64,000 bases of DNA from the NCBI GenBank assembly GCA_963771195.1, contig CAVYSS010000020.1:43486-107485 (forward strand). The letters run 5' to 3'. Shown here piece by piece: positions 1-64,000 of the stretch. The position numbers were made by a program, and so were the translations under genes. This DNA comes from an uncultured Acidobacteriota bacterium (lineage in GTDB: Bacteria > Acidobacteriota > Terriglobia > Terriglobales > Acidobacteriaceae). The notes below the pieces were generated by a model, which did no database searches, was not told the origin of the DNA, and was given only the letters and a program-made list of their open reading frames with translations. The stretch's first letter is position 1, and the number at the start of each line of letters is the position of its first letter.

Positions 1-227
1 CTCGCCAAGGCGACGGAACCGCGCCCTATGTGTCTGCGTATAAGCCGCATATGGATTGCGCGGGCACATTGACCTGGAACGTGGCCGGATTGGGCTGGCG
101 GAAGCCGGCGGAGCAGAAACCGGCTCTCGCCCCTTCCCGCCGCCCGGCCGGCCAGGTGTTCAATGCCGGAACGGGTCGCGAAGGGGTCGGCGCGGGGCGC
201 AGCGAAAGGCGCGGGGAGGTGAGACCG

Positions 228-818
228 TTGGACGTCGACTGGTCCCAGACCGTGCGCCGCTGCATGGACGGGGATTCCGGCGCCTGGGCGCAGCTTGTCC
301 GCGAGCATCACCGGAGGGTGTTCGGGCTGTGCTACCGGTTTACCGGGTCGTCCGCCGACGCCGAAGACCTTACCCAGGACGTATTCCTGAAAATCTATTC
401 GAACCTCGCCAGTTTCGACATGGGGCGGGGCAGCCTGCAGGTGTGGATCACGACCATGACCCGCAACCTGCTGGTGGATAATTTCCGCCGCACCAAGAAC
501 CAGCGGGCCACCAGCTCGCTCGACGACGGCTGGGATCAGGCAGAAGAATTGCGGCCGGTGGACCGGCTTGTGGGGCGGGAGCCTTCGCCCCACGAGATGG
601 CGGCGCGCAAAGAACTGGAGAAGATGGTGCAGGCTGCACTGGCGCACGTCTCTCCGGAACTGAGGGAAGCAGTGATTCTGAGGGACTTGCAGGATATGGA
701 CTACAAGGAGATCGCCCAGGTTCTGGGCATACCCGAAGGGACAGTTAAGTCCCGCATCAGCAGGGGAAGAGCGGAACTTGCGCGCCTGCTGGAACGTACT
801 AAACGGGAGGTGATGTAA
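228..818 (+). CDS. ECF-type RNA polymerase sigma factor (sigma-70 family, sigma-24/SigE-like)
   Basis: ORF 30..818. Region 2 (DLTQDVFLKIY, WITTMTRNLLVDNFRR) and region 4 HTH (DYKEIAQVLGIPEGTVKSRISRGRAEL) are present. Start placed at TTG 228, 9 nt after GGAGG (214-218). GTG 219 and ATG 264 are alternatives. The frame stays open to the left window edge. Confidence 0.9.
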   Translation: MDVDWSQTVRRCMDGDSGAWAQLVREHHRRVFGLCYRFTGSSADAEDLTQDVFLKIYSNLASFDMGRGSLQVWITTMTRNLLVDNFRRTKNQRATSSLDDGWDQAEELRPVDRLVGREPSPHEMAARKELEKMVQAALAHVSPELREAVILRDLQDMDYKEIAQVLGIPEGTVKSRISRGRAELARLLERTKREVM

Positions 819-1649
819 ATGGCCGAGCGCAGCAACATACCGGGTTCCCCCGCCTGCGGGCTGTGGGAGACGCTTTTGGCCGACGCCCTGGACGGGACGC
901 TTCGGACGGAGGACGAGAGCACGTTCTCCAGCCACATGGCTGGTTGCGCGGCGTGCACGGCCCTGTTTGAGGAAGCGCGGAGGGGACGGGAGTGGCTGGA
1001 TTTTTTATCCGCTGAGCCCGAACTGCCGGAGGGGCTGCTCGAAAAAATTCTGGCCCAGACGGGGCCGGGACAGGCAGCGGGCTACGGCCTGGTGCCCGAT
1101 ACCGGGACTTCGTCGATTGCCGGCGTGCCGCTGGCCCTCGTAACGCCGAAGTGGCAGAGGCCCGGGTTCCTTGGGGTCGTGCGCCGCTTTGCCGAGCCCC
1201 GGCTGATGATGACTGCGGCCATGGCATTTTTCTCGATAGCCCTGACCCTGAACCTGACCGGCGTGAAGCTGAGCCAGATCCGGATGTCGGACCTGAAGCC
1301 CACGGCGGTGCGGTCGTTTGTGCAGCGGCGCATCAGTATGGCTTCCACGCCGATTGTCCGCTACTACGACCATCTCCGGCTGGTGTACGAGGTGCAGGCC
1401 CGGGTGCGGGAGCTGAAGAAATCCACCGAGACCCAGGAGCAGCCGCAGCAGACGCAGCCCTCGGGAGAATCGCAGCAGAAAAATCATAAAGACGGGGGCT
1501 CGCGAGTAAGCCCGCCGCAACAGTCGGTCAGCCCGGCCGTGATCAACACTGATTTGCTTGAGTCGTCGCTATCACTTCACGATCAGCCAGCGCATTCCGG
1601 CTCCGCGAAGGAAGAGGAAGTGGAAGGGAGCACAGTATGGATTGCGTAA
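819..1649 (+). CDS. Zinc-finger (zf-HC2) anti-sigma factor, single-pass membrane protein
   Basis: ATG directly abuts the sigma stop codon. H-x3-C-x2-C motif (HMAGCAAC). One TM helix (MMTAAMAFFSIALTLNLTGV). Position matches classic sigma/anti-sigma pairing. Confidence 0.85.
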   Translation: MAERSNIPGSPACGLWETLLADALDGTLRTEDESTFSSHMAGCAACTALFEEARRGREWLDFLSAEPELPEGLLEKILAQTGPGQAAGYGLVPDTGTSSIAGVPLALVTPKWQRPGFLGVVRRFAEPRLMMTAAMAFFSIALTLNLTGVKLSQIRMSDLKPTAVRSFVQRRISMASTPIVRYYDHLRLVYEVQARVRELKKSTETQEQPQQTQPSGESQQKNHKDGGSRVSPPQQSVSPAVINTDLLESSLSLHDQPAHSGSAKEEEVEGSTVWIA

Positions 1650-2470
1650 ACCACAGCGGGGTAACTGCAACAGCCTTTTGCCAAAATTGCGGGCGAGGAC
1701 TGTGCGCGCAATGCGTGCGAACCGGGGCCAATGGGCAGATTCTGTGCCAGCCGTGCGCCACGGCCTGGCAGAGCGTACCCAACCCGTTCACCCCCTTTGC
1801 CACCCCGCCCCCGGGCGCACCCAACCCCTCGGCCGCAGCAGTGCTAGGCCTGATCCCAGGCGTAGGCGCCATGTACAATGGGCAGTTCTTCAAGGGGTTC
1901 ATCCACGTGGTGATCTTCGCGGTGCTGGTAAGCATCAGCTCGCATTACCCCATTTTCGGGCTGTTTATTGCGGCGTGGGTGCTGTACCAGTCGTTTGAGG
2001 CGTACCACACCGCGCGGGCGCGCCGCGACGGCACCCCGATTCCCGATCCGCTGGGATTGAACGAGGTGGGCAACTGGCTGAACCTGGGCGCCAAACCTCA
2101 CGATCCCTCGCAGGGCGTGGGACCGGGCCCTGCGCCGGGAGCTGGCACCGGAACTGCCTCTGGCGGCTACCAGCCGCCCTACCAGCCGCCGGGGCAGCCG
2201 GGATTCCAAACGCCGCCATGGACGCCGGTGGGCGGCCCGGTGGATCCGAATATGCCGCCATCGCTGCCGCCGGTGCCGCCTGTCTACTGGCGGCGCAAGG
2301 AGCCCATCGGCGCCATCGTCCTCATTGGCCTGGGCATCATGTTCCTGCTGGGCCAGCTTGACATCTTCAACGGGCGGTTCTGGGACTTCATGTGGCCGCT
2401 ATTTCTGATCGGCCTGGGTCTGTGGCTTATGCTCAACCGGATTGGACCCAGGCACGGAGGTCCAAAATGA
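1637..2470 (+). CDS. B-box-type zinc-finger membrane protein with Pro-rich linker and LiaF-like C-terminal TM pair
   Basis: N-terminus CQNCGRGLCAQCV...LCQPC (paired CxxC). TM segments present. PPYQPPGQPGFQTPPW linker. C-terminal IGAIVLIGLGIMFLLGQLD...WPLFLIGLGLWLML. Overlaps the upstream gene by 13 nt. Confidence 0.75.
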   Translation: MDCVNHSGVTATAFCQNCGRGLCAQCVRTGANGQILCQPCATAWQSVPNPFTPFATPPPGAPNPSAAAVLGLIPGVGAMYNGQFFKGFIHVVIFAVLVSISSHYPIFGLFIAAWVLYQSFEAYHTARARRDGTPIPDPLGLNEVGNWLNLGAKPHDPSQGVGPGPAPGAGTGTASGGYQPPYQPPGQPGFQTPPWTPVGGPVDPNMPPSLPPVPPVYWRRKEPIGAIVLIGLGIMFLLGQLDIFNGRFWDFMWPLFLIGLGLWLMLNRIGPRHGGPK

Positions 2471-2802
2471 ATCGCTATATCCTCATTCGACGCTTGCGGG
2501 GACCTGCGTTCCTGCTGCTGGTAGGCGTGATCGCGTTGCTCAACCAAACGGACATCCTGACCTGGGGCCACGCGTGGCCGCTGTTCCTCATCCTGGCCGG
2601 GGCGCTGCTGCTGGCCGAACGCGCCGCGCTGGCCGGCGAAGACTATTCGCCGTATCCGCATCCGTGCGGCGGGGTGATCCCGCCTGACCCGCAACAGCAG
2701 ACCGGAACCGGCGCCGCCCCGGGCGCTTCCGCGGCCAATCCCGGCACCTCGATCGTGCCGGCAGATGCTGACGACTTCATCAATCGCGGAGGGCAATCAT
2801 GA
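2467..2802 (+). CDS. Small membrane protein with LiaI/LiaF-like TM hairpin
   Basis: ATGA start/stop overlap with the upstream gene (ATG 2467). FLLLVGVIALLNQTDILTWGHAWPLFLILAGALLLAER is paralogous to TM hairpins in both neighbouring genes. Confidence 0.7.
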   Translation: MNRYILIRRLRGPAFLLLVGVIALLNQTDILTWGHAWPLFLILAGALLLAERAALAGEDYSPYPHPCGGVIPPDPQQQTGTGAAPGASAANPGTSIVPADADDFINRGGQS

Positions 2803-4421
2803 GCAGCGTACCTCCAAATACTCCTCCGGGCGGCGTACCGCCCTACGATCCGCATACGCAATGGCGGATTTACCGCGAACAGCAGCGCGCCGCGTGGCGG
2901 GCGCAACGGGATCAGTGGAAGGCGCAGCGGCATGCCTGGAAAGCCGGCATGGTCGGCGCCTACGTTCCGCGGGTGCCATCCATCGTGGGCCCGATCATCC
3001 TGATCGCGGTCGGGATCATCGCCTTGCTGATTTACGCGGGCCGGATCGATGCCAGCAGCTTTTGGGACTGGTACGGGAAATGGTGGCCGCTTCTGCTCAT
3101 CGTGGCCGGTCTGGCCATGCTGGGGGAGTGGGCGGTCGACATCAAGCGCACCACGCCGGTGCGGCGCGGCGGAAACTTTGTGGGCCTGCTGATCCTGCTG
3201 GCTGTCATCGGGGTGTTTGCCGCCTTTGCGCACCACAACTGGGACTGGATGCGCAGCGGGTTTGGCGATAACGACGATTTCTGGAACTCGCTGGGGCGGC
3301 CGCAGCATGATCTGGACCAGACTGTGCTGAATACGCAGATCCCCCCCAACGGAGTGGTGAATATCGACGACCCGCGCGGCGACCTGAGCATTACCGCGGC
3401 CGACGGACAGAACGTGCAGGTGCAGGCGCACGAGATTGCGTTCGCAGACTCGGATGACAAGGCCAGGAAGATCTTCGACGCCGAGGCCGCGCACGTGACG
3501 GTGAGCGGAAACACGGTGCTGGTGAAGTCGGCCGGGCACACCGACGGGCGAGTGAATCTAACGGTGATCGTGCCCAGGTCTGCGCTGGTGACGGTGAACG
3601 CGGGCCACGGCGACGTGACTGCGGCCGGGCTGGGCAACGGCGCCAACCTTACCGCGGAACACGGCGACATCCACATGAACACCATCACCGGATCGGTGCA
3701 GGTGCACTTCTCGACCGACAAGGGCGATTTCTCCGCCCACCAGGTGACCGGCGACATCACCGCGGACGGCCGCTGCAACGATCTGACCCTCTCCGAAGTG
3801 AAAGGCAGGGTCGCCCTGAACGGCGATATCTTCGGCGAAGTCCACATGGAGAACCTCTCCGGACCGGTACATCTGCACACCTCGGTCACCGACCTCGAAT
3901 TCGGGTCCCTGCCCGGCGACATGACCATGGACCAGGAAGACCTGCGGGTGACCGAAGCCAAGGGCAATGTGCGCGTGACCACTCACTCAAAGAACGTGGA
4001 CCTGACCCAGATTTACGGCGACACCTACGTTGAAGATCGCGACGCGGACATCTCCATTGCGCCGGCGGGACCGTACAGCGTGCAGGCGACGAGCTCCAGC
4101 GGCCAGGGAAACCTCTCCATCACGCTGCCGCCCAACGCCTCGGCGACCATTGACGGGCGCACCCACAACGGCGACATCGTCTCCGACTATCCGCTGGACA
4201 TTACCGGCGACGAAAGCAAGACGGTGACGGGACGCGTGGGTGGCGGCGCAGCCAAGATCGTGGTGAGCACGCAGGTGGGAGACGTGCGCATCACCAAGGG
4301 GACGGGATTCGCGGACCAGGCGGAAGCGCCGGAAAAGCCGGAAAGGCCGGAAAAACCGGAAGCGCCGAATGCGAAGCATCTGAAAGCGCCCGCGAAGCCG
4401 CCGGTGGCGGTGACGCAGTAA
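2799..4421 (+). CDS. Membrane-anchored DUF4097-like (putative adhesin/beta-helix) protein, LiaF-like N-terminus
   Basis: ATGA overlap with the upstream gene. N-terminal TM hairpins (IILIAVGIIALLIYAG, WWPLLLIVAGLAMLGEW). Long run of repeated GD[IV]x[VLI] beta-strand units (HGDVTAAG, HGDIHMNT, KGDFSAHQ, TGDITADG). C-terminal PEKPERPEKPEAP tail. Confidence 0.8.
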   Translation: MSSVPPNTPPGGVPPYDPHTQWRIYREQQRAAWRAQRDQWKAQRHAWKAGMVGAYVPRVPSIVGPIILIAVGIIALLIYAGRIDASSFWDWYGKWWPLLLIVAGLAMLGEWAVDIKRTTPVRRGGNFVGLLILLAVIGVFAAFAHHNWDWMRSGFGDNDDFWNSLGRPQHDLDQTVLNTQIPPNGVVNIDDPRGDLSITAADGQNVQVQAHEIAFADSDDKARKIFDAEAAHVTVSGNTVLVKSAGHTDGRVNLTVIVPRSALVTVNAGHGDVTAAGLGNGANLTAEHGDIHMNTITGSVQVHFSTDKGDFSAHQVTGDITADGRCNDLTLSEVKGRVALNGDIFGEVHMENLSGPVHLHTSVTDLEFGSLPGDMTMDQEDLRVTEAKGNVRVTTHSKNVDLTQIYGDTYVEDRDADISIAPAGPYSVQATSSSGQGNLSITLPPNASATIDGRTHNGDIVSDYPLDITGDESKTVTGRVGGGAAKIVVSTQVGDVRITKGTGFADQAEAPEKPERPEKPEAPNAKHLKAPAKPPVAVTQ

Positions 4422-4597
4422 AGCAGGGAACAGGGGACCGAGGGACTAAGGGACTAAGGGAACAAACAGCGAGGGCGCGGATTAAGGTCCGCGCCCTTGC
4501 TGTTGGAACTTGGACGGGTTTCAGGAATCAGGGTTGAGAATCGCTGAAATCGAATTCACGCGGCGATTTTGTAGGAGGAGTAACTTCCGGTTTGGCC
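4415..4597. repeat. Direct repeat copy A (about 170-180 bp; includes the stop region of the upstream gene, a hairpin and a conserved tail)
   Basis: Shares GCAGTAAAGCAGGGAAC, then GGCGCGGATTAAGGTCCGCGCCCTTGCTGT, GGAACTTGG.GGGTTTCAG.AATC, AAATCGAATTC and GG.TTGGCCA with 5405..5573, in the same order and orientation. Confidence 0.85.
4472..4505 (+). terminator. Intrinsic-terminator-like hairpin after the sigma operon (inside repeat copy A)
   Basis: 10-bp perfect stem AGGGCGCGGA (4472-4481) / TCCGCGCCCT (4488-4497), 6-nt loop, followed by the T-containing TGCTGTTGG. Confidence 0.55.
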
Positions 4598-4713
4598 AGA
4601 ATTGCCGACAATCCGTGCGCAAAACCGGTTGTACTCGAACAAGAGGTGGGGTAGAGTTGCTGGATTGGTCCGCCTTTAAGGTCCGTCCTACTCTTGTTGC
4701 GAGGAGGCACCTC

Positions 4714-5298
4714 ATGCGAATTGGCCGCCTGACAATTCCGGTTTGCGCGCTCGTGGTGTGCGGAGGCGCCGCCGCGCCGCCAGTTCAAATGTCGCAGGCG
4801 GCGAATGCCCCAAAAGCAACTCCTCTGATCCTCGAAAAGAACGAAGGTGAGCGTCGAGTCGTAAGAGGTTGGCCTGGACACCCGGAACCGGGAGAAACCT
4901 TCATCTTGAAAGTTGATCCCAAGAATGGCGGCTCCTCGCATTTGGTTTTCTTGACCGCGGACATCCGCAGGGGAGGGGGCATCCCTGCCCACAGGCACCC
5001 CGGTGCAGACGAAATTCTATATCTGGAGACCGGAATCGCCAGGGTCCATTTGGGTAACTCCGTGAGAGTCGTGCATGGCGGATCGACCGTGTTCATTCCT
5101 GCAAATACGTGGATTTCCGTCGACAACATTGGTAGCGACCCCATCAGGGCGGTAGCCGTCTTTTCTGCGCCGGGCTTTGAGGACTTCATGCGGGCAACGT
5201 CCGTTCGCGAGGGGGAGAAAAACGTCCCAATGACGAAAGCCGAGAACGATGCAGCTGAGAAGGAACATTCACACGCGGTGATTTACAAGGAACCCTAG
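4714..5298 (+). CDS. Secreted cupin-domain protein
   Basis: ATG 4714 preceded by GAGGAGG (4701-4707). Signal-peptide-like MRIGRLTIPVCALVVCGGAAA. Cupin motif 1 HRHPGADEILYLETG and motif 2 GGSTVFIPANTWISVDN. Confidence 0.85.
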   Translation: MRIGRLTIPVCALVVCGGAAAPPVQMSQAANAPKATPLILEKNEGERRVVRGWPGHPEPGETFILKVDPKNGGSSHLVFLTADIRRGGGIPAHRHPGADEILYLETGIARVHLGNSVRVVHGGSTVFIPANTWISVDNIGSDPIRAVAVFSAPGFEDFMRATSVREGEKNVPMTKAENDAAEKEHSHAVIYKEP

Positions 5299-5404
5299 AT
5301 TCGCTCCGCGTAGACTCGAAGTGAATTCCGTGCGCTCACTTTCCGCCGATTTCGGGTGGATGACCGCCGATGCGGGAAGTTACGAAGAACAACCGCAGAT
5401 CGGC

Positions 5405-5573
5405 GCAGTAAAGCAGGGAACACGGAACAGGGAACAGAAAGACAGAGGCGCGGATTAAGGTCCGCGCCCTTGCTGTGGGAACTTGGCTGGGTTTCAGAAA
5501 TCCGGGCTGACAATCGCCAAAATCGAATTCGCTGGGGCGATATTGTCAGAGGAGCAACTTATGGGTTGGCCAC
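5405..5573. repeat. Direct repeat copy B
   Basis: See copy A. Similarity ends abruptly after TTGGCCA (5567-5573), where the IS110-associated sequence begins. Confidence 0.85.
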
Positions 5574-7100
5574 ATCCATGTAAGTCAAAGTCAAGAGAAA
5601 AGCGCAGATGTTCGTGGCGCGCTCAGGAGAGCGCGCATTGATCGAATCAGGATGCACCGTCACGCATGGTTGGCCTCTCGGCCGTTGATTCTGCTCTCGA
5701 GCAGAACCAGACATCCATTTGCGGCCTCGAGCTCGAAGAGCCGTCGCCGAAGATTGAGTTTGTGTTCTCTGCCAGTCCCGAAACAATTCGTGGTGAGCCT
5801 CCGGAGTTTGATCTCCTTCGCACAGTGGCCAATCTGCAGGACCTGGCAGTCTGCGTGCGGAATGATCCTGATGTTGTTCCATTTTTAGGCAGGTTTTTAG
5901 GCTGCCGATGTGCCTGCGAACTTTTCGCCAGGCACGAAATCCTGTTTTCTGCGTTCTACCGCGAGGATCCAGCGGACCAGCTTTCTTGCCACCGCCAGCG
6001 TGGCTCGGTTGCGATTGCCCTTTTGCATCTCCTTTTCGTGGAGCATCGCCAGTTCGTGGCACAGCCTGGGCGCCAGCTTCGCAGCTTCGACCAGCACGTG
6101 CTGAATATGCTTATTGCGCTGCTTGGAAATGGGCATCCGCATCACCTTGTCAGCCGAACTTCTCTCTGCTCCGCACAGTCCGCAGTAACTAATCGCCTGC
6201 TTGATCGATCCGAACCGGGAGACATCGCCGATCTCCAATGCCCACGTTAGCGCAGTGATCGAGCCGACTCCGGGAACCGTTCTCAACCGCCTCAGTCTCT
6301 CTGCCAGAAGCGGGTCCCGCTCCAGCGAACTGACCAGGGCATAGTCGAGCTTCTGCGCACGAACGATGTGTTCGCGGCTCAGCTTGAGAAGCGGACGGAT
6401 ACTGGCGTCGATCTCGTCGTTGCCGGACATCAACTCGGCAAAATACCCCACCTTATGCAGCCGCCGTTTTGTATGAGTCACGCCTTTTTCCATCAGCAGC
6501 CCCGATACACGGTTCTTCATCTGTACCATCTGCTTGACCAGCAGACCGCGATAGCGCAGTGTGCGCCGGCGGTCCCGGATCTCTGTCGAAGCCATGTGGC
6601 ACTCCGGAAGAAAGTCGCAGCGCAGGCAGTCGGCGATCTTGCTGGCATCGATGCGGTCGTTCTTCCGCTTGGCTGCCGCGATGGCCCGCAGCATCAGCGG
6701 GTGAGCCACCTTCACTGTCTCTGCGTGAGGAAGCAGGTGATCGTAAATCCAGCCCGTGAAGATCGTCGCTTCCATGGCAATCATCCGGGGTTGGGGAAGC
6801 GTCCCCACCCAGGCGTCCAACTCCCGCCGCGTGGATCCCACCTTCCCTTCCATGTGCACACAACCAGCCGCGTCCTTCACGCAATAGCTGATCGTCCTCT
6901 TGTGAACATCCAGTCCGATGTAATACATAGTCTCTGAGGAGCCTCCGAGGTCGTTCTCTGAATCAGCCTTACCGCTGAGTTCAGCCTTTTGCAACACCTC
7001 GCGCTCCTCTATGACTTAGCATTCAAACAATCCGCTCGCTACGAAGATTTTGATCCTTCACTTAGTCGATAGGACGTTAATTATGTGCACGATGCAGAAA
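5574..7100 (-). mobile_element. IS110-family insertion sequence (ends approximate)
   Basis: Carries the DEDD-type transposase gene. The left boundary is inferred from the point where repeat copy B stops matching copy A. The right boundary is not determinable from sequence, since IS110 elements lack conspicuous terminal IRs. Confidence 0.5.
5897..6928 (-). CDS. IS110-family transposase (DEDD/RuvC-like N-domain plus Transposase_20-like C-domain)
   Basis: MYYIGLDVHKRTISYCV start typical of IS110 transposases. C-terminal VPGVGSITALTWALEIGDVSRFGSIKQAISYCGL motif. The ATG at 6928 was chosen over the upstream in-frame ATG at 6997. Confidence 0.92.
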   Translation of the reverse strand: MYYIGLDVHKRTISYCVKDAAGCVHMEGKVGSTRRELDAWVGTLPQPRMIAMEATIFTGWIYDHLLPHAETVKVAHPLMLRAIAAAKRKNDRIDASKIADCLRCDFLPECHMASTEIRDRRRTLRYRGLLVKQMVQMKNRVSGLLMEKGVTHTKRRLHKVGYFAELMSGNDEIDASIRPLLKLSREHIVRAQKLDYALVSSLERDPLLAERLRRLRTVPGVGSITALTWALEIGDVSRFGSIKQAISYCGLCGAERSSADKVMRMPISKQRNKHIQHVLVEAAKLAPRLCHELAMLHEKEMQKGNRNRATLAVARKLVRWILAVERRKQDFVPGEKFAGTSAA

Positions 7101-7317
7101 GTGCTTCGATTCATGGAAGTCCGCACGAGACAAGTGCGCATCGCGAGTCTACAGGCCATCGATCCCCGTTTCATCGGCAAAGAACGTTGCCGGTGATCCA
7201 GGTGACCTGCATCTTGATCTTTCTTCGCCAATGAAATTTACCTCTGTTCATTGCGCCCGCAGTGCCCCTTGTGTTTTCATAAGCATCCGGCGATCCCCGG
7301 CCGAGGAGGAGAAACCT

Positions 7318-7917
7318 ATGAACTCGCGGTCGCTTTTGCTCGCAGCCCTATCGCTGCTGACCCCGTATCTCGCCTTTGGCACCAGCACCCCGATCCTTAC
7401 GCTGAACAGCGCCACGATCAACTACACCAACAATCAGGTCACGTTCAGCGGCGCCAGCTTTGAACCGTCGGGAAAGGCACCCACAGTGCTGTTTTCAGGC
7501 TCACCCCTGGCGATAGTCTCATTCACCAATACCCAGATCGTCGCCGCTCTGCCAACGAACACGAAAGCCGGGACATACTCAGTATGTGTTGCGAACAGCC
7601 TCGGCGAACTTCTCCCGTTCGCACTGACCTACGGCGCGACTGGTCCCCAGGGACCCATCGGACCTCAGGGGCCAGCGGGCGCAAAGGGCGCACCGGGTCC
7701 GCCAGGGCCGCGGGGGTTTCCGGGAGCGGCGGGTGCAACCGGATCCCAGGGGCCGACTGGGCCAGCGGGAAGCAACGGCGTGCTGAGCTGGCTGGTAGCC
7801 AGTCAGCCAAGCAAAGTTTCGTTGGACGGCCAGGGAACCTCAACGACAACGTTCAGCCTAAATGTGCCGAATGCCGGAACCTATTTCGTCGGTAGTGTCC
7901 TATCTCTGCGTTGCTGA
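7318..7917 (+). CDS. Secreted IPT/TIG-like plus collagen-like (GXY repeat) protein
   Basis: ATG 7318 after GAGGAGGAG. Signal peptide MNSRSLLLAALSLLTPYLAFG. Ig-like segment (TVLFSGSPLAIVSFTNTQIVAALP...GTYSVCV). 16 uninterrupted GXY triplets (GATGPQGPIGPQGPAGAKGAPGPPGPRGFPGAAGATGSQGPTGPAGSNG). Confidence 0.8.
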   Translation: MNSRSLLLAALSLLTPYLAFGTSTPILTLNSATINYTNNQVTFSGASFEPSGKAPTVLFSGSPLAIVSFTNTQIVAALPTNTKAGTYSVCVANSLGELLPFALTYGATGPQGPIGPQGPAGAKGAPGPPGPRGFPGAAGATGSQGPTGPAGSNGVLSWLVASQPSKVSLDGQGTSTTTFSLNVPNAGTYFVGSVLSLRC

Positions 7918-8024
7918 GAATTTCTTAATGATCGCTGGAACCTTGCGGCAAACAAGATGCCTCCACTATCATCTCGCGGAGGGCGAAAGGACAATGGAGG
8001 CAGACTGGGAAAAGGAATTGGGGC

Positions 8025-8288
8025 TTAGTTCACGGTTCCAGCCGACGACGCTTTGCCCAACGACACCTGTTTCGGTATCGGGAGCAAGCCAAGTTGTGTC
8101 AGTAGAGCGCACGTCGCTTGTGCCTGTCCTTGAAACTTCCACTGGCAGTTTTGGAACTGACACTGTTCCCAAAGGTAAGGACCGCCCGCATAGAATAACG
8201 TGCATTCCACCAGCGTGCAGTTGACGAACCAGCATTCTTCAAGCTGGAACACTTTGTTCGTGAGCGCTTGATTCTCATACTTCGTCAT
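8025..8288 (-). CDS. Hypothetical Cys/Gln-rich small protein
   Basis: ORF 8025..8417 trimmed to MTKYENQ. Repetitive CxL/NC pattern (ECWFVNCTLVECTLF...QCQFQNCQWKFQG). No clear SD. AT-rich island context. Confidence 0.3.
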   Translation of the reverse strand: MTKYENQALTNKVFQLEECWFVNCTLVECTLFYAGGPYLWEQCQFQNCQWKFQGQAQATCALLTQLGLLPIPKQVSLGKASSAGTVN

Positions 8289-8664
8289 AGGAAATTGGCT
8301 TCTCCATGTGGCAGATACGGTTGAAGATTCCGACCCTTCTTTTGGCAGGGAGATGCCTGAGACGGGACCGGGGCCACCCTGTGCCCTGTTGAGCGCAGGG
8401 ATTCCCTTAAGGCGCAAGGGAAACTTTTCGCTTGACGAAGGGATTGGCAGCGATTACGCTGAGGATGGTTAGCAATCCCGCCGTCAGGCGCAAAAAATCG
8501 GATTTTGCGAATTCCCGCCCTGCCAGGCGGGATTTTGCTGCTCAAAAACTCCTATGCTGCATCTTTCATTTTGCCGTTTTTGAGTCGCAGATGCAAGGCT
8601 AATCTATATGTTGACTATCTTGGTTCCTTACACACTACTAATTGGGCTGCTGTTTAGATGACTC

Positions 8665-9570
8665 CTAAGCAAGCAGGAGTTGACTAACTGACCAAGGGGA
8701 CTCGGTGATTCCAGCTTCCATCGCAGGAGTAACGCGCAGCGACTTGTGAACCCTGCAAAAGTTGTAGAACGCGAACCAGAGTGCATAGGCTGATTCAAGG
8801 TTCTCCCATTTCTTGCTGAAACCATTTGTGAGCCGCGTCATGCGCCGCATCCCCATGCGGATTGAAAGGTTCTGGCGTTCAATGTGACTGGTGCAAATTC
8901 TGTCCCGGACTGGTCGCCCCATGATTTCGCATGGGACAGAATCCACGACCTCTGCGGGGCTGTACCGCTGCTCGCCTTCGCGGGGAGCGCCGTAGACCTT
9001 GATGAGCGTGGCGAAGTGAACGCGGTCGCGGAGAATCATCTTGACGGCGCTCACATAGGGCGGGAATCCATCGGTAGTCAATTGGAAACGGTTCGCGGAT
9101 GATGCAGCATAGGCCAGCTTGCCAATAAAAGCGTCTGTAGACTTCGCCGTGCGCTTGCCCAGGTGATAGGCCAGCACCAGCTTGGTGCTGCGCTCCATTG
9201 CAACAAAGCAATAGGCGTCGCCCAATTCGTCCCCGTGATCCGCCGTCTTGTGGCCCTCTTTCACTCCCACGTATCCCCAAATTTCGTCCGCTTCCACATC
9301 CTGCACGGGAACGCTCTTGATCTTTTCTTCCATGAGCCTTTGGCAACGTTCGCCAGCCAGGACGAGCAAGCGGAGGATCGTATCGCGGTGAACGCCAGTC
9401 ACGCGCTCAACACTGCGAACGCTCATGCCTTCCAAGAGCAGTTGGAGGATTTGGGTAGCGCGATCTACGGGCAGGCGCATCTCGTCCAGCGGACGCTCAT
9501 GCTCTTCTGTGTAGGTTTTTGCGGCATTGGGTGCAACGGAACCGCTGTAGGCCGTTTCTGTGCCTCCCAA
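8665..9570 (-). CDS. IS1-like DDE transposase with N-terminal HTH
   Basis: HTH-like LLEGMSVRSVERVTGVHRDTILRLL. DDE core (DEIWGYV..., TDGFPPY). C-terminal SHIERQNLSIRMGMRRMTRLTNGFSKKWENL resembles the IS1 InsB signature (IER.N...R....RL.R....FSK). Confidence 0.7.
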   Translation of the reverse strand: MGGTETAYSGSVAPNAAKTYTEEHERPLDEMRLPVDRATQILQLLLEGMSVRSVERVTGVHRDTILRLLVLAGERCQRLMEEKIKSVPVQDVEADEIWGYVGVKEGHKTADHGDELGDAYCFVAMERSTKLVLAYHLGKRTAKSTDAFIGKLAYAASSANRFQLTTDGFPPYVSAVKMILRDRVHFATLIKVYGAPREGEQRYSPAEVVDSVPCEIMGRPVRDRICTSHIERQNLSIRMGMRRMTRLTNGFSKKWENLESAYALWFAFYNFCRVHKSLRVTPAMEAGITESPWSVSQLLLA

Positions 9571-9937
9571 AGCGCTTGCAGGAGTTCTGGCAATAGTGGC
9601 AGGTCATGGCTTTTCCCTTGTTTTTTGGGAGGAAAAGCCTCAAACTAGTGACTGGAGTCTGAGTGTTGGGCTTGTCCCCGCGCTTGGATTTAGCTCCGTT
9701 CCCGGTACCAGCCGGGGGCGGAGCGCTTTAGTTCAAATGGTTAAGGCGGTGGGATAACCGTGATTTCAACGGTGGTTCCATCCGCAAAGTGAATGGTGAA
9801 AGTGATTTTCCGCATCGCTTTCAACCCTCCTTTCTAGGCCGGTGTTTCGGGGTGCAACCCGATACCGGCCTTCGATATTTAGAAGATAACTCCGATTACT
9901 CCTAAACGCAAGAGAATAATGTGAATAATTTTACCTC

Positions 9938-9966
9938 TTGTAATCTCCGATGCCTTGCGGTATTGT
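9938..9966 (+). promoter_or_regulatory. Sigma-70-like promoter candidate for the 9984 ORF
   Basis: TTGTAA (9938-9943), 17-nt spacer, TATTGT (9961-9966). GAGGTGAG follows, then ATG 9984. Confidence 0.3.
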
Positions 9967-9983
9967 GGTTTGCGAGGTGAGTT

Positions 9984-10685
9984 ATGGCACATCGAAGTCC
10001 CAATTGCCCCCAGATCACATTTCAAGAGGCCGCTGAAAAGGGGCGGAGGGTCTACACGAAAGAACGGCAGCACCCCGCCGCTAGGAAGGTGATCGCCGAA
10101 GACCTGGGGTATTCCAGTCTCAATGGCAGGTCGCTAACCCTCATTGGTGCATTACGTCAGTATGGGATTCTTGAGGGTTCGGGCGATACAACGCGGGTGA
10201 GTGATGACGCGGTTGCCTACTTTGTTCGAGACGACGGACCCGAAAAGAATGAAGCAATGAAGCGGATGATCTACAAACCCTCTCTGTTTGAGGAACTGAA
10301 GAACCAATTTGGCGATGCGCTCCCCAGCGAGGGCAATCTCAAGCACATTCTCGTTACCAAAGGGTTTTCTGAAGACAGCGCGGCTGACGTTATTCGCGTC
10401 TATAGGGCCAATTTGGAACTTGTTTCGGGGATTGTTGCAGGATATACTGAGCCTGAAGAGGAGCATCAGACCATGAGCACAGTGCCCGTTTCCATCCCCA
10501 ATTCAACGTCCGTTTCCCCTCAGCGGGTTGCGGCTGGCAATGGAGCTTGGAACTGGCCCCTTTCGGTGCCTCGCGGCGTCAACGCCCAATTGGTGCTAAC
10601 AGGCCAGTTCACGAAGGCCGACATTGCACGGCTGAAGAAGCAGATCGAATTCCTCGAAGAGTCTTTCGACGAACAGCCCGATTGA
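9984..10685 (+). CDS. Hypothetical protein (no family recognised)
   Basis: Clean 233-aa ORF with an SD-like GAGGTGAG, protein-like composition and a strong terminator downstream. I cannot place it in a family from memory. Confidence 0.6.
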   Translation: MAHRSPNCPQITFQEAAEKGRRVYTKERQHPAARKVIAEDLGYSSLNGRSLTLIGALRQYGILEGSGDTTRVSDDAVAYFVRDDGPEKNEAMKRMIYKPSLFEELKNQFGDALPSEGNLKHILVTKGFSEDSAADVIRVYRANLELVSGIVAGYTEPEEEHQTMSTVPVSIPNSTSVSPQRVAAGNGAWNWPLSVPRGVNAQLVLTGQFTKADIARLKKQIEFLEESFDEQPD

Positions 10686-10737
10686 CAGCGCTCTGTCCCT
10701 GTTTGCAGGTACCAAGGGCCTCCGCTGTCAGTCGGAA

Positions 10738-10770
10738 GAAGCCTCCCACGTCTGGGAGGCTTCGCTCTTT
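10738..10770 (+). terminator. Rho-independent terminator
   Basis: Perfect 11-bp stem GAAGCCTCCCA / TGGGAGGCTTC with 4-nt loop (10738-10763), followed by GCTCTTT. Confidence 0.7.
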
Positions 10771-11356
10771 AGGCGAGCAACGCACTCTTAGGACACTACC
10801 TATTTCGTCTGGGGAACCGAGCAGATCCTCGATGGTACGGGCGGAACAACAGGTTCAATTGTTAATTGCTCCGCGCAGGAAAGTCTCCAAGGACAGCTTG
10901 GCCCCGTTTCCACATTCACTTTCTTGCCAAATCCTCAGTATGCTCAGTTTGCGACGATAACCGTCCTCGGGTCTTTCACCACTCTGAACTCCGATGTGAT
11001 CGAAATGGTGTGCAACGCGACCGGGGACGTGGTAGGCACGGCCCCAGGCAGCACGCTGATGGCGATTCAGGTGAACTGACGGGGAGGAACGGAAAGTTTG
11101 GGGTGACCCGGCAGATTGACATCATTCAGGCGCAGGCTGTAATTGGGGACTGTCGGCCAAGGCTTCTACGACTGCCGTTTCCGTCGACACGACGCACATC
11201 AATGAGGTGCGCTGGTGATTTTGCGCTCAAGGACGGCGTTCCGGTCGAGTGACCGGCGATGCTTCCCTTTGCCAGATCTTTGCTTTTCCGTCCACCGGCC
11301 CGTGGGTACCAAGAGCGGAAGCTAAACCCATTCCGAATAGGTGTACAGTTTCGGGT

Positions 11357-11758
11357 ATGTTTCTACGCCTCGCTATTCTGCTCACGCTCGCTTCTGTGCA
11401 AGCACTGGCCAATGACATCTATCGCCAAAAGCCGTGCAAAACTCCTGAAGTCGCCTCAAGCTGTTTGCGCATCCATGGCAGACTTGCAGCTGGCAATGGC
11501 ACGCCCTCCACAAGGCTCTGGCAAATAGGAACTCAGCATATCTATGGCATTTACAGCAACCGATACGGCTTCACCCACGATAGCCTAACTCTTGACAATG
11601 AGGCTCCCGAACTCCATTTCACTTTTCCCAAACCCGAACAGGGTGGATGGACCGTCTACGGAGACTTCGAGGTCTGCCCTTTAGAGCCTCTTGTACAGGG
11701 CCATATGCAAGCTGCCTGCATCGCAAGCGCGACCCATGTCGTCGTGCCGAAGCAATAA
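11357..11758 (+). CDS. Secreted hypothetical protein
   Basis: ORF 11249..11758 trimmed to MFLRLAILLTLASVQALA (signal peptide). Mature part is Cys-containing with no recognisable motif. Confidence 0.55.
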   Translation: MFLRLAILLTLASVQALANDIYRQKPCKTPEVASSCLRIHGRLAAGNGTPSTRLWQIGTQHIYGIYSNRYGFTHDSLTLDNEAPELHFTFPKPEQGGWTVYGDFEVCPLEPLVQGHMQAACIASATHVVVPKQ

Positions 11759-12311
11759 GCCATATGCGTTCCCTGAGGGTATTCCGGGCGAATTACTGGC
11801 TAATCGGAAGTTACTCGATTTTTGTATTAGTCCCCGCGAACGCCGTTCGATCCATGAAATGCGCCGCTGCCGTTTCGCGGACGCCCGCTCATCGCGCGGA
11901 TCCTTCCCCTTCGGTCCCCTCAGGGTCAGGAGCCATGAACTTGGCACAGCTCCAAGAGCTGATTTTGTGATCGGTGAGAGGGCTGGCTGCCGCTTGGTGG
12001 TTGAATGAGCGGTGTCGCTTCCCACCCTGACCGCAAAAACGCGGTTAAGATGGGGCACCCGGCAAGGTGCACCCCTGGGCATAGAGCGCTCGTGGGTGGT
12101 TTCCTTCGCCCCTACGGGGCTCCCGATTCAATAACTGCCGATACCCCGGATTCTGGTCCTTGGCCGCCCAGGCGGCCACGGACTCCATCCGGGGCTAACT
12201 TCCTGCTACCCCTCCGGGGTGCTTTGCCGCTGCGCGGATGCGTGGCGGGTTCTCGCGCAGGGGCTAAAGTCCGGGCGTTGTGGTTGGCGAGTGGGCCGGG
12301 TGCCTGCACTC

Positions 12312-13622
12312 TCAGGTCCTGCGCCGCGTTTGCCATGCCATGAATGCTGCGTTCAGCACCGTCAGGCCCGCCAGCACGTAAAGGCCGGCGCTGGAGGAGT
12401 GGAAGTGCTGGTCGGCCCAGACTTTCACGTTGGGGGCTAGGAACCCGCCGAGGTTGCCAACGCCGATAAGCGCAATGCCTCCGGCGGCGGCGCGGTCGGC
12501 AAAATACGCCGTGGGAAAGGTCCAGAACAGCGGCTGCACGGCGATGAATCCCGAGACCGCGATGGAGAGCATTACCAGGCCCCAGAGCGGACCGCAGAGC
12601 GGAAACGCGAAGCTGGCTGCACCGGCGATGAGCAGGGTGAGGATGGCTAGCAGGCGATGGTTTTGGAACTCGTCGCCGAGGCGCGGCAGGATGTAAGTGG
12701 CGGCCAGGGCGCAGAGCCAGGGGATGGCGGAGACCGCGCCCACCTCGAAACCCTCGGGCTGGTGCAGCAGGCTGGAAATTTCGGCGGGCAGGTAGAAGAC
12801 GGCGCCATAGGTGCTCATCTGGATGAGGGCGTAGACGGCGAAGAAGCCGAAGACGCGGCCGTCGCGGAGCATGGCACCGAGCTTGGCGGGGCCGGTGGCG
12901 CGGCGGGCGGACTCTTCTTTCGTCAGCTCGGCGAGGAGCGCGTGCTTTTCGTCCTCGGGGAGCCACTTGGCGTCCGCCGGGCGATTGCCGAGGAACCAGA
13001 AGGCGAAGACGCCGAGCACCGCGGCCAGTGCGCCTTCCACCAGGAACATGATTTGCCAGCCTTGAAGTTTGCCGGGTAGCGCCGAGTCGAGGAGGAATCC
13101 TGAGAGCGGGCCGCCGACGATGAGCGCGAGGGGCACGCCGAGATAAAACAGGCCCAGCATTTGCCCGCGGACGCGCCGGGGAAACCAGTAAGTGAGGTAA
13201 AGAATGATGCCGGGGAAAAAGCCCGCCTCAGTTGCGCCGAGCAGCAGGCGCAAGACGTAAAACGACGTGCTGCCGCTGACGAACATGGTGGCCATGGAGA
13301 CCAGTCCCCAGGTGACCATGAGGAAGGCGATCCAGATTTTGGCGCCGATGCGGTGCAGGATGAGGTTGCTGGGAAAGCCGCAGGACGAGTAGCCGATGAA
13401 GAAGAGGCCCGCGCCCATGGCGTAGGCGCTTTCGGTGATGCCCTCGGTTGCGGCCAGGGCCTGCTTGGCAAAGCTGACGTTGGCGCGGTCAAGGAAGGAG
13501 ACCACGTACATGAGCATGAGCCAGGGCGCGAGGCGGACCATGACGCGCGTCAGCGACCGCTCCAACAGCTCGCCTTGGGCGGGTGTGGTTGCCGCGCGAT
13601 CGAGGGGCGTTATTTTCGGCAT
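12312..13622 (-). CDS. MFS transporter (anion:cation symporter-like; tartrate/galactonate/hexuronate type)
   Basis: 436 aa with about 12 TM segments. N-terminal FLDRANVSFA and GLFFIGY motifs typical of the ACS subfamily. Confidence 0.88.
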   Translation of the reverse strand: MPKITPLDRAATTPAQGELLERSLTRVMVRLAPWLMLMYVVSFLDRANVSFAKQALAATEGITESAYAMGAGLFFIGYSSCGFPSNLILHRIGAKIWIAFLMVTWGLVSMATMFVSGSTSFYVLRLLLGATEAGFFPGIILYLTYWFPRRVRGQMLGLFYLGVPLALIVGGPLSGFLLDSALPGKLQGWQIMFLVEGALAAVLGVFAFWFLGNRPADAKWLPEDEKHALLAELTKEESARRATGPAKLGAMLRDGRVFGFFAVYALIQMSTYGAVFYLPAEISSLLHQPEGFEVGAVSAIPWLCALAATYILPRLGDEFQNHRLLAILTLLIAGAASFAFPLCGPLWGLVMLSIAVSGFIAVQPLFWTFPTAYFADRAAAGGIALIGVGNLGGFLAPNVKVWADQHFHSSSAGLYVLAGLTVLNAAFMAWQTRRRT

Positions 13623-13738
13623 GGAAGGCGCGGGCCGTTGCGCCTGCGGAACAGGCTACGGGCCGGGCGTGAGGGAAGTCAACGCGCTGCGGCCCGTTGT
13701 GACGAGGAGATGAGGCCCGATTGCGGATACGGGCCGGC

Positions 13739-14308
13739 TTACGCCTTGATGAATTGCATTTCGAGGGTGATCTGAACTTCTTCGCCGACGAGAAAGCCGC
13801 CTGTCTCAAGCGCCGCGTTCCAACTCAGGCCGAAGTCTTTGCGATTGATTTTGGTGGTGGCGGAGAGGCCGATGCGGGTGTTGCCCCAGGGATCCTTGCC
13901 GGGCGCGGTGGGACCATCGACGGCAAACGTAACTTGCCTGGAGACGCCGTGGATGGTCACGTCGCCGGTTACGGCGTATTCGCCTTCACCCTTCTTCTCC
14001 ACCTTCGTCGACGTGAAGGTCATGGTGGGATGCTGCTCGTGGTGGAAGAAGTCGGCGCTCTTGAGGTGGGCGTCGCGCTGAGGGTCGCCGGTGTTGATGG
14101 TGCCGATGTCGACCGATGCCTCAATGTGGCTGCGGGTGGGGTCGGCGGTGTCCTCAATCAGGGTTCCGCTCAGGCCGCTGAACGTGCCCTTCACGTTGGA
14201 GATCATCATGTGCTTGACCTTGAACTCGGCGCTGGAGTGGGCGGGATCGAGCTTCCAGGTGACGGTGGACTGGGCAGGAGCTTGCGGGGAATTGGTGGTT
14301 GTGGCCAT
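13739..14308 (-). CDS. YceI-family polyisoprenoid-binding protein
   Basis: WKLDPAHSSAEFKVKHMMISNVKGTFSG...GDPQRDAHLKSADFF...VTIHGVSRQVTF are canonical YceI-like motifs. Confidence 0.9.
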   Translation of the reverse strand: MATTTNSPQAPAQSTVTWKLDPAHSSAEFKVKHMMISNVKGTFSGLSGTLIEDTADPTRSHIEASVDIGTINTGDPQRDAHLKSADFFHHEQHPTMTFTSTKVEKKGEGEYAVTGDVTIHGVSRQVTFAVDGPTAPGKDPWGNTRIGLSATTKINRKDFGLSWNAALETGGFLVGEEVQITLEMQFIKA

Positions 14309-14401
14309 GGGTTGGCCTCCTTTCGTTTTCTTGGATGCGGGAGGACGATATTCGTTGCAACAAGTATTTTGGCCCAGGTGTGTTTCAGATCTAAAGGTGT
14401 T

Positions 14402-15517
14402 TTACTCGCCGCCTTGTTTAACGAACAGCCGCGCCGCCAGCAGGATGGCCGCGCAGCCCATCACGGTGAGGATCGTGGCGTCGCGCCACAGGTCGGCGAA
14501 TCCGGCGCCGCGCAGGATGAGGCCGCGCAGGATGCGGATGTAATAGGTTGCCGGGATGAGCCGGCTGATGACCTGGAAGATGGGCGGCATGTTCTCGATG
14601 AGGAAGATGTAGCCGGAGAGAAACACTGACGGCAGGATGGTTCCCATGGCGAGCTGAAAGGCCTCGGCCTGGGTGCGCGCGCGGGTGGAGATGACGAGGC
14701 CGATGCCAAGCACTGTGAGCAGAAACGGCAGCGAGAGGACCAGCAAAACGATCACGCTGCCATGAATCGGGACCAGGAAGACCCAGCGCATCACGATGAG
14801 GATGGCGCAGAGCTCGCCGAATGCCAGCACGCCGTAGGGAATCATTTTGCCGAGCATCAATCCCAGCGGGGCCACCGGCGTCATGGTCAGTTGTTCCAGG
14901 GTGCCGCGCTCGCGCTCGCGCACCAGGCTCAGCGCGATCATGAGGATGGTCATGACCTGGAGCAGGATTCCGACGAGGCCGGGGACGAAGAAATTTGCCG
15001 AGCGCGTGGCCGGGTTGTAGAGCACGGAAGGCCGCACGTCTATGGGAATTTGGCCATCGGGGAGCACTTGCGCCAGCGATTCCTGCAGGGCAACGCCGGT
15101 GGCGGTGCTGACCGCCTGCGCGGCAACCGTGGAGTCGGAGCCATCGACCAGCACCAGCACCGTGGCCGTGTCACCGTCCTGGAGGCTGCGCGCGTAATCG
15201 GGCGGGATGCGCACGCCCACGCGCGCCTTGCCGCTGCGGATGGCATCGTAGAGCGCGTCCTTTGACTCGACGATCCCGCGCACGGCAAACACATCGGACG
15301 CCTCAAAGCGCTGCACCAGTTGGCGGCTATCCTGCGTCTGCGACTCGTCGAGAACGACGGTGGCGATCTGGCGGATGTTGGTGTCCACGGCAAAGCCGAA
15401 CAGGAACAGTTGCAGCATGGGGATGAGCAGGGCGAAGAACAGCGTGCCTGGATCGCGCACGATGTGCAGCGCCTCTTTGCGGCAAACCGGAACCAGACCG
15501 CGGAACAGGTGCTTCAT
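14402..15517 (-). CDS. ABC-2 type transporter permease (YbhR/YhhJ-like)
   Basis: 371 aa. N-terminal [24 protein letters not shown], a large periplasmic loop, then 5 C-terminal TM segments. 4-nt overlap with the ATPase gene. Confidence 0.9.
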
Positions 15518-16443
15518 GGCGCGGCCTCCATGATCCGGTAAGTCAGGGTGACGAAGACGTCTTCAAGCGAAGGCTTGATCGGCTCGATTGGCACCCCGGG
15601 GAATGCCTGTTTGATTTCGGGCAGGCGCGCGGTCTCCAAAAGCGCATGGATGAACTGGCCGAAGACGGTGGCCTCGCGCACGCCGGCCATGCGCCGCAGC
15701 GGCTCCAGCAGCGCCGGTGCATTGGCTGCGGCAATCTGCACCCGCGATGTCCCCGGCGGGTTGGCTTCCGGCAGCCGTTGCAGTTCGGCCACCGTGCCCA
15801 GCGCAACCAGGTTCGACAAATAGATGTAGCCAACGCGTCCGCAGCGCTCGGCTTCATCCATGTAATGGGTGGTGACGAAGAACGTGACGCCCTCGCCGGA
15901 GAGGCGGAAAAACAGGTCCCACAACGCCCGGCGCGCTACCGGGTCGATGCCCGCCGTGGGTTCGTCGAGGAACACCACTTCAGGCGAGTGGATGATGGCG
16001 CAGGCCAGCGCCAGCCGCTGCTTCCAGCCACCACTGAGCTGGCCGGCGCGCCGATTCAGGTAGTGCTCGATGCCGGTCAGCGCAAGGACCTCTCGCTTGC
16101 GCTCTTCGGCACGCGCGCCCTTGATGCCGTACACGCCGGCGTAGAAGGCAATGTTCTCGCCTACGGTCAGATCCTCGTACAAGCCGAACTTCTGGCTCAT
16201 GTAGCCGACGTGGCGCTTGATTTCGGCGGCGTCGTGGCGGATATCCATGCCCAGGATGGTTCCGCTGCCTGAGGATGGAACCAGCAGGCCGCATAGCGCT
16301 TTGATCAGGGTTGTCTTTCCCGAGCCGTTGGGGCCAAGGAAACCGAAAATCTCTCCCTTTGCCACGGCAAGGCTGACCTGGTTCACGGCCGTGAACGAGC
16401 CGAAACGAATGGTCAGTTGATCTGCCGTAATCGCCGCTGCCAT
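15514..16443 (-). CDS. ABC transporter ATP-binding protein
   Basis: Walker [10 protein letters not shown], signature [12 protein letters not shown], Walker [14 protein letters not shown]. Confidence 0.95.
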
Positions 16444-16511
16444 ACCCGCCCGTCCCGCCGTGAATCGTGGTTCGTGATCCGTGAACTGCGAACTACGAAC
16501 TGTGAACTGCT

Positions 16512-17639
16512 TTACTGGAGCCGCACCACCGCGGACATGCCGGACTTGAGCAGGCCTCCAGCGTTGTCCACATACACCTTTACCCCGAAGACTTCATGCT
16601 CGCGGTCGTCGCGCGTTTGCACGTTGCGGGGCAGGAATTCGGCCTGGGAGGAGATCTGCTGGACAGATCCGATGAAACTCCGGCCCAGCGAGTCGACCCG
16701 CACCACCGCGCTCTGGCCCACCCGTACCCGCGCCAGGTCCGTTTCCGGCACGTAAATCCTGACCCAGAGCTGGGAGACCTCGAGCATCGACAACACAATG
16801 CGGCCGGCGGGAACCAGGTCACCGGGGCGCACGCTGACGACCTCGACTACGGCGTCGGCGGGCGCAGTCAACTCCGCCTCGCGCAGATCGGCATCCAGTT
16901 GCGACCCCTGCGCCTCGGCCTCGCCCAGCCGCGCGCGCGCGGCATCGATGTCCTCGCGGCGAGAGCCTTTGACCTCCAGAACTCGCGCCGCCTCGGCCTG
17001 GCGGTAGCGATCCTCGGCGGCGCGCAAGTCTTCGGCACGCGTGCCGGCCTGGAGCAGCGCCAGATGCTGCCGCGCGGATTCCGCCTTCTGCCGGGCGGCG
17101 TCGCGCTTGTCGCGCGCGTCGTCAAACTGCTGCCGCGAGATGGTGTCGGTCTGGATCAGCTTGTCCATGCGGGAGTAAAAGGATTGCGCATCGGCAGCGT
17201 CGGCCTGGGCGGCGGCGTAATCGGCTTTAGCTTGCCGCAACTCCTGCGGGCGCGGGCCATTGCGCGCTTCGTCCAGAGCCGCTTTGGCCGCCGCGGCTTG
17301 CGCCGTTGCCTGCGCAATCTCCTCCGGACGGTTGCCACGGAGCATTCGGTCCAGGTTGGCGCGAGCTTCCAATACGGACGCGGCGGCCTGCGCCCGGCTG
17401 GCCTTTAGCGCATCGCACTCAAAGCGCACCAGCACGGCGCTGGCCTTCACCGTCTGCCCCTCTTCGACGAAAACATCAGTCACCCGGCCGCCGATCCGAG
17501 AGCCGACATGGATTTCGCGCGTCTCGATGGTGCCCGAGTACTGGTTCCTGGCGCGGCCGGCGATGACCGTGTGCACCAGCCACAGCATGAGAATCAGCAG
17601 CAGGACTCCCACGCCGATCGCGATCGCTCGCCGCCTCAT
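16512..17639 (-). CDS. HlyD-family membrane fusion protein
   Basis: N-terminal TM helix, lipoyl-like hairpin ([24 protein letters not shown]), long Ala/Arg-rich coiled coil, and a beta-barrel C-terminus ([14 protein letters not shown]). Confidence 0.9.
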
Positions 17640-17908
17640 TTCACCCTCTCAAATGACCTTACGGACGGGATGTTCTTGAGGTTACGCAGCAGCAATGGCT
17701 GCGCTAGTGACGGAGCGCACATCGGGCAGACGCATGCGGCTGCGTAGAATCCGTGGGCCTTCTTTGTGAGTGTGGAAGCGGTAGCGAAATCGGCCCGGAA
17801 GATGGGGCCGTCGGCTCAACGACCCAGGCGACGAAGACCTATCGCCTGGGGCCCCGCGCAGGCCGCTAGAACGACCTGCGGGCCGTTTAACGCGAAGGAG
17901 GTGAGGAC

Positions 17909-18013
17909 ATGGATGAGAAATCATCCTGGATGCGGGTTGCAATAACGGTCGCCATTGACTGGCGGTTCATTACGGCTCTCGTTGTCCTCGTCCTGGCGCT
18001 ACTGCTGAAGTAG
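17909..18013 (+). CDS. Candidate 34-aa membrane micro-protein
   Basis: ATG 17909 preceded by GAAGGAGGTGAGG. MDEKSSWMRVAITVAIDWRFITALVVLVLALLLK. Followed by an imperfect CCCCGGGAGG/CCTTCCGGGG hairpin. Too short for the ORF track. Confidence 0.3.
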   Translation: MDEKSSWMRVAITVAIDWRFITALVVLVLALLLK

Positions 18014-18166
18014 CCAAAACCCCCGGGAGGAAACACCCCTTCCGGGGACAAATCAAGTATAGCGCCGTGGTGCAAGTGCCTGCACATAGAATCGGTTGCG
18101 AATCCCGTCCCTTCTTCCACAATTGGGACGCTCCGGCTCGGCCTATCCTGATACCAGACCCGCTCC

Positions 18167-19948
18167 ATGTCCGATTTCGCCGCCACCGTGAAGCAACAGG
18201 CCGACATCGTCAAGATCGTCGAGGGCTACATCCGTCTGCGCAAGGCGGGCGCGCAGAATTACACCGGGCTCTGCCCATTTCACAAGGAAAAATCGCCGTC
18301 GTTTAATGTGAACGCCGTGCGCCAGTTCTACTACTGCTTCGGCTGCCAGGCCACCGGCGACGTGTTCACCTTCGTGGGCAAGATGGAGAATGCCGGATTT
18401 CCTGAGGCCGTCCGGCTGGTGGCGCAGAAATGCGGCATTCCCATGCCGAAACGCGAGTACTCGTCGCCCGAAGAAGCCGCCGAGGCTCGCCTGCGACGCA
18501 AGCTTTTGGATTTGCACGAGACCGCGACGGCTTGGTTTGAAGAGCGGCTACGCGGCCCTGAAGGCGCCGTGGCGCGCGAGTACCTGGCCGGCCGCGGCCT
18601 GACGCCCGAGGGAATCAAGACCTTCCGCATCGGCTACGCGCCCGACAGCTTCAACGCCCTGCGCGATGCGCTAAGTCCGATGGCCGACGCCGAAACTCTG
18701 CGCGCCTCCGGACTGTTCAGCCAGAAGGAGCACGAGGACGGTTCGCTTGGGGCAATCTACGATCGTTTCCGCAAGCGGGTTGTGTTTCCCATCGCGAATG
18801 AGGGCGGTCGCGTGATCGCCTTCACCGCCAGGACGCTCGAAACCGGCGAGAAGGCTGGGGCCAAGTACATCAATTCGCCGGAGACGCCGCTTTATTCGAA
18901 GGGGCACGTGCTTTTTAATCTGGATAAGGCCAAGGCCGCTATCCGGCAAATCGAATTCGCGGTGCTGGTGGAAGGCCAGATGGACTGCATCTCGGTTTAC
19001 CTGCGCGGCATTCAGAACGTGATCGCCACCAGCGGCACCGCGTTCACTGGGCACCAAGTGGCGCTGCTCCGGCGCCACACATCCCAGCTTGTGGTCAATT
19101 TCGATCCCGACGCCGCGGGCGCCAATGCCGCCGAGAAATCCATCGCTCTGCTGACTGAAGAGGGCTTTACGATCAAGATCGTCACTCTGGAAGACGGCCT
19201 GGATCCCGACCGCTACATCCGCGAGCGTGGCTTGGAAGCCTATACGCGTGCGATCCGCGGCGCCCGCCGCCAGTCCGACTACCTAATTGAGCGCGCCCGC
19301 ATGCTTTTTCCCGGCGCCACCGCGGAGCAGAAGGTCAAGGCCATGAACTTCCTGCTGCCACACATCCGTCGCATTCCGGAGAAGCTGGCGCGCGACCAGT
19401 TCGCCGGCGATGCGGCGCAGAAACTCGGCATCGACTCCACCATCCTGCGCGAACAGCTCCGCCAGGCCGCGCTGCGCCGCCAGGACCACGTTGAAGTGCG
19501 CGCCGCGGCGCTGACTGAAGTGGAGCGGGTGCTGCTGCGGGCGCTCTCCATCGTCGATCCCGAGCACCAGGACGCGCGAGCCCTTGCCGCTGGAGCTATT
19601 CTTCAGGAACCGGCTTGGTTTGAGTCGCTTACGACGTTTCCGGCGATGCAGGCGCTGGCCGTCCGCCGCGCCCAGGATCCCATGGAAACCGTCACCGACG
19701 AGTCCCAGCGGGGACTGCTGGCCCAGGCGCTGCTCGGCGAAACTCAGGTCCCTACCGAAGCTGAAGTTTCGAGCTCCATTCAGCAGGCGCAGGAAGCGGC
19801 CATTGAACGCCGTCAGAGAGAGCTGCGCGCGCTTATTGCCGAGGCCGAGCGCCGCGGAGATTTCGCTGAGCTGGCGGTGTTGACGCAGCAAAAACTGGAA
19901 TTGGACCGGGCGCTGAGGGAGCTACACAACCAGCACCCGCCGGAGTGA
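18167..19948 (+). CDS. dnaG: DNA primase
   Basis: Zinc ribbon CPFHKEKSPSFNVN...YYCFGCQATGDVFTF. TOPRIM region (VLVEGQMDCIS, VVNFDPDAAG). Located upstream of rpoD, the classic arrangement. Confidence 0.96.
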   Translation: MSDFAATVKQQADIVKIVEGYIRLRKAGAQNYTGLCPFHKEKSPSFNVNAVRQFYYCFGCQATGDVFTFVGKMENAGFPEAVRLVAQKCGIPMPKREYSSPEEAAEARLRRKLLDLHETATAWFEERLRGPEGAVAREYLAGRGLTPEGIKTFRIGYAPDSFNALRDALSPMADAETLRASGLFSQKEHEDGSLGAIYDRFRKRVVFPIANEGGRVIAFTARTLETGEKAGAKYINSPETPLYSKGHVLFNLDKAKAAIRQIEFAVLVEGQMDCISVYLRGIQNVIATSGTAFTGHQVALLRRHTSQLVVNFDPDAAGANAAEKSIALLTEEGFTIKIVTLEDGLDPDRYIRERGLEAYTRAIRGARRQSDYLIERARMLFPGATAEQKVKAMNFLLPHIRRIPEKLARDQFAGDAAQKLGIDSTILREQLRQAALRRQDHVEVRAAALTEVERVLLRALSIVDPEHQDARALAAGAILQEPAWFESLTTFPAMQALAVRRAQDPMETVTDESQRGLLAQALLGETQVPTEAEVSSSIQQAQEAAIERRQRELRALIAEAERRGDFAELAVLTQQKLELDRALRELHNQHPPE

Positions 19949-19996
19949 GGGCGCGCACGGATTCTTCGCGTGCTTTCTGAAACGGGGTGGAAAAAG

Positions 19997-20404
19997 TCAG
20001 CGCTCCGACTTCCGGATTACCAGCTTTAAGCCGGACCAGACGGCATCGACGGCGCAGACCTTGATATCGACGAGACCTAGGGGGAGGGCTTCGGCGCGCA
20101 CCACATCCTCCGTGACATCGGTAGCCATTTTGGATGATTTCTTGGGCCACGAAACCCACAGGATGCCGTTTGGGGCCAGCAACTTACGGAGCTTCGCTAG
20201 GTGCTGGGCGAGCTCCGCGCGGCGGGTGACAAAAATGTGCGCCATTTCAACGCCGGACTGGGGCGTGCGGAGAAGGGAGGGCCAAAGCCCTGAGTCATCG
20301 ATCTCCTTGGCCACGCTCTCCGGCATGCGATAGCGCCAGGTGAGCTGGCCGGATTTGACGCCGAGCTTCTGGGCAAGCGGGGTTCTCGAATATCCGGCTG
20401 GCAT
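19997..20404 (-). CDS. DUF3052-like protein
   Basis: ORF trimmed to MPAGYSRTPLAQKLGVKSG. ILWVSWPKK...TEDVVR pattern as in DUF3052 family proteins (recognised from memory). Confidence 0.65.
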   Translation of the reverse strand: MPAGYSRTPLAQKLGVKSGQLTWRYRMPESVAKEIDDSGLWPSLLRTPQSGVEMAHIFVTRRAELAQHLAKLRKLLAPNGILWVSWPKKSSKMATDVTEDVVRAEALPLGLVDIKVCAVDAVWSGLKLVIRKSER

Positions 20405-21006
20405 GGAAGTCCTTTGTACCTGATGAAACCGGGCATCCTGGACGTTGGCAAGCAAAAACCGCGAAGATGAGGATTCGGGACCGTGTTTGATTGAATTCCT
20501 GAGCCGAATTCGATCGTAAACGCGTCTATATCAACAGGAGGCGAAGGCGAGGACGGTGGCGCCGTGGCACAACGGGCAGCCGCACCCTCAAAGCCATCGC
20601 TTGCGGGCCGGATTTCTCTGTTTGAGATCGGGTCGGGCTGTGGTAATCTGTTGATCTCTGTAGGGATGCGCGCCCCCTTTGCCCCACACATGAGCTGCGG
20701 CTCGCGGGCTAACCAGGCGAAACCTGAAGCGTTGCCATCCTGTTCCGAGCAACCACTTTGAACCGCAACTTTTGCGGCTTGACCGCAGGTCTCTCCGCGC
20801 GCCGGTACACCATTTCGGCGCGGCATGAGACCTGGGCCAGCTCAGCAATGCGTGCGAACCGGCACGCATGAAAACCGTTTGTCCGGCGGGCGCATCCCGT
20901 CAAGGCAAGAGCACCGAGGGTCAACAACAAAAGGGGCCCCCACCATTGCGCGTGCAGCACGGCGGGACGAGAACTTTTCGGAAGCGACCTGGAAAGCAGG
21001 ATTGAT

Positions 21007-22695
<1,689 letters not shown>

Positions 22696-22716
22696 GCCGA
22701 CAGAACATCAATAGAT

Positions 22717-22754
22717 GAGCGCCGCAAGCCTTCGGGTTGCGGCGCTCTTTTTTT
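22717..22754 (+). terminator. Rho-independent terminator of rpoD
   Basis: GAGCGCCGCAAGCC-TTCG-GGTTGCGGCGCTC stem-loop followed by TTTTTTT. Confidence 0.85.
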
Positions 22755-22767
22755 GCGGCAGACACGA

Positions 22768-22995
22768 CTAGAACCCGTAATTCTTTTTCCGCAGCGCGTT
22801 CTTATAGGCGTCGCGTGTCTTCTTGGCCGTCAATTCGGCGTCGTGCATTTTGAATCCGGCGTCGTCCCACAGTTCCATCTCCCGCATGGAGTGGTCTTCG
22901 TTGGCCAGAGCTTCTTCCCTGCGAATCGCATCCACCCAGGCGTCCACGGCTGCCCGGTACTCGTGAAGCAGCTTGTCGAAATCGATGGTTTCCAT
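22768..22995 (-). CDS. Hypothetical small helical protein
   Basis: ORF 22768..23031 trimmed to [13 protein letters not shown]. Charged helical composition with no recognised family. Confidence 0.5.
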
Positions 22996-23215
22996 GAACG
23001 AAAACCTAGCCGGAGGATCATCGCATGTCAATCAAGCGTCACCCGGATTTACAGGAAATTGACGAGGACGCCAACAGGATAGATGCCGGAGGCGACTCCC
23101 AGCGTTTCGTTCCCCAAACTTCGAATGTGAACGCGGAATAGAAGCCCGGATCCTGCTCAGACCGTGTCACGTAACGCAGCCGAAGGCTTCGGCTTCTCTT
23201 TTGCGCCTTCCGATA

Positions 23216-23245
23216 TTGACTTATTTAAGTCGCATCACTTAGACT
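23216..23245 (+). promoter_or_regulatory. Promoter candidate for vapBC (would give a leaderless or near-leaderless vapB mRNA)
   Basis: TTGACT (23216-23221), 18-nt spacer, TAGACT (23240-23245). The vapB ATG at 23253 lies 7 nt after the -10 element and has no SD. Confidence 0.35.
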
Positions 23246-23252
23246 CAATGGC

Positions 23253-23504
23253 ATGGAGCCGAAGGCAATTCGCACCTCAATTGATGTTCCGCGCGACCTG
23301 CATCGCCGGCTGCACGAAGCTGCTGCGCGGAAAGGGTGCTCCGCGCGCAAGCTGATCCTCGCCGGCATTGAGCGCGAAGTCGAGGAAGCTAAGTCAATGA
23401 GGCCGAAGCGGAGGCTCAAGCTCGATCCTCCGCTGATTCGCCCCGCTGGCCGGCACCTCGATCTCACCAATGAAAGAATCTATGAGCTCATTGAGCTTCC
23501 CTGA
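23253..23504 (+). CDS. vapB: Type II antitoxin, ribbon-helix-helix (VapB-like)
   Basis: RTSIDVPRDLHRRLHEAAARKGCSARKLILAGI RHH fold signature. C-terminal LDLTNERIYELIELP tail typical of VapB partners. Overlaps the PIN gene. Confidence 0.85.
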   Translation: MEPKAIRTSIDVPRDLHRRLHEAAARKGCSARKLILAGIEREVEEAKSMRPKRRLKLDPPLIRPAGRHLDLTNERIYELIELP

Positions 23505-23907
23505 TTTGAACGTCTGGCTGGCGCTCGCGACACCGGAGCACGTTCATCACGCGATAGCGAAGAACTGGTGGAACGAGCAGGACGGATCGATCGCGTTCTG
23601 CCGTTTGTCGCAGCTTGGATTCCTGCGCCTCCTCACCACGGCCGCCGCAATGGATAACAAGCCGCTCACTATTGCGGAGGCTTGGCGAGTCTATGACCGC
23701 TTCTTCGATGATGACCGAGTTGTCTTCGTGGCAGAACCGTCCGAAGTAGAGAAAATCTTCCGTAAGAAGACCTCTGGACGAACTGTTTCTCCGAAGATCT
23801 GGGCCGACGCATGGCTCCTTGCCACGGCAGAAGCTGCCGGTGGTAAGTTGGTGACATTCGACAAAGCGCTTGCCGAACGGGGAGCAGTTTGCTTATTGCC
23901 CAGGTGA
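23482..23907 (+). CDS. vapC: PIN-domain toxin (VapC-like ribonuclease)
   Basis: N-terminal D of DLNVWLAL, HVHH...WW motif, C-terminal DAWLLATAEAAGGKLVTFD acidic-residue pattern. Start uncertain (ATG 23470/23482 or TTG 23491). Confidence 0.85.
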   Translation: MSSLSFPDLNVWLALATPEHVHHAIAKNWWNEQDGSIAFCRLSQLGFLRLLTTAAAMDNKPLTIAEAWRVYDRFFDDDRVVFVAEPSEVEKIFRKKTSGRTVSPKIWADAWLLATAEAAGGKLVTFDKALAERGAVCLLPR

Positions 23908-23917
23908 AATCGGGCCG

Positions 23918-26627
23918 CTACTCGAACCGCAGCGCCTCCATCGGGTGCACGTGCGCCGCTCTCCGCGCCGGCAGCACGCAGGCCAGCACCGCAACCGAAA
24001 CCAACGCTGCCAGGCTGGCGGCGCACAGCCACGGGTCGAGCGGCTTGACCCCGTAGAGCAGCGTCTCCAGCAGCCGCGTCGCGCCCCACACGCCTGCCGC
24101 GCCCAGCACCACTCCCGGCAGCACCAGGCGCATGGCCTCGCGCAGAATCATCTTCACCACGCCGCCCGGCGTCGCCCCCAGCGCCATGCGCACGCCGATC
24201 TCCGTCCGCCGCCGGACTACGCCGTAATTCAGTACGCCGTAAAGGCCAATGCCCGTGAGCGCCAGCGTGAGCAGCGCAAAGAAGCCAGAGAGCAACGCCA
24301 CCATTCGCTCCCGGCCCATCGTGCTCGCCACCAGTTCGCGCATGGTTACCGGCTTGTCCACGGCCACGTCCGGGGCCAGCTCGCGGAACGCGTTCCTCAC
24401 CGCACTCACCGCCGTGCCGGCATCCCGCGCGCGTACCTCGAAACTCGCGAAAGGGTTCCACATTGCGCCCTGGAGGAACGGTTGGTACATCATGCGCGGC
24501 GCCTTCTGCCGCAGGTCGTTGTAGAGCGTGTCCCGCACCACGCCCACAACGCGGACCTTCGTGTCCTTGCCCAGCAACAGGGTGCCTCCAACCGCATTCT
24601 CGCCGGGGAAAAAGTACTCCGCCGCGCTTCGGCTCAGCATGCAGACCGCATCGTCGTCTCCCTTGTCGTCCCGCGTGAAATACCGGCCGGCAAGCAGCGG
24701 CACGCCGAACACGTCAAAGTAACCCGGCGTCACCGAAAGCTGCGTCAGGCTGTCGTCGGTCCTGGTGCCGCCCGAGGCCGGCTGCGACGAAACCTGCTCC
24801 ATGTAGGTCGCGCCCCCCAGCGGATACGTTTGGGAAACGCTGACGCCCTCCACTCCGGGCGTGCGCTGAATGCGGTCCAACAACGAAAGGAACAGCGCCG
24901 CCGGAACTGGTACCGGCTTATTCTCCGCCCTCGGCATGCGCGGTGAGAAATCCGCGTTCAGAAACGTAATGCCGCTGGTGCGAAAGCCCGGATCGACTGC
25001 CAGCAGACGCGCCACCGTCGACCCCATCAGCGCCGCGATGGTCACGATCACCAGCGAGAATGCAATCTGCACCGGTACCAGCCACGCACCCATGCCCGTC
25101 CTTCTGCGCCCGGCGATCGAGCCTTCGCCTTCCTTGATGTCCGCCGCCGGATCCACCCTGCTGGCGCGCCACGCGGGCCACACCCCGGACAAGATCACCA
25201 CCAGCCCCATCAGTCCAAGCGTGAACAGCAGCACGATAGCGCCGGGTCCCGCGTGCAACTCCAACGTGTCGGTCGACAACCTCTTCATCAGCATCGCCAG
25301 CGCGCGCTCCGCGCCCCACGCAAACAGGATCCCCAGCCCGCCTCCTGCCGCAGCCAGCAGCACGCTTTCCCAGGTCAGCTGCGACCGCTACGCGGCTGCG
25401 GCTTGCGCCCAGCGCCATGCGCACTGCCAGTTCCCGCCGCCGCCCTTGTGCCCGCGCCGTCGCCAGCATGGCCAGGAAGGCGCACGCCACCAGCAGCAAC
25501 GAGGCCACCATCCCTTCCATCAGGTAAAGCGGCTTCTCGTAGGCAAAGCGCAGATAGGAATAGCCCGCCCGGCCCGGCCGCGCCACCACGTGCGCCTCGG
25601 TCGCCTCGACGAACTTGCCTCCCACAAACGTGAAGTAGCGCAGCCTCTTATCGGTTTTCCGCTTGGCCTGGAACAGGGTGTCCGCTTCCGCCTGCGCCGA
25701 CTGCGGCTGCACACCGTCTTTCAGCCTGCCCAGAAGAACCGTGTCGAACGAACTCAGATTGTGGTTTTTCTGCGCGTCTGTCATCTCCAGCGGAACGTAA
25801 ATGTCAGGCCGTCCGCCAACCTCCACATCGTCGAACCCCGGCTGCATGACCCCGACCACGATGCCTTTCGCCGCGGCGGCCCTGAGCCCGGCGCCAAACT
25901 CCATCACGCGTCCGATCACCTTCGGATCGGCGCCGAAGTGCGTGCGCCAGTAGTCATACCCGAGCACAACGGGATAGCCTTCCGGCAGGCCGCCTGGTTT
26001 GTCGTCTGCATCTTCCAGCAGCCGGCCGAGGGCCGCGTGCACGCCCAGCATGCGCATGCAGCCGCCGGTCAACGACGCCGCGGAAACTGGCCGCGTTCCG
26101 TCCGCCTCGTGCAGATTTACGTCCTGGTGCTGCCAGCCGCACATTCCGCTGAACGAGGTTTGCGTATTGGAGATCAGGTCGAACATTCCATCCGACACGT
26201 TGGGGCTCGGCTCGCCGATGGCGCCGTTCGGACCGGAAAGCTGTAGCTCGAGCTGGACAATCTGGTCCGGGCGCTCCACCGGCAGGCTGCGCAGCAGCAG
26301 CGCATAGAACAGGCCGAAGATCGCAGTATTCGCGCCTACGGCAATGGCCAGCGTCAGCAGCGCGGTGATCGTGTAGCCGGGGCTTTTGCGCAACTGCCGC
26401 ATCGCGTAGCGAACATCCTGCCAGAGCCGTTCCAGCCACTCCCAACCCCACTCACCCCGCGTCACGTCGGCCACCAGCGGCGGATTGCCCATCTCCCGCA
26501 CCGCCGCCGCCCGCGCATCCTCCAGCGGTTCGCCCTGCGCTACGCGGTCTGCAACCGCCATGCGCAGATGCGCCTCAAGCTCCTCGGCCAAATCGTCCTT
26601 GCGCCGCTCCCAGTTCCAAAGCTTCAT
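23918..26627 (-). pseudogene. ADOP-type (MacB/FtsX-like duplicated) ABC permease, interrupted by one frameshift
   Basis: ORFs 24918..26627 and 23918..25363 are the N- and C-halves of one permease. The first half has WLERLWQDVRYAMRQLRKSPGYT plus the first FtsX domain, and the second FtsX domain ends RRAAHVHPMEALRFE. Total span is 2710 nt (3n+1). Frames join at RMALGASRSRVA|(g)|SQLTWESVLLAAAGGG around 25382-25391. Confidence 0.85.
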
Positions 26628-26654
26628 ACGTGCCTCTGGTGACTCGCTGGCTTG

Positions 26655-27011
26655 CTAACTTGCTGACTCGCTCTCCATCACCGCTCCAATGGCCCGCACC
26701 ATCGCCTGCCAGCGCTCATGGTCTGCGGCCAGTTGTTCCTTGCCCTTCTTCGTGATCTGGTAAAACTTGGCGCGCTGGCGGCTCTCGGTCATCTTCCATT
26801 CCGACTTGACCCACTTCTGCCGCTCCAGCCGGTGCAGCGCCGGATAGAGCGATCCGGTCTCCACCTGCAGCACTTCATTGGACTTCAGGCGAATCGACTG
26901 GGCGATGCCGTACCCGTGCATCGCTCCCCACTGCAGCGCCTGCAGAATGAGCATGTCCAGCGTTCCCTGCAGCAGCTCGATCCGGTTCTTGTAGCTTTCA
27001 GCTGAATTCAT
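26655..27011 (-). CDS. PadR-family transcriptional regulator
   Basis: LQGTLDMLILQAL..HGYGIAQSI......GSLYPALHRLERQKWV...KFYQITKKG is a canonical PadR winged helix. Sits immediately upstream of the ADOP permease. Confidence 0.93.
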   Translation of the reverse strand: MNSAESYKNRIELLQGTLDMLILQALQWGAMHGYGIAQSIRLKSNEVLQVETGSLYPALHRLERQKWVKSEWKMTESRQRAKFYQITKKGKEQLAADHERWQAMVRAIGAVMESESAS

Positions 27012-27099
27012 AAGGATGTAGGCACTCTACACCCAAGGCCGTAGTTTGTCTACAGCCATCGCGACCGGATAGCCCCGACAGCGCCAATCACATGGCTGC

Positions 27100-28809
27100 T
27101 TACGGCCGGTTGCCAGGACCGCGAAGCACTTGACCGGGAAGCTTGCCCGTCATTTTACCGTCGGCGATCACGGGCACGCCATTCACAAGGACATATTCCA
27201 TTCCCTGAGAAAGCTGATTGGGTTGCTCGTAAGTGGCGAGGTCGCGGATGGTCGCCGGATCGAAGATGACCACGTCGGCCCACATTCCCTTTTTCAGAGC
27301 GCCGCGATCCGTGAGTCGCATGCGTTGCGCGGGCAGCGCGGAAAATTTGCGGATGGCGTCGGGCAGCGTGAGCAGGTGCTCCTCACGCACGTACTTGCGC
27401 AGGATGCGCGGGAACGTGCCGTAAGCGCGTGGATGCGGATGTTCCTCACCGAGCAGGCCATCGGGCGATGTGGCCTGCGAATCGTTGTCGATAGAGGCCC
27501 AGGGCTGCTCGAGCGCGAGTTCCACATCGGGCTCGCTCATGGCGAACACGGCGACGGAAGTAAAGGCGTTGTCCTTGATCAGAAAATCGCAGAGCGCGTC
27601 AATCGGATCCTCGTGCCACTCCGCGGCGACTTCAGAGAGGCGCTTGCCCTGATACTTCCGCAGGTCTGGATTCTGGACGACTGCGATTTCGATGGCGTCG
27701 GGGTTGGGGATTTCCTGCCATTCGTTGTCCCAGTCGCCGTTTGGGTTCAGCATGTCGGCGCGGATGCGGGCGCGCGCAGCAGGATCTTTCAGCCGCTGGA
27801 TGAGCGCGGCATCGCCGCCATCATGCGCCCACGGAGGAATGAACGCGGAAAACGTGTTGAACCACGCGGTGTAGGCGTAAGTGTTGGCGCTGATGTCGAT
27901 GCCCGCGGCGCGGGCGGCGTCGATCTGCGCAACAATCTGCGGCATCTTGCCGAAATTGCGCTTGCCCGCGGTCTTCAGGTGCCAGATCTCGACCGGGATG
28001 TGTGCTTCCCGTCCAATGCGGATAGCCTCGTCGATGGCCTGGGGCTCGGTGTCGCCTTCGCTGCGCATGTGCGTGGCGTAGATGCCACCGAAAGGCGCGG
28101 CCGCTTGTGCCAGAGCGATGAGCTCATCGGTTTTTGCGTATGGCGCGGGCGCGTACTGAAGAGCCGTGGAAACGCCGACTGCGCCGTCCAGCATTGCCCG
28201 GCGGACCAGGGACTGCATCTGCGCGATCTGCGCGGCGGTGGGATGTACATCGGCGTCGCCGAGTACTACACGTCGCACGCTTGTAGCGCCCACGTAACTG
28301 GCGAGATTGATCCCCATTCCCTGGCGTTCGATCCGGGCGAAGTATTGGCGGAAGGTCGTCCAGTCAGGGGTGATCTTCAGGTGTTCGTACTCGGCGCGAT
28401 CGGCGGCGATCATGCGCGCAGTGAGCGGCGCCACCGAATCGCCCTCGCCGGTGATCTCAGTGGTGATGCCCTGGTAGATCTTCGAGGGCAGTCGCGGATC
28501 GACCAGCATGCTGAGCTCGGATTGCCCGAGCATGTCGATGAACCCCGGCGCAACCACCATCCCGTGCGCATCGATGGTCTGGCGTCGCGGCGCGTGGTCG
28601 AGCACGCCGATGGCGGCGATGTGGCCGTCGCGGATGCCAATGTCGGCTGAGTACCAGGGGGAGCCGGTGCCGTCAATGATGTGGCCGTGGGTGATGACGA
28701 TGTCGAAGGGCTGAGACGGCGACGCGCCGTTGCGGTCCTGCGCAGGAAGCAGTCCAAGCGAAGCAACAAATAGGAAAACGGCGGTCAGGCGCATGCGGTT
28801 CTCCGGCAT
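27100..28809 (-). CDS. N-acyl-D-amino-acid deacylase family amidohydrolase (secreted)
   Basis: Signal peptide. DIVITHGHIIDGTGSPWYSADIGIRDGHIAAIG...VVAPGFIDMLGQSE and QGITTEITGEG blocks typical of the D-aminoacylase/COG3653 family. Confidence 0.85.
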   Translation of the reverse strand: MPENRMRLTAVFLFVASLGLLPAQDRNGASPSQPFDIVITHGHIIDGTGSPWYSADIGIRDGHIAAIGVLDHAPRRQTIDAHGMVVAPGFIDMLGQSELSMLVDPRLPSKIYQGITTEITGEGDSVAPLTARMIAADRAEYEHLKITPDWTTFRQYFARIERQGMGINLASYVGATSVRRVVLGDADVHPTAAQIAQMQSLVRRAMLDGAVGVSTALQYAPAPYAKTDELIALAQAAAPFGGIYATHMRSEGDTEPQAIDEAIRIGREAHIPVEIWHLKTAGKRNFGKMPQIVAQIDAARAAGIDISANTYAYTAWFNTFSAFIPPWAHDGGDAALIQRLKDPAARARIRADMLNPNGDWDNEWQEIPNPDAIEIAVVQNPDLRKYQGKRLSEVAAEWHEDPIDALCDFLIKDNAFTSVAVFAMSEPDVELALEQPWASIDNDSQATSPDGLLGEEHPHPRAYGTFPRILRKYVREEHLLTLPDAIRKFSALPAQRMRLTDRGALKKGMWADVVIFDPATIRDLATYEQPNQLSQGMEYVLVNGVPVIADGKMTGKLPGQVLRGPGNRP

Positions 28810-30501
28810 CTACTCATCGGTGACGCAGCCGAAGCTGGCGCTTTGCACTGCACGGATGTACTTCGCCAATGTGCCTCGGGTCGCCTTGTACGGCGGCATC
28901 CGCCAATCCTTCTTCCGTTTTGCCAGTTCGCCGTCAGTTAAACCAACAGAGATTTGGTTCATGCTCGCGTCAATCACTATCGGATCGCCATCCTCAATGA
29001 GAGCAATGGGGCCGCCTACCTGCGCCTCCGGTGTAACGTGACCGACGATGAAGCCGTGAGAGCCGCCGGAAAAACGCCCGTCGGTCATGAGCGCTACATC
29101 TTTCCCAAGCCCGGCTCCAACAATCGCCGAAGTGGGCGTCAGCATCTCCGGCATGCCAGGGCCGCCTTTGGGTCCTTCGTAGCGAATTACCACCACGTCG
29201 CCCTTTTGAATCTTGCCTTCTTCAAGAGCCTGCAACATCAGCTCTTCCGAATCGAATACTCTTGCCGGTCCGGAAAAACGCAATCCTTCCTTCCCCGTGA
29301 TCTTCGCAACCGCACCGTCCGGAGCCAGATTTCCGCGAAGGATTTGAAGATGGCTGGTCTGCTTGAGCGGATTCGAGAGCGGCCTCACAATCTGTTGACC
29401 CGATTTGAGGCCTGGCAGATCGGACAGGTTCTCCGCCATGGTTCTGCCCGTCACTGTCAGACAATCCCCATGAAGCAACCCGGCTTCCAGCAGCAGCTTG
29501 CATACAGCGGGAAGACCGCCGATCTGGTGCAGGTCTTCCATCACATACGAGCCGCTGGGCTTGAAGTCGGCGAGAAGCGGAGTGCGATTGCTGATCGCCT
29601 GGAAGTCGTCAATCGTGAGCGGCACATCCACCGATCGCGCCATGGCGATTAAATGAAGCACTGCATTCGTGGATCCGCCCAGCGCGCAGACCACCGTAAT
29701 TGCATTTTCAAAAGCCACCCGCGTCATGATGTCCCGCGGCTTGATGTCGCGCTCGAGCAGAACACGAATCGCCGCACCGGCCTTCAGGCATTCGTCCATC
29801 TTTCCCGGATCCTCCGCCGGTGTGGAGGAGCTATACGGGAGCGTCATGCCCAACGCCTCGATTGCGGAGGCCATCGTATTTGCCGTGTACATCCCGCCGC
29901 AGGCGCCGGTGCCCGGGCAGGAATTCCGTACGATAGCTTGCCGCTGCTGGTCGCTGATGGAATGGGAAATGAACTGGCCGTAACTCTGGAATGCGGAAAT
30001 GATGTCCAGCTTCTCGCCGTTGAGATGCCCGGCCCGGATGGTGCCGCCGTAGATCATCATGCTCGGCCGGTTCAGCCGCCCCATCGCCATCACGCAACCA
30101 GGCATATTCTTGTCGCATCCGGGAATGGAGATGTTCGCGTCATACCACTGGGCCGCCATCACCGTCTCAATGGAATCGGCAATCAGATCCCGCGATTGCA
30201 GCGAGAAACTCATGCCATCGGTCCCCATCGAAATGCCGTCGCTCACCCCGATGGTGTTGAAGCGCAAACCCACCATGCCCGCGGCCTGCACGCCTTGCTT
30301 CACCTTCTCGCTCAATGAAAGCAGGTGCATATTGCACGGGTTGCCTTCGAACCACACGCTGGCAATCCCCACCTGTGGACTTCCCATGTCGGGTTCTTTC
30401 AGGCCGGTTGCGTAAAGCATGGCCTGCGACGCTCCCTGCGATTTTTTCTGAGTGATATGGGAACTGTACTTGTTCAGCGTCTTATCCACGGATGGCTCCA
30501 C
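28810..30501 (-). CDS. ilvD: Dihydroxy-acid dehydratase
   Basis: [10 protein letters not shown]...[26 protein letters not shown] and [12 protein letters not shown]e-S ligand regions. Stop directly abuts the deacylase start. Confidence 0.95.
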
Positions 30502-30561
30502 AGGGACATGTTCCTTTCCTGAACCGGCGAGTCTTGGGCGCGAACTTTGCTCGGATCAAAT

Positions 30562-32313
30562 TCAATAGTACATTCCTTCGTGGGATGGCACGAGTGCGGT
30601 CACCTCTTGCTCCAATCGGTCCAACCGGTCAATCGCAGACTGCACTGCCGGAGCGCCTTCCTCTTTGACCTTGCGCGCCCGGTCGAGCGCATGTTCTGCA
30701 ATGCGGCTGATTTCGTGCAGCAGCTTGCGAATCTCCACCTCCAGGCGGTCGCGGCTTTCCTGGATGCGATTGAGAACATCGTTTTGTACGCGCGAGCTGT
30801 TCACTTCCAGAAGGTGCCGCAGGAATTCTCGAGCGTCGTTGGTGATGACTCTGCGTCCCCCCACAATCGGCAAAAAGACGTCGGCGAGCCAGCGCAGCGG
30901 CGATGGAGGCTGCGCCGTTCCGATGAAGTCCTCGAACACAAACCTCGAACGGATGCGGAAACCCTTTTCCGGATCGAGCGCGTGAGGCATCCGCGTCAAT
31001 TCGCTGAGCCCCGCATCGGCAAGTTTTCTTAAGAAGTTGTTTCCCATCTCCACAAAGCGCATGGCCACGGCGCGATATTGGCGCTCGCCCTCCTCCTGCT
31101 CGGGCTTGAGCCATGGCATTACCTTGTTGCGTGAGATCTCCTGAGCGAGGTGCATCACGCGGCGCCGGTAATGTGGGCCAAAACCGCGCCGTACCGTCGA
31201 CAGTTCCTTGTCAAACTCCGATTCCGATTCCTTCCACGCAGAACGAAAAAACTCTCGATGCCGCTCGAGGAATAAATCGGAGATTCGATGCTGCTCCGCC
31301 ATAAAGAGAAAGCCCAGTTCGCGCATGGAGCGCTCCGCCTCGCCGATTGTCTCCTTCATCAGCTGGATGCGCCGTTCGGATTCTTCGATGGGCCGCAAAA
31401 GCGCATCCCGATCCTCATTGATTACCGCAATCAGTTGTTCGCTCAGGCGCCGCAGGCCGCGGTCGCATGCGGCGCGCACAAGATTTCGGCTCGAGTCTTC
31501 CACCAGGAGGCGCAGGCTGGCCAGCAGTTTGTCCCAATCCCGCAAAGGGCCGCGCTCCTCCATCCGTTCCGCGGCACTCACTTCTAAAACCTCGCCAATG
31601 GGGCGATGGAGCCGTTTTTCCAGAATTCCGCGCGTGAACTTCGCCGCCGCTGCACGCTCGGGATCGGTGGTGCGGTCGGCTTTGTTGATCACCAGAATTA
31701 AGTCCTGAACCTGCCGGCCAACCGCTTCCACCAGCGCCAACTCCTCGCCGGCAATCGGCGGATCGGCGCCCACCACAACCAATGCCGCATCGATATGAGG
31801 AATGAAGGCCTGCGTAGTAGCCGTGTTTCCCGTAAACACCGAACCCAAACCGGGCGTGTCGACAAAACACATGCCGGAAGATAGCAACGGGCTGGGCACG
31901 AAGACCTCCGCGCCGTCCACGCCCTTTTTGTTTTCAGGATTAAACTCTTCGGTCACGTACTGTTTCAAGTCAGCCAGCGCAACTTCCCGCCAGGAGCCGT
32001 CCCGCATGCGCACGCGCGCGCTCAGCTCGTCGCCGAATCGAATCACCGTAGGCACGGCAGTGACCGGAATAAATCCGGTGGGAACCACCTGGTGGCCGAC
32101 CAGGGCATTCAGCAGAGTGGATTTGCCGCGCTTGAACTGACCCACACAGGCCACGTAGAAACGCCCTTCCGCAACTCGAGTGGCCAGTTCACGCGCTTCC
32201 TCGGCTACAGGCTCCGCCTCCAGTTCCTGGGCGAGATCGGCAAGGTGCAACAAACCGGAGGCGCCGTCAACGCTTACAGGTTTCTCAATTGGAGGGCTGT
32301 CATCCTCGTGCAT
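30562..32313 (-). CDS. Dynamin-family (bacterial dynamin-like) GTPase
   Basis: G1 GQFKRGKST, G3 DTPGLGS, G4 NKADR. About 350-aa helical stalk. No obvious TM paddle. Confidence 0.85.
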   Translation of the reverse strand: MHEDDSPPIEKPVSVDGASGLLHLADLAQELEAEPVAEEARELATRVAEGRFYVACVGQFKRGKSTLLNALVGHQVVPTGFIPVTAVPTVIRFGDELSARVRMRDGSWREVALADLKQYVTEEFNPENKKGVDGAEVFVPSPLLSSGMCFVDTPGLGSVFTGNTATTQAFIPHIDAALVVVGADPPIAGEELALVEAVGRQVQDLILVINKADRTTDPERAAAAKFTRGILEKRLHRPIGEVLEVSAAERMEERGPLRDWDKLLASLRLLVEDSSRNLVRAACDRGLRRLSEQLIAVINEDRDALLRPIEESERRIQLMKETIGEAERSMRELGFLFMAEQHRISDLFLERHREFFRSAWKESESEFDKELSTVRRGFGPHYRRRVMHLAQEISRNKVMPWLKPEQEEGERQYRAVAMRFVEMGNNFLRKLADAGLSELTRMPHALDPEKGFRIRSRFVFEDFIGTAQPPSPLRWLADVFLPIVGGRRVITNDAREFLRHLLEVNSSRVQNDVLNRIQESRDRLEVEIRKLLHEISRIAEHALDRARKVKEEGAPAVQSAIDRLDRLEQEVTALVPSHEGMYY

Positions 32314-32597
32314 TGTCGAGCTCCTGAACCCTCGCGTCCATCGATAAACGGACGACCAAACGCCTTCTCACAAACATAAAGGAAGTCGTCGACGCTTCTG
32401 CGCATCCGGGGCGCAGTGGCAACAGAAGATTGTCTTGGAAGAGCGAGATCAGGAGCACCTACCAAGAAAATCGTCCTTCTTCGTAGGAGTCATCTGCCCG
32501 AATGGGCGGTTATGGCGAACTCCAACGCCCGTGATTATTCTCGCACATCTTCGCCGGGTTATTCGTCGGCGGGAACGGGGACGATACCATTGAGCAG

Positions 32598-33398
32598 ATG
32601 ATGGCTGCTATGGATTCCGTACCCGACAATGAGCCGGCAGCCGTGGCCCGGGACGCGTACAGCGGCAACATTGAGCCTAACCTCTTCTTCGCTGCAGTCG
32701 AACGCAGGGAAGAGTTGGCTCGTCTTCAGGTCCAGGCTGAAAAGCGAAAGTCGCTCCTGATCTTCGGACCGGAGGCTGTGGGGAAAACGCGACTCTTGCG
32801 GGCTTTTGTTAAGACACAACCCCTCGCTCTTTTCGTGCCCAGGGTGGAATCGCCGCGTCAAGTGCTTCTGACGCTCGTGGCCGAATTGAATCGCCAGGGC
32901 AGACCGCGGGTCGAACTCCCTGCCAATCCGGAGTCTCTGAGCAGTGCTGGACTCAAGGGGGGTTTACAGCGCGTGCTCGATTTGCATCCGTTCTCCCTGG
33001 CGCTCGACCAGGTCAGCGGCCCTTCTCGCGCGGTCACCAGCCTCATCAAGGACCTGAATTATTTCGACCGGACGCCCGTCGTTTTTGCCGCTCGCACGCC
33101 GCACATGGAAGACATTGGCGCGCTGCTGCCCATGTGCGCACGAACTTCCGAACGGCTGGAACTGAAAGAACTCGCTCCCGCAATAGCATCGGAATTTGCC
33201 CGGTGGGTGGCGCGGAACAGCAATCTACAAGCCGCCAACCTCGACGAACTCCTGCGATCGGTCGCCGAAAACAGCAGGGGAAATCCCGGAGCCATTGTTC
33301 AGATGGTGAAGATGGCGCATCTGCCCAGATACCGCGCAGGCGACCAGATCAAGTCGCACGTCTTGTACCTCGATTACCGCATGGGGCGACGGGAGTAA
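32598..33398 (+). CDS. P-loop NTPase (AAA/ORC-like ATPase)
   Basis: Walker A GPEAVGKTRLL and Walker B-like FSLALDQV. Helical C-terminal lid. Divergent from the dynamin gene across a 284-bp intergenic region. Confidence 0.65.
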   Translation: MMAAMDSVPDNEPAAVARDAYSGNIEPNLFFAAVERREELARLQVQAEKRKSLLIFGPEAVGKTRLLRAFVKTQPLALFVPRVESPRQVLLTLVAELNRQGRPRVELPANPESLSSAGLKGGLQRVLDLHPFSLALDQVSGPSRAVTSLIKDLNYFDRTPVVFAARTPHMEDIGALLPMCARTSERLELKELAPAIASEFARWVARNSNLQAANLDELLRSVAENSRGNPGAIVQMVKMAHLPRYRAGDQIKSHVLYLDYRMGRRE

Positions 33399-33453
33399 GA
33401 GTTTCCGGGGTGACATTTTGGGTCGACGTCGAAACGCCGCGATACCTATCCAG

Positions 33454-33861
33454 CTAATCCTCATCCTTATCGATACAAATCTTCTGTTCTTCAATTATGG
33501 CGTCCAGGCTCTTCCTTGCGGCCGCCGCCAGAAAGCGATTCTCGCTTCCGCTGAGGTCGCGCAACAGCGAAAAGGAACGCAAATCGCGCAAAACTCCCAG
33601 GCCCTCCAGAGCGGCCTTGCGAACGAACAGATCCGGATCCTCTCGAGCCAGCCTCATCAACTCCGGCACTGCCCGGTGGACATGGTTCTCGCCGATCAGC
33701 CAGCAGATGCGCGCTCGGGCTTCCGGCAATGGATGGGCAAGCGCGCCGATCAGCTTCTCTTCAAACGTCCGCCGGTCCAGCGTCAAATCCGCTTCGCAAT
33801 CAGGACACACCCTGGACTCCGAAGTCACCTCACGCCAGCAATGGGTGCAGTACGCGATCAT
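33454..33861 (-). CDS. Zn-ribbon plus HEAT-repeat protein
   Basis: CTHCWREV...CPDCEADL zinc ribbon, then HEAT-like repeats (PEARARICWLIGE, VPELMRLAREDPDLFVRKAALEGLG). ATG 33861 has GAGG upstream. ATG 33906/33933 are alternatives. Confidence 0.7.
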   Translation of the reverse strand: MIAYCTHCWREVTSESRVCPDCEADLTLDRRTFEEKLIGALAHPLPEARARICWLIGENHVHRAVPELMRLAREDPDLFVRKAALEGLGVLRDLRSFSLLRDLSGSENRFLAAAARKSLDAIIEEQKICIDKDED

Positions 33862-33949
33862 GCTCTGAGCCTCGGATGCGCTCCAGTCTTCCAGCCCGAA
33901 TGCCATCCTCGGCGCCCCGGCTTCAGGGCCCAATGACGAAGCAATCCCG

Positions 33950-36394
33950 TCAGCTCAGGATTCCAGTGACGGAGACCTCTTTGCGCCCGTCCTCGGGAGG
34001 ATGCACCAGGCTGCCTTCTATCCTCACACCATCTACTGACAGCTCGACCCGGTTTCCGTCACCCTTGCGTTCGATGGCGATGTCATAGATAACTCCACGA
34101 AATGTGCGGCGCGCGGTGAATCCCCGCCATCCTTGCGGAATTACAGGCGCAATTTCCAGACCGTCATAGGTGACTCGGATTCCCAGAATCCATTGCGTTA
34201 TGGCGAAGTAATTCCACGCCGCTGTGCCCGTCAGCCACGAGTTCTTGGCTTCGCCGAATGTGGGCGCATCCTTGCCGGCGATCATCTGCGCATAGACGTA
34301 GGGCTCGCATCGGTGTAGTTCGCTGATCTCTTCGCGTGCCGAAGGATTGATACGGCTGTAGTAGTCGTGCGCCTTGTCGCCATGGCCGAGCCGCGTCTCC
34401 CCGATCATTATCCACGGGTTCACGTGACAAAAAACGCCGGCGTTCTCCTTGTATCCCGGAGGGTAGGAGGAGATCTCACCCAGGTTGAGGTAGTAGCGCG
34501 AATACGCCGGCTGATGCACCACGATGCCGTGTTTTGTGGCCAGGTGCCGGCCCACGGCGTCCATGGCTTTGGCGGCGCGGCCGTCTTCGAGACCGATGCC
34601 GGCCAGCACGCAGTAACCGTTTGACTCGATGAAGATCTTACCCTCTTCGCATTGGTTGGAGCCGATGGGCTCGCCGAAATCGTCATAGGCGCGCAGAAAC
34701 CATTCGCCATCCCAGCCATGCTGGGCGATGGTTTGCTCCATTTTGGCGGCTTCGGCCAGGCAGCGCTCCGATTCCTCGCTGAGTCCACGGCGGAAGGCAA
34801 TCGCTGCGAGTTCGCGACCTGAGTGTACGAAGAGCCCGGCGATAAACACAGACTCCGCAACCTTGCCATCCTTATTGGTGGTGGTCTGGAACGACTGCCC
34901 CGGCGTCGCGGAGAAGCAGTTCAGGTTGAGGCAGTCGTTCCAGTCGGCGCGCCCAATCAGAGGCAGGCCGTGTGGCCCAAGCCGATCCAGCGTGTAGTTG
35001 AAGCTGCGCCGCAGGTGCTCGTAGAGCGGCGCTTCGGAGCCGGGCTCATTGTCAAACGGCACCGGCTCGTCGAGGATGCTCCAGTCGCCGGTCTCCTTCA
35101 GATACGCGGAGACGCCGATGATGAGCCAGTGCGGATCGTCGTTGAATCCGCCGCCAATATCGTTGTTGCCGCGCTTGGTCAGCGGCTGGTACTGGTGGTA
35201 AGCGCCGCCGGTGGGCAACTGCGTGGCAGCCAGGTCAAGGATGCGCTCGCGGGCGCGCGCCGGCACCATGTGCACAAAACCGAGCAGGTCCTGGTTGGAG
35301 TCACGGAATCCCAGGCCGCGCCCGATGCCGGATTCATAAAATGACGCCGAGCGCGACATATTGAACGTCGCCATGCACTGGTATGCATTCCAGATGTTCA
35401 CCATGCGGTTGGTGTGAACGTCGGGCGTGTGCACTTGGAAAATACCCAGCACGCTCTCCCAATACTGGCACAGGCGCTCGAATGCGGCATCGGCCTCGTG
35501 CGGGTCCAGGTACTTCGCGATCACCGGCTTGACCGTTTTCTTGTTGATGGTTTGTGAGCCGGGCGGATCAAACTTCTCATCTTCCGGGTTCTCGTGGTAG
35601 CCGAGCAGGAAGACGAATTGCCGCGTCTCTCCCGGACCAAGGTCGAACTTGACCTGGTGAGCGCCCATGGGCGACCAGCCGTGGGCGATGGAGTTGCTTA
35701 ATTGTCCGGCTTCCACCGCGGCTGGCTTGTCCCATCCGCGATAGCGGCCGAGAAACGCCTCGCGCTGTGTGTCGAACCCCGTGCCCGGCTCTGAGCAGGC
35801 AAAGTAGGCAAAGTGATTGCGGCGCTCGCGGTATTCCGTCTTGTGATAAATGACGTCGTCCTCCACTTCCACCTGGCCAGTATTGAAGTTGCGCTGGAAG
35901 TTGGTAGCGTCGTCCTGCGCGTCCCACAGGCAGAACTCGACGGTGGCGAAAGCCGACAGATGCGCGCTCTCCGCGCGGTGATTGGTTACGGTAAGCTGCC
36001 AGATTTCAAGGTTTTCATCGAGCGGCACAAAGTACCGGGTCGTTGCCTCAATCCCGCCATAAGCCGAGCCGATTGTCGTGTAGCCCATGCCGTGGCGGCA
36101 GGAATAATTCGCCAAATGGTGGTGCGTCGGCTGCCACGATGGAGACCAGAATTCGCCGGACGTATCGTCGCGCAGGTAGACATAGCGACCGCCCAGGTCC
36201 ATAGGCACGTTGTTATATCGATATCGGGTGAGCCGGCGCAGCCGTGCATCGCGGTAGAACGAATAGCCTCCCGCAGTGTTGGAAATGATTCCGAAATACG
36301 CCTGGCACCCCAGGTAATTCATCCATGGCAGCGGCGTATCCGGCTGCGTTATCACATACTCGCGTCTGTCGTCGTCGAAATACCCGTACTTCAC
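33950..36394 (-). CDS. Cellobiose/cellodextrin phosphorylase (GH94)
   Basis: GTG start after GGAGG. N-terminus KYGYFDDDRREYVITQPDTPLPWMNYLG...GGYSFYRDARLRRLTRYRYNNVP closely matches the remembered N-terminus of characterised cellobiose phosphorylases. 814 aa. Confidence 0.92.
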   Translation of the reverse strand: MKYGYFDDDRREYVITQPDTPLPWMNYLGCQAYFGIISNTAGGYSFYRDARLRRLTRYRYNNVPMDLGGRYVYLRDDTSGEFWSPSWQPTHHHLANYSCRHGMGYTTIGSAYGGIEATTRYFVPLDENLEIWQLTVTNHRAESAHLSAFATVEFCLWDAQDDATNFQRNFNTGQVEVEDDVIYHKTEYRERRNHFAYFACSEPGTGFDTQREAFLGRYRGWDKPAAVEAGQLSNSIAHGWSPMGAHQVKFDLGPGETRQFVFLLGYHENPEDEKFDPPGSQTINKKTVKPVIAKYLDPHEADAAFERLCQYWESVLGIFQVHTPDVHTNRMVNIWNAYQCMATFNMSRSASFYESGIGRGLGFRDSNQDLLGFVHMVPARARERILDLAATQLPTGGAYHQYQPLTKRGNNDIGGGFNDDPHWLIIGVSAYLKETGDWSILDEPVPFDNEPGSEAPLYEHLRRSFNYTLDRLGPHGLPLIGRADWNDCLNLNCFSATPGQSFQTTTNKDGKVAESVFIAGLFVHSGRELAAIAFRRGLSEESERCLAEAAKMEQTIAQHGWDGEWFLRAYDDFGEPIGSNQCEEGKIFIESNGYCVLAGIGLEDGRAAKAMDAVGRHLATKHGIVVHQPAYSRYYLNLGEISSYPPGYKENAGVFCHVNPWIMIGETRLGHGDKAHDYYSRINPSAREEISELHRCEPYVYAQMIAGKDAPTFGEAKNSWLTGTAAWNYFAITQWILGIRVTYDGLEIAPVIPQGWRGFTARRTFRGVIYDIAIERKGDGNRVELSVDGVRIEGSLVHPPEDGRKEVSVTGILS

Positions 36395-36640
36395 CTCAAG
36401 CCTCCATTCAAGCTGGAAGGAGAAAGCTGATCAAACGTTTTTCCAGAGCAGTTTTTGCTGCTTATGGAAAACGAATGTCGATTATACTCGCTGCATCCAG
36501 CATGTGAATCCAAAGGTCTCCGGGCCGGGAAAACCGCGGAGACATTGGTGTCCGAAATCATTGCCAACGGGGAACGGAGTGTGAGACGATTTCCGGTCTT
36601 CAATTCTCATTTCGGGCTCGCGCGAGGCGCCAGAAAGCTT

Positions 36641-38413
36641 ATGGCATATTCTCTTTTTCGGGGCAATATCTGTTTCCTATCCAGCCGCGATTTGCTCATT
36701 TCGACCGCTATTGCCGGCCTGCTGTTTTGCCCAGCCGTGCTGGTTCGCGCGACTGAGGCGGGGAGCACGGTGAACGCTGCCATCAAAGTGGACCAGGTGG
36801 GTTATCCCAGGGATGGGCCCAAGGTGGCGCTGGTGTCCGCGCCGGCGGATAGCTTTACGGTGCGCCGCTCCGGCGACGATCGGGCAGTGCTTCGCGGCAA
36901 ACTGATAGCCTCTGCCCCGGACGCGCTTTCCGGAGACACCGTCGCGGCCGCGGACTTTTCCTCGCTGCGCAAACCGGGAAAATACTACATCGAGGTTCCG
37001 AGTGTGGGGCGAAGCTGGGACTTCGCGATCGAGAAGAATGTCTATCGGCGTGCCTACTATCTGGCCATGCGCGGTTTCTACGGCCAGCGCTGCGGCACTG
37101 CGGTGGACATGGGGCCGGAGTTTCCCGAGTACAAGCACGCCGCCTGTCACCAGAAAGGCGAATTCCATCCCAGTTCAGGCGCCAGCGGGCCAAGGAACAA
37201 CATTGGCGGCTGGCACGACGCCGGCGACTATGGCCGCTACGTGGTCAACTCCGGAGTGACTACCGGCACCTTGCTGTGGACATGGGAGCTCTACCACAAA
37301 AAGCTCAAAGCTATCTCCCTCAGCATTCCGGAGAGCGGCAACGGAACGCCGGACATCCTGAATGAAACGCGCTGGAACCTGGAGTGGATGCTCAAGATGC
37401 AGGACGACGATGGGGGCGTCTGGCACAAGCAGACCAGCGAGCATTTTTCGGGATTTGTGGCGCCGGAGGACGACGATCTTCCCAGCGAGGTGATTGGGAC
37501 CGGAAAAGCGCCCTACAAGAGCACCTGCGCCACCGCCGACCTGGCGGCCGTGGGAGCAATCGCAGCGCGTGTCTATAAGCCGTTCGACGCGGCGTTTGCC
37601 GCGCGGACGCTGGAGGCGGCGCGCAAGGCGTGGGCCTGGGCGGAGAAGAGCCCCAACGTCACGTTCGTCAATCCGCCCGGCGTCAGCACCGGCGAATACG
37701 GCGACAACAACTGCGCCGACGAGCGGCTCTGGGCCGCGGCCGAGCTTTGGCGGACCACCGGCGAAAGGCCCTACAACGATTTTTTCGTCCAGGAGTATCG
37801 AAAGTACCTGCCCGATCTCGACTCGCCACCTGCAGAGGGCTGGAATTCTCTGGGCGCAATGGGTCTGTGGACATATGCGCTGGGCAAGCGCAAGGGTTCT
37901 GACCGCGACGCGATCAACGCGATTCGCGCGCGCACGGTGGCGGCGGCGCGTACGGTGGTGGATCGCACCAATGCAAACCCCTACCGCATGAGCATGCAGG
38001 CCGAGGATTATGTATGGGGCTCCAACGGCGTGGCCGCGGGTTATGGGATGTATCTGCTCATCGCCAACACGTTTCAGCCGGGTCGGAACTTCCGCGATGC
38101 TGCACGCGACAATCTGCATTATCTTCTGGGACGGAATACGTTCTCGCTCTCCTGGGTGACACAATTGGGCGAGCACTCCGTCGAGCATCCCCATCATCGG
38201 CCCAGCGGTTCCGGAAAGCAGCCGGGACCATGGCCGGGGCTGCTGGCCGGCGGGCCCAATCGAGGACGGCAGGACGCGGTGCTGGCGGCGCTGCCCAAGG
38301 ATTTGCCGCCGGCCAAAGTCTATGCCGACCAGTTGGCTTCCTACGCAAGCAATGAGATTGCGATCAACTGGCAGGCTTCGCTGGTGTTTTTGTTGGCGGG
38401 TGAATTGAAGTAG
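36641..38413 (+). CDS. Glycoside hydrolase family 9 endoglucanase with N-terminal Ig-like (CelD_N) domain
   Basis: Signal-like N-terminus. KVDQVGYPRDGPK Ig-like module. GH9 blocks GGWHDAGDYGRYV, ADERLWAAAELW, HHRPS. Confidence 0.9.
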   Translation: MAYSLFRGNICFLSSRDLLISTAIAGLLFCPAVLVRATEAGSTVNAAIKVDQVGYPRDGPKVALVSAPADSFTVRRSGDDRAVLRGKLIASAPDALSGDTVAAADFSSLRKPGKYYIEVPSVGRSWDFAIEKNVYRRAYYLAMRGFYGQRCGTAVDMGPEFPEYKHAACHQKGEFHPSSGASGPRNNIGGWHDAGDYGRYVVNSGVTTGTLLWTWELYHKKLKAISLSIPESGNGTPDILNETRWNLEWMLKMQDDDGGVWHKQTSEHFSGFVAPEDDDLPSEVIGTGKAPYKSTCATADLAAVGAIAARVYKPFDAAFAARTLEAARKAWAWAEKSPNVTFVNPPGVSTGEYGDNNCADERLWAAAELWRTTGERPYNDFFVQEYRKYLPDLDSPPAEGWNSLGAMGLWTYALGKRKGSDRDAINAIRARTVAAARTVVDRTNANPYRMSMQAEDYVWGSNGVAAGYGMYLLIANTFQPGRNFRDAARDNLHYLLGRNTFSLSWVTQLGEHSVEHPHHRPSGSGKQPGPWPGLLAGGPNRGRQDAVLAALPKDLPPAKVYADQLASYASNEIAINWQASLVFLLAGELK

Positions 38414-38438
38414 CCGGTCAGGGGAATCGAGGTTTGTT

Positions 38439-40323
38439 GTGATGCATCTCCGCGTATTGGATATCGCCATCATCGTGGCTTACCTGCTGAGCACGGTGTT
38501 CATCGGCTACTGGGTTTCCCACCGCGCCTCGCAGAACATACAGGACTATTTTCTGGGCGGCAACACGATGCCCTGGTACGTTCTGGGCGTATCCAATGCC
38601 TCCGGCATGTTCGATATCAGCGGCACCATGCTGCTGGTCTACTGGATGTTCGTCTACGGCCTGAAAAGCGTCTGGATCCCCTGGCTGTGGCCCACCTTCA
38701 ACCAGGTCTTCCTGATGGTCTACCTTTCGGCGTGGCTGCGCCGCTCCAACGTGATGACCGGCGCGGAGTGGATCAAGACCCGCTTCGGCAACGGCCGCGG
38801 CGCGCAGTTGTCCCACCTCATCGTGGTCATCTACGCCTTCGTCAGCATCATCGGATTCTTCAGCTACGGCTTCAAGGGCATCGGCAAGTTTGCCGCCACC
38901 TTCCTGCCCTGGCATCTCACGCCCAACCAGTACGCCCTGATTCTCGATCGCGCATCACCGCAATTTACGTCATCAAGGGCGGCATGTTCAGCGTGGTCAT
39001 CACCGAAGTGGTGCAGTTCTGCATTCTGTCCGTCGCCTCGTTTGCCGTCGGCATCATCGCCATGATGAAAGTGGCGCCGGAGACGCTGCACCGGATGGTG
39101 CCCGCCGGCTGGGACAACGTGTTCTTCGGCTGGCATCTCGGACCTGGACTGGTCAACGCTGATCCCCGCCGCCAGCGCCAAGATCGCCCAGGACGGCTAC
39201 GGCCTCTTCGGCTTCTTCGTCATGATGCTGCTCTTCAAGGGCGTGCTCATCAGCGCCGCCGGTCCGGCTCCCAACTACGACATGCAGCGCGTGCTCTCGT
39301 CGCAAGAATCCCGCGCGAAGCCTCCATGATGAGCGCGTGGGTAAACATCGTGCTCACCTTTCCCCGCTACTTCCTGATCACCGGGCTCACCGTGCTGGCC
39401 GCCGTGTTCTTCAGCGACAACATCCGCGCCATGGGCGCCAACATGGACTTCGAGCTGGTGCTTGCCCTATGCGCTCGGCCGGTTTGTGCCCGTGCGGGCT
39501 GCTGGGTTTCCTCATCGCCGGCCTGCTGGCCGCCTTCATGTCGAACTTCGCGGCCACCGTCAACGCCGCGCCGCCGTACTTCGTCAACGACATCTACAAG
39601 CGCTACATTCGCCCCGACGCGCCGCCCAAAACCTACGTTCGCCTTAGCTACATCAGCTCCTTTGCCGTTGTGGTGATCGGCGTCCTCATCGGATGGAACG
39701 TTACCTCCGTCAATTCCGTCGTGGTCTGGATCGTCTCCGGACTCTGGGGCGGCTACACCGCTTCCAACGTGCTCAAGTGGTATTGGTGGCGCTTTAACGG
39801 CTACGGCTACTTCTGGGGCATGGTCGCCGGCATCGCATCGTCGCTCTCGCTGCCGCTTTTCATTGCTAAGGTGCCGCTTGTTCAGCACCTGCTCGCCACC
39901 TATTCCATCAACGTGGACGTCTCCATCGTTTTCCCGCTGGTGCTCATCCTCTCGATCATCGGTTGCCTTGCCGGAACCCTGCTCACCAAGCCGGAAGACG
40001 AAGCCGTCCTGAAGGATTTCTACCGGCGGGTGCGGCCATGGGGCCTCTGGGGGCCCGTCCTCCAGAAGGTGCTGGCAGAAGATCCCGGCTTCAAGCGCAA
40101 CGCCGACTTCGCGCGCGACATGTTCAATATCGTCGTCGGAATTGTGTGGCAAATCGCCCTCGTGGTGTTGCCCCTGTACGTCGTCATTCAAGAATTTGAG
40201 CGCGCCGCCATCGCTTTATTCGTGGTCCTGGCCGCGTCGGCGATTCTCAAGTTCACTTGGTTCGACCACCTGGCGGTCCGCGAGGTCGAAACCGACAAGG
40301 CTGCATCTGCAGCAGGATCCTGA
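38439..40323 (+). pseudogene. Sodium:solute symporter family transporter, disrupted by at least 5 frameshifts
   Basis: SSF-like protein sequence can be followed only by switching frames. Frame 0 runs to about 38945 (..TPNQYALIL). Frame 2 follows (ITAIYVIKGGMFSVVITEVVQF..GWHL). Frame 0 resumes at about 39140 (DLDWSTLIPAASAKIAQDGYGLFGFFVMMLLFKGVLISAAGPAPNYDMQRVLSS). Frame 2 resumes at about 39303 (PREASMMSAWVNIVLTFPRYF..NMDFELVL). Frame 0 resumes at about 39460 (PYALGRFVPV). Frame 1 runs from about 39490 (GLLGFLIAGLLAAFMSNF... to the end). Confidence 0.85.
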
Positions 40324-40565
40324 AGCCGGATCTTGCCCGAAGGGTTGTAAGCGAGTTGGGCACGGCGGAGCTGCATGAGGTGAATACAGCCTTTTGCCGT
40401 GCCGAGAGTGCGTACTGAAGCCGCGCTGCCCGGGTGACGTACAAGTTCGGCGCAATCGTCGTGTCAGGTGGCTTTGTGATAGCTCAGCGCAGAAGAGACT
40501 GCTGACTTATCAGGGTTCTCCTTCCGTGATCCTGTGATCACGATCACCTACAAGAGCCACTGCTG

Positions 40566-41363
40566 GTGACGGTTCCGTTCGGAGTCTCGCGTGAGTTCAC
40601 GGAAAGACTCTCCGCAGGGTTCTCCTTTGTTCCTGCGCTCTCGATGCTGCAGGTCATACCGGCGCCATTTTCCCCGCCGGTGATGGCGGGCAGCACGATG
40701 CCCTACTACCTCTCGGCGGGAAACAACGCACCCGCTTCGGGCATGGGTGCAAGTGCGGGAGTGCACTATGCCGCAGGGCCGATCAGCATCGGTGTTTCCT
40801 GGCGGTCACCGGTCTGGTTTCAAAAGTTCACCTGGAACCGCGAAGACCTGACCGGTGTATCCCATACGATGCACTTTCACATGGACCTGCCCCAGGTCGT
40901 ATCCGTGGGAGCCGGAATTGTCGCCCGCAAAGGCACACTGATTGGTGTCGATTTGCGCTGGTTTGACTACGCCAATACCGCCGGATTCGATAAGGTCGGA
41001 TACAACCCCGATGGTTCCCTCGCCGGTTTTGGATGGCGCAACATCTGGGCGGTTGGCGGCGGTATTCAGCAAAAGGTCGGTTCCTCAACCAAGCTGATGC
41101 TCGGCTACAACTACTCCGGAAATCCGATCCCGGCTGAGTACACGTTCTTCAACACGCCGGCTCCTGCCATCGTGCAGCATCACGTCTCCGGCGGCATTAT
41201 CCAGCACATGCGTGGGTGGGACGCCATGGCGACGTACTATCACGCCTTCCAGAATTCGATCACCGGCCCGTGGATTTCCGCTAAGGGGCCCATCCCGGGT
41301 ACCAGCGTAACCAGCAAAATGTCGGAAAACTCCGTAACGATCGGTTTCGGAAAGAGCTTTTAG
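40566..41363 (+). pseudogene. FadL/TodX-like outer-membrane beta-barrel, N-terminally truncated fragment
   Basis: Alternating beta-strand pattern and terminal ...SVTIGFGKSF (C-terminal Phe) typical of OMP transport proteins. Only 265 aa, no signal peptide, and an in-frame stop at 40527 just upstream. Confidence 0.5.
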
Positions 41364-41482
41364 TAAGCAGCGGGCGAACTGGGGAAGAGGTGCGAGGGTT
41401 CGCCCTCGTTGCTCCCGCTCTCGATTCTGTCCGCGAATGTTGCCTTGCAATCGGGCGGTGGAGAAGGTTGCCAATCGGGGAG

Positions 41483-42052
41483 ATGCTGGAAATGACGCCT
41501 AACGCTCGAACGGCAGACTTCGACGAACAACCAGACCGCGTCCTGCACGGAGCGGAAAGGCATGAGCCGGTGATTGCTGCGCGTGGATTGCTGTACAGTC
41601 AGGGCGATCTGCGACGTTCGCTTTCGCCGGCGTCGGTTTTCCGCCCCGCGTCGCGGCGCCTGTTCTTGAAAACGGGAATTACCTCTCTCGGTGCTCTCGC
41701 GCTCTGGATCATGGACCGGATAGCCTGGGATGCAGAGTCGATTCCTGAAAACTCGGAGACGACGCTCACCGTGTCCTGGAGTGCGGCGCAGGCGATTCAC
41801 TTTTACGACCCGATGATCGTCGTCAACCGTACAGACGCGGTCGCTGTCTTTTCATCCCAATGCCCGCACTTGGGCTGCCGGGTCAACCGAACCGAGGGCA
41901 GGGAGCTCGTCTGCCCCTGTCACGGTTCGCGATTCGACCTGGGCGGAAACGTTGTGCACGGTCCGGCAGCGCGGGGATTACGTTCTTTGCCGTTTGCGCT
42001 CGACCGTGCCAAAGCCGCGCTCCGCGTCACGCTGGGGAGCAGCCAGACGTGA
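41483..42052 (+). CDS. Rieske [2Fe-2S] protein with Tat-like signal anchor
   Basis: SRRLFLKTGITSLGALALW twin-Arg-like anchor. Cluster boxes CPHLGC and CPCHGS. Start uncertain (ATG 41390/41483/41492). Stop overlaps the cytochrome b start (GTGA). Confidence 0.88.
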   Translation: MLEMTPNARTADFDEQPDRVLHGAERHEPVIAARGLLYSQGDLRRSLSPASVFRPASRRLFLKTGITSLGALALWIMDRIAWDAESIPENSETTLTVSWSAAQAIHFYDPMIVVNRTDAVAVFSSQCPHLGCRVNRTEGRELVCPCHGSRFDLGGNVVHGPAARGLRSLPFALDRAKAALRVTLGSSQT

Positions 42053-43560
42053 AGCGCACGAATCCCAGCCTTTGGCGACGCATTCCGGGGATGGGAATGC
42101 TGGCCCTTGCTGCCTTTGTCCTGTGTGCCGCAACGGGCATCATGCTCGTACCCGCGTATCGCCCGTCGACGGCCCTCGATTCGCTCGCCCTTCTGTCGCT
42201 AAAAAACCCCGCGGGAGTCTTCGCGCGCAGTCTGCACTACTGGTCGGCGCAGGCGTTCCTGGTCCTCATGCTGGCACACGTTGTGGATCATCTGCTGCGC
42301 CACAGCGAAAGGCTCGTGCGCTTTGGGGTTTGGCTGCGTCTGGTGCTGACGATCCCGGTCATCGCCGCCATCTTGCTTTCGGGCTTTCTGCTGCGTGCGG
42401 ATGCAGCGGCCCAGCAGGCGCTTCCCGTGTTGAGGACACTGCTCGGCCTGATCCCGTTCGCCGGCGCGGCCATGCAACGGCTGCTCACCGGCACGGGTGC
42501 CGACCTCTCTACTATCTATCTTCACCACGCCTGTACCGCCACTCTGGTCATCTGGCTCGTCACTGTGGAACACACTCGGCGCATCCTGCCAGCGGTACAG
42601 TCGCTCGCGTGCATCGCGGTCCCGACCCTCCTACTTTCATTTTTTCTGGTACCCGGTCTGGAATGGCGCACGGCAGCGGTCGAAAAGGGACCATGGTACC
42701 TGGTCGGCCTGCAGGAGTTTCTGCACTGGCTGCCTCGCCCTCAGCTCGCTGTCTGGATTGGCGGCCTGGTTCTGGTGTTGCTGATCTTGTTGCCGGGATT
42801 CCCATCCCACATCCACCTCGCCCCTCGATACGCACTCGGCACCGTCGTGCTGTTCTATGTTGCGCTCACCCTGATCGGACTCACCTTGCGCGGCGATGGC
42901 TGGCGATGGACATCCCCCGCCACGGTTCTGGCCGGCGAAGCTGACTTTCTTTCTTACCGCGCCTACATCCCTCCCGCCAGAGGATTCGTGGAGACCAGCG
43001 TCCCCCTGATTAACGGCCAGCGCGAAGGATGCCTATCGTGCCACGGAAAGATGACCGGATTCGTCGCCGCCCATGATCCCGCAACGATCGGCTGTGCTGC
43101 CTGCCATTTCGGCAATCCATGGACGCTGGACAAGAAGCTCGCCCACGCCGGCATGACTCTCATGCCTGGCGATCTCTCGGTCGTTGCGCAGACCTGTGGC
43201 GCCCCCAACTGCCATACCGACCAGGCGCAGCGCGTGCACGCCTCGGTGATGAACACGATGAGCGGCGTCGTGGCGATAGACAAGTTTGCCTTTGGTGAAA
43301 ACACCGAACTCGACGCGCGCTACGACCTGGCGGCTTTGAAACATACTGCTGCCGATACCCATCTGCGCAACCTCTGTGCGTCCTGTCATCTCGGCCAGGG
43401 CAAGAGCCATCCCGGCCCCATCAACGAGACGGACCGCGGCGGGGGCTGCTCGGCTTGCCATCTCCGGTACGATCCCTCTGCCGCTGACGAATTGCGGGCA
43501 CGCCCGGCATCCGCCGCGCCTTTGCATCATCCGGATATTTCTGTCCATGTTCCGAAGTAG
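42049..43560 (+). CDS. Cytochrome b (b6/subunit IV-like) fused to multihaem cytochrome c, N-terminal part up to an in-frame TAG
   Basis: GTG 42049. Haem-b His pairs in LHYWSAQAFLVLMLAHVVDH and IYLHHACTATLVIWLVTVEH. PEWY-like GPWYLVGLQEFLHW. Then CLSCH, CAACH, CGAPNCH (CX4CH), CASCH, CSACH. Ends at TAG 43558-43560. Confidence 0.85.
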   Translation: MKRTNPSLWRRIPGMGMLALAAFVLCAATGIMLVPAYRPSTALDSLALLSLKNPAGVFARSLHYWSAQAFLVLMLAHVVDHLLRHSERLVRFGVWLRLVLTIPVIAAILLSGFLLRADAAAQQALPVLRTLLGLIPFAGAAMQRLLTGTGADLSTIYLHHACTATLVIWLVTVEHTRRILPAVQSLACIAVPTLLLSFFLVPGLEWRTAAVEKGPWYLVGLQEFLHWLPRPQLAVWIGGLVLVLLILLPGFPSHIHLAPRYALGTVVLFYVALTLIGLTLRGDGWRWTSPATVLAGEADFLSYRAYIPPARGFVETSVPLINGQREGCLSCHGKMTGFVAAHDPATIGCAACHFGNPWTLDKKLAHAGMTLMPGDLSVVAQTCGAPNCHTDQAQRVHASVMNTMSGVVAIDKFAFGENTELDARYDLAALKHTAADTHLRNLCASCHLGQGKSHPGPINETDRGGGCSACHLRYDPSAADELRARPASAAPLHHPDISVHVPK

Positions 43561-43740
43561 GCCTGCTTCGGCTGCCACAGCCGGTCCGGACGCATTGCAA
43601 CCAGCTATGAGGGCTGGCACGAGACGCTAATAGACGAAAAGGCGGCGCAGGCGTCCCCGGGATGGCCCGCGCAGTTTCGCGTCCTCGGGGATGGACGCGT
43701 CTTCGAAAAACACGCTGCCGACATTCATGCGGATAAGGGT

Positions 43741-44808
43741 ATGACGTGTATCGACTGCCATCAGGCATCCGAAGCGATGGGCGATGGCGCGACCCATGCC
43801 CATGAACGCGATGCCATCAAAATCGCCTGCGTGGATTGCCATGCCGTGCGCAAGACCGCAGCGAAAGAGTATGGCGAGCTCGACTCCGAGACGCAGCAAA
43901 TCGTCGCGATGCGCCGGTTGAACGAACCCGGCCGCAAGTTCGTGGTCAGCGAATCCGGAGCCGCGGCCTATCCAAATATGTTTCTCGACCATGGCGGACG
44001 TCCCGTGCTCTCCGTGATGGACTCCACAAAAGTCCTGAAGCCGAAACCGATGGCCGAAGCGTGCACCGCAGCCATGCATCAGAGGCTGGAGTGTTCCGCC
44101 TGCCATACCCCATGGACTCCGCAGTGCATTTCCTGCCACACCTCCTTCAACCGGAGTACACAGGGCTGGGATTATCTCGCGGGCAAGTATGTTGATGGCG
44201 AATGGCAGGAAGAGCCGGCTAACTATCTGAGCGACGCGCCCGCACTTGGCATCGAGCGCATCTCCTCGTCCGACGGTAAATCAGCAGAACGCATCACCAC
44301 CTTCATCCCCGGAATGATTCTGCACCTGGACATCCCTGTCGGTGCTCGAAAAAACCAACCTGAATTCCGTCGCCTTTTTGCTCCCGCCTCGGCGCACACG
44401 ACAGCGACCCGGGCCCGGGACTGCCGATCCTGCCATACCAATCCAGCAGCCCTCGGCTACGGACGAGGCCAACTCAAATATGTCGTCACGGGTCGAACGG
44501 CTGCGTGGCGGTTCACCCCGCAATTTGCCAGCAGCCCGGAAGATGGTCTGCCGTCCGATGCCTGGATCGGCTTCATGCAGGAGCCCAGCGGACGTTCGGC
44601 CACACGCAAAGGGGCCCGCCCGTTCTCGCTCGATGAGCAGCAAAGGATCCTCCAAGTCGGCGCCTGTCTTGCTTGTCACAACGAGAAGGACCGCCGCGTT
44701 GCCCGGGTCTTCGCGAATTTCAAAGACTATCGCTCAACCCTCAGCCCGCAATGCTTCCTCCCCGCGTGGCCGGATCGATCTCCTCTGCTTGCAGGACCAA
44801 CACAATGA
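43741..44808 (+). CDS. Multihaem cytochrome c segment (same frame as 42049..43560; probably its continuation from 43561)
   Basis: CIDCH, CVDCH, CSACH, CISCH, CRSCH, CLACH. No signal peptide at ATG 43741. The 180 nt between the TAG and this ATG are open in the same frame and encode a further CFGCH (43564-43578). Confidence 0.8.
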   Translation: MTCIDCHQASEAMGDGATHAHERDAIKIACVDCHAVRKTAAKEYGELDSETQQIVAMRRLNEPGRKFVVSESGAAAYPNMFLDHGGRPVLSVMDSTKVLKPKPMAEACTAAMHQRLECSACHTPWTPQCISCHTSFNRSTQGWDYLAGKYVDGEWQEEPANYLSDAPALGIERISSSDGKSAERITTFIPGMILHLDIPVGARKNQPEFRRLFAPASAHTTATRARDCRSCHTNPAALGYGRGQLKYVVTGRTAAWRFTPQFASSPEDGLPSDAWIGFMQEPSGRSATRKGARPFSLDEQQRILQVGACLACHNEKDRRVARVFANFKDYRSTLSPQCFLPAWPDRSPLLAGPTQ

Positions 44809-44860
44809 CATCTCGAATCAATTCCGTAAGTACCACATCGAGAGAAAGGCAACCGTCCCG

Positions 44861-47050
44861 ATGATGAACCTTTCCCGTCGACGCTTCCTGAAGATCGGTG
44901 CCGGAACCATGGCCGCAGCCGGCTCGCTGGATGCCTCGCTTCGTGTACTGGCCGGGTCCGGCAAGCATGCTGAGCGCGGCACTCGCGCGGTGCCGACGTT
45001 CTGCAATCTCTGCTTCTGGGAGTGCGGCGCCATCGCTACTGTTCGCGACGGCAAGTTATGGAAGATTGAAGGCAATCCGCTCGATCCCCTGTCCCGCGGC
45101 CGCCTTTGCCCCCGCGGCACTGGCGGAATCGGTGCGCATTTCGATCGCGACCGCCTTCGTTCTCCGCTCCTCCGTGTGAGCAAGCGCGGCGAGGAAAAGT
45201 GGAAGGCGGTCACCTGGGATGAGGCGCTCAGCTTCGTTGCGGACAAGATGCAGAAGATCAAGGCGCAATATGGACCGGAGTCTTTCGCAGCGTTCATCCA
45301 CGGCCTGGGCGGACGGTTCTTCAAACACACGCTTCGCGCTTATGGAACAGAGAACATTGCGGCTCCCTCGTTTGCGCAGTGTCGTGGACCCCGCGATGTC
45401 GGCTTTACGCTCACCTTCGGTGACGGTGTGGGTTCCCCGGAGAGAACCGATATCGCAAACGCCCAGTGCATCGTTTTGATCGGATCTCACATTGGCGAGA
45501 ACATGCACAACACTCAGGTGCAGGAATTTGCAGAGGCTGTAGGAAACGGCGCAAGCATCATCGTGGTCGACCCGCGCTTCTCCGTTGCCGCCAGCAAGGC
45601 CAAATTTTATCTTCCCGTAAAACCCGGCACCGATTTGGCACTGCTGCTCGCCTGGATGAATGTCATCGTCAGCGAAAATCTTTACGACAAGGATTACGTC
45701 GATCAGTACGGTTTCGGCTTCGAGCGGTTCACGGCAGAGATTCAGGCCTTCACGCCGGAATGGGCATACCCGGAAACCGGCATCGATCCCGACCTGATTC
45801 GCGCAACTGCCCGCGAGATGGCGCGCTATCGCCCCGCAACGCTCATCCATCCCGGACGCCACTCCAGCTGGTATGGCGACGACGCCCAGCGCAGTCGCGC
45901 CATCGCCCTGCTGAACGCACTGATGGGCAGTTGGGGGCGCAAAGGTGGCCTTTATATGCCTGCGGAGATGGAAATTCCGGGCTATCCCGTTCCGGCGTAT
46001 CCGAAGTCGAAGAGGCCGCCGGTCGACAATCCCAACAACAAATATCCATTCGCGGATGAAGCGATCAGCACCGGAATCCGCGAAGCCACCTTGACCGGCG
46101 CGCCCTATCCGATCAAAGGCTGGCTGGTCTACGCGACCAATCTCCTCTATTCTCTGCCCAATCAGGCCGAGACAATTCGAGCGATTCAGAATCTCGATCT
46201 GTTCGTCGTTGTCGATACGATTCCGAGCGAGATCGCCTGCTGGGCGGATGTGGTTTTACCTGAATCGATCTATCTGGAACGTTACGACGAGCTACACTCC
46301 GAACCTTTCCGGCAATCCTTTATCGCGCTGCGCCAGCCTGTCGTCGATGCGCCCGGAGACCAGAAGCCAAACTGGTGGATCGCCAAAACGCTCGCGGAAA
46401 AGCTGGGACTAAGCGCGTACTACCCGTGGAACAACATCGGGGAGTATCTTGCGGCGCGCCTCAAAGCGGCCGGCTATAGCTTCGAAGACCTGAAGCGCGA
46501 CGGCGTTCTGCTCGGCCCGCAACGGCCCATATACTTCGAAGACGGAGCGCCGGCTGTGTTCGACACGCCGTCAAAGAAGATCGAGTTTTATTCGCTGCAA
46601 CTGCAGAAAGCCGGCTTCGATCCCGTTCCCAAATACACGCCTCCAGACCCGCCGCCGGAAGGTTCCTATCGGCTGCTGTTCGGCCGCGCCCCGATGCACT
46701 CCTTCAGCCGTACCCAGACCAATCCTCTGCTCGTGGACCTGCAGAGCGAGAACTCGGTTTGGGTCAATAAGGGAGAGGCGCAAAGACTCGGACTGAAGAG
46801 CGGGGACTATATCCGTCTTCGCAATCTCGACGGTCAGGTAAGCAACAGGATTCTTGTCAAGGCTACGGAACGCATTCGTCCGGATTGCGTGTACATGACC
46901 CATGGCTGGGGACATACATCGAAGGAGCTTCACAGCGCCTTCGGCAAAGGCGCGAGCGATTCGCAGCTGATTACGCGCTATAAGACGGACCCATTAATGG
47001 GCGGCACAGGTATGAACGTGAATTTTGTCACGCTCGAGACGGAGGTCTGA
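44861..47050 (+). CDS. Tat-exported molybdopterin (bis-MGD) oxidoreductase catalytic subunit, Psr/Phs/Ttr-like
   Basis: MMNLSRRRFLKIGAGTMAAAGS Tat signal. N-terminal 4Fe-4S box CNLCFWEC...CPRG. Molybdopterin oxidoreductase and C-terminal dinucleotide-binding blocks (..VWVNKGEAQRLGLKSGDYIRL.., ..VYMTHGWGH..). Confidence 0.9.
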   Translation: MMNLSRRRFLKIGAGTMAAAGSLDASLRVLAGSGKHAERGTRAVPTFCNLCFWECGAIATVRDGKLWKIEGNPLDPLSRGRLCPRGTGGIGAHFDRDRLRSPLLRVSKRGEEKWKAVTWDEALSFVADKMQKIKAQYGPESFAAFIHGLGGRFFKHTLRAYGTENIAAPSFAQCRGPRDVGFTLTFGDGVGSPERTDIANAQCIVLIGSHIGENMHNTQVQEFAEAVGNGASIIVVDPRFSVAASKAKFYLPVKPGTDLALLLAWMNVIVSENLYDKDYVDQYGFGFERFTAEIQAFTPEWAYPETGIDPDLIRATAREMARYRPATLIHPGRHSSWYGDDAQRSRAIALLNALMGSWGRKGGLYMPAEMEIPGYPVPAYPKSKRPPVDNPNNKYPFADEAISTGIREATLTGAPYPIKGWLVYATNLLYSLPNQAETIRAIQNLDLFVVVDTIPSEIACWADVVLPESIYLERYDELHSEPFRQSFIALRQPVVDAPGDQKPNWWIAKTLAEKLGLSAYYPWNNIGEYLAARLKAAGYSFEDLKRDGVLLGPQRPIYFEDGAPAVFDTPSKKIEFYSLQLQKAGFDPVPKYTPPDPPPEGSYRLLFGRAPMHSFSRTQTNPLLVDLQSENSVWVNKGEAQRLGLKSGDYIRLRNLDGQVSNRILVKATERIRPDCVYMTHGWGHTSKELHSAFGKGASDSQLITRYKTDPLMGGTGMNVNFVTLETEV

Positions 47051-47052
47051 AC

Positions 47053-47592
47053 ATGTACCGTTTCGCCATGGTTATCGATACGCGGAGGTGCGTGGGCTGC
47101 CACGATTGCGTGGTGGCCTGCAAGACTGAAAACGGCGTTCCGGAAGGCTACAGCCGCGACTGGATCGCGGAAGAGGTCCACGGCGCTTTTCCCACTCTGC
47201 AGATGGAGATCCGTTCGGAACGATGCAATCACTGCGACAATCCTCCGTGCGTCTCCTGCTGCCCGACCGGAGCAAGTCATATCCATGAGCAGGGCGGCGT
47301 GGTGCTGGTCGACCACGACAAATGTATTGGCTGCAAAGCCTGCATCGCGGCATGCCCTTATGACGCACGCTTCATTCATCCGGACGGCTATGTCGACAAA
47401 TGTACCTTCTGCATCCACCGCGTCGAGCGCGGCCTTGATCCGGCCTGCGTTTCCGTCCGCCCCACGCACTGCATGCACTTCGGAGATATCGACGATCCGC
47501 AGTCCGAAGTGAGCCAGTTACTTAACTCGCGCCCGTATCACGCACTGTTGCCGGAAGCGGGAACCAAACCATGCATCTTCTATCTGACTTAG
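47053..47592 (+). CDS. Four-cluster 4Fe-4S ferredoxin subunit (PsrB/DmsB-like)
   Basis: CVGCHDCVVAC, CNHCDNPPCVSCCP, CIGCKACIAACP, CTFC...ACVSVRP. The last cluster has Arg where CP is expected (see findings). Confidence 0.92.
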   Translation: MYRFAMVIDTRRCVGCHDCVVACKTENGVPEGYSRDWIAEEVHGAFPTLQMEIRSERCNHCDNPPCVSCCPTGASHIHEQGGVVLVDHDKCIGCKACIAACPYDARFIHPDGYVDKCTFCIHRVERGLDPACVSVRPTHCMHFGDIDDPQSEVSQLLNSRPYHALLPEAGTKPCIFYLT

Positions 47593-47598
47593 GCAAAC

Positions 47599-48651
47599 AT
47601 GAACACACTTACTGAATTATCTTTGTCTCGACACAATCCGCTGGTAGATCCGACCCTTGATGTCTGGCAATGGCAAATCCCGATCTACCTCTTTCTGGGC
47701 GGACTGGTTGCCGGGTTGATGATCATCGCCGGCGTACGGCTTATCACAATTCGCCCCACACAGCGCGAGGCCCTTGTGTGTTGCACCATCGGACCCCTGG
47801 CCGGTCTGGCATTCCTCAGTCTCGGTATGTTCGTGCTGTTTCTCGACCTGTCCCACAAGCTCTATGTCTGGCGACTCTATACCACATTGCAGATTACTTC
47901 GCCGATGTCCTGGGGCTCGTGGATTCTGCTTTTGGTCTATCCCGCCCTGGCCGCGAATGCGCTGGCTCATCTCCCGGAGGCTGTTCCAGCACTGGCGAAG
48001 CGCTTTCCTGTTTTGACTACATGGAGCGACTTCATCCTGTCCCGCACACGTCTGGTGGTGGCTATTGGCATCGCCAATGTCCTGGTAGGAATTGGCCTCG
48101 GTATTTATACCGGCATCCTTTTGGGTACGCTTGGCGCGCGCCCGCTCTGGAACAGCGCCCTGCTTGGCCCGCTCTTCCTGTTCTCCGGTCTCTCAACAGC
48201 AGCTGCGCTGCTGCATGGGATTCTGGTTCTCTCTTCTTCCGGGGAAGAGCTGCCAGGGTTCGCCGACTTCCTGCTCTCCTCTCTCACGCGGCTGGCTCAG
48301 GCGCGGCCGCTCGATCAAGGGGCCGCCCCGGTCCTGGCGGGCGCTGACAACAGCTTCCTCACCATTGAACTGGGCATCCTCAGTCTGTTCCTGATCGGCC
48401 AGCTTACATCGACCGCAGTTCATCAGCAAGCCGCCTCGCTTCTTCTCAGCGGCCCCTATGCAGCTGTCTTCTGGATCTTCGTAATCTCTCTGGGCATCGT
48501 TTTGCCCCTCATCCTGCAAACGCTCGAGTTGCAGAATTCCATTCGCCACACGCTGGCGCCGGCTGTTCTTGTCATTTTCGGCGGACTTGCACTTCGCTTC
48601 ATTCTTGTCTACGCAGGCCAGCAAAGCCATTGGTTTCATGCAGTGAATTAA
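47599..48651 (+). CDS. NrfD/PsrC-family integral membrane quinol-interacting anchor
   Basis: 350 aa with about 8-9 TM helices. N-terminal WQWQIPIYLFLGGLVAG motif typical of NrfD-like subunits. Immediately follows the FeS subunit. Confidence 0.88.
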   Translation: MNTLTELSLSRHNPLVDPTLDVWQWQIPIYLFLGGLVAGLMIIAGVRLITIRPTQREALVCCTIGPLAGLAFLSLGMFVLFLDLSHKLYVWRLYTTLQITSPMSWGSWILLLVYPALAANALAHLPEAVPALAKRFPVLTTWSDFILSRTRLVVAIGIANVLVGIGLGIYTGILLGTLGARPLWNSALLGPLFLFSGLSTAAALLHGILVLSSSGEELPGFADFLLSSLTRLAQARPLDQGAAPVLAGADNSFLTIELGILSLFLIGQLTSTAVHQQAASLLLSGPYAAVFWIFVISLGIVLPLILQTLELQNSIRHTLAPAVLVIFGGLALRFILVYAGQQSHWFHAVN

Positions 48652-48665
48652 CGGAGGAAGAATTC

Positions 48666-49196
48666 ATGAATTCGGAACAACAAACTCCCCAGCCCTACTG
48701 GAATTCTTATTGGGCTGGATTTGGACTTGGCCTCGTGTTACTGGCCTCCTTCGTCATTATGGGACGCGGACTGGGAGCGTCAGGCGCTTTCACGACCGTC
48801 GTCGCCGCTGCGGTGCACCAGATTGCCCCGGCGCATGCCGAAAATAGTCCCTTCTACTCTGAGTATCTCGGCGACGGCTCGCGCAGCCCTCTCAAGGACT
48901 GGCTGGTATTCGAAGTTCTGGGAGTCTTTGTCGGCGGCTTTCTCTCCGGTGTCCTCGCCAATCGGTTGAAGCTCACGGTGGAACAAGGCCCTCGCAGCAC
49001 GACGGTCCGCCGCCTTGCTTTTGCATTTGTGGGCGGAGGCCTGATGGGTATTGGCGCAAAGATCGCTCTCGGCTGCACCAGCGGTCAGGCGCTTACTGGC
49101 GGCGCCCTGCTCAACGTCGGCAGCTGGGTCTTTATGTGGTGTGTATTCGGCGGCGCCTACGCGGTGGCTTACTTCTTCAGAAAGCAATGGATCTGA
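48666..49196 (+). CDS. YeeE/YedE-family sulfur-compound transport protein (half-size)
   Basis: ATG after GGAGGAAG. GRGLGASGAFT and ALGCTSGQALTGG motifs characteristic of YeeE/YedE. Confidence 0.8.
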   Translation: MNSEQQTPQPYWNSYWAGFGLGLVLLASFVIMGRGLGASGAFTTVVAAAVHQIAPAHAENSPFYSEYLGDGSRSPLKDWLVFEVLGVFVGGFLSGVLANRLKLTVEQGPRSTTVRRLAFAFVGGGLMGIGAKIALGCTSGQALTGGALLNVGSWVFMWCVFGGAYAVAYFFRKQWI

Positions 49197-49197
49197 T

Positions 49198-50460
49198 ATG
49201 AATGCTCCCTTCTACAAATTCGGACTCTTCGGCGACGAGGCTAGCTTCGTCATCGCCTTCCTCATCGGCATTGGCTTTGGGTTCTTCCTTGAACGGGCCG
49301 GCTTCGGCAGCGCACGCAAGCTCGCATCGCAGTTCTATCTCTGCGACCTGAGCGTTCTGAAGGTGATGTTTACCGCGATCATCACGGCAATGACCGGTCT
49401 CTATGTGTTTTCGCGCCTGGGCATGCTGGATCTGTCGCTCGTCTACTTAGTTCCTACTTTCCTCGTACCTCAAATCGTCGGAGGCCTTCTGCTCGGTGTC
49501 GGCTTTGTTATCGGCGGCTATTGCCCTGGCACTTCGTGTGTCTCCGCCGCTACCGGCCGCATCGATGGCATGGTCTACCTTTTGGGAATGGTCGCGGGGC
49601 TCCTCGGTTTCGGCGAAGTCTACCCTCTGATTGTCGGTTTCGCTCATTCCACCTCGATGGGGCAGATCACTCTCCCGAAGCTCTTCGACCTCCCCTATGG
49701 GCTTCTGGTTTTTGCAGCCGTGCTGATGGCTCTGGGAGCATTTGCGGCCGGTGAGTGGGCAGAGAAAAGGTTTGGAGGCAAGCTGCCCGATCCCGAAGGA
49801 TCGATCATCGGCGGAAGCCGTAGGCTCACGCCCGTTCGCGCGCTTGCGTTGAGCCTGGCGGTGATCGGACTCTTTGCCGCCTTCGCGGGCGACCCCTACC
49901 GCGGCCATCACGCGACCATCGGCACCAGGGATCTCCAGATGCGCGTCGGGAAAGGAGCGGATCTGATTGAGCCGGTGCAACTCGCAGACTGGATCATCCA
50001 GGACCGAAATGATTTTCGCCTCGTCGACTTGCGCCAGCAGAAGGACTACAACGCCTATCACATTCCCGCGGCAGAGAATTTCCCTCTGGCTTCCCTGACA
50101 CCGGACTTTGCTGCACACAACGAAAAAATCCTCCTCTGCTCAGATGACAGCCTGGAAGCGGCGAAAGCTTGGTTTCTACTGGATGCACAGGGATTCAAAT
50201 CGGTCTATGTCCTGAGCGGTGGCATGCAGGGCTGGAAAGATTTCGTGCTCTTTCCGATTAAGCCGCAAGGAACCACCGATTCAGCCTTCGAACGACAGGC
50301 ACAGGTAGCGAAGTTCTTTGGCGGCGCACCGAAGGCAGCCAATACCCAAGCCTCGACCGCCGCGATGCCTGCACTTCCCAGGGTGGCGCCGCCTTCTGTA
50401 CCCGCTGCACCGCCGACAACGAACGCAGCGCCGCCTAGGAAAAAGAAAGAAGGCTGCTGA
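49198..50460 (+). CDS. YeeE/YedE-family membrane protein fused to a C-terminal rhodanese-like domain
   Basis: ERAGFGSARK and GGYCPGTSCVSAATG YeeE motifs. Rhodanese-like FRLVDLRQQKDYNAYHIPAAENFPL...ILLCSDDSLEAAKAWFLLDAQGFKSVYVLSGGMQGW with an atypical active-site loop (CSDDSLE). Pro/Ala-rich tail. Confidence 0.8.
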   Translation: MNAPFYKFGLFGDEASFVIAFLIGIGFGFFLERAGFGSARKLASQFYLCDLSVLKVMFTAIITAMTGLYVFSRLGMLDLSLVYLVPTFLVPQIVGGLLLGVGFVIGGYCPGTSCVSAATGRIDGMVYLLGMVAGLLGFGEVYPLIVGFAHSTSMGQITLPKLFDLPYGLLVFAAVLMALGAFAAGEWAEKRFGGKLPDPEGSIIGGSRRLTPVRALALSLAVIGLFAAFAGDPYRGHHATIGTRDLQMRVGKGADLIEPVQLADWIIQDRNDFRLVDLRQQKDYNAYHIPAAENFPLASLTPDFAAHNEKILLCSDDSLEAAKAWFLLDAQGFKSVYVLSGGMQGWKDFVLFPIKPQGTTDSAFERQAQVAKFFGGAPKAANTQASTAAMPALPRVAPPSVPAAPPTTNAAPPRKKKEGC

Positions 50461-50522
50461 GAAAATTCTGCTCCCGGTTTCCTTGGCGCGGAGGCAGCGA
50501 AAGCAAGGTTGAGAGGCGAACC

Positions 50523-50987
50523 ATGATCATCCGCCACCTGTTTATCTCTCCCGGTCATAACTTCTTCGGTCACCATGGCCAGGCCGCGGGAAAAAATACC
50601 CTCTGCACCATGAACGAGATTGAGTGCGTTGCCGGGCACGGCGTCAGCGGGGATCGTTTTTACGATTACGGCGACAACTACAAAGGACAAATCACATTCA
50701 TAGCCAGCGAAGTATTCGAGGACGTCTGCCGGCGCTTGGGGGTGCAACTGAAATCCCCGGGCGTTGCCCGCCGCAATGTCGTCACGGCCGGAATCGATCT
50801 GAACTCCCTCATCGGCAAGACCTTCACCATTCAGGATGTGGAGTTCGAAGGGGTCTGCGAATGCAAGCCCTGCTACTGGATGGACTCCGCTATCGCACCG
50901 GGTGCGGAGAAAGCATTGCAGGGACGCGGCGGATTGCGCGCGAGAATCCTCTCCCGCGGCAGGCTCAGAGTCGGGGTTGCCCTGTGA
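50523..50987 (+). CDS. MOSC-domain protein
   Basis: GDRF...ITFIASEVFEDVC...ARRNVVTAGIDLNSLIGKTFTI.DVEFEGV.ECKPC resembles the MOSC beta-barrel with its conserved Cys. Confidence 0.75.
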   Translation: MIIRHLFISPGHNFFGHHGQAAGKNTLCTMNEIECVAGHGVSGDRFYDYGDNYKGQITFIASEVFEDVCRRLGVQLKSPGVARRNVVTAGIDLNSLIGKTFTIQDVEFEGVCECKPCYWMDSAIAPGAEKALQGRGGLRARILSRGRLRVGVAL

Positions 50988-51276
50988 GCCAGCGAACGAA
51001 TCTGGCGTACATCTGCCAGTTCGCGGCGATGCTGTTTTGACGACTGGAATCTCGTGCCCTACCGCGAGGCTGAGTTCTGAGGAGGCTCCCGGAGCCTCTG
51101 GTCGGGTCGAGGACTGGCCAGTGTTCAGAAATCTCGCCGCGGCGCCGGTTTTTTCGACTGGCGCTTTCTCCCAAACAACCATTTTCTGATCAAACGGCAT
51201 CTAAGAGTTTGGTGTTTCCTATCCATCTGACCCCCACATTCTGCATACGCACATTGAAGTTGAGAATTGGAAATAG

Positions 51277-53445
51277 ATGTTCTCATCGCTCGTTCAACAA
51301 AGCCGATTCGCAGGGCGGTTCCACCTATCGCACTCTTTTGGCTCCTGGTTTTACAAGGCTCCAGCACTTCCCAGGGCTGTTGAACCACGCCGGTATCGAC
51401 GCCGCAACTCCGCAGCATTGCGTTTCCTCACTTTTGCTGCCTCCATATCACTCATTAATAGAGTTTTCTATGCGGAAGCACCTTCGGATAGCAGCCAGCA
51501 GAACCCTTTGAGCACTTTGACCCTCGAGCAACTCGGGAATATCGAGGTGACTACCGTTTCTAAAGAACCGGAAGAGGTCTGGAATACTCCGGCAGCGATA
51601 TACGTGATCACCGAGGATGACATCCAGCGTTCAGGCGCGACGACGATCCCCGATGCGCTGCGTCTGGCTCCTGGAGTGGATGTGGAACAAATTGATGCCC
51701 ACTCCTGGTCGGTCGGAATTCGCGGCTTCGGAAACAACCTTTCGCGCGACGTGCTTGTGCTCATTGACGGCCGAACTGTCTACACGACACTTTTCGCGGG
51801 GACCTGGTGGGACGGCCAAAATTTGCTTATGGAAGATGTTGATCGAATCGAGGTCATCCGAGGCCCCGGCGGCACCATCTGGGGGCCGAATGCGGTCAAT
51901 GGCGTCATCAATATCATCACCAAAGGCACGAAAGACACCCATGGGGCCAAAGTCAATGCCGGCGGCGGAACCCGGGAGCAAGGCTTCTTAAACGCGCATT
52001 ACGGCGGCGGCAATTCGAAGGGTCTCGATTACGGGGTTTACGAATTGGGTTTCGACCGCGGCCCCGAGTACCACCCCGATGGCATCAAGTTTGACCGTTG
52101 GCGGGCAATACAGGGCGGTTTTCGCACCGACTGGACGAAGGCTTCGGGCGATCATTTCACCTTTGAAGGCGACATCTACGATGAAGGCGCGGGTACAGGC
52201 GATACCGTATCAAACTACACGATGCCCTATTCGCAAACCCTCTACGGCACAGAACAAATTTCAGGCGAAAACATTCTGGGGCGCTGGCAAAAAGTGTATG
52301 AAGAGGGCAAGGATTTCCAGCTTCAGACCTCCTACGAGCACACCAATCGCTTCGATCCCACCCAGTTCAAGGATCTTCGCAACACCTTTGACATCGATTA
52401 TCTCGACCGCTTTCGTCTGCCGGGCCGGCAGCAGATTGCATGGGGACTCGGAGCGCGCTTCAGCCACGAAGACAATCCAATCGTGGTTCCGGGTGAATTC
52501 TTTTCGCCTGAATCCAGAACCGATCGCCTGTTAACCGCCTTCTTCCAGGATGAAATCGCACTGATCGACAAACAGCTCACCTTCACTTTCGGCACCAAAA
52601 TTCTGGAAACAAATTTTACGGGGTGGCAATTGCAGCCCACCGGCCGCTTGTCGTGGACGCCGACCGGCAGCCAAAGCTTCTGGGCTGCCTTCACTCATGC
52701 GGTGCGAACGCCATCCGATGTTGAGGAGAACTTCACTGAAGTGGTGTACGCAGGCACAGCGAGTGGATTACCGGTCTTTGGGATATTCACTCCCAATCCG
52801 AACTTCCACTCCGAAGAGCTCAACGGTTATGAAGTGGGCGATCGCCTCCTGGCCCGCAAGTCGCTCTATTTTGACGTGGCGGCGTTCTACAACCATTACG
52901 GCGATCTTCTGAGTGAAGATATAATCGGACCTCCGGCGGTAGTGACAAACCGGGCGCCCACGCACATTGCTTTTCCCGCCGTTTTCGGAAACGGGTTGGT
53001 AGGCACCACCAAGGGAATTGAATTTGCCCCGGAATGGAGACCGCTGCCCACCTGGCGCTTGCGCGGGTCCTATTCCTATCTGCAGATGGATATTAAGAAG
53101 GGTAAGGACTCATTAGATGCGGGCACCGCTCCGGTAGTGGAAGGCTCCAGCCCAAAACACCGGTTGTCTCTGCAATCCGATCTTGATTTTGCAAAGGTCT
53201 TCAGCCTCGACCTGACCTACCGCTATGTGGCTGTTCTTCATGAAATAACTGAGGGCGGCGAGAGCATTCGAGCCTACTCGTCCGGGGACGCTCGATTCGA
53301 TTGGCAATTCGCCCGCCAGTTCAAGTTCTCCGCGGTGGGTCGAAATTTGTTGCAGCCCCACCATTTCGAATTCGGCAGCGTGGACCCCGGCCCGAATGTC
53401 GGAATCCGGCGCGGATTCTATGGCGAGATAACATTTACCAAGTGA
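51277..53445 (+). CDS. TonB-dependent outer-membrane receptor
   Basis: Plug domain (IYVITEDDIQRSGATTIPDALRLAPGVDV, IEVIRGPGGTIWGPNAVNGVINIITK) plus a 22-strand-type barrel. A better signal peptide arises from TTG 51418 (MRFLTFAASISLINRVFYAEA), so the true start may be there. Confidence 0.88.
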   Translation: MFSSLVQQSRFAGRFHLSHSFGSWFYKAPALPRAVEPRRYRRRNSAALRFLTFAASISLINRVFYAEAPSDSSQQNPLSTLTLEQLGNIEVTTVSKEPEEVWNTPAAIYVITEDDIQRSGATTIPDALRLAPGVDVEQIDAHSWSVGIRGFGNNLSRDVLVLIDGRTVYTTLFAGTWWDGQNLLMEDVDRIEVIRGPGGTIWGPNAVNGVINIITKGTKDTHGAKVNAGGGTREQGFLNAHYGGGNSKGLDYGVYELGFDRGPEYHPDGIKFDRWRAIQGGFRTDWTKASGDHFTFEGDIYDEGAGTGDTVSNYTMPYSQTLYGTEQISGENILGRWQKVYEEGKDFQLQTSYEHTNRFDPTQFKDLRNTFDIDYLDRFRLPGRQQIAWGLGARFSHEDNPIVVPGEFFSPESRTDRLLTAFFQDEIALIDKQLTFTFGTKILETNFTGWQLQPTGRLSWTPTGSQSFWAAFTHAVRTPSDVEENFTEVVYAGTASGLPVFGIFTPNPNFHSEELNGYEVGDRLLARKSLYFDVAAFYNHYGDLLSEDIIGPPAVVTNRAPTHIAFPAVFGNGLVGTTKGIEFAPEWRPLPTWRLRGSYSYLQMDIKKGKDSLDAGTAPVVEGSSPKHRLSLQSDLDFAKVFSLDLTYRYVAVLHEITEGGESIRAYSSGDARFDWQFARQFKFSAVGRNLLQPHHFEFGSVDPGPNVGIRRGFYGEITFTK

Positions 53446-53518
53446 CCCCAGGGAATGTTGTCTCCGGAACAGCATCGCAACTACTATTGCTGTTCGAGAA
53501 TTATTGACAGGAGCCAAG

Positions 53519-53899
53519 ATGGAAAGCGATGGCCGGAATGTGCTGATCATCGATGACGATCCCCATCATCTGGAGATCTATGGTCGGCTGGTTGAACAAG
53601 CAGGCTTCAGGCCAGTTCCAGCGATCGTGAAGTTTGCAGGGCCGGAATTTCCGCCGGAGACGGATATTTCCCTGATTCTTTTGGACTACCGTCTGAATTC
53701 GGTGAAGACTGCGCCACAGGTGGCGCAGGAAGCGCAGACTCTGTTCGCCGGTGCGCCAATTCTTGTGCATTCAGATTTGTGGCACATGCCTGACGATGTG
53801 GCTCCTTACGCTGCGGGATTCGTTCGAAAGGGAGAGCCCCGTGAGCTGATCAGGAAGATGCTGGAACTGATTTCAGGTTCAGAAAAGATTCAGAGTTGA
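53519..53899 (+). CDS. Stand-alone response-regulator receiver domain
   Basis: AGGAG then ATG 53519. VLIIDDDP, phospho-acceptor-like LILLDYRL, ILVHSD, FVRKGE. Confidence 0.75.
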   Translation: MESDGRNVLIIDDDPHHLEIYGRLVEQAGFRPVPAIVKFAGPEFPPETDISLILLDYRLNSVKTAPQVAQEAQTLFAGAPILVHSDLWHMPDDVAPYAAGFVRKGEPRELIRKMLELISGSEKIQS

Positions 53900-54068
53900 A
53901 TATTCGATGTTTCAGCTAGAGCAGAATCAGAGAAACAGTGCCCGCGAGGCGATGACGCAAGGTGCACTCGATAGACGTGCGTTCGGGCAAATCTACCTTA
54001 ATTCGGCTGTAATACCCAAAGTCCTTGCCAATGTGTGCAGGAGTCTCCTGAACGAGGCGGCCTTGCGT

Positions 54069-54644
54069 ATGCCACGCCGGTTTTTCTGCGTTATGGCCTG
54101 GAGCGCTGCTATTGCGCTACAGCTGGCAATTGGGATTGCCGCATTCTGCCAGGGAAGGCCTTCTGAATTCGATGTGAAGGCGGCTTATCTGCTGAACTTC
54201 GGTAAGTTCATGCGTAACCAAAATGTGACACTCGGAGCCTCTCGCGAAACCTTCGACGTATGCGTGGTTGGCGAAGACAGGATTGAAGCCGCGCTAAAGG
54301 ACTTAATGGGCGGACAAGTCATCGACAACCGGCCGGTCCGGATTGTCCAGTTGAAGGATGGAACGCAGGCGCGCAGCTGCAGCATCGCTTACGTGACAGA
54401 CTCGGAAGGCTCACGAATCGACAAGGACCTGGAAGAACTGCATGGCGCCGATGTGCTGACGGTGGGTTCCGGTTCGACATTCCTGGCCCAGGGAGGAATG
54501 ATACAGTTCCTACTCTTGTCGAACCACGTGCGGTTTGCCGTGAACCTCGATGCGGTAAAGAAGACACACCTTGTGCTTAGCTCGGAACTGCTGAAGGTCG
54601 CCTATTCGATTGCGGGGAAGCCGGCAACGGAGGCTGCGCCATGA
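54069..54644 (+). CDS. YfiR-family (DUF4154) periplasmic protein
   Basis: Signal peptide MPRRFFCVMAWSAAIALQLAIG. VKAAYLLNFGKF, VLTVG, MIQFLLLSNHVRFAVNLDA motifs. ATGA overlap with the kinase gene. Confidence 0.85.
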   Translation: MPRRFFCVMAWSAAIALQLAIGIAAFCQGRPSEFDVKAAYLLNFGKFMRNQNVTLGASRETFDVCVVGEDRIEAALKDLMGGQVIDNRPVRIVQLKDGTQARSCSIAYVTDSEGSRIDKDLEELHGADVLTVGSGSTFLAQGGMIQFLLLSNHVRFAVNLDAVKKTHLVLSSELLKVAYSIAGKPATEAAP

Positions 54645-56119
54645 GCCCATGGAACCCCATGTCGATTTCGGGCAAGCTGACGCGGATGAACGTGCTGGTG
54701 AGCGGGATTGCGCTCGTACTGGCGTATGTCTCTTTTCTGGTCTATGACCTGTACTCGCTGCGCCAAGGCCTGATCGACTCACTCAACACGGAAGCAGCGA
54801 TCGTAGGTGAGAACACCGTGACGGCACTGACCTTCGACGATCCGCAAGCTGCCGAGAACACATTGTCCGCTTTGCGTCGCTCTCCGCACATTCTTTCAGC
54901 CGCCGTCATGCTGCCCGACGGGAAGGTTTTCGCGCAATATCGTCGCGAGGCAACGGATCTGCCACTCGACATCTCGAAACTGCGGAACAACGGTACCAAC
55001 AGCTACTGGTACCGGGGCGAGGACCTGTTTGTCCAACGTCCGGTAGCTCCTGACCGACGATTACTGGGGACAGTGGTTCTGGAGGCGGAAACAACCGACG
55101 TAGCGAGCCGTGCGCGGCAGTTCGGATTGATCTCAGCGTGCATCCTGTTCCTCAGCTTCCTGGCCGCTATTCTTGCGACCATCTCGACTCGCCACCTGAT
55201 CACGAGTCCGATCTCTAAACTGGCTGAAACGGCCCTGGTGGTCAGCCGAGAACAGAACTATTCGGTGAGAGCGGAGATGCCTCGATCAGGCGATGAGATC
55301 GCGTTTCTCGTCAAGACATTTAACGGAATGCTGGAACAGATTGAGCAGCGCGACGTGGCCCTGGAAGAATCGCGCACCGCGCTCGAGAAAAGAGTACAGG
55401 AGCGGACAGCCGAGTTGTCGGCCGCAATCAAAGAGCTGGAGGCGTTTTCCAGTTCTGTTGCACACGATTTGCGCGGCCCCCTGCAACTGATCACGGATAT
55501 CGGCTTCCTCCTGCAAATCCGGCTTGCTGAAACCGACAACCGAGACGGCTCCATGCTAGTAGAAAAGATTTTTGAAGGAAGCAAGCGTATGTCCATGTTG
55601 ATTGACGACTTGCTGAACCTGTCGCGCGCAACCAGCGTTTCGCTTCAGCGCAGGGCAGTTAACCTGACGGAGATGGCGGAGAAGATAGTGAGTGAACTCA
55701 AGACCGCGGAGCCTGAACGGCGCGTTGAGATTAACTTGCAGAAAAACGCCAATGTGGTAGCGGACGAAGGTCTGATGTCGCTGGTGCTTGAGAACCTGCT
55801 GAGGAACGCGTGGAAGTACACGTCGAAGCGGGAGGATGCGAAGATTGAGTTTGGATTCCGGAGTGAACGCACGGGAACGGTCTACTTTGTCCGTGACAAT
55901 GGTGTGGGATTCGATCCGCAGTACACCGACTTGCTGTTCCGCCCTTTTCAGCGGCTTCACTCTCAGAGCGAGTTTCCAGGAACGGGGGTTGGGCTTGCGA
56001 CCGTACATAGAATTATTGCTCGGCATGGGGGAAAGATCTGGGCACGCGGAGAGATGGATAAGGGAGCGGAGTTCGCATTCACGGTTTCATATGGGGAGAC
56101 CGTTTCTTCGGCGAACTGA
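54641..56119 (+). CDS. Sensor histidine kinase (CHASE8-like periplasmic sensor, HAMP, HisKA, HATPase_c)
   Basis: Two TM helices flanking a sensor domain. HAMP (ITSPISKLAETA...FNGMLEQIEQRD). H-box SVAHDLRGPL, N-box LLRNAWKYT, G-boxes DNGVGFD and GTGVGLA. Confidence 0.9.
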   Translation: MSPWNPMSISGKLTRMNVLVSGIALVLAYVSFLVYDLYSLRQGLIDSLNTEAAIVGENTVTALTFDDPQAAENTLSALRRSPHILSAAVMLPDGKVFAQYRREATDLPLDISKLRNNGTNSYWYRGEDLFVQRPVAPDRRLLGTVVLEAETTDVASRARQFGLISACILFLSFLAAILATISTRHLITSPISKLAETALVVSREQNYSVRAEMPRSGDEIAFLVKTFNGMLEQIEQRDVALEESRTALEKRVQERTAELSAAIKELEAFSSSVAHDLRGPLQLITDIGFLLQIRLAETDNRDGSMLVEKIFEGSKRMSMLIDDLLNLSRATSVSLQRRAVNLTEMAEKIVSELKTAEPERRVEINLQKNANVVADEGLMSLVLENLLRNAWKYTSKREDAKIEFGFRSERTGTVYFVRDNGVGFDPQYTDLLFRPFQRLHSQSEFPGTGVGLATVHRIIARHGGKIWARGEMDKGAEFAFTVSYGETVSSAN

Positions 56120-56393
56120 CAAACCAAGTCGGCGGTCATTCGCTTAGAACCCGCAATTTGAGCGCACCATCCATGGCGGATGCCTTTGCAGGCCTGAACC
56201 TACGTCTTCGAGGACTGAGGATGCGTGCCAAACTCGAAAAGGCCAAGTCTTGAGGTCACGAGTGACGGGCGCGCGAAGCGCGATGGTCGGTCGGCCTCAT
56301 GATCCATTGCGGACCATTGGCGTAGGAGTAATCCCGGATGGCCACGAAACAGGATCGTCAGCGCGAGTGGAAGCTCCGCCTGTAGCCGACGAA

Positions 56394-56417
56394 GCCGGGC
56401 GACGAGAATCGCCCGGC
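56394..56417 (-). terminator. Hairpin downstream of the NHL gene
   Basis: GCCGGGCGA / TCGCCCGGC 9-bp stem, 6-nt loop, 10 nt beyond the stop. Weak T tract. Confidence 0.35.
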
Positions 56418-56427
56418 ATTGGGGAGC

Positions 56428-59400
56428 TCATTCGACGATCAGGGTGAGGGCGGTGGTCTGAGTGGCCGAGCCCGCTGTTGCCGCAACGGTCAGGTTGTAG
56501 GTCTGGGGCTGCTGTTCGCCGCCGCCTCCACCTTTACTGCCGCCTCCGCCGCATCCGTTGAGAGTGGTCAGGCCAGCCACGCCGGCGATGCCCAGGAGCA
56601 GCACAAGCAGTGCGCGATGTCCCTCGCGCAGCCTGCGCAGACCCATGAGCGGAAGCAGGAGCAGGCCGAAGACAAGAGGCATACGGCTGGAACGCCCGGG
56701 CCGGTCGGGAACGGCAGCGGACGACTGCGACGGGACGGTAATGGAGAGCGTGACGGTGGTGGCGGGACCGCCGGCGGGAACGCTGTCGGGGTTAAAGATG
56801 GAGGTGGCGCCGACAGGCTGGCCGGTGACGGAGAGGGAAACAGGATTATCTCCAGGCGGAGTTACGGTCAGCTTATAGGTGGCGGTACCGCCGGGAGAGA
56901 TGGTGGCAGAGGTGGATCCGCCGGAGGGCGTGGAGACTCCGAACGAGGAGACGTTGATGGCCACTGTGTTGCTGAATGCATCGGCGAAGTTCGTGTCGCC
57001 GGTGTACTGCGCCGACATAGCGTACTTGCCTGCAGTCGTAAGCGCAGAAGTGGTGTAGGTTGCTATTCCTTTCGAGAGAGTGGCGGCGCCGAGCTGGGTG
57101 GTTCCGTTGTAAAAGGTGACGGAACCGGTGGGCGTACCTGCGGGCGAGGAGACGGTTGCGGTGAGCGTGATGGCCTCAGAAACGTCTGCGGTCGTGGCTG
57201 AGGAGGTGAGCGTCGCGGTGGGCGTTGTCTTGTTGACCGCAATGTTCACGGAATCTGTGACGGAAGTGTAATCGGCGGTATCGGAAGGTGTGAAGGTTAC
57301 AGAAAGTTTCTGCGAGCCGTAAGGGAGGACTGTGCCGGCGGCGGGCGAGTAGGCGAAGGTTCCGGGCACGCTGGCGGTGGCATCGAGCTGCGTGGAGCTG
57401 AGCTTGGTTCCGTAAAGAATGGGGGCGGGCGTGGCCCAGGTGATGGTGGGGATGGTCTGGATGAAATAGGCGGCGGAGCCGACCGCGCTTTGTCCGTAGC
57501 CGGAGGAAATGGCGATGGCATTGATCGTCTCGGTCTTGCTGACATCGAAAGCGCTGTTGTATTGGGTTGAGCTTGTGCTTGGTGCGGAGCCATCGGTGGT
57601 GTAGTAGATGGCGGCGTTGGGTGCGGTGTCAGAGATGGCCACGGACTTTGAGCCGGCGTAGGTTCCGGCGGGCGGGTCGAAGGTGGGGGCGGGAGCGGGA
57701 GCGTTGAAGGTGATCTTGCGGATGCCCCCGCACCCGTCTGAGTAAAGGAGGTTGGCCTGTGCATCCAGGAGGACGCCAGATTGTGCGCAGACCACGGTCA
57801 TGGACGCCGGTCCACCACCGAAGTTGGACCCGGAATAATCGATGCCAGCAGTAGCGGAGATGAATCCGGTCTTGGCATCGACCTTGCGGATCTCATAATC
57901 ATTGGCGATAAAGATGTTTCCGTCTCCATCGACTGCGATGCCATTTGGGCTCACTTCAGCGTCGGTAGCGAGTTGGCCGTCGCCGCTGAAGCCGTCGAGT
58001 CCGTTTCCTACGACCGTGTTGATGATGCCGGTCTCAGCATTCACTTCGCGGACGCGGTTGTTTCCGTAGTCGGCGATGTAGAGATTGCCGGCTCCGTCGA
58101 ATGCCAGCCCTTGCGGTTGAGACAGCGCGGCAGAGGTTGCCAGACCGCCGTCGCCGAAACCGGAAGGAACGAAGCTGCCAGCGACGATGTTAATAATGCC
58201 CGTTGAGGCGTTAACTTCCCACACAATGTTATTGCCATCGGCGATATAGAGATTGGAATTGTTATCGAGGGCGACACTGGATGGGAACGGAATAAACGCG
58301 GACGTGGCAGGCTCTCCGTTGCAGTAGTTCGCGCAGCCGCCACTATTCTGCTCGTTGCCGGCGTAGAGGACGATGTTTCCATTGCTGGCCAGCACTTCGC
58401 GAACGGCATTGTTGTTAGTGTCCGCAATGAAGATGTTGCCGTTGCGATCGACTGCGACGGCGGAAGCACCAGAGAGGGTTGCGGCAGTTGCAGGTCCATT
58501 GTCTCCCGTGCGCCCAGAATTGCCGGAACCGGCGACGATGGTGATGATTCCCGAGGAGTCGACTTTCCAGATCACTTCGTTGTATGGATCAGCAATAAAC
58601 AGGTTGCCACTTGAATCCATCGCAATTCCGTCCCGGTAATTAATGCCAACCGCGGTGGCTGGGCCACCCGCGCCAGAGAGTCCCAGGGTTCCACCCCCTG
58701 CGACCGTGGAGACGAGCGCGGTTGGGGGCACCGTGTAGGTGTAGGCGGACGTGACCACTTTGCTGGGCGTATGGCCGGGTGCGATGGCCTGCGCGGCCAC
58801 GATCGCCGATCCAGTCACGTTGATCGGTCCGTGATAGCCGTCGATGCCCAGATAAATCACGATACTGCTGGCGTTGTACGAGTCGGGTGGGTTGGTGGCG
58901 ATGTAGAGGTAGACGGCGGAATTGGGTGTCGACTCGCTGACGCTGAGCGTTCGCGGGCTGGAGTAGGATCCCGCAGAGAGGCTGAAGGCCGGGTCGGCTG
59001 TTGCCGTGGAGGGCGGGGTACCGATCGCAGTCAGTTCGTCGACGCCCTCAGAGGCATCCGCGAAATAGAGGTTTCCTGCGCCGTCGAAAGAAAAGCCCTG
59101 GCCAAAGCAAACGTTGGAAGAAAGAGCAGCTCCGCCATCGGCTACAAATGCGAAACATCCCTGGGCGTTACCCGCGACCGTGGAGATGAAGCCGGTGGTG
59201 GCGTCCACCTTGCGGAATACCCAATTGAATTCGTCGCCGATGTAGACGTTGCCTTTGCTGTCGACCGCGAGGCTATTCGGCCCCGACAGTTCTGCGCTTG
59301 TGGCCGGGCCGCCATCCCCGGAATATCCCTGGACGCCTGTCTTGCCCGCGAAAAGACCGAAGTTTGCGGTGCTGCGAGTCACTTTCCAGATCGAGCCATC

Positions 59401-64000: not shown

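Follow-up and report, generated by a model that had tools for sequence, protein, structure and literature searches.

The region analysed here is an Acidobacteriaceae copy of a widespread and horizontally mobile respiratory module which, as its genes predict, brings together a PsrABC complex, a split YeeE/TsuA-type channel with a putative cysteine-tipped carrier and a 12-haem cytochrome. Although members of at least four bacterial phyla have kept the cluster, it has apparently never been described as a unit. The host is a soil acidobacterium and its copy of the gene cluster is slightly damaged.

Gene content and organisation

Pfam annotation of the genes in the window (the whole 64,000 nucleotide stretch of DNA analysed) recovered the nine genes and the domains listed in the first-pass annotation, and the tight co-directional spacing it reported was likewise found, with every gene on the + strand and gaps or overlaps of no more than about 62 nt. 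The annotation had not picked up the in-frame TAG, the PsrB Cys136Arg change and the lost regulator gene described below, nor that the rhodanese is not of the conventional catalytic type.

The Rieske/cytochrome b/12-haem module

The cluster opens with an ExtO-like Rieske [2Fe-2S] protein (41483-42052, + strand; PF00355, E 4.6e-12), which carries the two boxes previously noted, here CPHLGC and CPCHGSRF, and an RRLFLK motif followed by a transmembrane segment. The start at 41483 is uncertain; homologues are 125-145 aa long, and 53 of 70 have the Rieske S-F signature. The next gene (42049-44808, +; PF00033) encodes an ExtP/ExtQ-like cytochrome b fused to a 12-haem ExtM-like cytochrome c. Its GTG start at 42049 overlaps the Rieske stop codon (GTGA), an arrangement shared with relatives. 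The cytochrome b has the Qo motif GPWY and a b6-type spacing of His63/77 and His160/175, and the gene contains 11 CXXCH motifs and one CX4CH motif. The fusion proposed earlier therefore has its motifs in place, but it forms a single open reading frame only if the TAG at 43558-43560 is ignored. Elsewhere the fusion is encoded in 214 species and is uninterrupted with all 11+1 motifs in 74 of 76 full-length homologues, the gene being continuous in about 80 species. A model of the 12-haem region found no structural relative in the PDB, a point against the reading that we favour below.

A GPWY clade of cytochrome b has already been published, with mid-to-high Rieske potentials predicted for it, and on its motifs the window protein is assigned to this clade, matching it in both the Rieske S-F/S-Y signature and GPWY. 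[quoted passage not shown]

The module as a whole is a fused homologue of Geobacter ExtO/P/Q/M. NCBIfam models scored 61 bits (ExtP) and 177 bits (ExtM) against the window gene, with all Ext scores far under the family cut-offs, and the fusion protein of Melioribacter aligns with positions 18-594 of the 599 in ExtM and also matches ExtP and ExtQ. Two further members of the Geobacter ext cluster are the rhodanese ExtH and the porin ExtI.

PsrABC

PsrA (44864-47050, +; Pfam TAT_signal, Molybdop_Fe4S4, Molybdopterin and Molydop_binding) matches Thermus thermophilus PsrA over its full length (2vpw_A, E 1.3e-213; 55% identity), including the position of the molybdenum-ligand cysteine. It scored 494 bits against the NCBIfam PhsA model (cut-off 694) and 150 bits against ArrA (cut-off 1600). 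Its sequence identifies it as a predicted periplasmic, Tat-exported bis-MGD molybdenum reductase of the PsrA/PhsA/SrrA lineage, whose members reduce polysulfide, thiosulfate and selenite and whose characterised members are reductases; tetrathionate is also reduced by a Psr homologue. It is followed by the four-cluster ferredoxin PsrB (47053-47592, +; PF13247) and by the NrfD-type membrane anchor PsrC (47599-48651, +; PF03916, E 4e-36). The PsrC profile matches Thermus PsrC weakly (E 6e-4), the tyrosine aligned with Thermus Tyr130 is invariant, and PsrC would be the complex's own menaquinol-binding anchor. Thermus PsrABC is self-sufficient.

In Melioribacter roseus, which has no Arr, the psr/phsA transcript of the orthologue MROS_1774 rose strongly from a negligible level when arsenate was supplied as acceptor, with acetate as donor, and we located MROS_1774 in a cluster of the same type (L026). 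Among orthologues, physiology is documented by this arsenate induction alone, and it does not speak for sulfur.

A split YeeE and a cysteine-tipped rhodanese

Two YeeE-like genes follow. The first (48666-49196, +, with an alternative TTG start at 48630) covers the C-terminal half of the family (PF04143 profile positions 174-309) and aligns to residues 233-326 of Spirochaeta thermophila YeeE including the GC(x)xG cysteine motif; the second (49198-50460, +) joins an N-terminal half (PF04143 profile positions 2-197) to a rhodanese-homology domain (PF00581). Both halves retain channel cysteine motifs, and both weakly match the selenium protein YedE/FdhT in NCBIfam, far under the family cut-offs. 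In the second protein the N-terminal half is followed by an extra transmembrane helix, the rhodanese domain, a Pro/Ala-rich linker and a C-terminal KKKEGC.

The column holding the canonical rhodanese active site reads Y40/C12/F6/I2, with the classical cysteine in only 12 of 60 homologues, and the domain is therefore predicted to be non-catalytic and not of the conventional type. All 59 membrane-tethered rhodanese homologues, on the other hand, end in GC within an invariant KKKxGC tail (PRKKKEGC in the window, 50434-50457, +), and we infer that this cysteine on its flexible tail is a putative swinging-arm carrier. The domain is membrane-tethered and probably periplasmic, an orientation taken solely from the positive-inside rule and an inferred cytoplasmic YeeE C-terminus. 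A stand-alone MOSC-domain protein (50523-50987, +; PF03473, E 1.6e-10) closes the cluster; about 12 acidobacterial loci, as well as loci L084 and L087, also have a MOSC gene 3' of the one for YeeE-rhodanese.

Linkage of the modules across genomes

Synteny was examined around 44 relatives of the cytochrome b/12-haem protein whose genes have 9 kb or more of sequence to either side, with a search radius of 10 kb. A PsrA open reading frame lies within 10 kb of the cytochrome gene in 38 of the 44 loci (39 when the frameshifted L002 is counted), and PsrABC, the split YeeE and the rhodanese are all present within this distance in 39 of 44. The juxtaposition is thus not confined to the window genome, and its conservation indicates that it did not arise there by chance. 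Three gene orders preserve the linkage across Acidobacteriota, Ignavibacteria, Bacteroidota and Verrucomicrobiota: the acidobacterial and ignavibacterial loci are collinear, with a MerR gene between the modules in Ignavibacteria, the Rieske/cytochrome b and Psr modules are divergently transcribed in Bacteroidota, and Psr comes first in Lacunisphaera (Verrucomicrobiota). Adjacency persists while cytochrome identity falls to 37-41%. This strongly supports the proposal, made from the window alone, that two quinone-coupling modules and sulfur-trafficking genes belong together. The single transcription unit and the physical supercomplex suggested with it are putative, and the divergent Bacteroidota loci and the interposed MerR gene of Ignavibacteria show that the modules are not arranged as one run of genes everywhere.

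Either unit can exist without the other, as seen in about 5 of the 44 well-flanked loci and in the Chlorobiaceae locus L086. In addition, some PsrABC-YeeE-YeeE-rhodanese operons have neither Rieske nor cytochrome b and end with the gene for a stand-alone 12-haem cytochrome of 641-665 aa. Loci of relatives are accompanied by periplasmic rhodaneses, an ExtI-like porin, TauE, type III SQR, DsrE2, TusE/DsrC and a CoA-disulfide-reductase-rhodanese, a set that fits the sulfur compound (or Se/As) substrate suggested at first. The Bacteroidota loci are flanked by ExtI-like porins and ExtH-like rhodaneses, and ArsR-type regulators and an ArsP_1 permease occur near some loci.

Damage to the window copy

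The in-frame TAG (43558-43560, +) falls after four CXXCH motifs and the CX4CH motif and before the remaining seven CXXCH motifs, cutting the protein after 5 of 12 haem motifs. The codon at this position is GAG in the closest relative (L004) and CAG, CAA, GAA or GAC in others, which points to a nonsense change of one base, or to an erroneous base, and leads us to reject recoding. PsrB codon 47458-47460 reads CGC where relatives have TGC or TGT; the resulting Cys136Arg replaces a cysteine present in 26 of 26 homologues and leaves the window protein with 15 of 16 ligand cysteines. Both point changes are potentially inactivating and we count them against our best explanation.

Upstream of the Rieske gene only the 3' part of a gene for a FadL/Toluene_X-type outer-membrane protein remains (40566-41363, +), with 67-91% identity to the C-terminal part of the gene preceding Rieske in relatives; its L003 homologue carries PF03349. 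Window positions 40561-50971 align with L004 8511-18972, and about 2.4 kb of L004 (6137-8511), including a sigma-54 activator gene (6158-7765), have no counterpart, so that the 5' part of the outer-membrane gene and the upstream activator gene are both absent from the window. With the TAG, the PsrB change and these two losses the window copy may be non-functional; alternatively, some or all of the defects are assembly faults.

Possible function of the cluster

The observed gene content, homologies and conserved linkage are best read as a periplasmic reductase system for sulfur or selenium compounds with two links to menaquinone, a reading that we regard as evenly poised between right and wrong. 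A sulfur-type (or selenium-type) substrate would be captured, passed along the cysteine arm and the YeeE channel and reduced at the molybdenum of PsrA. The iron-sulfur chain of PsrB would have two routes for exchanging electrons with the menaquinone pool: a direct one through PsrC, and a second one over the haem wire through a putative haem-PsrB contact, the Rieske/cytochrome b pair tying the wire to menaquinol in a Q-cycle-type reaction. This second route could conserve energy with more oxidising substrates (tetrathionate, selenite, perhaps arsenate), while PsrC would serve low-potential ones such as polysulfide and thiosulfate. Rieske/cytochrome b complexes are cited as feeders of periplasmic reductases in Campylobacter and Wolinella. 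The double input from PsrC and Rieske/cytochrome b looks redundant, a counter-point to this reading.

A narrower role in selenite or tellurite respiration or detoxification, with an Srr-like enzyme, selenium handled by the arm and a YeeE/YedE-like channel, and an Ext-type module giving the high-potential electrons suited to selenite, is unlikely but credible. SrrA shares the lineage of PsrA and PhsA, rhodanese-like genes adjoining Psr-type genes are regarded in the literature as a marker of selenite reducers, the YeeE halves weakly match YedE/FdhT, and the predicted Rieske potential fits the selenite couple. The top NCBIfam names for the cytochrome b, 12-haem cytochrome, porin and periplasmic rhodanese come from the Geobacter 'selenite/tellurite reduction operon', in which extI deletion lowers the reduction of both oxyanions. 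However, the Ext and YedE scores all fall far short of the family cut-offs, the role of Ext in selenite reduction is known from the porin mutant only, the SQR, DsrE2, TusE and TauE neighbours favour sulfur, and the cluster is very common among heterotrophs of selenium-scarce peat, sediment and groundwater. Arsenate respiration, as proposed for M. roseus, with the Rieske/cytochrome b/12-haem module making As(V) reduction electrogenic, has the slimmest chance. The induction of MROS_1774 in a genome without Arr, the location of that gene and the arsenic-related neighbours agree with it, and Shewanella ArrAB, which receives electrons from a multihaem quinol oxidase, offers a parallel. Its basis is nevertheless induction only, which the adjacent Cys-rich MerR could produce by sensing arsenite as a thiol-reactive stressor, the ArrA score is far below its cut-off, and arsenate offers no obvious role for the conserved neighbours (YeeE, cysteine arm and sulfur relay).

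The chain could also run oxidatively and in series, with PsrABC oxidising reduced sulfur (for example sulfide to polysulfide) and electrons passing through menaquinone and Rieske/cytochrome b into the 12 haems, which would deliver them to an acceptor in the periplasm or outside the cell. This would account for quinone-reducing and quinol-oxidising modules in one cluster and for a long haem wire with adjoining outer-membrane channels; in Geobacter the abundance of Ext proteins is higher on Fe(III) oxide, and for some Epsilonproteobacteria it has been suggested that Psr runs in reverse as a sulfide dehydrogenase. We consider it distinctly unlikely, as neither an outer-membrane cytochrome nor a terminal oxidase is linked to the cluster, a series through the quinone pool is impossible in the stand-alone 12-haem operons, the M. 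roseus orthologue responds to an acceptor with acetate as donor, and the characterised lineage members are reductases. It is very improbable that the modules are functionally uncoupled and merely co-travel on a mobile island or share a regulator. The unlinked units, the divergent transcription in Bacteroidota, the intervening ignavibacterial regulator and the self-sufficiency of Thermus PsrABC are compatible with this, but adjacency outlasts three rearrangements in four phyla at low cytochrome identity, and the 12-haem cytochrome occurs, in the absence of cytochrome b, as the final gene within Psr operons.

The original view that this is not a described system is overstated: the modules are known, through Ext homology, the GPWY clade and the M. 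roseus Psr already studied, while their linkage seems unreported.

Gene organisation of the cluster

The ORF listing and Pfam searches bore out nine co-directional genes with the domains listed in the first-pass annotation, and the tight spacing it reported was also seen in the ORF listing, with gaps of no more than about 62 nt. All lie on the + strand. The Rieske gene, with the boxes CPHLGC and CPCHGS and a match to PF00355, ends at 42052 and the cytochrome b/12-haem gene most likely starts at a GTG at 42049, overlapping the Rieske stop as it does in relatives. These are followed by PsrA, which Pfam supports as a Tat-signal bis-MGD enzyme (44864-47050), the four-cluster ferredoxin PsrB (47053-47592, Pfam) and the NrfD anchor PsrC (47599-48651; PF03916, E 4e-36). 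A first YeeE protein of the Sulf_transp type (48630/48666-49196; PF04143) then precedes a second Sulf_transp protein that carries a rhodanese domain (49198-50460; PF04143) and a MOSC protein (50523-50987; PF03473, 41.5 bits, cut-off 22.7), for which NCBIfam gave no family match.

Scans for promoters, terminators and sigma-54 sites gave scores no better than shuffled sequence, with no site upstream of the cluster, and so carry no information on operon structure. An Rfam search found no riboswitch, Moco or other, near the cluster. Elsewhere in the window a fluoride riboswitch (32477-32538, - strand; RF01734, 49 bits, E 1e-10) precedes the gene (30562-32313, -) for a dynamin-family GTPase, which to our knowledge is not among the usual fluoride-regulated genes, and a 1372-aa protein with NHL/teneurin-type beta-propeller repeats and chitobiase C-terminal, Fn3-associated and Ig-like domains is encoded at 56428-60549 (-).

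A fused Rieske/cytochrome b and 12-haem module

In the cytochrome b the histidine pairs H63/H77 and H160/H175 are invariant in our alignment (A1) and the Qo motif is GPWY in the window, as it is in 59/81 homologues with GPWF in another 15/81; the partner Rieske signature is S-F in 53/70 and S-Y in 16/70 homologues. The fusion of cytochrome b to 11 CXXCH motifs and one CX4CH motif described in the first-pass annotation held as regards the motifs but not as a single ORF, owing to an in-frame TAG at 43558-43560. The same 11+1 set is found uninterrupted in 74 of the 76 full-length homologues. These motifs place the cytochrome b in the published GPWY clade (Kao and Hunte 2014), with which it shares the GPWY/GPWF Qo motif, an S-F/S-Y Rieske partner and a fused c-type cytochrome domain. 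The partner Rieske proteins of this clade were predicted to be of mid-to-high potential, and the cytochrome b fusion of Ignavibacterium album was recorded as a trihaem c7 without genomic context or function (Kao and Hunte 2014), whereas in the cluster family described here the domain carries 12 haem motifs and lies in a conserved Psr neighbourhood.

The module also resembles part of the Geobacter extHIJKLMNOPQS cluster: both have a 12-haem-motif cytochrome alongside a Rieske protein, a short cytochrome b of b6-like type and a segment resembling subunit IV. In the Melioribacter homologue the match to the ExtM profile runs from position 18 to 594 out of 599, and ExtP and ExtQ also matched, but all scores fell far short of the Ext equivalog cut-offs (ExtM 177-250 against 800, ExtP 61-67 against 290 and ExtQ 22 against 150 bits). 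Judged by these profile matches the Rieske/cytochrome b/12-haem genes are a fused homologue of Geobacter ExtO, ExtP, ExtQ and ExtM. They differ in that the equivalents of ExtP, ExtQ and ExtM form one polypeptide, and in being linked to PsrABC-YeeE genes, which Ext as described does not have. The Geobacter cluster, whose function is unsettled, also codes for a rhodanese lipoprotein and a porin. None of the partners ExtH (rhodanese), ExtI (porin), ExtKL, ExtN and ExtS was present in the window, and weak ExtI-like (phosphate-porin-like) porins and ExtH-like periplasmic rhodaneses adjoin the module only in Bacteroidota and Verrucomicrobiota relatives. An AlphaFold model of the 12-haem cytochrome was confident (pLDDT 82.6, pTM 0.80) and a Foldseek search with it returned no relative in the PDB (best E 1.6), so that the predicted structure does not point to the fold of a catalytic haem enzyme.

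PsrABC and its relation to known reductases

PsrA aligned over its full length to Thermus thermophilus PsrA (PDB 2vpw) with approximately 55% identity (E 1e-213), and in the PDB search this enzyme scored 714 bits against 219 for the runner-up. NCBIfam scores were 494 for PhsA, 150 for ArrA, 70 for TtrA and 68 for AioA, which places PsrA, as far as similarity can tell, nearer to the PsrA/PhsA/SrrA lineage than to Arr, Ttr, Aio, Dms, Nap or Fdh. The PhsA score lies below the equivalog cut-off of 694 bits, as does that of the Melioribacter orthologue (524). The protein begins with a Tat signal (MNLSRRRFLK), contains PF10518, PF04879, PF00384 and PF01568 and the FS0 cluster motif, and keeps the molybdenum-ligand position, with the cysteine of FAQCRGPRD aligned to that of SLCTAPRE in Thermus PsrA; cysteine is the published Mo ligand in the PsrA/PhsA/SrrA lineage. 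A full-length PsrA with its Tat signal, FS0 and Mo-Cys, a four-cluster PsrB and an NrfD-type PsrC are thus shared with Thermus PsrABC. The PsrC proteins are only faintly similar, at 350 aa in the cluster against 253 aa in Thermus, and PsrC alone found no match in the PDB sequence search. The tyrosine aligned with Thermus PsrC Tyr130, a residue we take to have a role relevant to a quinol-binding NrfD anchor, is invariant. Unlike that of Thermus the operon always goes on to a split YeeE and a Cys-tailed rhodanese and is usually accompanied by a 12-haem cytochrome.

Alternative complex III and Qrc likewise combine a multihaem cytochrome c with a molybdopterin-family subunit, a four-cluster ferredoxin and an NrfD anchor, and in them the molybdopterin-like subunit is without cofactor. 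We rejected this identity because PsrA retains the Mo site; it is moreover 55% identical to an active reductase and scored 145 bits with QrcB against a cut-off of 440.

In the match list PsrA proteins from Acidobacteriota, Ignavibacteriales, Chlorobiaceae, Verrucomicrobiota and Bacteroidota share 70-73% identity, whereas identity drops to 37-41% for the partner cytochrome and to 35-50% for PsrC. The contrast suggests either strong constraint on PsrA or its lateral transfer.

A split YeeE channel and a Cys-tailed pseudo-rhodanese

Pfam matches and alignment to Spirochaeta thermophila YeeE/TsuA show YeeE to be split in two genes, a C-half-like one first and an N-half-like one second. The first resembles the C-terminal half of the Spirochaeta protein including its Cys motif, with the C293-equivalent aligned; in the second the C91-equivalent was assigned by motif only (GGYCPGTSC) and the N-half-like part found no match in the PDB sequence search. 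The Sulf_transp fold and the Cys-bearing GC(x)xG channel motifs are those of the YeeE/TsuA-YeeD/TsuB systems of Spirochaeta thermophila and E. coli, and NCBIfam TsuA gave 44 bits against cut-offs of 400-645. In those systems however YeeE/TsuA is one polypeptide chain, which cooperates with a TusA-like YeeD/TsuB in the cytoplasm. No gene for such a partner was found in the cluster, where its position in the operon is occupied by a rhodanese-homology domain that is probably periplasmic and ends in a cysteine.

This domain is fused to YeeE in Acidobacteriota, is a separate single-TM protein in Ignavibacteria and occurs as two tandem single-TM paralogues in Bacteroidota. At its active-site column homologues have Y (40), C (12), F (6) or I (2), leaving no conserved catalytic Cys (CRxGx[RT]-type loop), and the window protein has a Cys there within an acidic loop (ILLCSDDS). 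A C-terminal tail, [RK]KKK..GC (50434-50457, +), is invariant among homologues from loci L004 to L089 of related genomes, with a Pro/Ala-rich linker and a lysine run leading up to the terminal GC in 59/59 examples. The basic loop before the TM helix and the cytoplasmic C-terminus of YeeE implied by the solved YeeE-YeeD fusion together suggest that the rhodanese domain is periplasmic. A single invariant Cys ending a flexible C-terminal tail recalls SoxY, whose sulfur-carrier arm ends in GGCGG and serves a periplasmic sulfur-redox system with c-type cytochromes and a molybdoenzyme. The likeness would be one of analogy and not of sequence or fold, the tail here being carried by a rhodanese-homology domain with a lysine run ahead of it.

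Conserved linkage across phyla

Relatives of the cytochrome b/12-haem fusion were found in 214 species (one genome per species), and the neighbourhoods of the best 80 of these 214 were fetched and scored by tblastn and ORF clustering. Among these a PsrA ORF lay within 10 kb in 38 of the 44 loci having at least 9 kb on both sides, or 39 with the frameshifted locus L002, and in nearly all PsrA-linked loci the genes after it were PsrB, PsrC, a pair of the YeeE type and a rhodanese. Gene order is collinear in Acidobacteriota and in Ignavibacteria (among them the isolate Rosettibacter primus and a MAG of Melioribacter roseus); in Bacteroidota the Psr-YeeE operon is divergent from the Rieske-cytochrome genes and in Lacunisphaera (Verrucomicrobiota) it comes first. 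On this gene-order evidence the juxtaposition of the Rieske/cytochrome and Psr-YeeE genes is not chance, and the functional unit that the first-pass annotation had proposed gains support from conserved synteny.

Searches with PsrA and with stand-alone cytochromes found three loci (L084, L087, L089) with PsrABC-YeeE-YeeE-rhodanese(-MOSC) genes ending in a 12-haem cytochrome of 641-665 aa and with no Rieske or cytochrome b, as well as a Chlorobiaceae locus with no cytochrome at all. Because of these loci we regard PsrABC with the split YeeE and its rhodanese as the core unit, the 12-haem cytochrome as a frequent partner and the Rieske/cytochrome b module as a putative add-on tying the 12-haem cytochrome to the quinone pool.

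Several gene sets recur next to the cluster. Some Bacteroidales have, immediately after the cytochrome gene, a set of type III sulfide:quinone reductase, DUF1641, TusE/DsrC-like and DsrE2-like genes (13541-16381 in locus L036, similar in L030, L037 and L056). Upstream of the Rieske gene in acidobacterial loci (L002, L003, L007, L011 and others) genes for PadR and for a Nitro_FeMo-Co-domain protein recur, together with a CoA-disulfide-reductase/rhodanese fusion, a 4HBT thioesterase and a sigma-54 activator. On a related acidobacterial contig (L001, 13663-14610) a group II intron-type reverse transcriptase (RVT_1, GIIM) sits between the cytochrome gene and PsrA.

Lesions in the window copy

The in-frame TAG leaves five of the 12 haem motifs before it and seven after. 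Its codon is GAG in the closest relative, Acidobacterium sp. palsa_291 (locus L004; 85% DNA identity over 10.4 kb), and GAA, CAG, CAA or GAC elsewhere. We therefore attribute it to a single G-to-T change in a codon that varies among Glu, Gln and Asp, and reject recoding by pyrrolysine or read-through. In PsrB codon 136 (47458-47460) is CGC (Arg), where 26/26 homologues have the Cys of a cluster-ligand motif (CVSVCP), so that the window copy holds 15 of the 16 ligand cysteines and relatives hold all 16. In addition approximately 2.4 kb of the palsa_291 locus is absent (window 40328-40566 against 5898-8511), comprising the gene for a sigma-54 activator as well as the 5' end of a FadL/Toluene_X-type outer-membrane gene. 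The cluster is consequently without a neighbouring regulator and has only the 3' remnant of the outer-membrane gene (40566-41363).

These lesions reflect either recent inactivation or assembly error. General decay was rejected in that PsrB C136R is the only deviation at invariant columns; Rieske, cytochrome, PsrA, PsrC and the first YeeE show no singleton deviations there. A gene-fission hotspot was likewise considered for clustered disruptions and rejected, the frameshifts in P0002, P0004 and P0006 lying in long-read contigs with genes broken throughout, and most likely being assembly indels. Nearby in the window a sodium:solute symporter is split over three frames (38439-40323; SSF profile 1-102, 130-170, 286-406), its two frameshifts indicating a pseudogene or assembly indels. 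It is adjoined by a GH94 cellobiose-phosphorylase-type gene (-) and a GH9 cellulase (+) at 33950-38413, which fit a cellulose-degrading Acidobacteriaceae genome.

Proposed function and alternative explanations

With moderate confidence we interpret the cluster as a periplasmic chalcogen-compound reductase system. Its substrate would be trafficked by the Cys arm and the YeeE channel and reduced by PsrA, and the PsrB iron-sulfur chain would exchange electrons with menaquinone both directly through PsrC and through the 12-haem wire and a Rieske/cytochrome b Q-cycle module. A mid-to-high-potential Rieske protein cannot supply electrons for reducing polysulfide or thiosulfate, so the haem route would be better suited to tetrathionate, selenite or arsenate, leaving PsrC for low-potential substrates.

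Four rivals to this interpretation were considered, one of them a dedicated selenite system. The PsrA/PhsA/SrrA lineage comprises polysulfide, thiosulfate and selenite reductases, tetrathionate is also reduced by a Psr homologue, and within the lineage substrate is not readable from sequence. Gene context in relatives points to sulfur-type chemistry: Bacteroidota neighbours include TauE, a type III sulfide:quinone reductase (above cut-off), DUF1641, TusE/DsrC, DsrE2, MobA and Crp/Fnr, and Acidobacteriota neighbours PadR, a CoA-disulfide-reductase-rhodanese, a sigma-54 activator and a FadL-type outer-membrane protein, with MerR or ArsR-type regulators at other loci. Arsenate respiration draws on Melioribacter roseus, whose psrA (MROS_1774) shows strong induction with arsenate and has been put forward as the gene of the arsenate reductase; set against this is the low ArrA score of PsrA. 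The two quinone modules might instead act one after the other in an oxidative chain, a direction to be weighed against the reductase activity of characterised members of the lineage. Mere co-location of the modules would be compatible with the loci that have PsrABC and lack the Rieske/cytochrome b genes, and has to contend with the linkage found in most loci.

By analogy with SoxY the pseudo-rhodanese Cys could also be a covalent carrier that, with the Rieske/cytochrome b fusion, makes up a carrier-based respiratory chain not recognised before, a proposal we consider rather improbable. Such an arm would link an outer-membrane channel and the YeeE pore with the PsrA site and the 12-haem cytochrome, ferrying sulfane sulfur, thiosulfate or selenium between them, chalcogen-compound reduction would be coupled to the Q cycle, and the PsrB iron-sulfur chain would become a three-way junction of quinol site, molybdenum site and haems. 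If true, the same logic would explain the Geobacter Ext cluster and the GPWY-clade cytochrome b complexes.

Relation to previous work and implications

The orthologous cluster of Melioribacter roseus (MROS_1773-1776; locus L026) has a PsrA 65% identical to that of the window and the same gene order (Rieske, cytochrome b/12-haem, MerR, PsrABC, YeeE, YeeE, rhodanese). The acidobacterial version differs in that it has no MerR gene, has YeeE and rhodanese fused and has an added MOSC gene. Papers on this organism described a three-gene, three-subunit operon in a genome said to have no cytochrome bc genes, and its proteome tables contain neither MROS_1771 nor MROS_1772. Psr was treated alone in the Ignavibacterium paper, and a full-text literature search found no description of a Rieske/multihaem linkage to PsrA and rhodanese. 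Both modules are already known and only their linkage seems unreported; the earlier description of an unrecognised system is accordingly true of the combination only, its modules being of known kinds.

For bioenergetics and sulfur-cycle specialists the linkage in at least four phyla, together with the split YeeE and the Cys-tailed pseudo-rhodanese, provides a testable context for the role of GPWY and Ext modules, and as Melioribacter roseus and Rosettibacter primus are cultured carriers experiments are feasible. The 'arsenate reductase' account of Melioribacter, in which the neighbouring genes were not considered, merits a second look. Psr/Phs-type enzymes of soil and sediment genomes are routinely annotated as self-contained three-subunit reductases. 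The linkage described here hints at a route by which abundant polysaccharide-degrading Acidobacteriota, Bacteroidota, Ignavibacteria and Verrucomicrobiota may enter cryptic sulfur (or selenium/arsenic) cycling and at how energy may be conserved in the reduction of sulfur, selenium or arsenic compounds.

Follow-up and report, generated by a model that had tools for sequence, protein, structure and literature searches.

The window, a 64-kb stretch of acidobacterial DNA that was analysed as a whole, contains on its forward strand a reading frame that starts at GTG 42049 and is interrupted by a TAG codon at 43558–43560 (..HHPDISVHVPK*ACFGCHSRSGR..). The TAG is codon 504 of the frame 42049–44808, the sole other stop is the TGA at 44806–44808, and there are 919 sense positions when the TAG is counted. 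The upstream half (42049–43557, forward strand, 503 codons) encodes a cytochrome b/b6-like membrane domain with approximately seven hydrophobic helices, followed by c-haem sites 1–5. The downstream half (43561–44808, forward strand, 415 codons plus the TGA) encodes sites 6–12, and the first of these, CFGCH, is located at 43564–43578, just 3′ of the TAG. No in-frame ATG, GTG, or TTG is present between the TAG and ATG 43741, the earliest possible start of the downstream half. The ORF from this ATG has 355 codons with six further CXXCH motifs. The original prediction had stated the in-frame TAG, the CFGCH site, the ORF from ATG 43741 with its six motifs, and the 919-residue read-through frame, and all of this was confirmed. 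For this base composition, we estimate that an open frame of 415 codons would follow a stop with a probability of approximately 5e-6; together with the profile match described below, this indicates that the downstream frame did not arise by chance.

When the TAG is ignored, and only then, the product has the 12 haem sites of an ExtM-type cytochrome (11 CXXCH and one CX4CH). Five of them (CLSCH, CAACH, CGAPNCH, CASCH, and CSACH) precede the TAG, and seven (CFGCH, CIDCH, CVDCH, CSACH, CISCH, CRSCH, and CLACH) follow it. The cytochrome b/b6 domain (PF00033) was detected at residues 6–161 with 39.6 bits, above the gathering threshold of 27.2, and the upstream half also matches cytochrome b6 chains in the PDB (E = 4e-8) and the ExtP profile (E = 5.9e-16). 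Against the ExtM profile (NF040943), the upstream half aligns with positions 16–180 (59.4 bits) and the downstream half with positions 209–590 (176.7 bits, E = 6e-52), both below the equivalog cutoff of 800 bits. Judged by these scores, the cytochrome is a distant homologue of ExtM and not an equivalog. The consecutive placement of the two halves on the profile indicates that the TAG splits one homologous domain.

Attachment of c-type haem takes place in the periplasm. Using a 19-residue Kyte-Doolittle window, no hydrophobic segment was found in residues 505–919, where the maximum mean is 1.04 as compared with 2.2–2.6 in the N-terminal helices. The product of ATG 43741 would thus lack both a signal peptide and a membrane anchor, in agreement with the earlier proposal, and the related claim that the second half would not function by itself is supported by the missing export signal and by the lack of any homologue split at the TAG. 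A natural split into two functional genes was also considered, because Geobacter makes its cytochrome b (ExtP) and its 12-haem cytochrome (ExtM) as two distinct proteins (PMC5877670), and gene callers annotate two ORFs in the window as well. However, the break separates haem site 5 from site 6 within a single ExtM-like domain and is not at the b/c boundary, and the downstream ORF not only has no export signal or anchor but also loses the CFGCH site. We rejected a natural split, which is scarcely credible with the break inside one domain.

The cytochrome gene belongs to an operon whose genes are all on the forward strand. The first gene is a remnant of a gene for an outer-membrane protein (OMP; FadL/Toluene_X-like, 40560–41363), which corresponds to residues 179–445 of a 445-residue orthologue and lacks the signal peptide. 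In a tblastn search with the 445-residue protein of the related locus L026, the window matched only at 40560–41360 (query residues 179–445), whereas all 445 residues are coded in L013, L025, and L026. The first 178 codons are therefore missing from the window, the same junction is present in contig L001 (see below), and synteny with the relatives begins at approximately 40547–40560. By the agreement of both assemblies on this 5′ truncation, the operon is already damaged in its first gene. The second gene (41492–42052) encodes a Rieske [2Fe-2S] protein (PF00355, E = 4.6e-12) of 186 residues, as called in L001, L015, L025, and L026; the stop of this gene and the cytochrome start overlap. Downstream of the cytochrome gene lies an intact gene for a PsrA/PhsA-type molybdopterin oxidoreductase catalytic subunit (44861–47050; PF00384, PF04879, and PF01568) with a twin-arginine signal. 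Its match to the PhsA profile (E = 6e-148) scores below the cutoff of that profile, and members of its cluster are named thiosulfate/polysulfide reductase chain A. It is followed by a PsrB/NrfC-like 4Fe-4S electron-transfer subunit (47053–47592; PF13247, E = 1.6e-24), which ends at an ordinary TAG stop, and by an intact NrfD/PsrC-type membrane quinol-interacting subunit (47599–48651; PF03916, E = 4e-36). These two proteins have 179 and 350 residues, respectively, equal to their cluster members. Two YeeE/YedE-like sulphur-transport membrane proteins (48666–50460; PF04143 and PF00581), the second of which is fused with a rhodanese domain, have gene calls in L001 and L014. A MOSC-domain protein (50517–50987; PF03473, E = 1.6e-10) is encoded by the gene at which synteny with the relatives ends; synteny with L003, L004, and L013 reaches approximately position 50970.

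Orthologous codons and constraint downstream of the TAG

At the column of the TAG, each of the best 120 homologues has a sense residue (Gln in 44, Glu in 28, Asp in 19, and Asn in 13; the residues seen are Q, E, D, N, T, S, V, and K), and most of these homologues are single proteins of 895–945 residues, nearly all of them between 900 and 930. Orthologues that end at this position with a separate gene downstream, which had been named as the finding that would contradict the original prediction, were searched for and make up 0 of the 120. No stop is present at this column in the 120 proteins, in 10 related genome loci, or in 9 metagenome contigs. The latter were obtained by scanning metagenomes with a degenerate pattern around the site; each of the nine has either GAG or CAG, with no additional TAG allele detected. 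The comparison of orthologues that had been proposed thus gave Glu or Gln, with GAG in the nearest relatives. L003, L022, and L015 read CCGAAG GAG GCC where the window reads CCGAAG TAG GCC. Because the closest relatives have GAG in the same context, the difference is best described as a Glu-to-stop G>T change at 43558, with GAG as the putative ancestral codon. As in a pseudogene formed by a nonsense change, the orthologues are uninterrupted and their sense codon is one substitution away from TAG. One of them, P0154 on contig L015, is intact, has 919 residues with Glu at this column, and shares 93.6% DNA identity with the window, and P0002 and P0001 show 84–86% amino-acid identity. In a scan of species-representative genomes, which did not include the genome of the window itself, the best match had 83% amino-acid identity.

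The sequence downstream of the TAG exhibits no decay. Its dN/dS is 0.14–0.17, the same as upstream and between intact orthologues, and all 85 of the 85 columns conserved at ≥97% are retained in the downstream half. By these two measures, neither relaxed constraint nor further lesions, the other trait of a pseudogene, were found 3′ of the TAG. The change must therefore be recent, not real, or read through. If the gene is a pseudogene, an intact downstream half means that the event must have been very recent. The same preservation fits a sequencing error equally well.

We consider it fairly probable, on the evidence of the sequence, that the TAG is a real, recent loss-of-function G>T mutation in the cytochrome gene. 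In its normal form, the gene at 42049–44808 would encode one 919-residue respiratory protein, in which the cytochrome b domain continues into an ExtM-type periplasmic 'wire', a c-type cytochrome with 12 haems. The N-terminal cytochrome b domain and the adjacent Rieske protein would pass electrons from or to the quinone pool; the operon also encodes a PsrABC/PhsABC-like molybdoenzyme, a rhodanese, and sulphur transporters. Through one G>T transversion, codon 504 would have turned from GAG (Glu) into TAG. Protein synthesis would then stop after haem site 5 and leave a 503-residue stump that is short of 7 of the 12 haem sites. The remaining 415 codons could be translated only from a restart at ATG 43741, and the product, having no export signal, would stay in the cytoplasm, where it could not receive haem because the attachment is periplasmic. 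A truncated stump and a haem-less downstream product would amount to a loss-of-function allele, and presumably no useful full-length protein is made. The allele would be young because nothing downstream has decayed.

Other assemblies and possible sequencing error

The main rival to a real mutation is a sequencing or consensus error, in which the true codon is GAG, the 919-residue gene is intact, and the T was introduced by long-read base calling or polishing, as a residual or systematic error that was carried over into the deposited assembly. Apart from the perfectly preserved downstream half, several lesions in the data are in line with such an error. In the window, the symporter gene has at least five frameshifts within approximately 550 bp, near positions 38965, 39140, 39305, 39461, and 39495, but is otherwise well conserved, and the permease gene has one, near 25388; these two genes together contain at least six frame-breaking single-base indels in otherwise conserved protein sequence. 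Short pieces of the N-terminal fragment of the symporter are found on many long ENA contigs, which suggests systematic errors. Related ENA contigs with Flye-style names have homopolymer deletions (L014 and L002), and the PsrA gene of L025 is in four pieces. The assemblies behind these data may be long-read and indel-prone.

However, the lesion in the cytochrome gene is a G>T transversion, whereas the error signature elsewhere in these assemblies consists of indels. Logan contig L001 (run ERR10755947), a k-mer assembly, is 100% identical to the window over 9219 bp (9.2 kb), including the TAG. Logan retains only those 31-mers that are present at least twice in a run (PMC12424806). L001 carries the T, and the T-containing 31-mers must therefore have occurred at least twice in ERR10755947, although a systematic error would recur in L001 if it was built from the same reads. 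GAG stands in nearly identical local surroundings in another Logan contig, L015. A sense codon (AAA GAA) is also present in L025, which belongs to the same ERZ accession series, but in a different DNA context. Among the window-specific substitutions, whose spectrum is ordinary, no recurrent GAGG>TAGG change was detected in 5 kb of aligned sequence, which holds only 12 conserved sites of the motif. Weighing these points, we regard an error as possible but rather doubtful, and the T is probably biological and not a read-level artefact.

The TAG is also present in ENA contig L014, on a different and divergent haplotype backbone. In the window-like tract of L014 (contig_148177 of ERZ25039473), which spans approximately 1 kb at 42.8–43.8 kb, the alleles are only of the window type or of the L015 type, with none of its own. 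Its copy of the cytochrome gene is further disrupted by a 5′ break and two frameshifts. The sequence of L014 may be a chimeric consensus rather than an independent observation. Going by the agreement of L001 and L014, the T does not stem from a single assembler, although L001 may share the reads of the window.

TAG usage and recoding

TAG serves as a normal terminator in the window. The genes for a glycosyl hydrolase of family 9 (GH9), the OMP, PsrB, the PadR regulator, and dihydroxy-acid dehydratase (IlvD) all end at TAG, and the length of PsrB, which equals that of its orthologues, speaks for ordinary termination. Scanning the window for in-frame stops flanked by long open frames revealed no other TAG-split gene. 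The candidates PadR/permease, IlvD/amidohydrolase, PsrB/NrfD, and GH9/symporter were dismissed as adjacent genes in the same frame, and the remaining ones as antisense ORFs. A genome-wide reassignment of TAG was rejected because five genes in the window terminate with this codon and no second gene is split by it. No tRNA of any kind was found in the 64-kb window.

Selenocysteine is encoded by UGA and replaces Cys. It was rejected here since the window has UAG, at a column where orthologues carry Glu, Gln, Asp, or Asn. Positions of pyrrolysine at UAG are conserved, and its insertion requires the pyl genes. Pyrrolysine or another programmed recoding of UAG was rejected because the column is variable and never a stop in the orthologues (120 proteins, 10 loci, and 9 contigs).

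In a further alternative, a suppressor or near-cognate Gln or Glu tRNA decodes the UAG, and a full-length cytochrome is made by functional readthrough, perhaps at a lower, regulated level. The undecayed downstream half would fit such suppression, and the tolerance of the column for eight different residues suggests that the protein would probably tolerate whichever amino acid is inserted. The TAG occurs on two haplotype backgrounds, and the window-like tract of L014 could be an import by recombination. In contrast, readthrough is at odds with the absence of a stop from all orthologous sequences, with neighbouring genes that terminate with TAG at their orthologous ends, and with the lack of both a second TAG-interrupted gene and a tRNA in the window. 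The flanks of the codon equal those of GAG-bearing relatives, which argues against a dedicated signal, and the L014 copy is broken by two frameshifts and a 5′ break besides the TAG. We consider functional readthrough very unlikely. Slightly less probable still is a scenario, drawn from the sequence comparisons, in which a real TAG allele has moved between strains of soil Acidobacteriota by homologous recombination and is kept because low-level readthrough or a natural suppressor tRNA continues to supply a little full-length 12-haem cytochrome, with the stop codon as a throttle on the expression of a costly respiratory protein. The original prediction had offered a nonsense mutation, a base-call error, and readthrough or recoding side by side; its view that the TAG splits one gene holds, recoding appears unlikely, and the choice has narrowed mainly to a real G>T change or a sequencing error.

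Comparison with known systems

The Geobacter sulfurreducens ext genes (extHIJKLMNOPQS), with ExtM (GSU2935), ExtP, and the Rieske protein ExtO (profiles NF040943 and NF040969), contain the same modules as the window, with a rhodanese nearby. Cytochrome b and the 12-haem domain, which are separate in Geobacter, form one protein of 919 residues in the window, and the window scores of 59 and 177 bits are far under the equivalog cutoff of 800. The neighbours also differ: they are PsrABC-like in the window, whose host is an acidobacterium, and porin-cytochrome genes in Geobacter. In the Geobacter extKL, selenocysteine is encoded by UGA in cytochrome genes (PMC5877670). This case resembles the window in having a stop inside a multihaem cytochrome gene that is annotated as two ORFs. 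In contrast to selenocysteine and pyrrolysine cases, the window has UAG at a variable Glu/Gln/Asp/Asn column, and no orthologue has a stop there.

The orthologues from Acidobacteriota MAGs (Terracidiphilus and Acidobacteriaceae), such as P0154/L015 with 919 residues, P0001 with 905, and L003 from the palsa_291 MAG, share the length, the domain order, and the 12 haem motifs. They also share the operon (OMP, Rieske, fusion, PsrABC, sulphur transporters, and MOSC). Their codon in place of the TAG is GAG, GAA, or CAG, and their OMP is of full length except in L015, whose contig begins inside the OMP gene. Ordinary nonsense pseudogenes and 'internal stop' artefacts in MAGs have, like the window, a single stop that is one substitution off and other broken genes on the contig. 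Compared with them, the window has nothing distinctive except the recurrence of the allele in the mosaic contig L014. The gene thus appears to be broken in an ordinary way, although a sequencing error is possible, and the case is not one of new genetic recoding.

In annotation, both ORFs (503 or 489 residues, and 355 or 343 residues) should be treated as one disrupted gene; listing them as two cytochromes, or as a cytoplasmic multihaem protein that lacks a signal, would be misleading. A real mutation would mean that the branch formed by the Rieske protein, cytochrome b, and the 12-haem domain has probably been lost from a respiratory module for sulphur or selenium compounds in this strain while the PsrABC-like enzyme is kept, which affects metabolic inference from the MAG. 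If it is an error, long-read MAGs can hold substitution errors besides indels. The intact 919-residue family, in which cytochrome b is fused to a dodecahaem domain beside Rieske and PsrABC proteins, is of more interest than the stop codon. No solved structure of the haem domain was found for this family, which is widespread in Acidobacteriota and also occurs in MAGs of Ignavibacteria and Bacteroidota.

An interrupted cytochrome b–multihaem fusion gene

The reading frame that opens at GTG 42049 (plus strand) contains a TAG codon at 43558–43560 and then meets no further stop until TGA 44806–44808. A CFGCH haem site is encoded two codons past the TAG, and in all these respects the sequence is as the original prediction described. 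The first in-frame start after the TAG is ATG 43741, with no earlier ATG, GTG or TTG. Because the residues past the stop contain no hydrophobic segment, the ATG-43741 product is predicted to have neither a signal peptide nor an anchor, as had been proposed, and it would also lack the CFGCH site. Read through, the frame encodes 12 haem-binding motifs, five ahead of the TAG and seven beyond it.

The upstream half comprises a cytochrome b/b6-type membrane domain (PF00033, 39.6 bits; cytochrome b6 chains in the PDB, E = 4e-8) and the beginning of the multihaem domain. Both halves align to a single NCBIfam profile, the Geobacter 12-haem cytochrome ExtM, with the upstream half covering positions 16–180 and the downstream half positions 209–590. 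Their scores are far under the equivalog cutoff, and therefore the gene is a distant relative of ExtM. Geobacter has ExtM (12 haems), ExtP (cytochrome b) and ExtO (Rieske) as three distinct proteins, which belong to a proposed bc-type module (PMC5877670), whereas the gene described here fuses the b part to the c part.

The TAG site in homologues

With the read-through sequence as the query, the protein search gave 175 proteins at E <= 1e-10, and the best 120 were aligned. Nearly all of these best 120 are single proteins of about 895–945 aa, and every one has a sense residue where the window has the TAG: Gln in 44, Glu in 28 (including the two closest), Asp in 19, Asn in 13 and other residues in the rest. 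Hence none of them ends at this site, the arrangement that the original prediction had named as evidence against an interruption, and a natural split into two working genes is extremely improbable. Sense codons also occupy the site in 10 of 10 related loci, and GAG or CAG is the reading in all 9 metagenome contigs picked up by a degenerate pattern spanning it. The nearest species-representative genome (L003, the palsa_291 MAG) reads CCGAAG GAG GCC where the window reads CCGAAG TAG GCC. The protein P0154, encoded on the Logan contig L015, is intact (919 aa) and clusters at 90% with the fragments of the window itself; L015 shares 93.6% DNA identity with the window and has Glu at the TAG site. 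Judged from these comparisons, the ancestral codon was GAG and the change is a G>T transversion.

Compared with L003 and two further related loci (L013 and L004), the downstream half has a pairwise dN/dS of 0.14–0.17, which equals that of the upstream half and of intact orthologue pairs. Homologues show at least 97% conservation in 85 columns beyond the TAG, and the window keeps all 85; intact proteins, used as the control, had 0–1 mismatches. By these measures the region downstream of the TAG is free of decay, and hence the stop is very recent, or not real, or read through.

Functional readthrough or suppression of the TAG seems very improbable. TAG is a stop in this genome: the GH9, OMP (FadL/Toluene_X-like outer-membrane protein), PsrB, PadR and IlvD genes of the window end in it, and PsrB has exactly the length of its orthologues. 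No tRNA gene is encoded in the 64-kb window, and a window scan for other in-frame stops between long open frames returned only same-frame adjacent genes or antisense ORFs. Pyrrolysine is disfavoured because the TAG position is variable rather than conserved, and selenocysteine is excluded because the codon is not UGA.

Real mutation or sequencing error

The evidence on a real variant versus an error points in both directions. We lean towards a real, recent GAG>TAG loss-of-function mutation; a consensus or systematic sequencing error is a distinctly weaker candidate. In favour of a real variant, the Logan contig L001 (run ERR10755947) equals window positions 40015–49233 at 100% identity, TAG included. 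Logan uses another assembler and keeps only 31-mers seen at least twice (PMC12424806), but the reads behind L001 may be the same as those behind the window. The TAG is also present in L014 (ENA ERZ25039473 contig_148177), on an L015-like backbone that is 5–6% off the window. However, the tract of approximately 1 kb that bears it (42812–43811) is only 1.4% off, with 29 window-type, 10 L015-type and no private alleles, a mix for which a chimeric consensus is at least as good an explanation as a recombinant. For L014 as a whole, the alternatives are a chimeric assembly and a recombinant whose gene has decayed. Its positions 1–3450 are mosaic with two homopolymer deletions (CCC>CC and TTT>TT), and no homology is left before window position 42412, a point within the cytochrome b domain: the remaining 950 nt, up to the end of the contig, are unrelated sequence.

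The sodium:solute symporter (SSF) gene (38442–40323, plus strand) has at least five frameshifts within approximately 550 bp (near 38965, 39140, 39305–39313, 39461 and 39495). Those near 39140, 39461 and 39495 are each modelled as a single added base that does not lie in a long homopolymer, and the segments are otherwise 80–88% identical to homologues. Many long ENA contigs carry SSF N-terminal fragments as short ORFs, a pattern suggestive of systematic assembly errors rather than decay. The ADOP/MacB-FtsX permease gene (duplicated MacB_PCD/FtsX ABC; 23918–26627, minus strand), with the PadR regulator gene (26658–27011) upstream, is broken in two near 25388 by a single frameshift that resembles an extra G in ..cgc gta g cgg tcg... 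The Logan contig L002 (run ERR12035941) is near-identical to window positions 45464–48292, showing that the same strain is present in more than one run. Its sole difference, GGGG>GGG at 48241, would frameshift the NrfD gene; an error in the reads or the assembly of L002 is the probable cause. In L025 (ENA ERZ25039590 contig_52314), PsrA is called in four pieces (5757–7944). These frameshifts, homopolymer deletions and the fragmented PsrA suggest indel-prone long-read assemblies and count towards an error. The TAG lesion, in contrast, is a transversion, which we count in favour of a real variant, and no recurrent GAGG>TAGG change was seen.

Also against an error, L001 and the window share a truncation junction in the OMP gene (40324–41363, plus strand). 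This gene retains only residues 179–445 of the 445 aa in relatives; its 5' end is cut at a synteny breakpoint, with homology starting at approximately 40560, directly past the symporter gene. The truncation is due to a rearrangement or deletion specific to this lineage, and therefore the operon was already damaged in it. Broken genes occur in relatives as well: besides PsrA in L025, the OMP gene of L003 has one frame change (7326–7339).

The original observation of an interrupted gene thus holds, its set of alternatives was the right one, and no well-supported reading of the TAG is novel. In practice, 42049–44808 should be annotated as one disrupted gene.

The operon and other features of the window

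The operon encodes, in order, the OMP, a Rieske protein, the cytochrome fusion, a twin-arginine PsrA/PhsA-like molybdoenzyme, a 4Fe-4S subunit, an NrfD/PsrC subunit, two YeeE/YedE-type sulphur transporters (one with a rhodanese fusion) and a MOSC protein. Related Acidobacteriota MAGs show synteny in this arrangement. Going by the family names only, the operon is likely to be a quinone-linked electron-transfer branch for the reduction or oxidation of sulphur or selenium compounds.

A fluoride riboswitch lies at 32477–32538 on the minus strand (RF01734, 49 bits, E = 1.3e-10), and 164 nt downstream of it is a dynamin-family GTPase gene (30562–32313, minus strand, 583 aa). Fluoride riboswitches usually precede crcB or a CLC-F type fluoride exporter gene, and the GTPase is an unusual partner. 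Long coding-like ORFs are scarce in the region 8000–12000, which has a lower G+C content (0.53–0.55) than other parts of the window (about 0.60–0.65); its DNA may be non-coding or of foreign origin. A 1373-aa NHL/teneurin-repeat protein with beta-propeller, Ig-like and chitobiase C-terminal domains is encoded at 56428–60549 (minus strand).
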